DNA of 60,072 nt, the filler included, from Hausera hauseri (lineage: Eukaryota): NCBI GenBank assembly GCA_046269625.1. It is 9 parts of 9 records of this genome, joined end to end, with 100 filler letters (N's around TTAATTAATTAA, not from the genome) between each part and the next. Parts side by side here need not be neighbours in the genome. Positions count along the whole stretch, not along the records: positions 55,980 to 60,072 come from JBJURY010766763.1; 8 more parts are not named here. One strand, written 5' to 3'. A program made the translations under genes and the position numbers. Shown in pieces: positions 1 through 60,072 of the stretch. Each line of letters begins with the position of its first letter. Within the stretch, counting starts at the first letter, position 1. The notes beneath the pieces were generated by a model. The model had not been told where the DNA came from. It saw only the letters and a program-made list of their open reading frames with translations, and made no database searches.

Positions 1-714
1 TTGGCTCGTCTGGTATCGTCGTTCTATTTCATCTTGCAAGTGAGTCTCCGACAACTAAGGTTTGTTTGGAAAAATATTTTTTACATTATTAAACATCATA
101 AAATTTTGTACTTTTAGAACCCGTAGAACTTGAAAAAAATCCGACTAGCGGTAAGGTGCTGTTACTTATATGGAAGTTAATATTTAGGAAATGACGATTC
201 CTGGACTAAATAAGTTCATTTATTTTTGAAAAACTGCCAGATTGATGGGATGAGTGAGGCTTTACATTATTGTTTGTATAAAAGTTCGTTTAAAGTGCAC
301 TAAAGCATATCACAACATTCGTAATTATCACTGTTTAAAGTGGAGTTTTGAGGAACATCAACAATGGTAAATTTCTTATTAGTTATGAAAGTAATCAAGA
401 GCATAACATTTGTTGGCGAACCATTTTTAAGAATTCTAGATTTAATTTGAGTGGGCAGCCANNNNNNNNNNAATAAAACCTATCCGCCAAAAAAAGATTC
501 ACTTGACAAATTCATCTTTTCATTTTCATCATCCTCCAGATGATTCAAAATATCAGCATTTTTATACATCTCTTAATTTCTACATAAACCAATAAACAAT
601 AATTTTTTACGTCGGTTCTATCAAAACAATTGAAGAATATTAAAATGAAAATTAACGTTTTATTATTCGCCGCGCTGCATAAATAATATGCTACAAGATT
701 TAAATGAAATCACC

Positions 715-1460
715 TAGATAATGTACCGACCATAAAAAAGCACAACAGCATTTTTATTAACAAAGATCATAAATATTATGAAATATCTTTTCGCAATTTG
801 AGAAACAATTTGTATGATAAACCAAACAAGAAGTACAAATTGTAATTCTTAAAAAATTACGCAAAATCTGTTACGTAATAAAAATTTGAAGTATTTTTAT
901 GCACACATCCCATTTCTCAACCAAATAAGCGGTAGTAAAAAACGCAACTTAATCTAAAATATTTATTTCATAAATTAAATTTGTACAAATTATTGATTTA
1001 TCCATTAAATTTGATGTTAAACTTTCTTTGTTGTTTGAACATTCTACAAGACGTGTTTGGATTGATTTATAAAGGTTTACTAGCATTCCATTGTCAATCA
1101 TATTCCATGTACACAAAGTAACAGATTTTAGGATGTATACTGCCTTCCATCTTTGTCATCATTACGTGATACAACAGCCAAAACATTAATATAATTGAAA
1201 ATGTCTGGATGTTGCATCAGCCGTTTAAAAGCCTTGATATTATCGTCTTCAAACCAGTTTTGATTCTTTTAGGCATTGATATGAAAGATTATATTGTCGG
1301 ATTATACAGTTAATTTTAATTAAAGGCAGCAAATTGCAATTCAGAATATTTGTAGAATTCTTCGCAAGTATAGTTCTCTTGGTAATGAATAAATCTGACT
1401 TTGGGTCGCACGAAATGGCATTCCATATCATAATTCTGCCTCTCGAAGAATGCTATTTTT
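715..1460 (-). mobile_element. Decayed 3' half of a Tc1-like transposon (left arm of an inverted pair)
   Basis: Minus-strand translation IMIWNAISCDPKSDLFI...ILNCNLLP...WNMIDNGMLVNLYKSIQTRL resembles the Tc1 VMVWGAI..., LLP and W..I...SMP.R motifs; frameshifted. Confidence 0.65.
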
Positions 1461-1599
1461 TAAACATTCTAAATTTGTCAGAAAATGTTGACTAATCATA
1501 TAAAATGTTGCAACTTTACATTGTCAGAAGAAAAAATTTGGCACATTACTGAATAGTTGATAATATATATGGGTGGCTATTTAAGGATAATAGGCTACT

Positions 1600-2247
1600 T
1601 TCAACAAAGCGGCATTTTTCAGGAAACAGAATTATGATATGGAATGCCATTTTGTGTGACCCAAAGTCAGATTTATTCATCACGAAGGGAACTGTTGATG
1701 CAATTTGTTACATTTTATTAAAGACAACAATGAATTCCAATTTGTTGAAATGACCGATACAGTCTCAATACATAAATATAATTTAAAATATTTTGGATGT
1801 TGTGTCACGTGACGTTAACAAAGAAGGAAGACAGGATGTAACTAAAAAAGATTAAAAGTCTATCATGGGAATACGATTGACTATGGAATGCTACAAAACT
1901 TGTGTAAATCAATCCAGTCACGTCTCGAGGAATGTTTTGACAAAAAAGGACTTTTAATATGAAATTAAATATATAAGTCAACAATTGGTATAAATTTAAT
2001 TTATCAAATAAATATTTTTGGTTGAGTTGCGTTTTTATTTGGTTCAGAGAAATGACGTCAATGCATGAAGATGCGTTGACTTTTTATTTTGTAACAAACT
2101 GAGTAATTGTTTTAATGAATTACAATTTGTACTTCTTATTTAGTTTATCATACAATTATTTCTGAAAATTTACAAAGGTTTTTCATAATGTTTATCAATT
2201 TTTGTTAATAAAAATGCGATTGCGCTTTTTTATGACCAGTATGTATA
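1600..2247 (+). mobile_element. Decayed 3' half of a Tc1-like transposon (right arm, inverted copy of 715-1460)
   Basis: Reverse complement aligns by eye with 715-1460; encodes RIMIWNAILCDPKSDLFITKGTVDAICY; ends in TIR-like TTTTTATGACCAGTATG followed by TA. Confidence 0.65.
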
Positions 2248-2314
2248 TAAAAATCAATATAACAAATTACGTTACCATGCAAATTTCCAATCAAATCTGC
2301 TCTTAGAAGTAAAC

Positions 2315-3236
2315 TACGTGGTGTGCCCATTAAGTACTAGACTTGACAAAAAATAATTATAAAGTATTGAAGTGTTTTTGTTTTTCTGAGCTTATTTTCT
2401 TTTCACAAAAAATTGCGCTATTTCAACATGTCAGATAATGTTCAGTTTCAAGCGTCATAAAGTTTCTGCTTTTGAAGAAAACTAGCAGCCAAGAAATTAT
2501 CGCACAACAGCAGGACGTTTAAAAGAGTGGGTGCCCTTGTAAAGCAACTGTTTACAACTGGATTTGAGGTTTCAAAAGTGGGCGCACTAGTGTCTTTGAT
2601 TTGGAAAAGTCTGGAAGACCAGTGGAAATTTTGAAATGAGAAGGAAGAAATGCTGCCGGACTTCAAGCTTGCTGAGTGAAATGGGCATCAGGAAGTTGAG
2701 TTCACGATGAGACACCTCTGAGCCGTTATATATCTGAAACTAAACGTGAATCCGCTGAATGGAAGGTGCCATGGGAGAAACTGTCACTGAAAATGAGTAC
2801 TGGTACGTCCCACAAGAAATGTCTGATGCTCACAATCTTTTCGCTACGTCATATGTCAAAATCAACTCTGATTATTATGTGCAACTGACAAAGGAAACAA
2901 GAAGAAAGCGGCAGAAAAGAGGAAAGAATGCCCAAATCCACACATGTCACCTGACAACAGCAACTGGTGGCTCACCCACCATACAGTCCTGACCTCTCCC
3001 CTAGTGATTTTCACCTCTTCGGACAACTGAAGAAGGATTTCCTAGAAAATTCTTCTATTGTGTTAATGATCTGCACCAGTATGTCACAGATTTGCTGACT
3101 TCCTACCGAAACACCTTTTATGAAAAGGGCTTTTTGGATTTGATGTCACGATGGCGAAAATGCGTGGAAGTTGAGAAATAAATCCAGACTGGTTGCTTGT
3201 TGTTGAAAGTTTGAAAAAAATTGGGCGCACCACGTA
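2315..3236 (+). mobile_element. Internally deleted mariner (DD34D-type) transposon
   Basis: TIRs TA-CGTGGTGTGCCCA (2315) and TGGGCGCACCACG-TA (3236); transposase motifs WVP (~2528), VHDET..ETK..S.EW (~2700), HPPYSPDLSPSDFHLF (~2973) and RWRKCV. Confidence 0.9.
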
Positions 3237-3929
3237 GTATCCATTGTGAGAAAGTTTAAGAACTGCTGTACCTCACAGAATACTGATTTATGGATTTGTT
3301 ACATGTTTTATTATTTTGTTGTATTTCAACTGATACTTACACAGACCAGCAGTGTCCTGCCGAAATGTCTATTGTAGACTTCTTGTTATTTTATTTGTAT
3401 TCGTATTTTTTTAAAAAAAATCCAGCTTTGTTTTCTTATTAGTCATTATTTTGAACGTTTCGCTGAAATTTTGTTGAATGAAGTTCATTTCAGAAAAGAG
3501 TTCCATGCCTTTGCGGAGCCAAAAAGTGCCGAAAATATCTCTATTAATATTAATAATTTCAGAAATAAAACATTACATTTTGTAGTATAGTCTTTTCTGT
3601 AGTCATATTTACATGTATTCCATCCGAATGGATATTGCTGTGTTTGTCGTTTTTTCCCATGGGAAAATTTGTTGTGTATTATTATCTTCGATTTGTTCAT
3701 GTACATATATATACATTTAAGGTTTTATACTTTATCATTCCGGCGAAATTTATTAACTGTTGGAGACAATGTTGATGTGTAATTTTTGTAGTTTTATTTT
3801 GGTTGTCGCTGATTTTTTTTATATGCCGAATGTGACCGAGAGTTAGAGAAAATTTCTGTGAGTTATAAACCGAGTAATAAAGAATTGAAATTTTTTGATT
3901 TTTCATTTGATCGCCAATTGGAGTTGACC

Positions 3930-5010
3930 CTTCAAAATCGCCAATTGAAATTTCTATACTACAATTTCATCATGAGGAATAATTACATTTTTTAAAAAGC
4001 TATATAACTCGATTACCTTTCCAATTGGAGTTTAGATATCGTTCGATTTTTATTTCGTGTAACAAGTAGGATTTTATTCTCGATCTTTCATCTGGCAACT
4101 TTTGATCCCACCCAGTTTTCAATCCATAGATCTTGCATTATCTTCTTTCCGGTTATAGTATAGCAGCTTAGGAACCCCAATGGATCGTGTATTTTTTCAG
4201 CCGCATTTAGTAATGTCATCTTTGTATCTTCAGTTGCAACTCTCTTGTCAAATGAGTACTTATACTCTTCTACTTTCCATTTCATACCTAATATTTTCGT
4301 GGCTAATGTATTCTTTCAGTCTTTTGTCACATGGGCTCATTTATGTGAGATCCTTCTTGCTCTTTGCCATATTGTGTTCAATTCGTGATATAGTTCTACT
4401 ACTGTGTCTTCTGTTGATACTGCACCAATACAGTCGTCCATGTAAGTAGAATGTATTATAGTTCCTGTCGCCTTATACCTAATCTGTTGAATTCGTATGA
4501 TACACATTTTTTCACAGAAATCGAAAATATTTCCTATCATCGGGATCTACCGAAATTTGTAAAAGCATTTCATCAAATTTAACCACAGGGAAATGTGGTA
4601 GCAACCATCTTGTTTCTTTCTCTTTTTATATTTATATTTTCTTTATATTGTTCTATAAGCTTTTCGTATTCATCTTTCACTTTAACCTCCTTTTCGCGAT
4701 CCATAACGATTCAGAGCCACTGACGTTGGGATATTTCTCTTTCCAAGGCAATTTTACACTGTCTGTTTTCACCATATTTTATTCCTCTCGTTACTTTCTC
4801 TATCAAGTTGATATCTAATGTGTTTAATTCAGATCTTTCCTGGAATCCCTGCTTCTCCCATAATCTTTTGCAGTCCTCGTGTATTTCCTCTGTTCGTGTT
4901 CAAAAAATTCTAATAAAGTTGTTTTTCAATTTCCTTTTTTTCCATATTACTCCAACGCAAGTCCATCCAAGTTACAGGTTCATTAACCCGACCGGCTACT
5001 TTCATGGACC
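3930..5010 (-). mobile_element. BEL/Pao LTR retrotransposon pol fragment (RT and RNase H linker), pseudogenised
   Basis: VKLPWK..AKRRL, STYMDD and TK..LL....IHDPLGFL...K.IMQDLW are Pao-type motifs; many stops and frameshifts. Confidence 0.8.
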
Positions 5011-5019
5011 TATGTAAAT

Positions 5020-7830
5020 GCGCGTAATTCTCACCGATTGTCCCATGACTGTGCCGTGCGAATGCTTTCGTATGTCGAATTGTCGTCAAGGTCGGAAAGT
5101 TTAAACAGAACCCGTATTGGAGTCCCAAAAAGTGCCTCGGCTGTAGCACAACCCGTGGTGGTGGAAGGAGTGTTGCGCCAACCGAGTAGAACAAATGGCA
5201 GGATAGACGTCCAATTGCGATGATTGTCTGCTAGGATTTTTAAAGAAATTTTAATAGTTCGATGGAATCTTTCAAGGAGGCCATTTGCTTGTGGTGGTAC
5301 GGTGTTGTATGGAAATATGATATCCCCAAGCATTTAACAAGCGATTTAAAAAGTTCCGATTCGAACTGCGGACCTTGGTCCGTTATGATATGCCGTGGGG
5401 ATCCAAAACGACTGATCCAGATTTTGATGAAGGCATGTGCTACTGAATCAGTGTTTGTTGAACAGAGAGTAACGGCTTCAGGCTAGGGAGAAGCACGATC
5501 CATCATAATGAGAATATGTTGATACCCGTTATCGGAAAATAAGGGTCCAACAAGATCAAGATGGACGGTATGAAAACGTGATGTACATGGGAAATGGTAA
5601 AGCGGCGGTTTAAGCTGTTTGTTGACTTTGTATTTTTGACAGGCGATGCATTCCTTAACCCAACCCTATACATCTGTGCGCATTGATGGCCAAGCTACAA
5701 TACGTTGGAGCAAACAAAACGTGGCTTTCGAGCCTGGATGATGAAGTGAATGCGTGTGAAGAAAAGCTGGTTTCTGCAAAGAAGGAGCAAGAATGATTTT
5801 CTTGTTACCGGGGTTAGATATGTATTATGCAATGCCATCAATAATTTTAAAGGATTTGAATGAGCTAAGAATATCGGCAGACGGTTGACTGAGCTTTACA
5901 ATTTCGGTAGAAAATATTGGTTCAACCGTAATTGAGCCGATCGACCGTGACAGGAAATCCGCGACCAAATTCTCCATACCTGAAATATACTTTATGACAA
6001 AACTAAATGTAGACAGGTACAATATATGTCGATCCTGCCTCGGTGATGGCTGTTTAATGACATGATGTGCACCAGAGGCTTTTGAACCGTTTGGATGATA
6101 AATGGGTGAGAGAGGAGGAGATGCTTGAAATGTTTTACTGCCAGAACTATGGCTAGTAGCTCACGACTAAATGTAGAATATCGGATTCTGGTTTTGTGAG
6201 TTTTCGAGAGTAAAATTCCAAAGGTTCGTCGACGCCGTTGGAAATTTGGTGTAGTATTGCACCTGTAGCTGTGGAAGAGGCATCAGTGGTAAGTATTAGC
6301 TCCGCGTCCGGTTTTGGATAAGCCAGTATTTCGACGGTTTTTAGGCCTTCACGTAAGTGATCAAATTTGGTAACTAAATCGAGAGTCCATTGGATTAGCT
6401 GTCTTTTCTTTCCAGATGAGAGGTGTGCGAAAGGTGCTGTAAGCTCAGAGAAATGCGGTATGTATTTGTGGAAAAAATGTAGCGTGCCAAGAAAATTTCT
6501 CATATCTGTAGTGGTCGTTGATAGTGTTACGTTTTTTAATTTCTGTAGTCGATCAGGTTGTGGAGACTGGCCGTGAGGAGTGATAATGTGGCCTAAGAAC
6601 TTGACACGTTTCTGAAAGAAGTTGTACTTGGAGAAATTAACTTGTAAGTTGCTATGATGTAGTCTGTGAAAAATAATTCGGAGGTGTTCATGGTGTTGCT
6701 TCACGGATTTGGAGGCAACTCGTATGTCATCGATGTAAGGATAAGCAAAATCAAGGCCTGAGATAACGGTGTCGATGTGACGTTGAAAAGTTTGGGCTGC
6801 GTTACGTAAACCGAATGGCATAAACATGTATTCGTAAAGGCCAAATGGAGTGATGACAGCAGTCTTCGGAATGTCATCGGGTGCAACGGGAATTTGATGG
6901 TAGGCTTTGTGCAGATCTATTGTGGAATAGGTATTGGTGTTGTTAAGACTGTGCAGGATGTCTTTTATGAGCGGTAATGGGTAAGCATCCATGATGGTTA
7001 GATTGTTCACTAGACGGTAATCTCCATATGGTCGAAAAGTACCGTCCTTTTTTGCCACAACATGTAATGGTGAAGCCCATGGTGATTTGGATCTCCGAAT
7101 GATACCAGATTTTTCGAGTTCGTTAAACTCTAATTCCACTGCTTTTCGTCTACGAGGCGATAATGGTCTCACCTTTTATCTGATAGGTCTTTGATGTTGG
7201 GTGACGATGTGGTGATAAATTGTTGACAGGGGCTTGAAGCTAGAGTCTTTTTTGAGCATGCGAGAGCAAGAAGAATTGATGTATGATTTGAGATTGTAAT
7301 CTAGTGATAAAAATGATTGAGACGTATTATCGGAGGAGGCGGTGACTGTGATTGGCGAAGAGTGAACGACGTTGTCGCCGTCAACGTTCGGTTTAACCGA
7401 TCGTTTCAAAATCGACTTCGGTGTTTTAGGTGTAATTGAGAAAATAGATAAACTACTAGATGTATCGTTATCGACCGATAAGTAATTTGCCACATTCACG
7501 TGTGAGTTCGCAGTCGTTTGGCCTGTTGCGTTGTCTGTTAGACTGTTGCTAAAGTTCACGACGGAGTCTCTACGTAGCAAACGACCATACTTGCAGTCAA
7601 CTAGCAGGTCGTATGCGGCCAAAAAATCTGATCCGATTATTGGCGATTTAATGTTGGCCACGTGGAATTTCCAGACAAACTAGCCTGGTAAGTTTGCGAA
7701 TGTAAAGACTAGTTCTGTGGTGCCTGTGATTCGCAAAGGTTGACCGTTGGCGGTGAAAAGCGGAGGGAAAAAATTGTCGTTGATGTGGGGACGAAAGACA
7801 AAGGTAGGAGTGAAAAGGCAGCTCCTGAGC
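5020..7830 (-). mobile_element. Ty3/Gypsy LTR retrotransposon pol (protease end, RT, RNase H, integrase), decayed
   Basis: PIIGSDFL, SPWASPLHVV.KKDG, DAYPLP, YMFMPFGLRNA, YIDD, LTTDAS, ENLVADFLSR, VHLDLVGP, ITDQGPQF, QANGLLERFHRT; RT-RH-IN order. Confidence 0.95.
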
Positions 7831-9077
7831 CACTGTTTGACTTCTTTTTCTGTTCATTTGTTCATAATAAATATAATTTAATTATTTTTGTAGTATAGAT
7901 CAAAATGAAAAGTTGTGAAGTGCGAAAATTAGGCATAAATTAGGCTCAAAATTAGTTATAACAATGCAAGTTGCACGAAATTTGTGTGTATAAGTGAAAG
8001 ATGTGCTAAAGAAGAGAGGTCCAAAATTTAAAATAAATGATACAGTCAAATTACGCATTAAAACAGCGATTTCCAATTTAAAGAGTAAAGGTAAAAAAGT
8101 AAATTGCTCTAAATTAATTGAAAATTTCAAATCTTTAATTTCGTGAATAATTTCCTTCATTACAGCAAATAATTTACCTTTAGTTATTCGTCTGAAGTGA
8201 ATATCTCTGAATTGAGTTTCAACAACTAGATAGGATCTGTGGTTGAAAAAATTGAACGATGAAAATTGTGTATTGGCTGTAAGTGTTTTTGTAAACGTTG
8301 GATTTGTTAAAAGTATAATTGTCACAAACCTAGATATTTTAGTGATAACATTACAGGATATGTTGACAATGGCGAAATATTATCTTTTTATGGATTTCAA
8401 TATAGACTGCGGTAAAATAAATAAATTTTTATTAGTATGTCTCACAATATTCTATTTTTACGACACATAACGTTTAGTATGTTTAAAAATTGTTGTTGAA
8501 AGTATATTAAGAAAACCAAAATTATTTGTGACTTTTTTGACCGTTGGGCGTAGACGTATCCACGCCATCCACATCATCGCACAGCTTGGGTAGGGTTGGA
8601 AAATTCCCGCCCCCTAGTACGTCCGATAAAGCGGAATTTAATCGTTTGTAAATACTCATTGCAAAGTTAACACCATTTGTAGAAAATTACTATTCTGTTG
8701 CATTATTGTAAATTTCTTTCTGAGTATTCTTACTATTTTGAATATTTTCTATTTTTATTATTAGATTCGAAAATTATTCATTCTACTTAAACGAAATTTT
8801 TGGACTATCGAGTCTTTTTCTGATTGCAATTAAAGACGTGATTGCAATTAACTTTAGGACGTATATACAAAATAAAATATACAATAACACGTACTTTTAT
8901 ACCCCTCAACAAATTTGTATGGTAAACCATGTGTTTCTTTTGTTTATATATTAATGTATTAAGATATTATCGATGGAACGTTTTTGAATTAAAAATTATA
9001 CATTAAAGTAAAAAGTATGTTTGATAAGGCTCAGTTTACTTTTAATAAAAAATTTATTATAAGACAATATAAAATTC

Positions 9078-11165
9078 TTATACCGTGTTACTATCGGACG
9101 CCATCTTCCACAGGAGAATCAATTCTTGAATTAAAGTATCGTGTCTGAATGCAATTCGATTGGTTGGCACATTTGTTTTCTTGATATCGTTTCCTTTAAC
9201 GCCTTCCTGCTTGAAATTATTGCCGATATATCTAGCCTTCCAGTCGTCGCTAAATCCACTCATCAGAACACTATTTCTGGCTAATTCACACATGTCGGTT
9301 GACGACAGTTTCCATATTTGAGCAGCAATACTGTACTCTTCCATTAAAGGTTCTCTTGTATAATGAAATTGTAATGGATCATCCGTACTTAAACTAACAT
9401 TCAATCCACAGCTAAAATAGTCGAAAATCGGATTCTTTTGATATTCAAGAAAAAGTGAATTGTTACTTAATGGAGACATGGCAACTCCTATCTGACAGAG
9501 GTAAAACAAGTATTGAATGACAGGTGCCTTTCGCAAAAGTAATCCATGATTTATACTTTCAGCCAGCAGAAATGAAGCTACTAAATGATGGGTTGAACCT
9601 GACTCGCCGCAGTGAGGTCTAAACGAGAATGTGTTTAGTCCTCTTGACTTTCGTAATTTGTTCAGAATACTTAGATTAACGAACATATAATACAGATAGT
9701 AAGCGTATGGCGGGTTTGTTTCGCATGACCACTTATCTGGAGTTGACATATATTCATTGAGTAAACATGATTCTGGTTTTGATTCATCGTCCACAGAGTC
9801 AAAACCACTAACATTCTGTAAAAATCTATGTAATTCTGGATGGCTGTCAGGATTGAGAGTAACTTCAAATAACGGTAAAAACAAATTTTCAAGTATTTCT
9901 GCATACGATTGAACTAATTTGTTTCTTTTGAAAATGTCGTAGATTCTTGGGACTTGTATCATCCACTTAACATTATCGGAGTACATGTTGTTATTATCTG
10001 CCCATTTTGCCAATTTATCCCACTCATCTTTTGATGTTCCATAGACGGATAAACGAGGTTCAATACTTATGTATTTTGATTCTTCAATTTCATCAATTAC
10101 TTCTCTCATTACTTCAGCAAATAATTTGCCTTCATTAAAGTTGTTCGTTTTAAGGAAAATGTCTCTCAATTGAGCTTCACCAGCCGGATTGTATTTGTTG
10201 TTGAAAACATCGAAACGATGAAATGTGTTTCTGTCACAATGCATATCGAGTTTGTCTATGTTAAGGTCATCTGGTGACAAACCCAAACTGTTAAACACTT
10301 CACTCAATGTTAATATTTTTCCACTTTTCTTGTCTTTCATCACTTCTCTGTGGCCATGTTTATTCAGACTCTTTTTGATAAATCTCTGTAAATGTTTCTG
10401 GTTCATAGCTGCTGCAGCGTGGATATGAGTGTCGACCTTCATTATATTGTAAAAGTCGCGATGGGATGTTGATTTTAATTCAGCAGATTCATTTAATTCA
10501 TTTAACATTCGATGCATTTGAAATTTGGTTTTCAAGAAGTTAAGTCTTCGGAAACAAAACGATTTCAATGGCCCATCGCTCACTAAAGCACAAATGGCAT
10601 AAAAGTCATCGCAAAATTGTTTCAGACTAATGTTGCATAAATCAGTTTCTGAATTTGACGAATTTCTAGAAAAATTTGCAACACCCTTTATAAATACCAC
10701 TTCTGATAAACTTAACAAATCCTTCATACAAGTAACTTGACTTCGTCCGATTAGTTGTTTGTAATTAGAGACATGATTGTCTGAAACTACATTTCCATTT
10801 TGACAAGACGATCTCATGTAGTACTTTCGTAATTCAATGGCATCTACTAAAGCACTGACCTTCTCTTCTATTTCTTCAAGTGCTAAAGTAACACTTTCTT
10901 CTCCTGATATACTGATCTTATGATAATTTGGAATGTTGTAGGGAGAACTTCCAAAACAGTCTTCAAATTGTGAATAATTTAATGATTTATGATTATGTAA
11001 CTTTGGACTATGAAGCATAGACTCTATCATTTGCTCTTTAATTTCATTGTTTTCCCTAAGATTGTCGGAAATATTCAATTCATAATCCATCAAATCTTTG
11101 CCTGACGTACATTTTGCCTTACTTGCTTGTCTGTAAAATTCCATGGTTAATTTTGATACAAACAC
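9078..11165 (-). CDS. AMPD: AMP deaminase; uninterrupted ORF, true start probably ATG at 11090
   Basis: KVDTHIHAAAAMNQKHL, GFDSVDDESKPE, FRPHCGESG, HGLLLRK and the signature SLSTDDPLQFH are all intact. Confidence 0.97.
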   Translation of the reverse strand: MFVSKLTMEFYRQASKAKCTSGKDLMDYELNISDNLRENNEIKEQMIESMLHSPKLHNHKSLNYSQFEDCFGSSPYNIPNYHKISISGEESVTLALEEIEEKVSALVDAIELRKYYMRSSCQNGNVVSDNHVSNYKQLIGRSQVTCMKDLLSLSEVVFIKGVANFSRNSSNSETDLCNISLKQFCDDFYAICALVSDGPLKSFCFRRLNFLKTKFQMHRMLNELNESAELKSTSHRDFYNIMKVDTHIHAAAAMNQKHLQRFIKKSLNKHGHREVMKDKKSGKILTLSEVFNSLGLSPDDLNIDKLDMHCDRNTFHRFDVFNNKYNPAGEAQLRDIFLKTNNFNEGKLFAEVMREVIDEIEESKYISIEPRLSVYGTSKDEWDKLAKWADNNNMYSDNVKWMIQVPRIYDIFKRNKLVQSYAEILENLFLPLFEVTLNPDSHPELHRFLQNVSGFDSVDDESKPESCLLNEYMSTPDKWSCETNPPYAYYLYYMFVNLSILNKLRKSRGLNTFSFRPHCGESGSTHHLVASFLLAESINHGLLLRKAPVIQYLFYLCQIGVAMSPLSNNSLFLEYQKNPIFDYFSCGLNVSLSTDDPLQFHYTREPLMEEYSIAAQIWKLSSTDMCELARNSVLMSGFSDDWKARYIGNNFKQEGVKGNDIKKTNVPTNRIAFRHDTLIQELILLWKMASDSNTV

Positions 11166-11169
11166 TTAC
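11131..11169 (-). other. Putative 39-nt GT-AG intron at the 5' end of AMPD
   Basis: Minus strand AAG|GTAAGT...ATTAAC...TTTTACAG: canonical donor, branch-like TTAAC and acceptor. Confidence 0.6.
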
Positions 11170-11900
11170 CTTAAGTTTAATAAATGATGATTGAATTAAG
11201 AACATTTAACTTTTTTTCAGTTTTTGTTGGATAACAATAACAATAATTTTCAATTGCCCGTATTTTAATTTGACATAATTATTAAATATAATATTAAAAT
11301 TATCTTATTTATCACATTTATGTTATAGTTTGTGAACATGGATGTTGTATTCCAATTGGAAATTAAATGAATGGTAATGGAATATCAAAGTGCCAATCAA
11401 AAATTAATTTCAATAAATTAAAAATATTATTAAATTAGATATTAGTTTATTACAGTTCTCCAAAGAAATGCTTAATCTAATTTCAAGTCATTATGTTAAA
11501 TAAAATTCGCTATTTTCTATGAACTTTAAAATATACAAAATAATTAAAATTTCCTCCATCTTTGTATTTTACCACAAAGAATTACTTTATCACTCAAATT
11601 TCTTTCATTTTTCCAAGAATATACGATTTTTAAATATTATCTGTTATGCTTAGACTACAAAATAACAGTCGAAAATATTTTAATAATTTTAAATCAATTT
11701 CGACAAATTAAGTCACTTTTTCAATTAAAATTGTTAAAGCTATCCATGAGCTATACAATTTATAAGAGAAAAGGAAACTAGAATAACATCAAAAATTCAT
11801 AAATCAGAAAACGAAGTGTGAGGATATAATTGAGAACAGAAATTCTAAATTTAAATTAGAAACATTTTTAAATTTAAATTAAAAATTTAATTTAAAAGTA

Positions 11901-12000
11901 NNNNNNNNNNNNNNNNNNNNNNNNNNNNNNNNNNNNNNNNNNNNTTAATTAATTAANNNNNNNNNNNNNNNNNNNNNNNNNNNNNNNNNNNNNNNNNNNN
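11901..12000. other. Artificial contig spacer N44-TTAATTAATTAA-N44 (also at 17647, 22867, 36961, 41365, 45767, 49978, 55880)
   Basis: Eight identical 100-nt spacers; the 12-mer gives stop codons in all six frames. Confidence 0.99.
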
Positions 12001-12479
12001 AATGGTTCGCGATTGTTAATGTGGTTATATATTCCAAAAGGTTTCTAACCTTGGTTTACCCAGACAGGTTATCTAATTTCTATATTCCGAGGTTCTCTCG
12101 GGGAATGCAATATTCTGGGGTCGTCGAGGGGCTCTGAATAACACATTTTCCGTAGGACTCCGTAACGTTTCGCACCTTCATAGGGGTCTTCTAATCTAAT
12201 TGTCCTTTTATAGATTTCTGTCTGATATGAGTTAATTGATCGTTTGTCACAGGCTTCATAGACTGGAGAGGTACAGAGTAGCATAGGCAATGGTGCTCTA
12301 ATGACAAAATACGTCTTATGTCTGTCTGTTCTTGGGAGTACTTCCCCTCCCCTAGGCTCGCCATCATCTGAATTATTCCTTTGCGTATTAGTTTTTTATG
12401 AATTTACGCTTGTAGAAGAACATAGGCCTCTCTTTTCGTTTACAATTATAATAACCGACATGGCGTTCTANNNNNNNNN

Positions 12480-14340
12480 NGATTTCCACCTACTTCCTTC
12501 GTATGCTTTTAAGAACTTTCCAAAAGTCGTTATGATTGCAGTCAGTATTGTACTTGAATATCCGGTCAATGTAAATATTTCATACCTATTTATTACTGCT
12601 TGGATGACTGCCTTAATCACTTGTATTAGAAAATATATCCCTAAGAATCCGGATGCACCTTGTCCAAAAATCAAAACTCTTCCCTAATTTTGTAGAGTAT
12701 TTTTGTAGTTACTCGCTGGTAATGGTTTTCTCCGAGCAAGGATTCCAATTTAGATGGATAGCGAGTATCATCTACTGCGGAGGTCATGGCTCGATTCAAC
12801 TCGTGCGTCCGTTGTCGCGGAAAAGCGTGAAATTGTCTGAAGGCTTCAATTTCTTTAAGCCTATATATACCCTTTGATGAGATGTCTTGACATTTGTCGT
12901 CTGTAATTCCTTTTGCAAGATTTTTTCCTGTTAATTTATTTGGAGCGGCAGTGATACCTCCATTTGGCAAACTGACCCAATCTGTTTCACTACGTCTAAA
13001 CATGGGTTCTACTAATCTTGCTTTACAATCCTTAAGAATTGTCGGTTCAGTTGCATTGTCTAATAGCACTCTAGAGAGTGGCATAGCTAACCATGGTAAA
13101 TAAGGGGAAATTCCGGTATGCTGCATTTTTCTTCAACGTTGATTGGTACATTTTTTCCTCACATTCGTAAGTCAATAGGACTTCACCGCTAAATCGATCG
13201 AAGATTCCTTCTCTCACAGGATTTATTGGGGATGCCAACTCGGGATTAGCGTAAACATGAGCCAGTTTTGTCCTCATGGTTTCCATATCCAATTTACAAT
13301 AGTTTGTTATCATTTTATGATATAACGCGTTTATTCAAACTGGCTCTTTGCAATAGAAATAATCGTCTCTGGTCTTCAGATAATCCTCAATTCAAATATC
13401 CTGCGTTTCCAGTTTGTAAGTCTTTGCATTTATTTCTGTTTCTGCGACAAAGAACGTTTCATAGTTGGTAGAGAACATCACTAGTTCACAACGAGAAACC
13501 ATTTCTTTCTCAATAAATTTCAGCCAATGCTGGTCAGAGATTAATGTACTAGACGTATGATGTTCTGATATATCTTCGCGTGTCCTTGAGTTGGTATCAG
13601 ATTTATCCCCATATCGCTTTCCGATATTTTCACTAAACTTTAATTCCTTAATATTGATAAAATTACAGCTTCTTCCAGGGGGAGTTTCCCATATTATAAC
13701 AGAACCTCTAAAAGCACAGGTTCCGTCTTGTAAATGGCATTTTTGATTTTCCTTATATACTTTGGTGACACTATAGAACATTACTTTCTGTGCTCACATC
13801 TCAGATTCATAGAAATCCACGACTACTACGTTTGCTTTTAATCCTTTTCCGGTGTAGTATTCCGCTCCGTTACAATGTCCGTTATGCATGTCTAACCTTC
13901 CGACCACTACCTTGTATGCCCTAATTATCTTTCCTGGTTGCATTTCCAATTCCATACTGTCCCATTGTACTCTTCCGGTCTCCTTAGCCTGTTTGCAGTA
14001 CAGGCGTTCTAAGTTCATCGGAATTAAAGGAGTTGTTGGATTGATTATTGAAGAATGTCCGTGTATTAATCCACAGTGAAAAATGCTTCGAGATCGTCTC
14101 AGCATACATTCCATTCCATCTAATGATATCAATTCTTGTTGTTGGTGCAGAAAATAATTTTCTCTCTCGTTTCTAACTTGTGCGGCATGGTATCTTCGCC
14201 CACTTCCAAATCCATTAGGTAATATCTCTGCCCTAGTTTAAACTTATCGCAGTTGTAGACGGCAACAGGGTCTATGTGCTTTATTAGCATCATCAAGGTG
14301 AGTAAGCTGATTAGCCAATTTGATTCGTTTTTCCGGTTAT
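12480..14340 (-). pseudogene. Chuvirus-like (class III fusion) envelope glycoprotein, copy A
   Basis: Signal-like WLISLLTLMMLI then VAVYNC; FHCGLIHGHSS; CHLQDGTC..IIWE; SGEVLLTYEC; PLSRVL; KGIY....E.FRQF.AFP; TM region FGQGASGFLGIYFLIQVIK..INRY. Confidence 0.8.
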
Positions 14341-17300
14341 TATTATCGGTTGTTACCAAATTACGTAGCATATCTTCCATCTTATTACTATTACCGAACC
14401 GTTTGTCCTCTTCCTTGTCGAATAGTCTCGACCAATTTACTTCGCAGGGTAGCTTTCTCGCCGGTCTTCGTGCTAAGCTTGTTGCACTATTAATTTCATC
14501 CTCTCGATTAGGATGTACTTTGATAGCTAAGTATAGTAATACTTTTCTTAATTCTTCAGTGGTCTTTTCTACCATGATCTTTTCAATTACCGATTCGTCG
14601 GTTAAGTTACTTTTTGATCGTTTAAAACGTGAACTTTTCATCATTCTAGCTACATTGAATATTGCTATTTGTTTATCATTTAATGTGTCATCTCGAAGGC
14701 TTAAATAATTTACAATACGTATTAAATTCTTCATTAATTCGTTTTATTCTTCATTGTCTGTGCTGAAAGTAGGAATCGACATTTGTCTCAACTCTCTAAT
14801 CAATTCTCCATTATAACTTCTTCTCGTGTCTTCTTAGGCCTACCGACTGGGCGTTTCTGTCTTGGGACATTGGCTATCATTTCACTCAGCAGCACTAAAT
14901 TCTTGTCGTATTGTTCCTTGTCCTCATCCGTTTGTAAATACTCGAAATACATTGCAGCATCTCGGACTCCCATGATTTGTTCTACGCATTGTTCCGTCTT
15001 GGCCTTACGCGTGGCTTCTCCTTTAGTTTGTTCATTGGCTACTATTATTACTATTCGATTTGTTTCGTTGGAAATAATCCCTACATCTATTAATTGTTCT
15101 AAATCGTCGAGTATTTCACCTCTAAAGTAAAATCTCTAATTTAGCTCATTTGTTCCGCCATTATTTAATAACCATTCTCTTACGTCCCTTACATAAGAAT
15201 ATGTAGTTATCTCACATTCTTTTTCGTCCATCTACTCGGATGATACCATTTCCTTATCAGAAGTTTCGGCACCATGGTATAAATTGTATTCTCACTATAT
15301 AATTTAGTTAAGGTCGGAATAAGTTGTCTTAACTTACTCTCAGTAATGTTTACGTTAATTAGTTGAATTACATTTTTTCCAGTTAGCGCTGAATCCAGGA
15401 GCATCTCCAAATTGAATCTCCTATTCTGTGGACATGTTTCTATTTCATTCAGTTGTACTGGAGTCACGGGATTTTCGGCCCTTATCGCATCTAAGTACGC
15501 ATCCCATTCCGATTCATTTCCAACATCTAGAAGTCCATAATCTATTAAGGCTATATTTGTTTTTTGCACATTTTCTCAAATTTCTTTCAATCTTGGTTGT
15601 ATTTTTTTCATCTGCGTAGTTCGAAAGCCTATTCCGTTTCCGCAGGCATACTGAATCATTTTCAGTAATTCGCCTAATTCATTAGAATTGATGAATTCCT
15701 TTTGGTAATAATCAGTTAGCTCAATAATTGCATCTCTCTGCCATCTTTGCACAAATTCTCGCTTATTTTTGATCTCTGATTCGGTAAAAGCATATTTGTT
15801 TCGGTAGATTTCGAGTTCTTTTACTAATTCATCTAACCTCGTTGCTCTTTGTTTTGTCTTAATACACGTTTCTTTAACCTGTCTTATTTTAGGCATAAAT
15901 TGTCACATCTTCTCATCATTAATCTCTGCCGTTTCTACTAATAGGAAGGCTAACTCATACATCTCATTTATGACCTTTGAGTCGGGATCCATTGCATCCC
16001 ACAATTTCTTTATGAACTTAGATTTTTCGAGACTAAGATGTTGGTTGTTTCTTATTTTTGTTAACTCGGTATGGCAATTCTGATCTGTTCCGGCCATCCA
16101 TTCTTGTGGTTTATGCAAGAATTTTATTGCTTCCGCTAAAGCTGCTCTATGTTCTGGACAAATATCTAGGGTTTCGATATCCTGGAATAAAATCTCGTCG
16201 ATAGGTATATATGTTAAATGTTGGACTCCTTCTAGTCGGATATTCCTTAATCTTGTACAGAAAGCGCAAGTCATATTTCTTTTTGTTGTGAAGTTTGTTT
16301 CTTCGATCATTTTATAAATTTCTTTCAGTATCGTCGTTTCTTCTTCTTCTTTATAAAATTTAGTCGTTATAAAGCTTCGAATTGCGTTCGGATATCTATT
16401 TCTGCTTGTAGTGTATCTAAATTACGTGCATTTTCTTTTAATTGCCCTTTTATAGATAGTTCGCTTTCTGGAAATTCTTTCTTACAGTCTTCTAATAATT
16501 TGCTTAGTCTCATTATTAATCCGGACCATTCCGACAATTGATTAGCGATTATTGGCTTTGCCAATATAGTTTTGTCTAGCATCTTATATGCATCCTTTAA
16601 TTCATCGTCTAGAGATTTTATGAAATTCGTAATCCGGCTGACATAACTAAATTCATCTTCATATTCATCAAATTCTATTATACAAGCTTATACTACGTAT
16701 TCTCTTTCTTCGTTGTTTGGAGACATAATTCGGTTTCTCAAACTATAAATTTGTGTGCGCTTTTCATTTTCCATTTTGATTTGATTCTCTAGGTTCGTAT
16801 ATTGTTTAGGTACAGCGAAAGCGATTTCTATCATTTCCATTAAGAGAGAAATATCTACTGGGTCTATACCCAATATTTCTAAATCGATATTATTTCGATT
16901 GCTAACCGGTTTTTCTCTAAGCCGATTAATCATTGCACAGCGAATTTCGTCCATCATACGCTCTAAATTACGGACTACTCTTTTCAGTTTCGAATTTGCT
17001 TCTAAGGTAGACAGTAGCGTCTGAGCTTTAGCAACTTTTACATCAACACTATTTTCATTTTTGCTCCATTCTTCCGAGAATTCAACTCCATTTTTAATCC
17101 ACGATTCCAATTCACGTTTCCATTTTATTAACGTTTTAGATGATACCTCTTCTGGTTGTCCTAAGTCGATTGCTTCATCAAGCTTTTCTTCACTACATAA
17201 ATTTAAACTTTTATATAATCTCTCAGCAAATTGTTGCTCCCTACCGAATATATCTACTTGTTCGCTAATCTGTTTAAGCCTTTCTGAATTTCGTTGTAAC

Positions 17301-17646
17301 ATTTCTGGATCGTGACATCTAATTCACATTTTCTTTAGTTCATCGGCGTTTTTCCTCAAACATCGAACTTTCCACTTTCACGGATCAAAATCATCAATAT
17401 TTTGCGTCTCTTAGTCACTAGTGGAAAGTGAGCAAACCTTGTTAATTTCATTAATGGACTCTACAGGTTCTTTTACCTTGATAGGTGTAAATTGACCAAT
17501 TTCTGATGTATTTAAGCTAGGCTCTACGTCTATGTCTACAGCGATGTTTATATTTTTCGTTTCTTCTATTTTCTCTCTAGTTACTTACGAACGTGATCGA
17601 TTTCTACGTTTCGTCTTTAATGAAGGGGTGCGGCCTCTATTTTTCG
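14341..17646 (-). pseudogene. Very long (~1100 codons, 5'-truncated) charged, coiled-coil-like ORF in gag position, running into the glycoprotein
   Basis: ORFs 16688-17302, 16367-16582, 15903-16310, 15576-15896, 15207-15569 and 14129-14734 abut across single stops or frameshifts; no canonical CCHC knuckle seen. Confidence 0.65.
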
Positions 17647-17746
17647 NNNNNNNNNNNNNNNNNNNNNNNNNNNNNNNNNNNNNNNNNNNNTTAATTAATT
17701 AANNNNNNNNNNNNNNNNNNNNNNNNNNNNNNNNNNNNNNNNNNNN

Positions 17747-18060
17747 GGGACAGACATAATATTGGTTTCCATAATGTATCATTCCATAGTACTGCTGTCC
17801 GCTTGGCATTATCGTGGCATTGGTTTGAACGACTGACATGGTGCATTCGGTGTACATGACTGCCATGATGCATTTGGTGTGGATGATATTTGATCTGGTT
17901 TATTTGATGATGATATTTGCACTAATATTGATTGATATGTTCCTTATGTTGGGCATAAAATTCCATGTATGGTATGTCGTTTAAAGATCGACATACTGGG
18001 CATATATGTCCTTTTTCTGATTCATAATATTTTTCCATTTCTGATGACACATCTTCGGAT
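17747..18060 (-). pseudogene. 5' end of a Polinton-type PolB gene (N-terminal CxxC modules)
   Basis: HICPVCRSLNDIPYMEFYAQHKEH...QYYGMIHYGNQYYVC aligns with ICPTCEIVCQTNYEDFYNAHKQY...SYYGYKFNRILYYICP at 45943-46180, which leads into PolB. Confidence 0.65.
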
Positions 18061-18399
18061 CTTCATGTTGCGTGTTATTAGAATATTTGGTATACGTTTC
18101 ACACTAAAATTTTTTCAAATTTTTCAAATGGAGAAATTAATCTTACTTTAGTCATTATAAACGTTTTAGCTACGGTATAATAATAATTGATTTTGTATTA
18201 TTATTTTATGTTTTCAACGCAAACATTTTATAGCCTTACATTACCTTTCATTTAATCTTTTATGTATATGTAATATAAATAGATGTACTTTAAAAGACAT
18301 CTATAAAACCGAAAAAAAAATCGATATTTTTCTAAAGTATTTGTATAAAACCACATAAAAGTTCATGTGTTCAAAGTTCACATGTACATAGAAAATTCG

Positions 18400-19056
18400 T
18401 TTCCCTTTGCTATGCGTTGATGGAGATGCGTAAAAACTTTGCGACACACATAGCCATAATCAGTAACCGATGGCCGGTTGTTCCATCGTTGTTCCCTTCG
18501 GCAATGGGTTATTTCCATTCCGATACCATTATCGAATAGCCCGCGTCATGGGCTTCCGTTTCCTGTTCCACTCGACACGGGATTCCATCATAAGTGCACA
18601 CACATTGGTGTCTCTGAGGTCATAAGTGCATCGTGCACCTTTCTTTCTGGTTCCGTTCGGCTACTCACAGGCCCATTGTTATGGGACCATAAACCGTTGG
18701 TCAAAGACGTTTCCCACTTCCTCATAAACCATATGCGGGTTCTGGGTCACTTTTTAGTCATCGCCCCGTGCCGTTGCGCTCCATCCGATCGACTTTGTTC
18801 CTCCTGAATTTGATGTGTCATCCGTGCCCCATCATTTCAATGCGCCACACGTCACCATCCATCATTTCCTTCTAACATCCACTTTTTCCGTGCACTTCTT
18901 CAGCTTCCGGGGTGCACCATGCACCTTTCCTGGTGTGATTTTTGAAATCGACGTTGCCGAATTGACAAACCCAGTGCCTGTGTGCGCAGCAAGCACGCTT
19001 CGTATTGGCTGCATGGGGGGAGGGGGATGATCCAGAACCCGCATTTCTATACTATT
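18400..19056 (-). mobile_element. Putative Polinton/Maverick terminal region; terminus at 19056, second terminus copy ending at 19192
   Basis: GC-richer non-coding block ending ...TTTCTATACTATT / ...TTTCTATACTACT (5'-AGTAGTATAG on the minus strand), upstream of the PolB 5' fragment; Polinton ends commonly start with AG or AGT repeats. Confidence 0.6.
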
Positions 19057-19929
19057 GATGCCAAACATAAACTGATCGGCTGAGTAATTTTATCTTTGTT
19101 TATTTTTCCTTACAGGCGTAGACGTAAAAATTGGTTAACTATGGTTTTGTNNNNNNNNNNGGATGATCCAGAACCCGCATTTCTATACTACTAAAATTAC
19201 AACAGATGTTGGTTATTGCAAGTGAATGCAATAGTTTTACTTGAACCCATCACGGAGACAACCAGGAATTCATTAACAATTCAATTTCTCGGACACTCGG
19301 TGCTTTTTGTCGTGGTCAATTTTCTTCTGGCTCGTGCGGAATAATTTGTCAAGTACACAACTTTTTGTTTTATTTAAAATAACGAAAAATTTTAAAAATT
19401 GGTTTGCAACTTTTTGTAAAATCGACTTTCAGTTTCGATTTTTGAATTAAGTTTTTCCTCGTCGCGGTTACTCAATACATTTTTTCCAGCTCATTCATAC
19501 ATGTTTGCAGTGAATACTAGGAGGACAACATCTTGTGCAATAAAATACCCGGTTTTGAAGTATGTACTCAGTTCGTTGGCGCGTGACACCTTTGTCGGAG
19601 GTAAGTTGATGCACCAACAAATTGAGGTGGAGTTTTAATTGTTTACCAAGCTCATTTTCATGAACCACAAATAGACTTGTGACTAACTCATGGTGTCATA
19701 ATAACAGTGAGTCACAAATTAACCGACACTGTGGAGCTTGTAGGAGGTTGGGGTTCTTGAGTTGTGTCAGCAGTCATTTTCTTAGCGTCCCGTATTTGTT
19801 TCCTCAACACTTAATTGTGAGATTGTTTCTCGTTGTTTCAATAATTCTTTGGCAAAATTCCCCTCGGGATTTGGGTTGCCTTTGTGTACAGCGGCTTAAT
19901 ATATGAAACCACTTGGATGAGACCCCAAA

Positions 19930-22046
19930 AACTATCGTTAAATGACTTTTACATATTTCTCACCAAGAATTGTACTTATTCCCATCTAATTCCTCTTTTA
20001 AATACATCAAATATTTCTTGATTTGATATCAATTCTAATTCTATTTTTGTTTGGTATAAACCTAAACTCCATGTTAATCCCGGTGTTGAAACAAAATAAC
20101 AAGGGTCGAGGGGAATCAAACTTCTAAATTTTATGATACAGTCACGTAGTAAAAAATATCTTGTTTTAAATATAAAATTGTGTATTCTAAATGATTTTTA
20201 CAATTAAATGTTCTATAAACCTGCTTATATCTCTCATATTCTTGATCAGAAATATTTGAATTATTTAACCTACTATAAAATGCTTCTTTAGGAAGTATTT
20301 CTGTTTCATAATATTTCTCAAAATTATTAAAATAATCATAAGGATAAACCCCTTTTTTCTTAACAAAAGATGCAAAAAATCGGAATTTTCTTGCTCAGTT
20401 TTTGTTAATAATTTTAAATATACATTATCTTCTGGTGAAAGAGATTTTGCAACATCAGCCAACGCACCTGATAAAAATCTGAAACTATCAACAAATTTAT
20501 AAAAATTATCAAATACCATAGAAATATAAGTTTCATCTGTTTTTGGAATAATTTTAATATCTTTTTCATATTTTGCTAATTCTTTAATAATTAAATGAAA
20601 ATCATATCTACTTCCATTATGAAAAAATATTGGAATTTCTTTTTTTATTTTCGCATTAATATTACATTCATTATGTGCTGGTCCTCTATATTTTCCGTTG
20701 TAATGATCATGGTCTAATACTTTTTCAGATTCAATATTTTGTTCACAATAATAGCAAATATTATTTGATTTATATTCATCGATTTCTTTTTTTGTGATAT
20801 TTACAGGATTATTTTTTTTCAAAGCTTTCAAAAATCTTTCTTTATTTTCAACCAACCATTTTACAAAATCTTTTACTGCTTCATTTTCTCCTATGAATAA
20901 TTTTTCTTCCTCTTGAATTAAATCCGGATAATTTGAAATAATTTTTACAAAAATTAATGTTGGTATTTGTTTTGATCTGATAAATGTTTTTTCATTTTCA
21001 TTATTAGCATAAAATACTTCTTCATTTATGCATTCAATATCTGCAACCATGATAAATGGTAATTTTAATTTATAAGAATAATTTGTGAATTTTAATATTT
21101 CTCCTTTTTTGGGAAATATATATTTCGTTGGTTCATTATCAATGCACAACTTTTTATGATTATCAATTGCGTTTTTATTAATGAAATAACTTAGACATTT
21201 TTCACAAATAAATATTTCTTCATCATGTCTTAAATTATAACCTAATTCAACCGATAAATAAGATTTTAAATTTTTTATCCACATAAAATGTTCTTCATAA
21301 TATAATAAATTAATTGATTTGGCAAAATTCTTTTTAGAACTATGATATATTGGAAGAGTTTTGTATGATTTTCTTTCGTTTTTATTTTTTCCTTTAATGT
21401 ATTCTAAATAATATACATTAATTTTTAAATTGTTTTTATTTTCAAAATTGTTTATTTTATTTATTTGCATTGGAAATTCAACCCCTTTCAAATTCAGATT
21501 ATTTTCAAATGGTTTATATTTTGAAACTCTTTGTGGATTTTCATCAGCTTGATATAAACATGATAGTACTGCCCATAGAAAACATTTTTCATCTTTATTT
21601 TTCACATTTACAATATTATTTGAAGCAAATGGCAACTTTTTAAAAGATTTTCCCATTAAAACATTTATTTTATTCGTATGGAGTGTTAAAAAAGAAAATG
21701 AAACAATTACCCAATTTGATTTAACTAATCTATCATTAATTTCTTCAAATTCTTTTATAAGAGATTGAAATAATGAATTTATATTAATTCGTGAATAAGG
21801 TGAATTTAAATTTTCTGGTTGTGAAAGAATTTTAAATGTTCTAATTTCTTTATCTTTAATATTTTTCATTTTAACATATACAGATAATGTAAATTTAATT
21901 GCTGTTTCAACATTTTTAATTTTATCAATAATATCATATTTAAATAAAATGAGGTATTATTCTATACTATATATTAAGAACTCTTTTTTGGAAATAACTA
22001 AATCATTTGAAATATTTTTTAAATTGTTTTCAGAATTTGTTTCCAT
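19930..22046 (-). pseudogene. Polinton-type protein-primed DNA polymerase B, AT-rich family; N-terminal/exonuclease half with an endonuclease VII-like insert, 3'-truncated
   Basis: NVKNKDEKCFLWAV, HFMWIK, CEKC, ADIEC (exo I), CYYC..VLDHDHYNGKYRGPAHNECN, FHNGSRYDFH (exo II); after a frameshift KGFYPYDY, YLKQD and LDPCYFVSTPGLTW. In-frame ATG at 22046 with one stop before 21869. Confidence 0.9.
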
Positions 22047-22147
22047 TTTTTAACCCCACTTTTTCTTTTATAAAACTTTATTTCCATTTTTAAAACACCC
22101 CCAAAAATATGCACTACCAAATATTGTGAAAAAATGTGCACGTAATA

Positions 22148-22289
22148 AGTAGATAGTAGAACCACTAAATGAAATAGCGAAGCAAAGCGTAGTGTTAGTT
22201 CAATTTTTTATATTTTTTCTAACGATCGGTAAGCAGTCAGAAAAAATATAAAAGTGAGGTGTTTTCATTTACTGGTTCTACTATCTACT
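22148..22289. repeat. 142-nt fold-back palindrome at the apparent element terminus
   Basis: 27-bp inverted repeat 22148-22174/22263-22289 (1 mismatch) enclosing a perfect 15-bp inverted repeat 22206-22220/22239-22253. Confidence 0.9.
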
Positions 22290-22866
22290 ATCCGACTGAG
22301 CCTGCCATGTCTGCCTGTGTTAGGTTGACCACTATGTCGTCCAGATCTTGTGTGTCGACTACCCATTTAAATGAACCTTACGGCAAGGGTTGCGAAAGCT
22401 CCCAGCCTTACAGGTTATTAATATCAATATACAGCAGTGATGTGATATCTGTAGCACTGACCTTATGCTTGTTGACAAATATCATGCTGCCGCGAATACC
22501 AACATCAAACAGCCTGTACAATTCCGGGTCTTGCAGCAGCTCAATGTTTAGATCCAGTGACATTAGAGCTGACGCCAAACTCATTCCCGATATGGAATAA
22601 AAGTTGAATGGCTGCAACCTACCTTCCGCCAGCACTTGGGTCAGAAATGCTTGAAACACGTCGGCTAATAAGTAGACGTTCAGTTTAAGATATTGGAGCA
22701 TGTAATCCAAAATGTTTCTACAGCCCAATTCTGTCGAAGATTCTTGTGCTCTCCGATATTCATCTTTTGTATATTTGTCCATGGCGGTGGTAATTGCTCT
22801 ACTGTCCGGAATCGCTCATATAATGTTGCCAAGTCATATGAAAATATGCATTTGCTACGTGAAATA
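22290..22866 (-). pseudogene. Polinton-type PolB fragment (exo III to motif A), same family as 52343-55879
   Basis: QYLKLNVYLLADVFQAF, GIRG, LLYIDINNL*GW, PLP..F.WV; collinear with ~53480-54000. Confidence 0.85.
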
Positions 22867-23003
22867 NNNNNNNNNNNNNNNNNNNNNNNNNNNNNNNNNN
22901 NNNNNNNNNNTTAATTAATTAANNNNNNNNNNNNNNNNNNNNNNNNNNNNNNNNNNNNNNNNNNNNAAATTTTATGGGTTTTTATTCTTTGTTTACTATT
23001 ATT

Positions 23004-23071
23004 CTAGGCTTAGTGTAAGTGCATCAGAAATTTTCTTTTTCTTGGTATTAATTGGGAATTAATAGTTTAGA
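23004..23071 (+). tRNA. trnE: mt tRNA-Glu (TTC)
   Basis: Anticodon arm AGAAA-TTTTCTT-TTTCT; acceptor CTAGGCT/AGTTTAG. Confidence 0.75.
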
Positions 23072-23077
23072 GAGTGT

Positions 23078-23581
23078 ATTATTATTCTTTTGAGTTTATT
23101 TGGTGTGGTTTTGTTGTTGATTTTTTTTTTTCAGTATGTTTTTAGTACTTTATATCTTGGTTTGATTTTATTGTTTTATTGTGCGTTAGTTTTTTTTTTT
23201 CTGTGTTGAGTTTCTGTAGTTTGGTATGGGTTGTTATTTTTTTTGTTGTACATAGGTGGTTTGTTGGTTCTTTTTTTTTATGTGTTGTCTTTAAGTGCTA
23301 AACCTGTATATAATGATAGTGGAGGAGGAAAGTTGGGTAGGTTTTTTGTCTTTGTTTTTTTTATTTTTGTTTGTTTAAGGATTTTTTTTTTTTTTTTTAT
23401 TTTTAGGTTTTTTGGGATTTTGATAGACTACTCTTGGTTTTATGATTTATCTGTAAGTTTATTTTCTGAAAAAGAGGTTGTTTTTTTAGTTTTTGTTGGA
23501 ATTTATATAATTTTGGTGTTGTTTGTTGTTAATGTTTTAACTTCTAGAGTTTTTGGTGCTTTTCGTCCTGTGCGTTTTTAG
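23078..23581 (+). CDS. nad6: NADH dehydrogenase subunit 6 (start uncertain)
   Basis: WYGLLFFLLYIGGLLVLFFYV and C-terminal GAFRP; open in table 9. Confidence 0.9.
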
Positions 23582-25288
23582 TTGAATATTTTTTTTTTCT
23601 ATGGTAGGTTTTTTTTTTTTTTTTTTTTTTTCTGTTTTATTATTTTAGGTTGATGGTGATTTTATGGTTTTAGGGTATTTTTATTAAATTTTGGACATGG
23701 AAGGTGAGCTTTAGATGTTTATGGTTTAGTTTTTATGTTAGATTTGTATGGTTTGTTGTTTTTGATGGTATTATTTTTGATAGTTAGTAGTGTGATGTAT
23801 TTTTCTGGGATATATATGAGTGAGGAGGTTGAGTCTTTTCGGTTTTTGGTGTTTGTTAATCTTTTTGTGAGTTCTATGGTTATTTTAGTTATTAGTCCGA
23901 GTTTTTTTTCCTTTCTTTTAGGTTGAGATGGTTTAGGTTTTAGTAGATTTTTATTAGTTGCTTGATATAGGTGTAGTAGGTCTAGTTCTGCTAGTTTAAA
24001 GACTTTTTTAATAAATCGTTTTGGGGATGGTTTGTTTTTGGTTGGTATAGTTTTTTTTTTTGGTTTTTCTAGTAATTTAGTCTTTTTTTATTTGGTAGAT
24101 TATGGTTTATTTGTTGGGTTTGTTTATGTTTTAATATTTATTTTGATGTTTGCTTGTTTTACTAAGAGGGCTCAGTTTCCTTTTTCTAGTTGATTGCCTG
24201 CTGCTATGGCAGCTCCAACTCCTGTTTCTTCTTTAGTTCATTCTTCTACATTAGTTACTGCTGGTTTGTATGTGTTGTTTCGTGTTTTTTCTTTATTTGA
24301 GTATAGAGCTCCTTGGTGTTTTGTTTGTTTTAGGTTTTTTGGTCTATTTACTTTGTTTGTTGCTAGTTTTTCTGCTTTGTTTGAGATTGATGTAAAGAAG
24401 GTAGTAGCGTTTTCTACTTTGAGTCAGTTGGGTTTTATGTTATTTGTTTTTGGTTTTGGTTTAGTTGATCTTTTTTTTTTATATATGTTAGTTCATGCGT
24501 TGTTTAAGGCTTTGATGTTCATTTCTGTTGGAGTATATTTAGTTTTTGGAGGTCATAGTCAAGATATTCGTTCTTTAGTTTCTATGTGGCATTTTTCACC
24601 TTTGATATTTTTTAGATTTTTTATTAGTGTTTTGTCTTTGTGTGGATTTCCTTTTTTATCTAGTTTTGTTTTGAAGGATAGTTTATTAAGGTTGGTTTTT
24701 GGAGTATTTGGAGTTAATTGATTTTTAAGTTGGTTGTTTTTTTTTTCTGTGATTTTAACAGTTTTATATTCTTTTCGTTTATTTTTTTTTTCTGGTATTA
24801 GCAGTGTTCGTTGTTTTTCCTTTTTAAGTAGTAGTACGTATATATTTTTTGGTGTTGTTAGTTTGTTGTTAGTTAGTTGTTTTTTTGGTTCTATATTTGT
24901 TGAGAATTTATTAGTTGTTAGCTTGGTTAATGTTGATTTATATGATTTTATTTTGGTTGTTGGTATGTTGTTCTTAGGGGTTTTTATTAGATTGTTTTTA
25001 TTTGATATCTATGTAAAGTTTTTTTCTTTTTTTGGGGTATTTTTTTTTTATCTTAGTAGTATTGCTTTTTTAATTTTTTGAGGTAATAGTTTAAAAAGTT
25101 TGGTTATTTATGGTTCTTTATTATTAAATAGTTTAGATAAGGGTATATTTGTAATGTCTTTTGTTGATGATCTAAAAAAGTTTGGAAGAAATTTGTTTAG
25201 GAAGTTTTTGAGTGGATTTAAATTTTTATATTCTTGATTATTTATAATTTTTGTTAGGTTGTGTTTTATTGTTTTTGTTGTGGTAATT
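23582..25288 (+). CDS. nad5: NADH dehydrogenase subunit 5 (TTG start, probably incomplete stop)
   Basis: [49 protein letters not shown] in one frame. Confidence 0.97.
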
Positions 25289-25289
25289 T

Positions 25290-25358
25290 TGAAGAATAGT
25301 GTTTAAAAATGCATATATAGCTGTTAACTATAAGGTAACTTTTTAGAAGTTTTTTTTA
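25290..25358 (+). tRNA. trnN: mt tRNA-Asn (GTT)
   Basis: Anticodon arm TATAG-CTGTTAA-CTATA. Confidence 0.8.
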
Positions 25359-25359
25359 G

Positions 25360-25544
25360 TTTAAAAATTTTTCTTAAAAAAAGTAAAGGTTGGTAAAAAT
25401 AATAAGATATTAAAGATTAAAGAATTAGTGAAATACTTATATAAATAGAGATATAGTTATATATATATTAATATATAGGTAAGAATATATTGTTATATAA
25501 TATAATTTATTTAAATTGAGGGTGTTTTTGTGTTTAAAAATTTT
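25360..25544. promoter_or_regulatory. AT-rich mitochondrial non-coding region, putative control region
   Basis: Longest intergenic stretch; TA-rich tracts; loses the T skew of the flanking genes. Confidence 0.55.
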
Positions 25545-25614
25545 TCTTAAAATAGCTTAAGGGAAGAGTTTACTATTCTTAATAGTGAGATAGATTATGA
25601 AGTCTTTTTAGGGT
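25545..25614 (+). tRNA. trnK: mt tRNA-Lys (CTT)
   Basis: Anticodon arm TACTA-TTCTTAA-TAGTG; CTT fits AAG-only Lys. Confidence 0.75.
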
Positions 25615-25628
25615 AAAATTATTAATTT

Positions 25629-25693
25629 GGAGGTAATTTATGTTTTATTTTGAAAGTAAGAATTAAAAAATTAATTAATTTTTTTTGTCTCTT
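25629..25693 (+). tRNA. trnS2: mt tRNA-Ser2 (TGA), D-arm reduced
   Basis: Anticodon arm TTTAT-TTTGAAA-GTAAG; acceptor GGAGGTA/TGTCTCT. Confidence 0.6.
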
Positions 25694-25699
25694 TGGAGG

Positions 25700-25764
25700 G
25701 TAAAGTAATTTAAGTTAGAATGTTATTTTGTGGGTGTAAATGTATGTTAGTTGTAAGTTTTGCA
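25700..25764 (+). tRNA. mt tRNA, His (GTG) or Thr (TGT); register ambiguous
   Basis: Acceptor GTAAAGT/GTTTTGC; loop region TTTGTGG. Confidence 0.45.
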
Positions 25765-25847
25765 TGGGATATCTTTACTTATCTCTTTTCTATATTTGTA
25801 GAATATATTTTAAATTGTATTAGGTTTTTTTGTAGAAATGTATTTAT

Positions 25848-26989
25848 ATGTTTTTATTAAGTAGAAGTCGGATAATAGTTTTTCGTTTAGAAGAGGTTAT
25901 TTTGAAGGCTGTTGGTTCTGTTGTGATTCATTTACCTTGTCCTAAGAAAATAAGTTATTATTGGAAATTTGGTAGGTTACTTGGAGTTTTTTTATTTATT
26001 CAGATAATAACTGGAGTTTTTCTTTCTTTTTATTATGAAAGTAGTTTATTAACTGTATTTGGTACTGTAGATTCTTTAATGCGTGATGTGTCAGGTGGTT
26101 GGTTTGTTCGTTTATGTCATGCTAAAGGTGCTTCTTTTTTTTTTTTTTTTTGTACTGTCATATGTTTCGTGGGTTATATTATGGTTCTTTTTATTTGATA
26201 ACTGTATGATTAGTAGGTTGTTTGATATTTTTGTTGTCTATGGTAGTTGCTTTTTTGGGTTATGTGTTACCTTGAGGTCAGATGTCTTTTTGGGGAGCGA
26301 CTGTTATTACTAATTTGTTTTCTGCTGTTCCGTATTTAGGTGATTTTTTAGTTATTTGATTATGGGGTGGTTATTCTGTGTCTTCTCCTACTTTAGTTCG
26401 TTTTTTTAGTTTACATTTTTTGCTTCCGTTTGTTATACTATTGTTAGTTGTTATACATGTAGTTTATTTGCATGAGAGTGGAAGTAATAATCCTTTAGGA
26501 GTTTCTTCTGATGGTGATAAGATTATTTTCTTTCCTTTTTTTGCTTTAAAGGATGTTTATGGTTTTTTTGTTGTTAGTTTAGTTTTTTTTTTTGTTATTT
26601 TAGGGTTTCCTTATATTTTTATGGATTGTGATAAATTTTTGTTGGCTAAAATTTTAGTTACTCCTTCTCATATACAACCTGAGTGATATTTTCTTGCAGC
26701 ATATGCTGTATTGCGTTCAGTTCCTAATAAGTTGGGTGGTGTAATTGGTTTAGTTATGTTTGTTTTAATTTATTTTTTTCTTCCTTTATTTGTTTTAAAG
26801 GGTGAATGTTTATTTACTTGGGTTGGAAGTTTTAGTGTTGTTTTTCAGAGATTATTTTTTTTTTTTATAGTAAATTTTATTTTGTTGACATGGATAGGAT
26901 CTAATTCTGTAGAAGATCCTTATATTTTTTTGGGACGTATTTTTGCTTTATTTTATTTTTTATTTTTTTTTGTTTATATGTTGTTTTAA
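25848..26989 (+). CDS. cob: Cytochrome b; one-base frameshift in the T17 run at 26135-26151
   Basis: [51 protein letters not shown]. Confidence 0.97.
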
Positions 26990-26992
26990 GTG

Positions 26993-27064
26993 TAACTTAG
27001 TAGCTTAAAATTTGAAGAGTGGGGTTTTGAAGGGACTCAGGTTGAATGTTATTTCCTATGTTGG
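26993..27064 (+). tRNA. trnF: mt tRNA-Phe (GAA)
   Basis: Anticodon arm GGGTT-TTGAAGG-GACTC. Confidence 0.65.
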
Positions 27065-27905
27065 TTTTATGTTTAGGTGAATTTTATTTTGGTTCTATGA
27101 ATTAGGTGATTTTGTTAAAATACTACTGAGTGATTTTTTGTGAGAAAAATTTAGGGTTGAAGTTTTGTTTAAGGTATGAATATTTTTGTGTTTGAGTTTT
27201 GTTTTATATATGTAATTAAGAAGAAGTTGATGAAATTTATGGGTAGTAAAATAGAGTGCCAGCAGCTGCGGTTATACTTGGTTCCTTTTAATCTAATGTT
27301 TAGGAGTAAAATATTTTATTTTATGTTTTTGATAAATTTTGTTTTAAAAATAGATGAGTTTATTATTGTTTAAGGTGATGGCTTGTTTTTTTTAGATTTA
27401 TGTTTTTTTGTTTTAGGTATTCTAATTTTTCTATTTAAACTAAGATTTGGTACCTTATTATAGGTTTATAATGAAGTTTTTTTCCATAGAGAATAAAAAA
27501 ATTTGGCAGTGAGTAAAATTTTCTGGGGAGTGTGTGGTTTAGAGGAAGGTACACTTACTATTTGAACAATTTTAATTTATTTTGGTTAGTGTACGGTTGT
27601 ATTTGTTTTGTGATTAGAGGGGCAGAGTTTCTTTTTTAAGGAGGTTTCTTAGAAAAATTCTGTTTTACAAATCAGTGTGCTGCAATAAGTTGGTTTATTC
27701 ATTCACTACGTTGATAGGATTTTTATAGAATGGCTTGTTGGCTATATATATGGGATTTTTTAGGACTAGAAAGTAAAAGAGTGTTATAAAATTGAGTTAG
27801 TTTTTTTGAATTTTTTTTTTATTTGTGTACACACCGCCCGTCAATTTTCTTAGGAAAGTAAGTCGTAACATGGTAAGTTTAACTGAAGTTGAACTTAAGT
27901 TTGTG
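27065..27905 (+). rRNA. rrnS: mt small-subunit rRNA (12S)
   Basis: GTGCCAGCAGCTGCGGTTATAC (~27256), GTACACACCGCCCGTCA (~27827), AAGTCGTAACATGGTA (~27860). Confidence 0.95.
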
Positions 27906-27907
27906 GT

Positions 27908-27977
27908 AAGTTTTTTAGTTCTTTCTTTAGAATTTTAGGTTTGTCGATTTTGTAGTTCGTTGGTGGTTCAAGGTTTT
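27908..27977 (+). tRNA. trnD: mt tRNA-Asp (GTC), tentative
   Basis: D-arm GTTCT..AGAAT, loop TTGTCGA; stems weak. Confidence 0.45.
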
Positions 27978-28986
27978 GTCCAGGAAAGGTGTTGTTTTTG
28001 TGTATGTTTAGATTTTGTTATATGATTTTTACTTTTTGTATCACGGTTCTAAGAGAATTTAGAATGTATTTATTTTTTCTCGATTTAAGAAGATTTTTTT
28101 TTTTCTTTTGTGTGTTTTTCTTGTTAAAAGTTGTTGAAAAGAGAATTAAGGGAGAGATATTTTTGTCGATTTTTAAATACTAGTTTAAGTTTTAGGGTTT
28201 GGATAATCAAATGTGAATTTATGAAAGATAAGGAGAAGAGAGGTTAAGATGTTTTTGAGGTGATATTACTCATTTTGGTTTTGTATCTTGCTTTTATATA
28301 TTTAGTTTTTTATTTTACTTTATTTTTTTGTGTTTAGTTTAATTTAGGAATTAGTTTAAAAGACTTTATTATTTATTCAATGTGTAACTCTAACTGTTTA
28401 TTAAAAACATTTCTTTTTAGTTTTTATAAAAGGTTTTCTCTGCTCGATGATGGTAAAAATTATTATTAAATTGCTGCAGTATTTTGACTGTGCTAAGGTA
28501 GCATAATTACTTGTCTATTAATTGTAGAATTGATTGAATGGGGTTTATTTTAAGGATTTGGGTTGATTTTAGTAATATTTTGTTGTAAGTTTTATATATT
28601 TAAATTTAAAATTTTGGTTAAGATTCCATTAAGGTTTATAAAAGATTGGTTTTAGACGAGAAGACCCTATTAGAGCTTGAATTGGATTTTATTTTTGTAT
28701 ATTTTGATTTTTAATGGGGAATTATTATCTTTTTTAGATTTAGAAGTTTTTGTGAAAAAGTTTCCTTAGGGATAACAGGAATATAATACTTTAGAGAGCT
28801 TATCGAAGGTTTTGTTTTTTACCTCGATGTTGAATTACTATGTTTTTATGGTGTAGAAGTTATGTGAAAATTAGTCTGTTCGACTATTGAAATAGTACGT
28901 GATTTGAGTTTAGACCGGTGATGAATCAGGTTGGTTTCTATCTAGAAGTTTTTTTGTTTAGTACGAAAGGATTAATAAAAGTTTTG
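27978..28986 (+). rRNA. rrnL: mt large-subunit rRNA (16S)
   Basis: GACTGTGCTAAGGTAGCATAAT, GACGAGAAGACCCTA, TAGGGATAACAG, ACCTCGATGTTG, TAGTACGAAAGGA. Confidence 0.95.
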
Positions 28987-29059
28987 TTTTAAGTGGCAGA
29001 AAAGTTTTAGATGTGTGGAATTTAAGCTTCTAAGATGGATTTTTTTGATCCCTTAAAAG
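28987..29059 (+). tRNA. trnL2: mt tRNA-Leu2 (TAA)
   Basis: TGGCAGA D-arm start; TGGAA-TTTAAGC-TTCTA; acceptor TTTTAAG/CTTAAAA. Confidence 0.85.
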
Positions 29060-29060
29060 T

Positions 29061-29130
29061 TTAAGAGTGGCAGAATAAATTAAGAATGTATTAGTTTTAG
29101 GAACTAAAGATGTAGATTATATCTCTTAAA
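29061..29130 (+). tRNA. trnL1: mt tRNA-Leu1 (TAG)
   Basis: TTAGT-TTTAGGA-ACTAA; acceptor TTAAGAG/CTCTTAA. Confidence 0.85.
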
Positions 29131-29134
29131 GATA

Positions 29135-29201
29135 GGATATGTTTTAGTGGTTAAAATTTTTTTGTGGGGGGGGGTTCATGGAGAGAAAATTTTTGTATCT
29201 T
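29135..29201 (+). tRNA. mt tRNA, Thr (TGT) or His (GTG); register ambiguous
   Basis: Acceptor GGATATG/TGTATCT; D-arm TTTAG..TTAAA; anticodon arm formed by T7-GT-G9. Confidence 0.4.
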
Positions 29202-29271
29202 TAGATATCTATAAAGATGGTTTTTGATAAATAAAGGTATTTTTTGAATTATTAAAATTTGTTGGGGGAGA

Positions 29272-29339
29272 GTCTTTTTAGTTTAAGTTTTTAGAATTTA
29301 TTATTTGCGTTAATAAGGTTGATTTATTTTGAGAAGATA
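29272..29339 (+). tRNA. trnA: mt tRNA-Ala (TGC)
   Basis: TATTA-TTTGCGT-TAATA. Confidence 0.75.
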
Positions 29340-29347
29340 AGAGTTTT

Positions 29348-29420
29348 ATAAAAGGTCTATATATTTGGTTTGAAAGCTGCTAACTTTTGAATGTGGAGTT
29401 TATAACTTTACACTTTTATA
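29348..29420 (+). tRNA. trnS1: mt tRNA-Ser1 (GCT)
   Basis: GAAAG-CTGCTAA-CTTTT. Confidence 0.8.
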
Positions 29421-29438
29421 TTTTTGGTATTTTTTACT

Positions 29439-29507
29439 TGCAAGATACTTGAGTAAAGTGCTTAGTTTCGGCCTAAGTGGTATGGATTGTTTGGTCTTTT
29501 TTTGTAG
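29439..29507 (+). tRNA. trnR: mt tRNA-Arg (TCG)
   Basis: CTTAG-TTTCGGC-CTAAG. Confidence 0.85.
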
Positions 29508-29525
29508 TTATTTTGTATTTAAAAG

Positions 29526-30305
29526 TTGTATAGTAGTTTTCATTTAGTTTCTGTTAGTTTATGGCCTATATTAAATTCTTTTGTTATTTGGAGGTTATTG
29601 GTGTTTAGTGTTTTTTGATGACATTATGGAGTTAGTGATTTTTTTTTTTTTGCTTTATTTACTTTAGTTTTTACTATGTTTTGTTGATGGTATGATGTTT
29701 TAATTGAGAAAAATTTAGGTTTTCATAGTAGTAAAGTTTCTTTAGGTTTTCGGTATGGTATAATTTTTTTCATAATTTCAGAGGTTTTTTTTTTTGTTAG
29801 ATTTTTTTGGGGTTATTTTCATAAATGTTGAAGTCCTAGGATTGAAATAAATGTTTGACCTCCTTATGGTTTTGTAGATTTGGTAATAGATCCTTTTTCT
29901 GTTCCTTTATTAAACACTGTATTATTATTGTCTTCTGGAGTTAGAATAACTTTTTGTCATCATAGGATGGTTGGTCAATTATTTAATGGAGTTTTAGTTG
30001 GTTTTATTATTACTTTGTTTTTTGGTTTTTTTTTTATTTTTGTACAGGCTAGTGAGTATGCTTATGGTTATTTTTCGATAAATTCTAGGATATATGGTAC
30101 TACTTTTTTTTTGTTAACAGGTTTTCATGGGATGCATGTTTTGGTTGGAGTAAGAATGATTTTGTTTAATTTTTTTCGTTTTGTCTTTAGTTTAGATTTT
30201 TCTAATGTTGTTCATGTTGGATTTGAGGCTGCTGTGTGATATTGACATTTTGTTGATGTTGTATGAATATTTCTTTTTTTTTTTGTTTATTGATATGGGT
30301 TTTAA
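29526..30305 (+). CDS. cox3: Cytochrome c oxidase subunit 3 (TTG start)
   Basis: FHLVSVSLWP, FIISEVFFF, PLLNT, TGFHGMHV, AAVWYWHFVDVVW; TAA at 30303-30305. Confidence 0.97.
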
Positions 30306-30310
30306 GTATT

Positions 30311-30384
30311 TATTATAAGGACTGCGATATGTAGGTTACTGCGATATAGTAAAGTTTTGAGTTTAAGTATTTTCTCCTATAATA
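30311..30384 (+). tRNA. trnI: mt tRNA-Ile (GAT)
   Basis: TTACT-GCGATAT-AGTAA. Confidence 0.7.
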
Positions 30385-30385
30385 A

Positions 30386-30452
30386 AGTTCTTAAGTTAAG
30401 TTAAGACTGTAAGTTTTCAAAATTTGTAGTAATGTTTTATTAGTTAGAATTT
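30386..30452 (+). tRNA. trnW: mt tRNA-Trp (TCA)
   Basis: TAAGTTAA D-arm start; TAAGT-TTTCAAA-ATTTG. Confidence 0.7.
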
Positions 30453-30460
30453 AAATTTTA

Positions 30461-30522
30461 ACTTTTTGAGTGTTTATGCATGAAAAATTTTGGGTTTTTT
30501 GGAAAGTGAAGTCTTAGAAAGT
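30461..30522 (+). tRNA. trnQ: mt tRNA-Gln (TTG)
   Basis: AAAAA-TTTTGGG-TTTTT. Confidence 0.65.
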
Positions 30523-30540
30523 AGAAAAGAAGAGGTTTTG

Positions 30541-31212
30541 ATGATGGATTTATTTTCTAGTTTGGATTATTGTTGAAGAAGGTTAAAGTTTCTAAAATAT
30601 GTGAGTTTTTCTTGGTTTTTTGTTTTTATTTTGGTTTTATTTCTTTTTTGTGGTTTGTATTTAGGTTCTTTTTTCTTTTGTGGTAGTAGTTTATACTTAA
30701 GTAGTGTTTGAATAAGAAAGTTAAGTACTAAAAGTATGTTAGTTTTAGTGGTTATTTATATTTTTCAGTTTATTTTAGTGGGTAAAATTTTTGGTTTATT
30801 TCCTTACTATTTTAGAGTTACTAGTCAAATTTTATTTAATCTTTGTATTTCTTTTTTTATATGGTATGGTGTTGTCAGTTATTTTGTTAGTTTTTCTTTA
30901 ATTGGGTTTTTTTCTCATTTAACTCCTAGTGGTTCTCCTTTAATTTTAGTTCCTTTATTAAAAGTAGTTGAGATGGTTAGGATTTTAATTCGTTTTTTAA
31001 CTTTAGCTTTACGTTTAGGTGTTAAAATAACAACTGGTCATATTTTTTTAACTTTAATAGGTTTTGGTAGTAGTGTTATTGTTAGTTGGTTTACTTATTT
31101 TTTAGTTTTGTTTATTTTAGTTGGTTATTGTCTATTTGAATTTGGAGTTGGTTTGATACAGTCTTTTGTATTTAGTTTATTAGTTGTGCAATATGCAGAT
31201 GAAGTTTTTTAA
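30541..31212 (+). CDS. atp6: ATP synthase F0 subunit 6
   Basis: MMDLFSSLD start, NIFGLFPY, HLTPSGSP, LTLALRLGVNITTGH, IQSFVFSLL. Confidence 0.95.
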
Positions 31213-31226
31213 AAGAGGTTTATTTT

Positions 31227-31297
31227 TATGATGTAGTATATTTTGAGTATAGTTAGTTTACGTCTAATTGGTAAAGGTTTTTATGTTTTGTCATATT
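31227..31297 (+). tRNA. trnV: mt tRNA-Val (TAC)
   Basis: GTTAG-TTTACGT-CTAAT. Confidence 0.8.
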
Positions 31298-31298
31298 T

Positions 31299-31363
31299 CG
31301 AATAGTAAGTTAATAAAAACTGTTTGATTCATGGTCAAATTTTAAAGGTGATTTTCTATTTGT
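31299..31363 (+). tRNA. trnM: mt tRNA-Met (CAT)
   Basis: TTTGA-TTCATGG-TCAAA. Confidence 0.8.
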
Positions 31364-31378
31364 TTAGTACTTTAGGGG

Positions 31379-32310
31379 TTGTTTTTATTGTTTAGTTGGG
31401 TTAGATCTTTAGTTGGTATAGTTGTTTCTGTAGTTTTTTTTACTATGTTAGAGCGTAAGGTTATGAGTTATGTGCAGTTTCGTAAGGGGCCGAAAAAGGT
31501 TGGGTTTTTAGGTTTATTAACTCCTATTTCTGATGCTTTAAAGTTGTTGGTTAAGTCTATGGGTTTAATGAGTGTTTCTAATTATTTTCTTTTTATTTTT
31601 AGTCCTTTATTGGCTGCTTTATTAATGTTAATTGTTTGGATTTTGTTTCCATTTGCTTGAGATAATTTAGTGGTTTATTTTGGATTTGTTTTTTTTTTTT
31701 GTGTTAGAAGATTAAATGTTTATAGTTTATTGGGTTCTGGTTGAGGTAGTAATTCTAAGTTTCCTTTATTGGGTTCTATTCGTGGGTGTGCTCAGACTAT
31801 TTCTTATGAAGTTTCTTTAATTTTTGTTGTTTTTATTCCTCTTTCTTTAGGTTCTAGGTTTAAAATATGATATTATATTTTTGGAAAAGGTGGTTTTTTT
31901 TTTTTTTTTTTTTTTTTTATTTTCTTTGTTTGAGTTGTAAGTTGTGTAGCTGAGACTAATCGGGCTCCTTTGGATTTTGCTGAAGGTGAGAGTGAATTAG
32001 TTTCTGGTTTTAAAACAGAGTATGGTGCTATGGAGTTTGCTTGTTTGTTTTTGGGTGAATATGGTCAAATTATTTTTTTAAAATTTTTGACTGTTGTTAT
32101 TTGGGTTATGTTGTTTTCTTTTTTTGATTTTAATATTTTTGTTTATTTATTTTTTCTTTTTTGAGTTATTGTGGGTGGAGTTGTTTTTAGTTTGGCTTAT
32201 ATTTGGTTTCGTTCTACTTTTCCTCGATTTCGGTATGATTTGTTGATGGAATTTTTATGATCTTTTGTTTTATGGTTTATTTTGTTATGATTTTTGTGTA
32301 TATTTGTTTT
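31379..32310 (+). CDS. nad1: NADH dehydrogenase subunit 1 (probably incomplete stop before trnG)
   Basis: [52 protein letters not shown]. Confidence 0.97.
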
Positions 32311-32378
32311 TTTTCTCATTAGTAAAAAGAGTTTTATATTTATTTTCCAAATAAAAGTTCCAAATTTGGATGGGAAAT
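32311..32378 (+). tRNA. trnG: mt tRNA-Gly (TCC)
   Basis: TTTAT-TTTCCAA-ATAAA. Confidence 0.8.
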
Positions 32379-32384
32379 ATTTTT

Positions 32385-32454
32385 TTATTAAGTAGTTTAA
32401 GGATAGAATGGAAAATTGTAAATTTTTAGGTATTGTATTTAGTTTCTTAATAAG
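32385..32454 (+). tRNA. trnY: mt tRNA-Tyr (GTA)
   Basis: GAAAA-TTGTAAA-TTTTT; acceptor TATTAAG/CTTAATA. Confidence 0.75.
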
Positions 32455-32471
32455 TTTTTGATTAGAGTAGT

Positions 32472-32641
32472 TTGATTCATTTGTCTAAAATAAATTTGTT
32501 GTTGATTTTTTTTTTTTTTTTTTTTTTTTTATTGTTGTTTTGGTTATTGTTAGGTTTTCTAGGTTTGTTTGTAATTCTGTAGTTATAGGTGGTGATCTTA
32601 TTAGTGTTGAGTTTGATGATGTTTTATATTTATTTGTTTAG
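32472..32641 (+). CDS. atp8: Candidate ATP synthase F0 subunit 8; frame uncertain after the T25 run
   Basis: TTG-initiated MIHLSNINLLLIFFFF resembles the ATP8 N-terminus MPQLSPxNWxxxF; single hydrophobic segment; fills the trnY-cox2 gap. Confidence 0.55.
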
Positions 32642-33302
32642 TTATAAGTTTTTATTTGGTGTAGATTTTAATTTGAAAAAAGCTGTATCTCCTGTGATGG
32701 AGGTTTTTGATTATTTTCATGATGAGGCTTTATATATTTTTTTTTTTATATCTTTTTTTGTTGGTTTTATTATATTTATTTATTTTTTGAATAAGAGTTT
32801 GTATTTGGATAAATTAGAGAAAAAGTTTTTAGAGATAGTATGAACTTTATTACCTGGGTTTATTTTGTTTTCTTTAGCTTTGCCTAGTTTAAATTTACTT
32901 TATTATATGGATTTTCCAACTTTTGTTGAGCCTGAATGTTCTTATAAGATTGTTGGTCATCAGTGATATTGGTCTTATAGTTTTAGTTGTTTTGGTGAGT
33001 GTTTTAATTATGATTCTTTTTTAGATAATTCGTTGTCTAGAAGTAATTTATGAAAATTGGAGGTTGGTTCTTCTTTGGTTGTTCCTTATGGTCAATTGGT
33101 TCGTTTGTTGGTGACTTCGGCTGATGTTATTCATAGGTTTGCTGTTCCTCAGTTTGGTGTTAAGATGGATGGTATTCCGGGACGTTTAAATCAAGTTTTC
33201 TTTTTTCCTGAGAGTGTTGGTGTTTTTTTTGGTCAGTGTTCTGAGATATGTGGGGTTAATCATTCTTTTATGCCTATTCAGGTTGAAGTTATTTCTATTT
33301 AG
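32616..33302 (+). CDS. cox2: Cytochrome c oxidase subunit 2 (start uncertain)
   Basis: [39 protein letters not shown]. Confidence 0.97.
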
Positions 33303-33338
33303 TTTTGATAATATGTGTTAAAATGAGGGTTAGGAGTT

Positions 33339-33405
33339 TTCTAGAAGTAGTTTAAGTAGAATAAGAACTTTGGGAGTTTTTGGTCTTAATGTAATTTTTA
33401 ATTGT
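33339..33405 (+). tRNA. trnP: mt tRNA-Pro (TGG)
   Basis: AGAAC-TTTGGGA-GTTTT. Confidence 0.75.
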
Positions 33406-33416
33406 TGAGTTTTTAG

Positions 33417-33788
33417 ATGAAGTTTTTTAAGATGTATTTATATTTGAGTTTTTTAGTTGGTTTGATTGTTCTTATGATTTTTTTGTTATTTGTTTGATTT
33501 TATTGGATGGATTTGGTAGTTAGTGGTTTAGATCGTGAGGTTGTTAGTTGTTTTGAGTGTGGTTTTGATGGAAAGGATTTGTCTCGTCTTCCTTTTTCTT
33601 TGCGGTTTTTTTTTATTGTTATTCTTTTTGTGATATTTGATATAGAAATATGTTTGTTAATGCAGCTTCCTTATGATATGCTTGGTTTTTTGTATATTTC
33701 TCGATTTTGGTATGTTTTTTTTGTTTTTCTATTATTAATTGGTGTTGTTATTGAGTTATTTTGTGGTTTGTTATATTGGAAGGTATAA
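33417..33788 (+). CDS. nad3: NADH dehydrogenase subunit 3
   Basis: [28 protein letters not shown]. Confidence 0.95.
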
Positions 33789-33800
33789 AAATAGGAAGGT

Positions 33801-34769
33801 GTGGTTTATTTTAGTGTTAGTATAGTTTCTATGTTGATAGGTTTGTTTGGTTTATTAAGTTTGTTTGTTTGTTTTGGTAGTGGAAATCTTATATTTTTCT
33901 TTTTTGGATTAGAGTTGAATGTGTATTTAGCTTTGTTATTAATTTACTACAAAAGGTATGTTGATATGTTTAGAATTTCTTTAGTGTATTATTTTGTGAT
34001 TAGTGTTTTAGCTTCTTTATTAGTTTTTTGGGGTTATTTGTTTTCTTCTTATTTAGTGTTTAGTATTGGTTTTATGTTTAAGTTGGGTTTTTTTCCTTTT
34101 GTATGGTGATTTCCTGTGATAGTTAGTAGTTTAGATTATTTTTCTTTTTTTTATTTGAAATTTGTTCAGAAGTTTTTGCCTTTTATTTTAGTCGTTGATA
34201 AAAATTTGTTTTTGAAAGATTTGGTCTATTTAGTTGTTTTAATTACTTATGTTTTTTCTATTGTTGGTTTATATTATGGTCAATTTAGAGTAAAGATTTT
34301 TTTAGCGTGGTCTTCTGCTTGTAAATTATGTTTGTTTTTTTTTCTTGGTTTTTTTAAATGATGATTTGGTGTAGTTTTTTTTTTTGTTTATAAATTATTT
34401 TTTTGTTTACTATTAGTTTGTTTGAGTTTAGAAAGTGTTTGTCACTATTGAGATGAATTATTTTTTGGAGGGAGTTTTTTTTCTTTTTGTATTTTTTTTA
34501 GGTTATTTGTTTTTATGGGGTTTCCTCCTTTTTTGGGGTTTTTTTTTAAGACTTTGGTTTTTTTTTCTTTAAGTACTTTAAGTATGGTTTATTTTAGGGT
34601 ATATATGTTTTTTTTTTTTGTGTTATTAATATTTTTGAAAGTTATTATGTATTTAGTGGTGGTTATAAAGTTTATTTTTTTAGATAAGGTTGTTTTTAAG
34701 ATTTTGTTTTGGAATTCTTGGATTTATTTGTATGTGTTGTTGTTTTTTAATTTAGTTTTTGTATTTTAG
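33801..34769 (+). CDS. nad2: NADH dehydrogenase subunit 2
   Basis: GLELN, FKLGFFPFVWW, QKFLP, LAWSS, GFPPFLGFFFK in one frame. Confidence 0.92.
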
Positions 34770-34787
34770 TAAAAGTTTGAATAATTG

Positions 34788-34853
34788 ATTAACTAGTATA
34801 AAGGAGTATTATTGATTGCAGATCTATAGGTGGGGAGTTTGTTCTGTTAGTTT
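34788..34853 (+). tRNA. trnC: mt tRNA-Cys (GCA)
   Basis: ATTGA-TTGCAGA-TCTAT. Confidence 0.7.
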
Positions 34854-34869
34854 GTTTAGTTGTACTTAA

Positions 34870-35169
34870 GTGTTTGTGAGGTTTGATTTAGTTATTGATT
34901 TTTTTTTTTTTTTTTTTTTTTTTTTCCATTTGTTAGTTGTATATTTGGTAGGTGTGCGGTTGTTAAAATTTTTGATTAGTGTGGAGTTTATTTTTTTGGT
35001 GATTTTTTTGTTTTTTAGATTATTTACCTTGAAGTATGAAAATAGTTATATTTTGTTATTTTTGTCTTTATTAGCTTGTGAGGCTAGTGTTGGTTTATCT
35101 GTATTAGTAAGTGTTTTTAGTTATTTTGATAAGGTAAATGTGAAGAGTAGTGTTTTTGTTGGTTGGTAG
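34870..35169 (+). CDS. nad4L: NADH dehydrogenase subunit 4L
   Basis: LLNFLISVEF, ACEASVGLSVLV; overlaps nad4. Confidence 0.92.
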   Translation: MFVRFDLVIDFFFFFFFFFHLLVVYLVGVRLLKFLISVEFIFLVIFLFFRLFTLKYENSYILLFLSLLACEASVGLSVLVSVFSYFDKVNVKSSVFVGW

Positions 35170-36505
35170 ATTATTTTTGAGTTCTTCTGATTTGTATGTT
35201 GTATTTTTTTTTTTTGTTATTTTATGGTTTTTTTTAGGTTTTGGATATTCTTTTTTTGATTTGTATGTGTGGAAGGTTGTTGGATTGGGTATGACTGGTT
35301 TTGATTTTTATTTTATGTTGTTGACTTTGTTTTTAGTTTTGTTAGTTGTTTGGTTATCTATTGGTTTAGGTTTTGTGGGAGTTTATCATTTATTGAATAG
35401 TTTGTTGTGTTTAGTTTTATTATTTTTTTTTTTGAGTGAGAGTTGATTTACTTTTTATGTTTGTTTTGAGTTAGGTTTTTTTGTGTTAGTTATTTTTATA
35501 TTAAATTGAGGTGTTAGGCCTGAGCGTCTAAATGCTGTTACTTATTTTTTAGTTTATACTTTTATTGGTTCTTTGCCTTTGTTTTTAGTTGTTATGATTA
35601 TAAGTCAGGCATTTTTTGTGGGGTTTGGTAGGTATATGTTTATGCAGTTTATTGGTATTACTTGGAAAATGGTTTTTAATTTGTTTAGTTTGAAAATTCA
35701 AGTATATATTTTTTTTATGTGAGTGTTAGCGTTTTTGATAAAGTTGCCTGTTTTTGGGTTTCATTTATGGTTACCTAAGGCTCATGTTGAGGCGCCTGTG
35801 TTTGGTTCTATGTTATTGGCTGGTATAATGTTGAAGTTAGGTATTTATGGTTTAATACGTTATTATTTGTGTTTTTCTACTGAGTTGTTTGAATTTTTGG
35901 TATTACTTTCTGTTTATTTTAGATTTGGGCTTGTTTTGTTGTGCTTTTTGTGTGTTCGTCAATTTGATTTAAAGTCTTTTGTTGCATATTCTTCTGTAGT
36001 TCATATGTGTATGATAGTAATTTCTTTTTGAAGTGAAAGTTTATTGTTGTTTTTAGGATCTGTTTTTTTGAGTTTTTCTCACGGAATTTGTTCTTCTGGA
36101 TTATTTTTAGGGGTTCAAGTAGGTTATATTGTTAGTGGTTCTCGTAATTTGTTTGTTAATCGTAGTTTATTATTTTTATGTTCTGTTTATATGTTTGTTT
36201 GGTTTTGTTTGTGTATTTGTAACTGTTCTTTTCCTTGGAGGTTAAATTTACTTTCTGAATTTTTTTTAGTGTTTGTTGGTGTAACTTATAGAGTTAGTTA
36301 TTTTTATATTTTTGTGTTTAGAGTTGTATTTTGTGGTATGTATTGTATTTTTCTATACTATTTAGTGTCTGGTGGAAAGAATTTAATTTTTTTAAATTTT
36401 TGGGTTTTTAGTAGTTGGTTTTTTAATTTGATTATAAATTTGTTTTTTCATTTTTTGGTTATTTATTTTTATTTATTTTTTATTGGTAGGTTATATGTAG
36501 GGTAA
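35150..36505 (+). CDS. nad4: NADH dehydrogenase subunit 4
   Basis: [50 protein letters not shown]. Confidence 0.97.
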
Positions 36506-36533
36506 AAAAAAAAGAAGAAGGTAGGTAAAATAA

Positions 36534-36960
36534 ATGTGTAATTATATTTTTCGTTGGTTTTTTTCTACTAATCATAAGGATATTGGTACTTTGTACTTGA
36601 TATATGGAATATTTATGGGAGTTGTTGGGGCTAGTATGAGTGTCTATATTCGAATAGAGTTAGGTTTTCCTGGTAGTTTTATTGGGAGATTTGCTCTTTA
36701 TAATTCTTTGATTACTGCTCATGGTTTAGTTATGATTTTTTTTTTTGTTATGCCTATAATGATAGGTGGATATGGAAAATGAATTGTTCCTTTATATCTT
36801 TGTTCTCCTGATATGGCTTTTCCTCGTACTAATAAAATTAGTTTTTGATTGTTGATTCCTTCTATAATTTTGTTGTTGATTTCTTTTTTTTCTGATGATG
36901 GTGTGGGTTCTGGTTGGACTGTTTATCCTCCTTTGACTGGGAAAGTAGCTCATAGTGGTA
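36534..36960 (+). CDS. cox1: Cytochrome c oxidase subunit 1, 5' part (cut by contig end)
   Basis: [42 protein letters not shown]. Confidence 0.98.
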
Positions 36961-37127
36961 NNNNNNNNNNNNNNNNNNNNNNNNNNNNNNNNNNNNNNNN
37001 NNNNTTAATTAATTAANNNNNNNNNNNNNNNNNNNNNNNNNNNNNNNNNNNNNNNNNNNNATATAAAAAGTTAGATTCATAACACACATTCCGTTCAATT
37101 TTTAACTATTTATCAAGTATTTTAAAG

Positions 37128-38858
37128 AATATTCCGATATGAATCATTTCGTTCTCGTAAGGAAAAAGAATCGTATTCCCATACTTCAGTTGATGACCAC
37201 AAAAGTGACTATAGAAAAAGAAAGCGTTCTGATTCGGCTTCAAAACGATCAAGATATGATCGCCATCGGGATTCGAGTACAGGTACCATTATTATTTTCT
37301 CCGTTTGATTTTATAGTTTGTAGAAAAATACGACAAAAAGCAAGACAGTAAATATAAAAGTAGTTACAAAAAATCCAAAAATTCCGATCATGCCCAAGAC
37401 GAAAGTTATTACAAAAGTTCCAAAAAGTATGATGATACTAGTAGAGTAAAAAAATACAGCGAATCCAGTGAAAGCAGTCATAGTAATGATAAAGGTAGCA
37501 CAAAGGAGAAAAAGAAATACTACAAATATAAAGATAGTTACTCGTCGGATGATTCAAATTATAGAAAAAATAGAACGGACAGAGATCGCAACAAAGATAA
37601 AAAACTGAAAAAGAAGTCAAAGAAATCCGACAAAGATAAGAAAAAACGTAAGAAACATCGGCATTCATCGGAAGACGAAGAAGAAATGGAGAAAAAATTA
37701 AAAAGCAACAAAAATGAAAAAGTGGAAAGATCGAAGAAAGAACCACAAACGAAAGTCGAACCGTTCAAAGTGAAAGAACAAAGTAATTTGAAAAGTCATA
37801 TAAACATGACTCAATCGGATATTTTTGTAAAGTATGATTGGCAAAAAACGAATGCTGAGAGAGAAGTTAAATTGAAGGACCTGACCGTAGAATCACGCAG
37901 CAAATCAAAGGAAAATAAAGTTGACGAGAAGAAAATAAAAGTAGAGGAGGATGTGAGTAGCATTATTCGGAAACGCAAAGTTGATGAAGAGAAAGAACAC
38001 GCCGATCGAAAACGAGTCAGGAAGCCAGAGAAAGCAAAACCAATAAAAAAGGAAGCCGAGGATAGCATTAAAAAAAGTCCGAAAGTGCATCATGAGTCGG
38101 CCAGCAGACGTGAACGATCTCGATCTCCATGCCGACTCGTTGAAAAGTCTGAGAAAGACAAAGTCAAATCTAGAGATCGTCGAAGTTCTCATCGGAGTGT
38201 TGATGATAAGAAGAAATTCGAAGAGGATTTCGATGACGAACGATTGGAATTGCCTCGGACGCCGACCGATGCCCAGTTTACCGGTTTATTTGCCAGACTG
38301 CACGAGGAAAGTGTTTCTGAAACTGAAATTGAGGATATTTTACCACCGATTCTTCTCGATGATCAGATGAAAACTCTACTGGAGAATGATCCAAACGCCA
38401 CACAAGAAGCATGGGATTCTGAGGATGACGTGCTACTCAACAAGCGGGAAAATGTGCTTACACCGAAACATCGTGGAATTCTAGAAACACTGTCAGTTCC
38501 ATGGCAAAATTTAATCGAAGAAACATCGCTCAACCAGAAAATTTTGGTAAGTTTATTTTGCTTATACGTTAAATACATGACACAGGAGAAAAATCAGGGA
38601 CTGAAACGGTATGACGTTGCAAATGTGTTCAACAACGTGGGTCTCAGCAAGGCATTCTGCTGCGGCGTGTTGTTTGGTCGCATTCAAACAGATTTCAACA
38701 TATCTTTTCTCAGTCCGATAGCGCCTATCCATTAACTTCTCATGTCCCAGAAATTTCGCCGTCGGAATATTTTTAGTGAGCGCGGCGTACTTGTGGGTGC
38801 ACTGTCGGCCAGGAAGGACATTCTCATTCGGAAAGTCCTCAATCAACCAGTTGTGTGA
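37128..38858 (+). CDS. ZC3H13: ZC3H13/Flacc-like m6A writer-complex subunit, 3' part; introns 37283-37323 and 38547-38585; in-frame TAA at 38733-38735
   Basis: Long R/K/S/D/E-rich region, then VPWQNL...RYDVANVFNNVGLSKAF..LF.RI...RRRNIF..G....ALSARKD..IRK.L, matching the ZC3H13 C-terminal domain as recalled; both introns restore or keep the frame. Confidence 0.72.
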
Positions 38859-41464
38859 TTTTTCCTTGGAATTTATTTTGTAAATAGACAGTTTATTTGC
38901 GTTCGATCACTCGTTCGAACTTATTGCATTTTCTTGGCTGTTTTTGTTTCTGTGCTTTCTATTCATCTATCTATTGACCGGCTGTTTTGATCCGGTCTTC
39001 ATCAGCTGATTGTTGACATTGCGGTGATTTTTTATTGATAAATTGTGTCACATTCGCCAACAGAAACACTTACATGAATTGTATTTCATGTCTCGATTTG
39101 TTTGTTCACATGCATATAAATATGATTGATTTTATATTCTTTCTATATTTATTATATTATTATAGTCTATTGTATAATATTGCATATTGTATTGTATGCT
39201 TGCAGTTATTTGTTGGTTTGGCATCCTTGTTCAGTTTGTGGAGTTTGCTTTGACGGGCGGAATGATGGATCTGTGAGCTTTTGTGGTGACAAATGTCCCA
39301 CCCTAAGTAGTTTGTTTTTTGCAGTTTCCGACTTATATATGGTGTGATTAATGCAGGCGGGATGATTTTGTTGTTTTTCCGGTGCACGGGTGGGCCTTTG
39401 CTGTCTATGGCGGGCGCAGTAGGCGAGATAATTGAATTGCTTGTACGTCAATTATTAATTAAAACTTTGTAGAATTATTTTTACATGTTACTGACAAATG
39501 GACAATACAAATTGTGATGGTCAATCGAATATATTTCTGAGAAACGTTTTGAATGACAATTTGAAACTAAAACTAGAGGCATTCGTCGACGATGATAAAT
39601 GCAAACCAGACAATGCAATAACAAATAATGGGGATTATTTGTCAACTAATGTCGGTGGCGGTTCGTCAACAGTGGATTGGAATCAGGTGGAATAATTTCC
39701 TTTATAAGTTTATTTTTTCCTTTTTAATTTTAAATGGGAATTTTTCTAATATTTATCTTGTCTACATTTAGCTCATTTGTTGATTTTTACTTTGGAAATA
39801 TTTTTGTTTTTCTGTTATTTGACAGTTATTTTCCTCTCTTGCGGGTTTAGGATTATTTTCCTTTGTAAATTGCCATATGAAACCCGTGTTCTACAGTAAG
39901 ATGGATTTATTTACCAATTGTAAGTGCTGGGTTTTATGGCCGATGTTTTCGATTGAAATGTACATTACGGTTTTCGTGATGGTTATATGCTATGGTTCTT
40001 GCAATTTATTGAATTTCCTTGTGATCCTGTTCAGTATATTCCATTCAATGATGCTGTACCACAAATACGAGGCTCAGAATTTCGTTTGTGCAATTAACGA
40101 TTATTCGAGTTTTCTTTTATTTATTTGTTGTTGTTCAGTATAAATTGCAGTTTGTTTTGTATAGATTTGACTGCACCATCCCAATTTGTGCGATCTGATT
40201 AGTCGTTAGGTTTGGTTTGGTTCATCTTTATTAAATTTTTATTTAAGAAAAATCTGACCAAACCACTTTTTTATTGTTTTGAATTCAGATAAAATGTCAG
40301 ACATATGCCAATTGGATTTCATTTGTTCTTTTTATTCATTTTAATCTCATTACTATCAAGTAGAAAATTTGCGTTTGAAAAGTCAAAATCCCAACAAATA
40401 ATTATTTTTTCCCATTTTAGATCAATAATCACTGCTTTTGCTTAATTTCTTATATAGTTTTAATTCTTTTATTTTCTGTTCTATTTCCTTTTCGTTTTTG
40501 TACTTTTCATATAAATTGAAAATTTTCATTAAAACGAACAAACGAAAATTTATCGAAATTTTGACACGTCGTTAATTTGCGGTTGAATAAAAATGTGAAA
40601 AAATTAATCATGAAAAACTTTCTGATAATGTTTAACAATTTTGCAAATGCATTAAAAATATTCTCATTTCTAAATTCAAATTTAATGAGTCATCGATGAA
40701 CGATATGCATAATGACGCGTTCTAATGCTCCTTATCCGCTACGCAATCGATGCATTCACGTATCTGCACCGATCCATTTATTTTTACCATTTTTCATTTG
40801 TTTACTTTCTTATTCACAATTCTTTCTTAGCCAAATGAATTCACCATTAACCCATTTGGGAAGATCTTGGTCGCGCCACTGAATTCAAGAATCAATGTAA
40901 TAACCCGATTCTATAAATTTGTGAAACCAAACGCATTGAGTGATATGATTTAATACGAGGATTAATTTCTTAGACAACAAATCGTTCATTGATAGACACT
41001 GAATCACAGTTAAACATTTTGATGAATTTTGGGCTCCAACACATGAAAGCCTGGAAGTGAATAAGCCATATACTGTTTTATATTTATAATTTACCTTAAT
41101 TGATTAGGAATGTTAACCATTTTGATTGGTTGCTATTTTGGTAGGTTTAGTTTTGCATTACGGCATCTTGGTAAGTACATTTATTATTTAACTGATTGAA
41201 TAAACAATCAAAATCCAAAAAATAAATGAAAACAGATTTTACCACAGGATTTGCTTGGAAATGTTTGTGATTGTTGAGGAAATTATTTTTTTTAAATTGT
41301 TTTACCGGCGCCTCAAACCCCCATTATCCCTCGCAAATGTTCCTCAAATGCGTCGTGTCGTTGANNNNNNNNNNNNNNNNNNNNNNNNNNNNNNNNNNNN
41401 NNNNNNNNTTAATTAATTAANNNNNNNNNNNNNNNNNNNNNNNNNNNNNNNNNNNNNNNNNNNN

Positions 41465-44400
41465 CCGCTTGACATTTCAGGTTCATCAAAATTGTCGTTC
41501 ACCTTACCAAAATTTCAGTCGGCACAGCAATCCTAGGTTCGGATTTCTTATATCACTATAATCTTTTAGTTGATTGAAGACAACAATGTCTGAAACGTAA
41601 CACTACTGGATATCTTACCGAGCGAATAGATAGTATATCCTCTATGGTACAAACGATCTTCCCGCGGAAGCCTGTGCTCAAAAATTCTGTAGGTAATCCA
41701 AACTTCTTCAACAAGCCTTTTTCATTTCGTAAATTTTTTAATGATAATATTGATATTCAGTCGAGATTTGGTTTTGACAACTACGATTGCGTTGCTTTGG
41801 TATATTTACTAGACAAAATTACTTCTTCAAACATTATTTTTAAAACTACTATCCTACACCAAATTTTCCTTAATTTCAATAACTCGCAAACATTACTCGT
41901 CACTGAACATATTGACTCAACACCATCACCATCACCCAATCTCTCGCAATTGCCTGCAAGTCTACGGCAATACACACACACTTCATTCCCCCACCTAATC
42001 CAGAAGGACCGAACTTTCACACCTACAAACAGCACTTTTCATCACAACATAACGCAACAGCAAAGACCTATTCGTCAAAATATACGTCTATTTTCACCTC
42101 GTCGTAGACAAGCTGTCGAAGCGGAATTTCTAGACCTTGAACGCTCCGGCATTGTACGCAGATCTAAATCGCCGTGGCCTTCGCCTTTACTCGTTGTCCA
42201 AAAAACGATGGATCCTTCCGATCATGCGGTGATTACCGTCAGCTAAACACTAACTGTTATGGATGCATATCCTTTACCATTAATTAAGTATATCCTGTAC
42301 CGATTGAATTCCACTACAATATATTCAACCATAGACTTAGCCAAGGCATACCATCAAATTCCTGTAGCACCCGAGGACATCGAGAAAATTGCCGTTACGA
42401 CACCTTTCTGCCTGTACGAATACATTTATATGTCTTTTGGATTACGCAGCGCAGCGCAGACTTTCCAACGTCACATCGATTCCACCCTCTCGGATTTCAC
42501 TTTCGCGCATCCATATATCGACGATATCTTGACTGCTTTGTCTTCAACCAAACAGCATGAGAAACACATTAGTTCTATTTTCTAACGACTTAACCACCAT
42601 AATTTACAAATTAATTTTACGAAATGTCACATCTTCTAAAAGCGTATTAACTTTCTCGGACATATCATTTTAGCAAATGGTCATTCTGCTCAGCCAGAAC
42701 GTGTTGAAGCTTTTAAAAGTATACAACTACCTCGAACAACAACAGAAATGAGGAGCTTTTGGGGAACTTTGCACTTCGTTTGCAAGTATGTGCCGCACTG
42801 CTCTAAACTTACCGCATCATTTGCTCACTTAAGCGGCGGCAAAAAACATCAGCCAATCCAGTGGACACCTGACTTAATTGATAAGTTTGATAAGCTACTC
42901 GAAGGAATTAAAACCGTCGACATTCTTGCTTTCCCCAGGCCTGATGCAGAACTCATCCTTACTACAGAGGCTTCAACCACCGCGGTGGGTGCTGTGTTTC
43001 ACGAAATACACAAAGGAGACAATCAACCGCTAGAATTTTTTTCTCGTAAGCTAACATCCCCTGAAACTAGATATTCAACGTTCGACGAGAATTATTGGCC
43101 ATCATACTCGCTTTAAAGCATTTCTCCCACCTACTTGTCGCGCGCTGTTTTACCATACAGACCGATCACAAGCCCTTGCTAAACATCATGGCTATGAAAC
43201 ATCCTATCTCACACCAAGAACGACAGATATCATATCTGTAGACATTTAACTTCGACATAAAACATGTTAACGGGATTAATAATTTGGTTGACGATTTCTT
43301 ATTTAGGACTGTTGGTTCGATTAATTTTCACCAATTTTCACTTAAGTACAACTCCAACAGAACCAGCCACCTCAGGACATGCTTAATTCTTTTAAATCTT
43401 GCATAGTTGTTGACGGCGTGGCTTTATACACTTCCAAACCGAGTCATTCCGTAATAATTCTCATACCATCTTTACAACGGCAAGTGTTTAACAGTGTACA
43501 TTCGCCGTACCATTCTGGCACTAAGACCACTTTTCGTTTACTCCACCGACAGGTAATTTGGCTGTCAATGCGTTCTGATGTGCAAGCGTGGGTTAAGGAG
43601 TGCGTGGCTTGACAGAAATTTAAAATCACCAAACATTTGAAACCATCACTATATCATTTCCCTTGCACATCACGTTTCGAGTCTGTTCATGTTGATCTCG
43701 TTGGCTCTCTTCGTCCTGACAACGGTCGTCAGTTCATTTGGACAATGATGGATTGTTCCTCACGTTGGCCTGAAGCTGTCCCCCTACGGAGCACTAACAC
43801 GGATACAATAGCCGACGTTTTCATACACACTTGGATCAGCAGATTTGGATCCCCCAGATTCATTATTGCGGACTAAGGTACTCAGTTTGAGTCCAATTTG
43901 TTTAAATCTCTCTTTAATCGATTAGGAATCAGCCATATACACACATCACAGTATCACCCCCAATCGAATGGTCTTCTAGAGATATTTCACAGAACACTAA
44001 AAACTTCACTGAGAATCCTCCAGAATCCAATAGCAGTTGGACTACTCTTCTTCCGTTGGATTTTCTGGGTTGGCGTAACATCCCTTCTACTTCCACTGGT
44101 TGTTCACCTACGGAAGCCCTCTTCGAAACACTTGTACATTCATTATTTGAGTTAAATGCCTTGGAAAATAGATCTACAGATGAAGCTATCCGAACGGCAC
44201 AATATTACTTTGTCTCAGTCAGTAAAGATTTATTCTGCAGAATAATACATAACAATAAAACGTATCTAACCGACGATTTATATTCTGCAAAGTTAGTCTG
44301 GCTGAAAAACCAGACGCCATGCGGTTTGCAACCACGGTATTTGGGGCCCTACAAACTCGTAGAATTACATTCCCACAATTCCATTATTTCTAAAGACGGT

Positions 44401-44820
44401 AAGGAACTAGCGGTGCATATCAACAACGTAAAGCCTGCTTTTTTCGCAGATGATACCCCCAAATTAAATCCACCTCTATTTTTACTTCTCTACCAGAACC
44501 TCCTCCAAGCTTCAATTCTACTACCCTAACAACTTTTACTTTCTCTTCTCCTACATCTTATCCTCCATCTCCTTCTCCTTCCTTATACGACACAACACCT
44601 AACACAACCAAACTCAATTTTGTTGTATCTCAATCACCTGAACAAACAGGTTCAAAGACATTGAAAATTTACAAATCAGTCACATTTAGTCCTACTTTAA
44701 GGAGATTAACACTGCAGGAGTACAACGTCTTACCCGCACAAAGACCATTTAGAATGCCTGCACCGTTTCTACCCATTTTTTTACTTTCTTACCTGTCTAG
44801 TCTTTGCTTTGCCACGGGCG
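41465..44820 (+). mobile_element. Ty3/Gypsy pol, decayed; same family as 5020-7830
   Basis: ILGSDFL, DAYPLP, YIDD, TDHKPL, VHVDLVG, YHPQSNGL, LQPRYLGPY; collinear with the first copy. Confidence 0.95.
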
Positions 44821-44975
44821 GTGATGTTGTACCCAACAAGAGCCGTTTATGTACTTATAAATGCACCGTTATCGTTTTTCTCATCTTTTATTACTTTTCC
44901 TTGTTTACTTATCTTCGCTGTTGCCGACAGGTTGGTGCACTTACGTCATTTTTATCTCGTCGTGCCAGAATATCT
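44811..44975 (+). repeat. Possible PPT remnant and start of a 3' LTR (TG at 44825)
   Basis: G-rich ACGGGCGGTGA immediately followed by TGTTGTACCC downstream of the integrase; LTR end not identified. Confidence 0.35.
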
Positions 44976-45068
44976 TATCAGGATCACAATAAGCCAGATT
45001 TGTGGATCCTTATTGATTGTAAACAGTTTCGTGTGTTGACAAACGCGGCGAGCAAATAGACGTTTGAT

Positions 45069-45510
45069 GTGTCTGGTGATGGTCACAATCCGAGCATTCT
45101 TGTTGGCAGTATATTCGAATGTAAATTCTGTAACAAGAATCTCTACAATTATCAGAAACTGACATCTCACAATATTCTTCACAAAGACCACCAAGCGTGT
45201 CCCTGTGTATTTGCTGATTGTAAAATGACTTTTAAGGAATTCGATGATTTCGTCAATCATTTGGAAAGCCACAGGAAGGATGAGAATATAAAATTTATTT
45301 ACAGATTTTTTAATTTGACTTTCGGAGTTCTTTACGAACAGATTTATCACTGCAATGATCATGGGAATGGTGCTAATGATTCCAACAGTGTTTGCCAGAA
45401 ACCAGTAATCAACCTTATTGGTTACATCGAAAACTTCATCAGTTAATCTCGCTAACGCACAGTGCCAAAAGGAATTTGAAAATTCCAGCGTAGCTACAAT
45501 TCAATCACAC
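45069..45510 (+). pseudogene. C2H2 zinc-finger gene fragment
   Basis: FECKFCNKNLYNYQKLTSHNILH and CPCVFADCKMTFKEFDDFVNHLESH; stops upstream and downstream. Confidence 0.65.
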
Positions 45511-45866
45511 TTCCAAATGGATTCTTTATCCGCATACTTGTCCGAAAATAATCTTACAGTTCTTATTGGACTTTAATACCAAGATAATTCTTTTTTGTGG
45601 TCAAATAAGAAACATGTCTATTTTACAAATTGGGGCCAAAATGAACCAGCCATTGACTTAAATAAAATGTGTATATATGGATTTCAGTAAACAGAAACTT
45701 GGTGATTGGTTCAGTGTTAGCCACAAGGAAGAATTTAATGTTTTGTGTGAAATAAATTCTTCATCANNNNNNNNNNNNNNNNNNNNNNNNNNNNNNNNNN
45801 NNNNNNNNNNTTAATTAATTAANNNNNNNNNNNNNNNNNNNNNNNNNNNNNNNNNNNNNNNNNNNN

Positions 45867-45942
45867 GCTTGTGATTGGTCAATTGGTGCGTGGGTGGACC
45901 CCCCCTCCCCCCTTGGCCCAGAAACGCCTTTTTCCCCCTACT
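45867..45942 (-). mobile_element. Putative Polinton terminus abutting a PolB gene
   Basis: Minus strand 5'-AGTAGGGGGAAAAAGGCGTTTCTGG...CCAAT resembles the 19056/19192 terminus. Confidence 0.45.
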
Positions 45943-48900
45943 TATATGCCCTACATGTGAGATAGTATGCCAAACCAATTATGAAGACTTTTACAATGCC
46001 CATAAGCAATACCTGATTTCCTTAACCAAGTCACTTCTATGCCTAAACAAAATCAAAGATGCAGTTCATACGTGTATTGCACATGTGCAATACGCAACCC
46101 TTAGAACTGTCATAATACTATGAGGAGCTATTATGGATACAAATTCAACAGGATCCTCTATTATATTTGTCCAGGATGTGGGGCTGTTGGAGAATACATG
46201 CAGTTTTACGAAGATTATATTGCCCATTTCACAGACTTTAAGTCAAAGTCAAAAAAGGTCATCTTTAATGAGCAGCAGCCTGCTTCGGCAGCACAGACTG
46301 TTTCAGCAGCACACCCAGTTGTACAGCCTGCTTCGACAGCAAGGCCCAATGCAAGACTAAAACGCATAGCAGCAGCAGTAGAAGATGCTCCATCTAAAAG
46401 CCAAAGATAGGGGCCAGTTGATGCTGTAACATTAAAAAAATGCTTTAAGTATGTTATTGATGCAACTGGTCAAACAACTCTTCAAGACTTCCTCTTATAC
46501 GCAAAGGACAAGACAGAGGGAATTCTTCAGGACAACGTGGATGAGCTCAAAGCCCTTAAGGTGAATATGAAACTGGAGGCCACATACATCAATGTTGATG
46601 GCGAAAAATTAAATAGGGCCTCCAAGACTAAAAATAGGCCCATATTGGAAAACACCAATAGAGTAGAATGGCTGCAAGAGGCACACGAGAAGCTGATCCG
46701 TGAAGCCGAGGAAAGCCGCGATAAGAAGAGCTAATGGACTCTGGCAACCATCAAGAGATTGTGTGTGTATGTTCACAAGTACTTCCCAATACGAGGTAGT
46801 TCATATATTCAGTACCCTGATTAGATCGTTAATAAAAAGTATGCATCAATGTCCATAATAGCGACAACATGTGTTTCATCAATGCTATTCTATCAAAACT
46901 CGTAACGATCAAAATCATGCTTCGCAAGTTTTGCTATATAAGGATATGGAGCACTGCTATGACTTCCAATGTTTCACATTCCCTCCATTCATAGATGAAG
47001 TCAAAAATTTAGAAAAGTCAACAACATGTCCATCAATATCTTGGGATTGGATGAAGAGGACAAATTCTGTCCCCTGAACATATGTGATACTAAATTGGAA
47101 GATCATAGGGATCTGCTCATACTAGACGATGGAGAAACGAAACATTATGTTTGGATCAAAGACTTTGAGCGGTTAGTAAGATCACAAATTACAAAATATC
47201 ATAGACAAATAGAAATATGTAAACGATGCTTGTCCCGTTTCAGCGGCGATGCAGCGGTATTGAAACTTTCAGAGCCCAAGATGTACTGCACCAACAATTA
47301 TTGTATAAGGCCAGAATTTCCCAAGGAGGATTACATTAAATTCAAGGAGTTCGAGACGATCAGGGTACCAATAGTCATATATTGCGACTTTGAAGCGATC
47401 TTGCGTCAAGTTCAGAGTTGCAGTCCCAATCCCCAACACAGCAACATAAAAGGATACCAATATCATGAGCTTTCATCATATTGCACGTATGCCAAATGAG
47501 AGGACAGTGGACCATATCTATTCAAAGTGCCAAATGCAGCAGTTCATTTCATGAAACGACTTGAAGATATCGCTCATAGGCTTGGAGATATAGTGCGGCA
47601 TAAGGATACAATGAGCATGCCGAAGAAGCAAGAAGAAGAATGGCAACAGCATGTTACCTGTGCTCCAAATCATTCACTAAGCAGAATCATAAAGTCAGGG
47701 ATCACTGCCATTTCACAGGCACATATCGAGGCGCGACATGCAACAACTGCCATCTACGCTGAAAAACATGTACATATGTGCCTGTAGTGTTCCATAGCCT
47801 TAGTGGCTATGATTCCCATTTTTTGTTCGGGGACTGGGAACATTGAAGGAAACATTGATGTGATCCCAGTGAGTAGAACTATATCACATTTAAAAAGTAT
47901 GTTGGGAAAATCAGGCTTCACGTCGTAGACAGCTTTGTTTCATGTCGTTTTCACTTGACAGTTTAGTGAAGAACCTCCTTCAGAAGAACTCAAGGAGACG
48001 AAGCGGTTCTTCCTCACGATATTTGACCTTGTTAAAAGGAAATGCGTGTTTTCCTTTGACTATATAACATCATGGGAAACACTGGATGAGACCTCATTGC
48101 CGGCTAAGAAGGAAATTTGCAATATCCTCTCATATAGAAATATCAGTGATGCTGACTACCAGCATGCTCCGAATATTTGCATGCATTCTAATGCCTAACA
48201 TTAGCAGAATACAACAACCTATATTTCAAGACGGACGTGCTGCTTCTGACAGATGTTTTTGAGAGTTTCAGGGATGTTACGATGAAGAGCCATGCACTGG
48301 ATCCGGCTCATTTCTTTACGGCTCCAGGGATAAGCTGGGCAAATATGCTGAGATATACAGATGTCCGGCTGCAGATCATAAAGGATTACGACATGATCGT
48401 CATGATCGAGAGAGGCATTAAAATGGAATATACCAGGCCATTCACCGGTATAGCAAGGGCAACAATAAGTATATGGCCCAGTATTATCCATCCAAGGAAT
48501 CCTCATATATCATATCTGGATGCCAACAACCTATATGGATGGGCTATATGCCCATTACCATATGACGACTTCAAGTGGGTCGCATATCCCGAAAACATCC
48601 CTATACTGGATCTGGATCACAGTGGAGATACGGGCTACATATTGGAGGTGGATATGGAATATCTGGCTTCTATCTACGCAAGGTATCTACAGCTACCTTT
48701 CTTCCCTGAGAGCAAGACTCCGCCCCCTGGAAAGCATAGAAAGCTGCTTTGCCATCTGGATAGTGGGGAGAGGTATGTAGATCCATCGGGCCCTGCAGTT
48801 CAGCCAGTCCAACTGGCTGCAGCCCTGCATAGATCTCAATACCAAGCTGCGGACAAATGCCAAGAACGACTTTGAGAAGGACCAGTTCATGCTGTACAAC

Positions 48901-49651
48901 AGCAGCGTTTTTGGCAAGACCATGGATAGTATCCGCAACAGGATCAACATCAAACTGGTCTCTAAGTGGAAGCGGGCAAAGAACTTCATTGCCAATTCCA
49001 ACTTCCACAGCAGTACCATATATGCGGAGAACTTGGTCAGCATCCATGTTCTGAAAACATCATTACAATTTAACAAGCTCATATATGTGGGTATGGCAAT
49101 ACTGGACCTGTCAAAGACCTTGATGTACAAATTTCACTATGACATCATGGCCCCCACATTCAAGTTCGTACAGCTAATGTATATGGATACTGATAGTTTC
49201 ATCTATCACATCCATACAGAGGACATTTATGAGGACTTTGCTCAGTTGGCAGAGCATATGGATACCTCGGACTATCCGAAGGATCATCCCAACTATTCAA
49301 TTGCCAGCAAAAAAGGTCCTTGGGAAATTCAAAGACGAGGTGAATGGGGCAATAATATCGAGATTTGTGGCTCTCAGATCAAAAATGAATGTCCTAGACG
49401 TATGTTGCTAAATAAAGAAGCGGACAAAAGGAGTTCAAAGGACTGCATTGACCAAGATCAGTTTTCAAGACTATGTGAGGGTTCTGCAGTAGCAGACTCA
49501 CATTATATCGGAAATAAAAAGGATCCAATCTAGGGATCATAACATCCAAACAGTAACAATTCATAAAAAAAGCCTAGATTGGATGGACAACAAGAGGCAG
49601 ATCCTGAGCGATGGAATTTACAAATTACCTCATGGACATGTGGCATTGTAA
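45943..49651 (+). pseudogene. Near full-length Polinton-type protein-primed PolB with many frameshifts
   Basis: HYVWIKDF, YCDFEA, VRDHCHFTGTYRG, SGYDSH, TDVLLLTDVFESFR, YLDANNLYGW, NSSVFGKTM, YMDTDS, DNKRQI..LPHGH; AATAAA at ~49685. Confidence 0.93.
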
Positions 49652-50077
49652 ATATTATTGTCTTTCTTTGTTATTCTTTTGTTTAATAAATGCTGTATAG
49701 AAATATTGTGTTGTCTTCTTGATCAAGTAATATGGGATATAGGATAAGGCCAAGTGAAACTAAGTAACTACTATATAGAATATGACCAACTAATTTCATA
49801 ACACATTTATGTCGTAACAATATAACTTTGACATAACGCTAAACACTTTTTAAAAGCACAGTGTGAACCATGTTCACGATAAATGCATGTAATGTTCTTT
49901 GGTATAGCCACCAATTTACCACATTCGTATGCACATATTCGCAGTTCTGGAAATGTGCTATTAAATAACTTCTTCTTNNNNNNNNNNNNNNNNNNNNNNN
50001 NNNNNNNNNNNNNNNNNNNNNTTAATTAATTAANNNNNNNNNNNNNNNNNNNNNNNNNNNNNNNNNNNNNNNNNNNN

Positions 50078-50323
50078 TTGCGTAATCTCTGACCAGTTCT
50101 CATCAAACCCATCAATTACCGTTATCGATTTCAGTTTACAAAATTCCTGATGTGCCAAATCGGACTCACCATCATTGCCAACACCCTGATGCCAGTAAAT
50201 ATGATTGTACCTCGGTGAATGGAACATGTCACGGTCGTTCTGCAATAGTTTACACACAAGGGGTGTTTTTTCACTTCCCCTGGGGCCTAAAATCTGGAAA
50301 ATGGCATCATTCTGCAGTTTCAT
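50078..50323 (-). pseudogene. Polinton/Maverick packaging ATPase (A32/FtsK-like), 5' fragment
   Basis: FQILGPRGSEKT (degenerate Walker A)..LL....MF......IYW on the same contig as a PolB. Confidence 0.7.
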
Positions 50324-50802
50324 CTAATAATAATAATAATACAACCTTTTCTCACATGATTTGTTTATAATCGTGTTACACGCACACATGTATAGCTATA
50401 GTACAAACACTCTTTCTGTAATGTTAGCTAACATCAACTATCGCGGACATGCTACCGAGTGTGATATTAACACATTACCTTTTAATCAATGGAAGCCGAG
50501 GCAGTATGTCCTTAATTGTCCACCGGATTTTGCATGCACAATATTTTAATCAGAAAAGTGTCGTATGATGGGTTGTCGCAAACCAATCACAGCTGACAGT
50601 AATAATAAACTACCGCCATTCGGAATTGTCATTGACCAAATCCAATCAATAACGGTAACGACTCAGTTAGACTACCAAACAATCTGTGCAAATTAGCAAT
50701 GGCCGCTGCTGAATGTACATGTGAACACAAACTGTTTCTTGATCTGAGACTGACATTGTTTTGTCCACTTTGTGTTAATGTGTTTAGCAGTGGAAAATTG
50801 TT

Positions 50803-51408
50803 GTGCTCGGTATTCGGACAGTGGACTATGATCCTATTATTAATCAAATTAAAAACCACATACATGTTTTAGTTAATCAAAATAACGTACTCTGCACAAC
50901 AAAAAACTATGAATACCATTCCCATGTTCATTCAGACATTACTGCAATGGAAGACGACGGTAAAACGATTCTACTCAATGGTGCTTGTGAAAATGATGAA
51001 AGTTCAGATTGGTCGTGGTTGTTTCGCTACAGAAAGGGCAATTCTAATGTCAAACTGCTGGAAACGAAAACAGAACCTGTTCAACAATTAGAAAAACCTT
51101 CTAATGGCGATTGTATGCAAGGCGATTGTCTGGAAACGAAAAAGGAACTTGCTCAGAAATCAGCAGCCGCCAAACCGACATTAGAAAGGAAAAATGCAAT
51201 GATTGGAATACGTAAACGAAAATCAAAACCGTCGTGTCAAACACAGACATTTTTACCGAAACGAATTTTTCGCAAATATGAAATGCATTTTCTGCAAACG
51301 CTCGTACTGATTTCATTGAATGATCCCGTGTCTTTATGTGTACCCAAGTACAGCTATCGTGTAAAACGGCTTTTGGGTGAAAACTTTCTCATACTGTACA
51401 TCAATTAA
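50803..51408 (+). CDS. Hypothetical ORF between Polinton ATPase and PolB
   Basis: 201-codon ORF with no recognised motif; supported by context only. Confidence 0.35.
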   Translation: MLGIRTVDYDPIINQIKNHIHVLVNQNNVLCTTKNYEYHSHVHSDITAMEDDGKTILLNGACENDESSDWSWLFRYRKGNSNVKLLETKTEPVQQLEKPSNGDCMQGDCLETKKELAQKSAAAKPTLERKNAMIGIRKRKSKPSCQTQTFLPKRIFRKYEMHFLQTLVLISLNDPVSLCVPKYSYRVKRLLGENFLILYIN

Positions 51409-51642
51409 ACGTGAATTTAAAGTTGAACGAAAAGACCGTGTAACACCAATCTGTCGTTTTACCTGCGCAGAAAATGAAATCGTTTGATTTTATCGGTCGC
51501 GAAATGTCTCATGTACCCGATGATGGTTTAAAGTCTCGACTGAGTATTAAATTGTAAGGACACGAGGAAAAAGCCGTATTGGTCAGTTGAATAATTCAAA
51601 AACTATAAATACGGGTAAGTTATAGTAATAATAATAATCATC

Positions 51643-52046
51643 ATGGAAATAGTTAATAAATTGAAGCAATTGCAAAATTTTGATGGATTATCAATTTCAG
51701 ACTTGGTACGATGGTGGCAAATACTTGATAGTTATCTGGTTGCGAGAGCAAGTGATTTTGGATTTAAAGATTTAGCGTCAATAGCACTTATGACAACAAA
51801 TCGCAGCTATACAGAAAATCTAAAATCTAACTCGACAATGACTTGGAGTTGTCTAAAGATATCCGAGATACCTCATTTTTTCTCAAGGGCAATATGCGGA
51901 AAATTGTCCGTTCAAATGGAGAAGTATCAGCAGCATTGCCAGCTGAAGGAGCTAAAGGCTATCTAATTCTGAAGTTGAAAGGCGGCAAGGAAATAATGTT
52001 CCTGAAATCCCAAATGTGGAAACTGACAAAATTCAGTTTAATTTGA
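51643..52046 (+). pseudogene. Hypothetical Polinton accessory gene split by a frameshift
   Basis: Overlapping ORFs 51643-51966 and 51843-52046 followed by AATAAA (~52076); convergent with PolB. Confidence 0.35.
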
Positions 52047-52342
52047 CGTGATTTTGTGGTTTGTGATTAATGCTTAATAAACTTATTTGCATTTGTAGTT
52101 AAATTGACTTTGTAATACTGTATTAAAATTTAATTATAACTAACGCTTTCTTAGTCATCATTTAATATGAAGAAAATTAAATAACTATATAAAACAGAAC
52201 GAAAAAAGTCGGTGAACAAAAATACATCATTGCGATATAACAATAAGCAATAAAAATCACAAGGTGTCAGTAATTGTCACAATGTACAAATGACTGTAAC
52301 TGTCTGCCTCGAATCGTCGGAACACAAGGAATGACGTGTGTG

Positions 52343-55300
52343 TCATTTCAAACGCCAATGCCCATACGTCCAACTCTTATTTCGGCCCACCCACTTTCGC
52401 TTATCATCATTACATGACAGCGATTTTTGTGTTTGTTATAGTATACAGCTAGTGCTCAATCGATCGTATGGTCGTTTGACACAGCCATTGATTTTCCTTT
52501 TTGTCGTCCTCCGTCTTCTACTGCTGCTTCATAGATACGGCGATAATCACCGTGGCTTATTTCCATCTTGAACAGCTGAACAACTTTTGTGCGCATTTTC
52601 GATCCACGCTCCGTCAGGAGACTGTAGCACTTTGGGCGCAGGAATATCCATTCTCGGTACTGAACACCGCCTTCGCTTTCATCCTTGAAGCAGCCGATTT
52701 TGTTCGTGATGGCGTAGCTATACAGCGGATAATTCTGTGGGTAATGGAACGTCCAGTAATCCATCTGCCATCACTTACCGGAGCAGTTGGTCGCGATTGA
52801 CGTTTTTCAGCTCAAGGGAAAAGCTGTCTGTGTCACCAGCAACGATACTGATATCAGCCGTCGAACATTTTCCGGTAACGTGCCAAGTCGCGATACTGGA
52901 GCTCGTACATTCGCAACTTGCTCAGGTTCAATACCACTTGTCCGATATAGCTTAGTCGGTCCAGTACGACTTCTTCCCTGTTTAACAGCATGGCGATCAA
53001 ACTATCGACAATATACATTGACCGCCTGAACTGAGCCTTGCTGGTGTACGTAACCAGCCACTTTTCGTTGTTACATAGGCGCACATTGAGACGCTTTTCG
53101 AGGTTCTCTGCTGTTTTGACGAAGAGAATTATTTTTCAACTTGTAGCAGTCCTTTTCGAACTTTGTACAAGCTGCGGCTCGTTTTTCTGAATTTCCGTCA
53201 AATTATGCCTTTAATATCGGCGCCTGATTGAATTTGATTGCGCGATGCAGCTGTATGACGCGTACACCGAGCTGCATGTAGAACTGTAGCAGACGTCAAT
53301 GAAGCACGTAATTCGACTTCGGTTCATGCGTCATGAGGAGTTTCTTCACCTTTGAATCTCCAAACGGACATTGGCTGATTGGTGCGACAGGTAATTGGTC
53401 CAAAGCGTCATGCAACTCATCCGGTACCACGAGATCAACTTCCATCACGTAGCCCAATGAACGGTTTTCTGCAGTCTACGTCGGTAAATTTTGCAATATT
53501 GCCTCCAGATCTTGCTTGTCCGTTAACCATTCAAATGAACCGTACAACAAGGGTTGCGAAAGCGCCTAGCCGTACAAGTTAATGTCAATGTACAGCAGTG
53601 ATGTGGTGTTACCATCACTGGTTACGTGGTGCTTGTTGACAAATGTCGTGCCGCCACGAATAGCAACATGAAACAGTCGGTACATTTCTGGGTCTTGTGA
53701 CATCTCAATGTCCCGGCCCAATGTGACGCCCAACTCATTCCCGGTATGGAGTAAAAGTTTAGCAGCTCCAGCCTATCGTCCGCCAACGCCTTAGTCCGAA
53801 ATGTCTGAAACACGTTGGCCAGCAAGTACACGTCCAGTTTCAGATACTGGAACATGTAATCCAATAGGCTTCTGCAGCCGAGCTCTAACAAAGATTCCTG
53901 TGCTCTGCAATATTCATCTTCTGTTATACTCGGCCACTGCGGCGGCAATTCCTCTGTTGTCTGAAGCCGCTCGTCATACGAGAATATGCCTTTGCTAGGT
54001 GCAATATGCATCGGAAACTACGTTGATGTTAACGGCACATCCGGCAAGGCATTTACCAGCTTTGCTAGACTCATCAGGGAACTGTAATGAGTCGTGGAAT
54101 CGCACCTGGAACCGGTTTATGCGTGCCGGCAGAGACAAGTATTTCTCCATCGTTGCTGGGATTATGGATAGTTCCCAGTGTGGAAATCCATTAATGACCC
54201 ATGTCAGATTACGGTGACAATCATAATCCCTGAAGATATGAAATATCACTGGCAGGAATGGCCGCACACGCCGTGCTAAATTGCATGAATTTCATGCTGC
54301 TCCCATGTATCATCCGGTAAAGTGGTCGTGATCAGGTACGAGCCGTTCCTGTTTAGCGAATGTTAATATTTTGCGGCACAGGTAGCATTTATCTGTGACT
54401 GAGAACGTAAGGCGTTCGTCTTCGTCTGTCCAGATCAAAGGCTTAGTGCTGTTGTTATTACCACGGTGCGATTTCCGCTTCAACTATTGCCTCCAACTGG
54501 TGCAGGAAATCACGTACACAGTTCCATCTGTGGAAAACGTAATACTTCCGCTGTCCGGTGGCTTTTATTGGTACTAGAAACATACCGACAGTGATTGAAA
54601 TGTGCTTTTGGTAATATATGTTGTGCCGCGGTAGAATTGCTTCAATATCGGCATAGACCACATATGCCGCATTGTCCATTTTCGACCAGTCACTGAATCT
54701 CAGCTCCTTTTTGACGAGGATGACGTACATTGTTGTTCCCGATAAGTTTCGTCTGAATAGCGCCACGTGTTTTCCCATTTCGCTTCTCATCTGAAGCTAT
54801 GCAAACATATAGGACACCGTTTACAGCGTATTTGTTTTTGGATGAAATGGTCATGGTCCAAGTTCAACATTCTGTCCAGATGTTACGGCCACGTAATGAA
54901 AATTTTCTGCCTGCTCCAACAGCAACAGGTATATTGGACGTCAGTTCGAGCTCCGACTTTGATAGATTATGTCCACGTGAGGATTCTTGTAAATTTCCTC
55001 ATCTGCCGGTATCTCTATTACTGAGTTGTACCGAAAAACGTTGATTGACAGTGTCGGATTACGCCGTTCAAAAGCCGGAATGGTTTTGAGTTTCATCTGC
55101 ATCGAGTTTTCATCAAAGTTCAATTCGGAAAAATACTGACGATGTCTTTTTGAACGATTTGCACGATTTCTGGGCACTTTGTCAAATTTTAATAAGGCTA
55201 AAATACTATAAAGAAAACAGTATTCGTCGCTATTATTTTCTACATTCACTACAGTTTTAGAGTGCTTTAAGGCTGTAAGTGTCGGTATGAATGATCTCCT

Positions 55301-55879
55301 CGACAAGTAAATCGTGTCACTCGACTTTTTAATGATAAAACTGAGAGTGACAATCTTTAAAATTCGCCATTCACTACCATTTTCCGTGTAGTTGACGATT
55401 TTCTCCTCGAACTTTTCGCCAATCTCAGCGATAAAATCCTCGGTATATGGTACAGCTCGATGTGACAGGTACCGTTGTTTCCTGTCGCTTTGCACGTTTT
55501 CGAATTCTGCAAGTGCATAATACTGCACTTTGCAGTGGTGGTGTTGGAATTTGTCCACTTCAGATTCCAACCGGTTTCGCACAATGGATGGAACATGTCT
55601 TAATTGCGTTGTTGTCGCTGACATGTTCACTTTTATATCCACGTACGATTTTTTCAGATCGTACTTGACAGTAATGCGTGGTTCCTCCCTCTGTTGCTCC
55701 TGTTCCTGCTGCTGCTGCTCCTTCTGCTGTTTTTGATTTCTGTTGTTTTGCAAGTATTCGTCAAGGCCTGTTGATGCCTCACGTTTCCTACTTGTTGAGG
55801 GAATACTGTTTCTGCTGCTGCTGATTTTTCTGCTTCCATTAATATTTGTTTTTTCGACCGCTTAAACTGGTTTAAATGG
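52343..55879 (-). pseudogene. Near full-length Polinton-type protein-primed PolB, decayed, with Q-rich N-terminus
   Basis: YTENGSEW, NVENNSDEYCFLYSI, YADIEA, DHDHFTG, YLKLDVYLL, LLYIDINLYG, KLKNNS, GDTDS, IGCFKDE, LRPKCYS, DDKR..YGHW. Confidence 0.93.
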
Positions 55880-55979
55880 NNNNNNNNNNNNNNNNNNNNN
55901 NNNNNNNNNNNNNNNNNNNNNNNTTAATTAATTAANNNNNNNNNNNNNNNNNNNNNNNNNNNNNNNNNNNNNNNNNNNN

Positions 55980-57850
55980 CGGTTTCAGTTCCGTCATGTA
56001 ATTTTTCGTTTTCTTTTGCTTGGTCGCACAGACTTCACAAGCATTTACCCAATTCTTTAAATCAATATAAATGCTGGGTCAAAAGTATTTGTTCACTATT
56101 CTTTCTAGTATTTTCTTCCAAAACATGTGTCCTGCCAAATATTAATCGCGTTCCGACATCAAAGCTTCGGTTCGCAATTTTTTCGGAATAACTGTCAATT
56201 TTTTTCCTTTTCGCTCACAATATAGAAGGTTTTAGAGACCTTTGTTGCTCAGAACACAATATTTCTGTGCATGCCTACGTAGATGTTTTTTTAATTTTCG
56301 TCCTTTTGGTATTATGTCCTTCTCGGAAAATTCTATAATCTGCTGGATAATTCTATCCTTTCTTTGTTTGGTTATGATTTTAATCTGTTTATCCAACGTT
56401 AATGCGCGTTAGCGATCTATTGTTTCTTCAAGATGACTTCTCTTCATTACAGTGATTGCACTTGTTTTAGTCTTTAATCTTTATAGCGCAACGGCATCTA
56501 CATGCTTATTTCCTGCCTTATACCGGAATTCGATATTGTGTCTAGAGATTTCTTCAATCCATTTGTTAAGTCTACATTTCGGGTTATTTGCTCGGCCTTT
56601 TAGAGTTGTAACGGCTTTGTGATCTGTGAAGATTATAATTTTCTGGACGTACACGTAAACGTTGAAGTGTTGAAGCGCTTCTTTTACAGCTAGACTTTCT
56701 AATTCAGTAACAGAATCATTTTTCTCGGCTGTTTGAGGATGGCTTTCCATAAGCAATTCTTCACTTTTCTGTGCTAATTCATATCCAGTACCTTCTTTAC
56801 TGGCATCTGCCTTAATTATAAAGTATAAGTTAAAATCTGGGTATTGCAAAACTGATTCACTTGTTAATATCTTCTTCATTTTGTCCAAAGCTTTCTGTTC
56901 GACTCCTGACCATTTCCATTTAAATCCTTTTTTAAGTAGACGATATAGGGGTACAATTATTTTCGTATTGTCTGGCACATAAGTGGCATAATATCCACAT
57001 AGACCTAGCCAATGCCTTAAATCCTTCTGTTTTTGTGGCTCCATGCAATCTGAGATTTTGTTCAATAATGATTTATCTGGTTTTGATCCTCCTTCTCCAA
57101 CTATATGGCCAAGGTAGGATACTGAATTTTGAGCCCATTTACATTTTTTCGGATTTAATTTTAATCCGGCCTGTTCCAGTCAAATCAGCGTATGTTCAAC
57201 ATCCTTCAAGTCTTCCTGTTCTGTTCTAGACGCTATCATTACGTCATCTAAGTATGCCAAGGCATGATCTAGTTCCATCAACATTTTGTTCATCATTCTC
57301 GTAAAAATGGCTGGCCCGGTAATAATACTGAATGGCATAACATTAAATTCATAGACGCCATCATGTGTCTTAAACGCTGTTTTATATCGATCTTCATCTT
57401 CGATTTTTACTTGCCAATATCTCGATTGTAAATCCAGAGTGGTAAATTATTTCGCTCCTGAGAGTCTGTCTACAGCCTCTTTTACTGATGGCAATGGGAA
57501 GGAATCTTTCATCATAAGATTATTTAATTCTCTGTATTCAATACAGAATCGATGTTTAGTAGTACCTTTCTTTTTAACCATGAGGACTGATTAATACCAA
57601 GATCTATAGCGGGGCCTAATTATATCGACCTTAAGCATTCGTTCAACCTCCTCTGTTATCTCGGGTCTCAGTGAATGAGGTGGAGGATACCATTTCGCCA
57701 TCTTCTGATCCTCAATATCTATTTCTTCATTTGAACCAGGCTTTTTCTTTAGCGGGGTAGTAAATTTCAATGCTTTTGCCCTACCAATATCCTCGTCGTC
57801 CTTAGCAATAATCGATTTATAGCGACATAATAATTCATAAAAATGACAGT
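55980..57850 (-). mobile_element. Ty3/Gypsy pol (RT, RNase H, integrase zinc finger) of env-carrying element copy B
   Basis: ELLCRYKSIIA..DIG linker, KDSFPLP, TTLDLQSRYWQV, YEFNVMPF, AYLDD (~57250), ADAS, TDHKA, and GHM..CEVC. Confidence 0.93.
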
Positions 57851-57989
57851 AAGATTCTCTCGTCCCTTAGACTTGTCATCATCTCAGTTATTTCTTCGCG
57901 TATTAGGTTTTGCGAATTTCCGCTTGTACAAGAATATAGGTTTTCCTTTTTTCTTTGCAATTATGATAACCGACGTGACGTTCTACGTC

Positions 57990-59870
57990 CGATTTCCATC
58001 TATCCTCTTTGTATGCTTTCAAGAACTTTCCAAAAGGCATTATGATTGCAGTCAGTATTTTACATGAAAATCCGGTCAATGGAAATATTTCATACCCATT
58101 TATTTCTGCTTGGATGACGGCCTTAATCATTTGTATTAGAAATATATTGATAAAAATCCATATGTAGCTTGTCCAAAAATCAAAAATCTTCCCCAAATTT
58201 TGTGGCGTATTTCTGTGGTCACTCGTTGGTAATGGTTTACAACAAGCAAGGATTCCCATTTAGCTTGATATCGAGTATCATTCACTCTGGAGGCCATGGC
58301 TCAATTTAATTCGTGTGTTCGCTGTCGCGGAAAGGCGAAAAATTGTCTGAAGGCTTCAATTTCCTTAGGCCTATATATGCCCTTTGACGAGGTGTCTTGA
58401 AATTTATCGTCGGTAATTCCTTTTGCGAGATTTGTTCCCCTTAGTTTATTTTGAGCGACAATAATACCTCCATTTGGCGAACTAACCCAATCCGTTTCCC
58501 TACACCTGAACATGGTTTCTCCTAAGCTTGCTTTACAATTTTTAAGGATTGTTGGTTCAGTTGCGTTGTCTAACAACACTCTAGTAAGCGGCGTGACTAT
58601 TCTTGGAGTATTCTGATAAATAACGGGGAGTTCTTGTATGCAACGTTTTTCTTCAACGTTGATTGGTATGTCCCTTTTCTCACATTCATAAGTCAATAGG
58701 ACTTCATCGGTAACTCGACCGAAAATTTCTTCTCTCATGGGAATTATTGGCGAGGCTAGCTCAGTGTTAGCTTAAATAAGAGCCAGTTTTGTCCTCATGA
58801 TTTTCATATCTAATTTACAATCATTCGTTATCATTTTATGATATAATTCGGTTATTCCGACTCGTCCTTTGTAATAAAAGTAATCGTCTCGGTTTTTCAG
58901 GTAATCCTTAGTTCGAATGTCCTGCGTTTCTAGCTTGTAAGTTTTCGCATTTGTTTCCATTTCTGAGACGCAAAAGGCTTCATAATTAGTGGCGAACATC
59001 ACCAATTCGCAACGAGAGATCTTTTTTTTCTTAATAAATTTTAGTCCATGCTGGACGGATATTAATATAGTGAGTGTAGGGTGTTCTGCTACGTTCTTAC
59101 GTGTCCTTGAGTTGGTATCGGANNNNNNNNNNTATCTACATATCGTTTTCCGGTAGTTTCTTTAAATTTCAATTCCTTGATTTTGATGAAGTTAAAGTTT
59201 CTTCCAGAAGGAGGTTCCCATATTATAACCGAACTTCTAAAGGCACAGGTTTCGTCCTGTAATTGGCATTTTTGATTTTCGGTATACAATTTGGTGACGC
59301 TATAAAACATTACTTTCTGTACTCGCATCTCTGATTCATAGAAATCTGCGACCACTACGTTTGCTTCTAGTCCTTTTCCGGTGTCACACTCTGCTCCGCT
59401 ACAATATCCATTATTCTTGCCTAGTCTTCCAACAACTACTTTATATGCCCTAATTATCTTTCCTGGTTGCATCTCTAATTCCATACTATCCCATTCTAAT
59501 CTTCCGGTTTCCGTAGCCTGCTTACAATTATGGCGTTCCAAATTCATTTGGATTGGAGAAGTTGTTGGTTTGATTATTGAAAAATGTCCGTGGATTAATC
59601 CACAGTGAAAAATACTACAAGATTTTCTCAGCGTACATTCTATTTCGTCCAACGATATTAATTCTTGCTATTGATATAAGAAGTAATTTTTTTCTCTGGT
59701 TTCTAATTTATGTGGTCTGGCGTCTTCACATACTTCTAAATCCATTAGAGAATATTTCTCTCCTAGTTTAAACTTATCTCAGTCGTAGACGGTCACAGCA
59801 CCTATTTGCTTAATTAGCATCATCAAGGTGAGTAGGCTGATTAACCAATTGGATTCATTTTTCCGGTTAC
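57990..59870 (-). pseudogene. Chuvirus-like envelope glycoprotein, copy B, upstream of pol
   Basis: WLISLLTLMMLIKQIGAVTVYD*, FHCGLIHGH, DEVLLTYEC, CIQELPV, TPLTRVL, KGIY..FPRQR and TM segments; collinear with copy A. Confidence 0.8.
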
Positions 59871-60072
59871 TATTATCTGTCGCTGTCAAATTACCTAACA
59901 TATCCTCGAGTCTATTGCTATTTCCGGACCGTTTGACTTCTTTCTTATCGAATAGTCTCTACCAATTTACTTCACAGGGTAGCTTTCTCGCCGCTCTTCG
60001 TGCTAAGCTTGTAGCTCTATTAATTTCATTCTGTCGATTAGGGTTTATTTTGATAGCTAAGTACATCAATAC

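Follow-up and report, generated by a model that had tools for sequence, protein, structure and literature searches.

Nematode NERVs with a continuous gag-env-pro-pol ORF were reportedly described by Sacco et al. in 2022. As in the family analysed here, these are metaviruses in which an Env derived from an RNA-virus glycoprotein lies between gag and pol; they belong to another host phylum. The main text of PMC13524379 cites them for the flipped order, and reports 'errantiviruses' with an HSV/gB-type Env from Platyhelminthes, Nematoda and Bryozoa. Our family shares with these GAG-ENV-POL elements the gene order, a Ty3/gypsy Pol and a class III Env of the HSV/gB type, and the Env rows of six Schmidtea elements in that paper resemble the family's Env by eye. 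The operational GAG-ENV-POL errantivirus of the same text consists of intact, multi-copy insertions more than 98% identical, whereas the copies here are old, and no such insertions, nor any copies more than 98% alike, appeared among the best 40 matches per search. At the junction discussed below, none of 1,176 pairs exceeded 97% identity (best 40 matches per search, short contigs), and pairwise identity ranged from 0.71 to 0.92. The main text of PMC13524379 makes no mention of polyprotein, in-frame, peptidase or splicing, and its available text describes no second glycoprotein.

For the planarian element Burro/GYPSM1, an env in frame between gag and pol has been published (Burro section of PMC6431247, 2019), and the in-frame env layout itself is already known and not new. 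Our family resembles Burro in its single very long ORF, with a typical Gag first and a long insert, in a mononegavirus-like Env that follows gag in frame and precedes the protease, in a PR-RT insert and accessory ORFs, and in having what is probably a flatworm host. Burro is larger (more than 30 kb and 4,873-5,140 aa, against about 15.7 kb and about 4,150 codons here), and its section of PMC6431247 names no signal peptide, topology or post-integrase membrane protein. Atlas virus of hookworm (Belpaoviridae) has, according to the available text of PMC9094657, a single Gag-Pol-Env polyprotein without stops or introns, and is therefore a precedent for an envelope produced from deep inside a polyprotein. 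It differs in being a BEL/Pao element with a class II phlebovirus-like Env and env last, so that its Pol never re-crosses the membrane. How a gag-env-pol chain leaves Pol in the cytosol is not explained in the Burro section of PMC6431247 or the main text of PMC13524379. The available text of the Anakin paper (PMC7642597) does not mention signal peptides.

The window, the whole stretch of 60,072 nucleotides from Hausera hauseri, contains two broken copies (A and B) of a decayed Ty3/gypsy family for which the genome holds well over a thousand candidate places. Every copy seen was dead, and none of those examined carried the whole frame unbroken. The open frame nevertheless ran in one phase with no shared stop or shift (8-54 copies per tile): in tiles within the ORF, the open phase had no column with at least 50% stops and no phase change, whereas each other phase had 7-47 such columns per tile. 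The frame, of about 4,150 codons, reads Gag capsid, CCHC knuckle, domain X, signal, Env, anchor, protease, RT, RNase H and integrase, followed in the same frame by a second signal, a second ectodomain, a second anchor and the stop. Individual copies crossed the joints without a break: 498 aa from the capsid end into X, 422 aa from X into Env, 441 aa from Env into the linker, 503 aa from the anchor into the protease and 469 aa from integrase into the second signal. This frame was held under purifying selection during the family's active period. The Pol domains were found in the order PR-RT-RH-IN on natural copies (PF00077, PF00078, PF17917/17919, PF17921 and PF00665), with an RT 41-45% identical to that of relatives and a PR-RT insert that had no Pfam match when a dUTPase-like insert was looked for. 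Where paired LTRs, a primer site and a target duplication were looked for, a repeat of at least 366 nt, 79% identical, occurs at both ends of contig C377701, cut by the contig end; about 15.7 kb separate the outer repeat ends. The integrase core is followed by a GPY/F motif. This motif is a hallmark named in the available text of PMC12440569; Troyka, from the same source, has no envelope and no GPY/F and was rejected.

The Gag domains were recognised below the Pfam cut-off (capsid PF03732, E 0.007; knuckle PF00098, E 0.0025), and one CCHC zinc knuckle could be read directly in the sequence. The Gag region was 37% identical (E 3e-15) to the N-terminus of a gag-bearing relative, P0010. Between the knuckle and the internal signal lie about 1,280 codons of domain X, for which the natural stretches scanned gave no Pfam family above cut-off and no PDB-sequence match, and whose relative dN/dS among copies was 0.05-0.07. 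Unlike Burro, the family showed no BCL2, BIR, MATH or ankyrin match by Pfam in these stretches; relatives P0006 and P0104 do carry Bcl-2 and ankyrin, respectively. Atlas ubiquitin-like rows at 0.77-0.78 provide a lead, and only a lead, to a SUMO/ubiquitin-like domain before env. A J-domain reading of 'AIKVHPNR' in copy A was rejected, as HPN occurred in 1 of the 32 motif-readable copies among 49 examined.

The original prediction described a stop-free frame leading from a gag-position ORF through a hydrophobic stretch into a glycoprotein. In copy A this frame is real: it runs on the minus strand from 14743 to 14132 (204 codons, ATG at 14734, stop at 14129-14131) through RKNESN (14335-14318), WLISLLTLMMLI (14317-14282), KHIDP (14281-14267) and VAVYNC (14266-14249). 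What had been taken for the gag-position ORF turned out to be the last 200 codons of domain X, which follows the capsid and zinc knuckle. In copy A the decayed 3' part of X, charged and helical, occupies 14336-17646 (minus strand) with many private stops and shifts, and the capsid and knuckle lie beyond the contig edge. The broken class III (chuvirus/Monjiviricetes-type) ectodomain, assigned by PF24664 and Foldseek, covers 12684-14266 on the minus strand, copy A leaving the glycoprotein frame near 14,160, about 53 codons past the W. On the same strand it is followed by the anchor (approximately 12618-12683, from sequence reading and family hydropathy) and by a weaker hydrophobic or amphipathic segment with a cytosolic linker towards the protease (12001-12617), the contig ending at 12001. 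Copy B, also on the minus strand, keeps the stretch as had been proposed, reading WLISLLTLMMLI-KQIGA-VTVYD at 59847-59782, but it is not open there: one stop lies 38 codons before the stretch and another directly after VTVYD. By sequence reading its n-, h- and c-regions span 59797-59865; its broken glycoprotein with anchor lies at 57858-59796, and a broken pre-RT region, RT and RNase H at 55980-57857 (PF17919, E 9.5e-19; PF17917; PF00078). Compared with three longer copies, copy B is without about 1.2 kb (linker and protease) at 57857/57858. The window pieces matched PF24664 with E values of 3.7e-10 and 3e-5.

We judged the signal by hydropathy and the (-3,-1) rule, per copy and per column. 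The stretch has the highest 11-residue hydropathy between Gag and integrase (2.71), and the PF24664 alignment begins at profile position 5 on its first Leu. In copy A it is preceded by a polar, basic n-region (14318-14335), forms a 12-residue h-region (14282-14317) and is followed by a c-region with a predicted signal peptidase site at its end (14267-14281), all on the minus strand. The h-region was free of charged residues in 46 of the 49 distinct genomic copies, and 40 of 49 satisfied the (-3,-1) rule. The predicted n-h-c anatomy and (-3,-1) site are those of a cleavable Sec/SPase I signal peptide, and the stretch reads as a signal-peptide-like start of Env, likely an internal signal within the polyprotein. 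The 43 codons around the junction were open in 38 of the 49 copies, the remainder showing a scattered stop (9) or a frame-breaking indel (2), and this openness is not due to chance. Selection across the junction, to which the original prediction had looked, was supported on its upstream side, where the 42 codons before the signal are under purifying selection (shared variants 3 N/12 S, singletons 65 N/13 S; p 3.5e-6), but was not significant for the 17 signal codons alone (p 0.14).

This anatomy extends to relatives. In each of the nine scanned relatives whose single unbroken protein joins gag or pol domains to the Env start, an internal h-region occupies the same position, and free-standing glycoproteins (n=21) carry an N-terminal signal at the matching position. 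Over all matches in which the motif is preceded by more than 60 residues, 15 of 30 had an h-region. Among 14 relatives selected for having the h-region, 13 have a (-3,-1) site exactly three residues before the motif, against a background of 0.13, and the sequence flanking this site is only 15-18% identical. A second compliant site lies directly before the motif in 12 of the 14, so that the exact cut position is not fixed. A word-indexed search for longer relatives, weak and covering proteins of up to 2,000 aa, gave no match. The claim that the glycoprotein is released from a polyprotein has been borne out in part: the gag-env-pol frame is continuous, the peptidase site keeps its register at the internal signal, and the codons just before the signal are under purifying selection.

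We considered whether a message of its own, spliced or internally initiated, might supply most Env, with the stretch as its ordinary N-terminal signal and the polyprotein also produced. A stop or separate ATG just before the stretch had been named as contrary evidence, and the outcome was divided: no shared stop was found, but an in-frame ATG lies 19 codons upstream of the h-region's first Leu in 36 of 49 copies (14369-14371 in copy A, minus strand). This possible alternative start has a purine at -3 in 49 of 49 copies and a G at +4 in one. A Met also lies within 30 residues or at the h-region start in 8 of the 14 relatives, and a 1:1:1 ratio of Gag, Env and Pol would, on general grounds, be awkward. 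Against these points, the ATG is missing in 13 of 49 copies and 6 of the 14 relatives lack any Met within 30 residues; no pyrimidine-rich acceptor precedes the signal, the best pyrimidine share ahead of the 20 conserved AG sites being 0.56; and synonymous variation showed no dip at the junction (29th-59th percentile). A read-through product would arise anyway, because there is no stop between X and Env. We regard a separate message as the main source of Env as unlikely; an env-only message may exist alongside the polyprotein.

The reading that we prefer, and consider probable, is that the stretch is an internal signal sending Env into the ER and cut by signal peptidase, with a single anchor leaving Pol in the cytosol. 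The signal, about 1,700 residues from the start of the chain, would be bound by SRP, the glycoprotein would be threaded into the ER, and host signal peptidase would cut three residues before the Y-D/N-C motif. The left-over h-region would tether Gag-X to the membrane until a protease, either that of the element or an intramembrane one of the host, releases it. In the structural polyproteins of alphaviruses and flaviviruses, too, internal signals alternate with stop-transfer segments and signal peptidase does the cutting, with signals 100-300 residues into the chain; the proteins are unrelated, and the analogy is one of mechanism only. An uncleaved signal-anchor, or one cut late as is the foamy virus leader peptide, would instead keep Gag-X joined to Env until the element's protease freed it on the cytosolic side. 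In copy A a proline occupies the predicted site, which fails the (-3,-1) rule, and the main text of PMC13524379 describes some gB-type ectodomains as having a transmembrane domain on either side. The h-region of merely 12 residues and the peptidase-type site kept in register in divergent relatives and in most copies argue for cleavage, and make a persistent signal-anchor quite improbable.

For Pol to be back in the cytosol, Env requires one anchor, or an odd number, and not the several TM segments originally proposed. With the predicted anchor at the glycoprotein end (family median 19-residue hydropathy 2.04), protease, RT, RNase H and integrase would remain cytosolic. The anchor is followed by a borderline second hydrophobic segment, which has a median of 1.52 among 34 copies and reaches 1.6 in 9 of them and in 1 of 11 relatives; a structure model made without a membrane does not distinguish a hairpin from a surface helix. 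The conserved signal, the peptidase register and a single anchor would together offer a testable answer for the cytosolic placement of Pol.

Env is a chuvirus-type class III fusion glycoprotein: an unbroken copy matched PF24664 with an E value of 4e-24, and Foldseek returned chuvirus-like glycoproteins. It is the most constrained part of the ORF (shared variants 17 N/174 S). This constraint, and the same anatomy kept by unbroken relatives, bear on the idea that the signal is a passive remnant of a captured viral glycoprotein gene and Env non-functional in this family. All copies are broken and divergent at the junction, as that idea would expect; it is nevertheless already largely refuted, and we give it almost no credence.

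The frame does not end at integrase: a second signal, an ectodomain predicted to be fibronectin-III-like and an anchor follow, and three of four relatives show this architecture too. By the proposed mechanism, a second round of insertion would yield a second type I membrane protein. The ectodomain model has a low pLDDT (49.5); on this low-confidence model the top Foldseek rows were FN3 tandems (E 4e-7, TM 0.17-0.22), and the best VIA match gave Z 8.0 with an rmsd of 2.3 over 82 aligned residues. The sequence matched PF00041 weakly (E 0.22), with Atlas rows at 0.83-0.86 and no PDB sequence match. As blastp against the relatives' second ectodomains gave no match at E 1e-3 and a three-sequence alignment was poor, homology among them is no more than a possibility. 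The constraint ratio was 1.0 over the short tail and about 36 codons past the stop, an uninformative span. We found no literature description of a post-integrase membrane protein or of signal-peptidase processing; Grohme 2018, Sacco 2022, Repbase and figures may contain one.

This second predicted surface protein might be the attachment protein of the element. According to the discussion of PMC13524379, how gB-type elements enter cells is unknown, since herpes gB depends on partner glycoproteins, and a second co-encoded membrane protein behind integrase would be a direct candidate for such a partner. It is conceivable, although we would not call it probable, that a clade of Ty3/gypsy elements encodes a two-part entry machine within one polyprotein that passes through the ER membrane in two rounds. 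In it, a class III fusogen before Pol and an FN3-like receptor-binding protein behind integrase would both be freed by signal peptidase, with Gag tethered to the membrane by the first signal. If true, such elements would parallel herpes- and paramyxoviruses, whose fusion and attachment proteins are separate, and annotation ending at integrase would overlook an envelope component. One relative of 4,844 aa carries an additional signal-plus-anchor pair just before the protease, so that the number is again even.

Copy A, a decayed copy of the element, lies on the minus strand of contig 12001-17646. Its frame 14743-14132 runs without a stop across the junction of domain X and Env. It contains RKNESN-WLISLLTLMMLI-KHIDP-VAVYNC at 14335-14249 (minus strand), confirming the prediction of a hydrophobic stretch that leads in frame into the glycoprotein. 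The same had been claimed for copy B (60072-55980, minus strand); this copy does carry the stretch, but its frame is not open, with one stop 38 codons before the stretch and another directly after it. Sequence downstream of the stretch matched PF24664 (Pfam, Monjiviricetes, chuvirus-type), a class III fusion glycoprotein. RT/RNase H lies further downstream in copy B, indicating that env precedes pol; about 1.2 kb, protease included, is missing from this copy. The window consists of short contigs with N spacers between them.

A DNA search of the genome with the junction gave 1,718 candidates, the best 40 of which were scored (83-100% identity), and seven more searches gave 1,415-2,582 candidates each. 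Pairwise identity among junction copies was 0.71-0.92 (median 0.82), no pair out of 1,176 exceeding 0.97, and the copies are old. Long natural copies start with a repeat, Gag capsid, an N/R/D-rich stretch, one CCHC knuckle and domain X (about 1,280 codons), followed by signal, Env, anchor, linker, protease, insert, RT, RNase H and integrase with a GPY motif. The ORF originally assigned to the gag position is therefore the end of domain X, neither capsid nor nucleocapsid. Within domain X, window 15030-15200 (minus strand) gave an Atlas match of 0.78 to a ubiquitin-like fold, a lead only; by eye, we take it to resemble the second half of that fold. In Burro elements, a comparable position is taken by a SUMO-like domain.

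The element was tiled in 600-nt pieces, 8-54 distinct copies were aligned per tile, and stops were counted per codon column in the three phases; left out were tile one, which is 5' non-coding and had 2 copies, and the uncovered tiles where scaffold L210 ends. Between the last stop that the copies share ahead of gag and one behind integrase common to 94% of them, one phase had no column with 50% stops and was linked from tile to tile without shift. Each other phase had 7-47 such columns per tile. The resulting ORF amounts to about 4,150 codons (summed from coordinates); no copy retains it whole, and every joint is bridged unbroken by single copies over 420-500 codons. The 43 codons at the junction were open in 38 of 49 copies, with a scattered stop in nine and an indel in two. 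Selection was measured as relative dN/dS, shared variants (at least 20% of copies) being compared with singletons as neutral yardstick. Domain X gave 0.05-0.07, the 42 codons leading up to the signal 0.05 (p 3.5e-6), and Env and RT 0.02; for the 17 signal codons alone, constraint was not significant by this comparison (p 0.14). The open frame therefore removes one objection to the original prediction, a stop ahead of the hydrophobic stretch.

The stretch contains the most hydrophobic 11-mer from Gag to integrase, carries no charge in 46 of the 49 copies, and is where the PF24664 alignment begins (profile position 5). The (-3,-1) rule was satisfied three residues ahead of a Y-D/N-C motif in 40 of 49 copies, copy A being an exception. 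An unbroken Env stretch searched against 1.84 billion representatives gave 103 matches: the motif region was absent in 37, two began at the motif, and the h-region adjoined the motif at the N-terminus in 21, internally in 15 and not at all in 28. Among 17 matches scanned with Pfam, all nine that join gag or pol domains with the Env start had an internal h-region, and in two relatives, P0008 and P0018, a single unbroken protein includes gag, env and protease. Of the internal cases, 14 have 144 or more residues upstream. A compliant site was present at -3 in 13 of these 14 (background 0.13), and one at 0 in 12 of the 14; since these cases were picked for having an h-region, the site count alone is independent. 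Their pairwise identity was 15% over the upstream 60 residues and 18% in the signal, indicating that the pattern is conserved, not the sequence. Env is probably released by signal peptidase from a single polyprotein.

Env may instead be made from a separate message, starting at an ATG that lies in frame 19 codons upstream in 36 of 49 copies and is preceded by a purine at -3. The original prediction had counted a separate ATG against itself, and one is partly present, but several points argue against its use. It is absent in 13 copies, and in 6 of the 14 relatives no Met occurs within 30 residues. The pyrimidine share does not exceed 0.56 at any of 20 conserved AG sites, and the junction is average in synonymous variation.

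A signal plus one anchor would leave Pol cytosolic; with a signal plus two anchors, Pol would be luminal. Past Env, the first segment has a median hydropathy of 2.04 (34 of 40 copies). The second, 23 codons later, reaches 1.52, contains a charge and a proline, and scores 1.6 or more in nine of the 34 copies and in one of 11 relatives; in relatives it has basic residues and cysteines. In a model of an unbroken stretch (mean pLDDT 60.8), one long helix runs the length of the anchor and is interrupted for four residues before another helix begins; the model matches chuvirus-like glycoproteins (Foldseek, E 4e-10, low TM-scores). Selection acts on Pol in this same frame, and Pol has to end up in the cytosol; we therefore interpret the second segment as a helix lying on the cytosolic surface of the membrane. 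One relative, P0104 (4,844 aa), which has several protease-like domains, carries at residues 2088-2150, directly ahead of protease, a mini cassette of signal, 18-residue loop, anchor and basic tail; this extra predicted signal-loop-anchor pair again preserves parity.

The element is a Ty3/gypsy GAG-ENV-POL element, Burro-like, and works like the systems cited below. Burro size and apoptosis-related domains were both tested and neither was found, so it is not filed as Burro. GAG-ENV-POL elements with gB-type Env are described from flatworms, nematodes and bryozoans in PMC13524379, whose accessible text does not mention polyprotein processing, and Atlas virus Env is produced from a single polyprotein (PMC9094657). 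The original interpretation, release by signal peptidase, is probably right in large part, and the layout on which it builds (env in frame between gag and pol) is already published for planarian Burro elements (PMC6431247). A literature search revealed no account of signal peptidase processing or of a post-integrase membrane protein, although figures, supplements or Repbase entries might contain one. The interest rests on the conserved processing anatomy and on this second membrane protein.

Past the integrase GPY motif, the frame contains a second hydrophobic stretch (11-mer 2.45) and then a beta-rich ectodomain, in which 9-11 of about 400 residues are cysteines. A stalk rich in Thr, a strong anchor (hydropathy 3.09) and a short tail lead up to the common stop. 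This cassette, under purifying selection (relative dN/dS 0.04-0.12), was located on four contigs outside the window, in frame behind integrase (L031:2700-900, minus strand; L046:2630-3757; L219:491-1669; L239:593-1900), with a ratio of 0.11-0.12. All four relatives extending beyond integrase have a signal-like stretch there, and three (P0002, P0003 and P0104) have an ectodomain with L-x-P-x-T-x-Y, an FN3-type motif, and an anchor. At E 1e-3, their second ectodomains showed no sequence similarity to that of this element. A model of low confidence (pLDDT 49.5) matched tandem FN3 and cytokine-receptor domains (best Z 8.0), Atlas gave FN3 matches of 0.83-0.86 and Pfam a weak one (E 0.22); an FN3-like fold is a lead from these predictions. 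The protein may act in attachment, for which the fly surface protein Sas, reported (10.1101/2022.09.06.506798) to bind Gag-derived Arc capsids and target vesicles, offers a loose analogy. Entry by two glycoproteins, the class III fusogen and the post-integrase protein, is a tentative model that we hold somewhat doubtful. In the fourth relative, P0014 (residues 2780-3243), the ectodomain that follows the post-integrase signal is of another, Cys-rich kind and lacks the FN3-type motif; this position may accept varied cargo. The P0003 polyprotein, from a retroelement of animal type, is filed under a bacterial metagenome bin, probably through contamination of the bin.

In the 3' part, the roughly 3 kb that separate the 3' repeat from the stop of the polyprotein hold long open stretches with no Pfam family (L249:2354-3595, L255:1416-2471, L259:1113-2114 and L251:1647-2585). 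One phase was open in 12 copies in the tile directly past the stop, and these stretches are likely accessory ORFs. A contig carrying the element's gag end also has an uninterrupted 508-codon sugar-transporter ORF (PF00083; L216:3386-4909), possibly a captured host mRNA.

Elsewhere in the window, two further decayed gypsy-type pol regions lack env (5031-7679, minus strand; 41578-44529, plus strand), and an uninterrupted 695-codon ORF (9078-11165, minus strand) is presumably an AMP deaminase, judging by its motif. Decayed pieces at 20265-22815, 46105-49533 and 52456-55861 we take to resemble Polinton-type DNA polymerase B genes. The contig at 22967-36960 is mitochondrial and reads with the flatworm/echinoderm code, which suggests that the host is probably a flatworm: where cob is conserved, AAA stands for Asn and AGA/AGG for Ser. 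The contig is T/G-skewed, and homopolymer runs break its frames in several places.

Follow-up and report, generated by a model that had tools for sequence, protein, structure and literature searches.

An env placed before pol, which the sequence-only reading of the locus studied here had taken to be a novel layout, is already known from planarian Burro (PMC6431247) and from Platyhelminthes errantiviruses (PMC13524379). Burro carries an in-frame env between gag and pol, and its members are described in PMC6431247 as giant (>20 kb) elements with MATH, BIR, ankyrin and dUTPase-like accessory domains. The errantiviruses of flatworms, nematodes and bryozoans described in PMC13524379 carry a gB-type env alone, in the order GAG-ENV-POL, and that source includes nine flatworm elements, from Macrostomum, Prostheceraeus and Schmidtea, and mentions Chuviridae-like glycoproteins located next to a gypsy pol in Platyhelminthes. 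It also describes non-canonical ERVs from nematodes (Sacco et al. 2022), in which env and pol are in flipped order in a metavirus. Anakin elements encode a glycoprotein of the family found here (PF24664), and their pol is of the BEL/Pao and not the Gypsy type (PMC7642597).

The locus compared here with these systems lies in a 60,072-nucleotide stretch of Hausera hauseri DNA (GCA_046269625.1), termed the window. Since the window strings together separate short contigs, joined by N44-12 bp-N44 linkers, its two copies of the element are unlinked: contig B (55980-60072) ends at the window end, and copy A (12001-17646) is a separate contig. The available fragments are 4.1 kb (B) and 5.6 kb (A), both contigs end within coding sequence (B stops at 55980), and each copy has a 10-N gap inside env. 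The host is most likely a free-living flatworm, because in a co-assembled mitochondrial contig AAA stands for Asn where motifs are conserved, and the gene order of that contig differs from the neodermatan order; the mitochondrial code supports the flatworm origin suggested earlier. Scans of the sequence for tRNAs and Rfam families gave no matches.

Contig B encodes, on its minus strand, a Monjiviricetes-type fusion glycoprotein (PF24664) followed by a Ty3/Gypsy RT, RNase H and an integrase zinc finger, confirming the succession that had been read from the sequence (PF24664, RVT_1, RNase H and Integrase_H2C2, in that order). PF24664 is matched collinearly by four pieces of ORF lying between 59667 and 57906 (E values of 3e-9 to 4e-4), over profile stretches 68-208, 261-351, 373-498 and 542-606, and the C-terminal half (58139-59122), with stops read as X, matches at E=4.4e-27. 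The 3′ end of a pre-env polyprotein frame (59848-60072, minus strand), which continues past the end of the window, aligns to A 14320-14542, has a third-position excess and contains a stop at 59961; its frame is that of the env N-terminus. Hydropathy places a hydrophobic, internal signal-like segment (59785-59847, minus strand) directly before the glycoprotein N-terminus, and all 12 relatives listed have the same segment ahead of their [FY]DC motif. The predicted class III (gB/Monjiviricetes-type) ectodomain, assigned from PF24664, phmmer and the fold of copy A, spans 58167-59784 (minus strand) and is broken by stops at 59781, 59670, 58774 and 58303 and by the N gap at 59123-59132. It is followed on the same strand by two hydrophobic segments (58166-58107 and 58088-58038) and a cytoplasmic tail (57863-58166 in all), the frame shifting near 58143 and again near 57950. 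In total, B has five stops and two frameshifts between 60072 and the end of the env tail region, with a further stop at 57886. The motifs that had been quoted as chuviral are readable in one or both copies, but with small deviations and with a stop in B at the Cys of YDC. Two hydrophobic segments at the Env C-terminus allow more than one topology. The gB protein has a membrane-proximal hydrophobic segment, to which one of the segments in B may correspond.

The pol part of contig B, also on the minus strand, comprises a pre-RT linker and Ty3/Gypsy reverse transcriptase with in-frame stops (57099-57857; RVT_1 at about 57578-57099, E=6e-32), RNase H (about 56544-56912), and the N-terminal zinc finger of integrase, which is cut by the contig end (55980-56189; Integrase_H2C2 at about 56189-56013, E=2e-11) and is the one part of the integrase present. 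All three domains lie in one frame on the same strand as env, with eight stops across 629 pol codons, and follow the Ty3/Gypsy order (RVT_1, RT_RNaseH/RT_RNaseH_2, Integrase_H2C2). The 120 matches listed for this pol are RVT_1 plus RT_RNaseH polyproteins, and an env profile run on the 120 proteins listed from the pol search (1102-3145 aa, found by shared words) detected env in none of them.

The junction between the two parts is sharply defined: at 57857-57863 in the A/B alignment, B ceases to resemble copy A and passes into the pre-RT linker. Approximately 50 codons separate the env tail from the pre-RT linker in B, compared with 261-1581 aa containing a protease in six intact relatives. No aspartic protease was detected between env and RT in B, and the junction has no room for one. 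Since a protease is present in six of six intact env-first relatives with RT, its absence from B most likely reflects an internal deletion at the junction. Thus, the ∼300-nt interval between env and RT that had been noted previously is seen in B, but it is not the native spacing, because the intact relatives have their protease-bearing stretch at this position.

Copy A provides an independent view of the same env. Its positions 12348-14542 align with B 57863-60072 at 80.8% identity over 2218 columns. The signal segment, glycoprotein and TM of copy A (12471-14320, minus strand) are broken by stops at 13796, 13394 and 13337 and by frameshifts near 14158, 13154/13097 and 12688. A long ORF had been reported upstream of env in copy A; this description holds for the last 204 codons (14743-14132), which are open and lead, without a change of frame, to the signal segment of env, but the decayed pre-env coding sequence of ∼950 codons further upstream (14744-17584, minus strand) carries at least six stops and three frame changes. 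The latter region has no Gag or CCHC match, no Pfam match above the cut-off, and none to relatives; a Gag may be encoded past the end of the contig. Similarly, the open frame reported past the TM tail amounts to 108 open codons (12072-12395, minus strand) beyond the env tail, ahead of which the frame is broken past the TM. These codons are absent from B and are the probable start of an env-to-protease linker. Neither the A nor the B fragment was found to contain Gag, LTR, PBS or protease.

In frame with env in copy A is a helical segment (14372-14743, minus strand) located where Burro and the relatives found here have a Bcl-2-like domain, to which it bears a weak likeness. Against a five-sequence Bcl-2-like profile it ranks first among 487 window ORF pieces, yet with E=0.14, and 5 of 1000 shuffles reached that score. 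In pairwise comparison it matches P0003 at E=4e-5 among 12. The AlphaFold model of the segment (pLDDT 34) is uninformative as to fold, and an Atlas search with it returned bacterial helical clusters only (0.88-0.90, low recognition), with no lead.

No stop or frameshift is common to A and B. The frame breaks 3′ of the TM at a different site in each copy, and upstream of the signal-like segment env is in frame in both. A potentially infectious element had been suggested earlier; the two copies are pseudogenes that decayed independently. The dN/dS ratio between them, calculated using the frame with fewest stops in each ungapped block, is 0.20 over 711 codons. In their parents, therefore, purifying selection acted on env together with the segment before it.

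The fold of the glycoprotein was assessed using an AlphaFold model of the N-terminal 356 env residues of copy A, a partial ectodomain, built from a 52-row alignment (pLDDT 86.5, pTM 0.57). The model matches those of chu-like and other Monjiviricetes glycoproteins with E=1e-14. Among solved structures, Foldseek matched it to herpesvirus gB (E=1e-6, with a TM-score of about 0.29 and an rmsd of about 17), thogotovirus GP, GP64 and rhabdovirus G, and the PDB entries listed are class III fusogens. The best VIA match has Z=9.2 and an rmsd of 13.8 over 281 aligned residues, with herpes gB at a Z of about 9. TM-scores are low (0.2-0.4) and rmsd values high, which would be expected from a different hinging of the domains. 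The comparison with class III fusogens that had been suggested on sequence grounds is hence borne out by the model, which predicts a class III, gB-type fold for Env, and judged from the same model 'chuvirus-like' is a fair label for that fold. The nearest sequences, however, are retroelement polyproteins. A PDB sequence search with env gave no matches, a word-indexed protein search with an env piece gave none among 254 candidates, and an IMG/VR scan confirmed none of 39 stretches.

Eleven env relatives were found at E<1e-30 (125-197 bits, 492-2855 aa). A Pfam protease follows env in the same ORF in eight of the 11, three of which additionally have RT-RH; two end within or just after env, and one is without a Pfam protease call. 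The full env-PR-RT-RH-IN series occurs in P0153 (4844 aa), P0025 and P0027, and Gag or CCHC precedes env in P0008, P0013, L002, L003 and L004. Three of four related metagenome loci are single open frames of 2693-3703 codons encoding env-PR-RT-RH-IN, and in two of them Gag-like and CCHC parts come first. At the fourth locus the series is Gag-like, CCHC, ubiquitin-like and Bcl-2-like parts, one stop, and then env, which is the Burro order. No terminal repeats were found in these four loci. The relatives also show the Burro accessory set of ubiquitin-like domains, a Bcl-2-like domain just before env, and ankyrin repeats. Identity to the nearest relatives is about 30% for env and 38-41% for RT-RH (30-38% for the lineage overall). 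Other layouts occur among weaker env matches (15 scanned), with env after RNase H in P0022 and after DUF5641 in P0026, the latter of much lower similarity to env (69 bits). Hence, the proposals of a single polyprotein with env before pol, and of a gag-env-pol family, apply at the level of the family, judged from the relatives; neither window copy is open, given the stops and frameshifts, and no Gag was detected in either. Multi-protease polyproteins are also found among the relatives, and a limited literature search found no multi-protease gypsy elements in print.

Placement of the RT was based on the pol of B, searched and treed without env. Among its best single-HSP BLAST matches, P0153 ranks 2 and P0004 ranks 5 of 128. 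The RT trees contain env-first elements without published errantivirus sequences; a 75% identity filter reduced the 127 RT rows to 88, IQ-TREE was run on 34 chosen by hand, and c6 was left out. The RT of B grouped with the env-first set with an SH support of 95 (FastTree, 88 rows), 91.5/83 (IQ-TREE, 34 rows) and 67 (FastTree, 92 rows), the support being lower with more rows, and it was left unplaced by a quick IQ-TREE run. The RT of B is a long branch (1.2-1.3), and support for its grouping is therefore only moderate. The RT phylogeny that had been called for thus gave the env-first grouping in three of four trees, but with support falling to 67 in one of them and no such placement in the fast run. 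In one public sequencing run, 15,170 contig records, most of them 80-95% alike, cover all 30 bins, which shows that the family is large, diverged and high in copy number. The run contains the words at a fraction of 0.37; possibly it is the source sample itself, and it is therefore not independent. Among the sequencing runs listed there was no matching RNA run.

The layout works like that of Burro and of the GAG-ENV-POL errantiviruses, given the modelled fold, the domain order and the Gypsy pol. Burro/GYPSM1 of dugesiid planarians, whose Mononegavirus-like env stands in frame ahead of PR-RT-RH-IN within one long ORF, resembles the family of A and B in the env-first order, a flatworm host, a very high copy number and decaying copies. 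However, Burro has Gag, CCHC, MATH, BIR and ankyrin domains, none of which was detected in the window copies, where Bcl-2-like is detected weakly, the comparison being by description. The GAG-ENV-POL gB-type errantiviruses share with the window copies a Ty3/Gypsy pol and a gB-fold env, as modelled, that lies upstream of pol on the same strand, although those described are intact whereas the window copies are pseudogenes. The nematode ERVs mentioned above likewise have env and pol switched round in a metavirus, in nematode hosts, and reportedly contain a continuous gag-env-pro-pol ORF. In BEL/Pao elements with a chuvirus-derived glycoprotein, env is placed 3′ of pol, and the similarity in sequence is much lower (69 bits for P0026, with its DUF5641). 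Judged by eye alone, the window glycoproteins agree in motifs and in the cysteine spacing of domains I-II with six Schmidtea 'C1a' rows in the supplement of PMC13524379.

Contig B is thus very probably one copy, decayed and with an internal deletion, from a high-copy family of flatworm Ty3/Gypsy elements of the Burro or GAG-ENV-POL gB-type errantivirus kind, with A as a second, independently decayed copy. By analogy with the relatives, the parent would have been one polyprotein with the order (Gag + accessory)-(Bcl-2-like)-Env-protease(s)-RT-RNase H-IN. We propose that a single genomic RNA would be translated as this polyprotein, the cytosolic N-terminal part first, and that the internal signal sequence would then thread Env into the ER, where host signal peptidase would free its N-terminus. 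The TM segment would stop transfer and return the chain to the cytosol, in which RT-RH and IN would be cut away from the Env tail by the aspartic protease(s) of the element. Trimers of Env carried by budding Gag particles could bring about fusion with adjacent cells, such as from soma to stem or germ cells, and cell-to-cell spread toward stem or germ cells would be the likely use of Env. Copy B would later have lost the stretch from tail to protease, ∼0.6-4.6 kb as judged from relatives, leaving its env tail close to the pre-RT linker.

The junction at 57860 could alternatively combine env from one family with pol from an unrelated gypsy element, through nested insertion, recombination or repeat misassembly, in which case B would be uninformative on gene order in its own pol family. 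The abrupt end of likeness to copy A at 57863 and the absence of protease at the junction would fit such a chimera, as would a fragmented assembly with a very abundant repeat, and among the matches listed none of eight contig pieces (15,241 others) spans the junction. The RT placement, moderate and with one of four trees disagreeing, also leaves some room for it. A nested element, however, would bring an LTR and gag and would not start at a pre-RT linker, and no LTR-like sequence or gag lies between the env and pol parts of B. Base composition is common to the two parts (A 0.36-0.39, C 0.15-0.19), compared with A 0.29-0.30 and C 0.25-0.26 in two other gypsy pols in the window, although this test is a weak one in that it does not separate the pol of B from a host gene (distance 0.139). 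Because its RT groups with env-first elements in three of four trees (34-92 gypsy RTs), no LTR or gag intervenes and composition is continuous, a deletion is favoured and a chimera appears improbable; even if one had formed, the env family would stay env-before-pol in its relatives. A protease-less join could also be typical of an amplified non-autonomous subfamily that uses protease from complete copies. Deletion derivatives commonly amplify, and many records cover the junction bin (57761-57897, summed depth 3077), but coverage at its sides is explained by complete copies, no bridging record occurs among the matches listed, and copy A continues differently past env, so we consider this very improbable.

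It is barely credible that B represents a recently endogenised or captured chuvirus glycoprotein merely adjoining gypsy sequence, even though chu-like virus glycoproteins are the best structural matches (E=1e-14) and chuvirus EVEs are described in PMC10084718 as often flanked by gypsy fragments. The nearest env sequences are retroelement polyproteins (up to 197 bits), whereas stand-alone proteins of ∼650 aa reach at most 65 bits, and in both copies env is in frame with, and under joint purifying selection with, the element sequence upstream. A fresh capture is largely refuted by these relatives, by their layouts, and by the frame and selection data. From its sequence relatives, env belongs to an old retroelement lineage.

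Returning to the preferred reading of B as a deleted copy of an env-first gypsy family, a more far-reaching version of it, which we regard as unlikely, is that these copies represent a deeply diverged env-first branch, at very high copy number in a non-parasitic flatworm, that forms a distinct subgroup with intact enveloped members still in the genome. The ∼950-codon pre-env region, which matches no Gag or Burro domain, may then carry different cargo or an unrecognised capsid. Because A and B are both dead, questions of polyprotein processing and of enveloped particles moving between cells are better addressed with the Burro elements of Schmidtea. With the two copies, the env-first gypsy group gains a flatworm family that is both divergent and abundant, and the low dN/dS between them supports the view that an env of predicted class III fold has long been retained under selection.

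Among the relatives of copies A and B, the two decayed Ty3/Gypsy copies of the window with a fusion glycoprotein (env), open reading frames (ORFs) containing several aspartic-protease-like domains are frequent, being found in the database proteins P0153, P0005, P0003, P0008 and P0166 and at the metagenome loci L001 and L002. Of 14 env-first polyproteins, in which env precedes the protease and pol region, 9 contain at least two aspartic-protease-like motifs, with seven in P0153. Some of the domains are located C-terminal of integrase and are followed by a TM-bearing C-terminal extension. No mention of multi-protease gypsy elements was found in a narrow literature search.

Inspection of copy A by eye revealed a GRP-type AT-hook-like motif 5′ of env (position ∼14850, minus strand), which on the same basis is common to P0005, P0006, P0008 and P0153, and a CxxC...CxxH motif further upstream (∼16260-16140, minus strand). 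A second ORF matching RNase_T/DEDD exonucleases lies 3′ of the polyprotein at L001:10617-12104 (E 1.4e-5) and L002:12085-13470 (E 1.1e-3), and is of one kind in both loci. The related polyprotein P0004 is 2627 aa long, has the layout env-PR-RT-RH-IN and is CCHC-like at its N-terminus; it is annotated as a Flavobacteriaceae MAG protein, its source probably being a eukaryotic contig misbinned into that MAG.

The window also contains two decayed copies of a second gypsy family (5034-7700, minus strand; 41578-44529, plus strand), which share 65% identity with one another and ∼29% amino acid identity with the RT of copy B, and in which no env was seen. Three related decayed elements (19979-22866, 46999-49533 and 52857-55861) that we take to be Polinton-like yield an endonuclease VII match (E 1.4e-5) and, on visual inspection, contain motifs resembling those of protein-primed DNA polymerase B. 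An inverted repeat at 731-2234, with arms of ∼460 nt at 76% identity and an inner pair at 1372-1693, is possibly a foldback or MITE-like element. An intact, uninterrupted AMP deaminase ORF of 695 codons (9078-11165, minus strand; E 2e-255) adjoins gypsy pol and is either an intronless gene or a retrocopy. A Pfam search of a 472-codon ORF rich in Lys, Ser, Arg and Glu (37317-38735, plus strand) gave no match.

A near-complete mitochondrial genome (22967-36960) has all genes on one strand in the order nad6-nad5-cob-(2.5 kb gap)-cox3-atp6-nad1-cox2-nad3-nad2-nad4L-nad4-cox1, with gene names assigned by eye; the gap between cob and cox3 likely holds the rRNAs. At the motifs checked, AAA encodes Asn and Lys is always AAG. 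Neodermata have an rRNA-sized gap between cox1 and cox2, whereas the mitochondrial genome described here has none there, and the gap position thus points to a free-living flatworm as the host.
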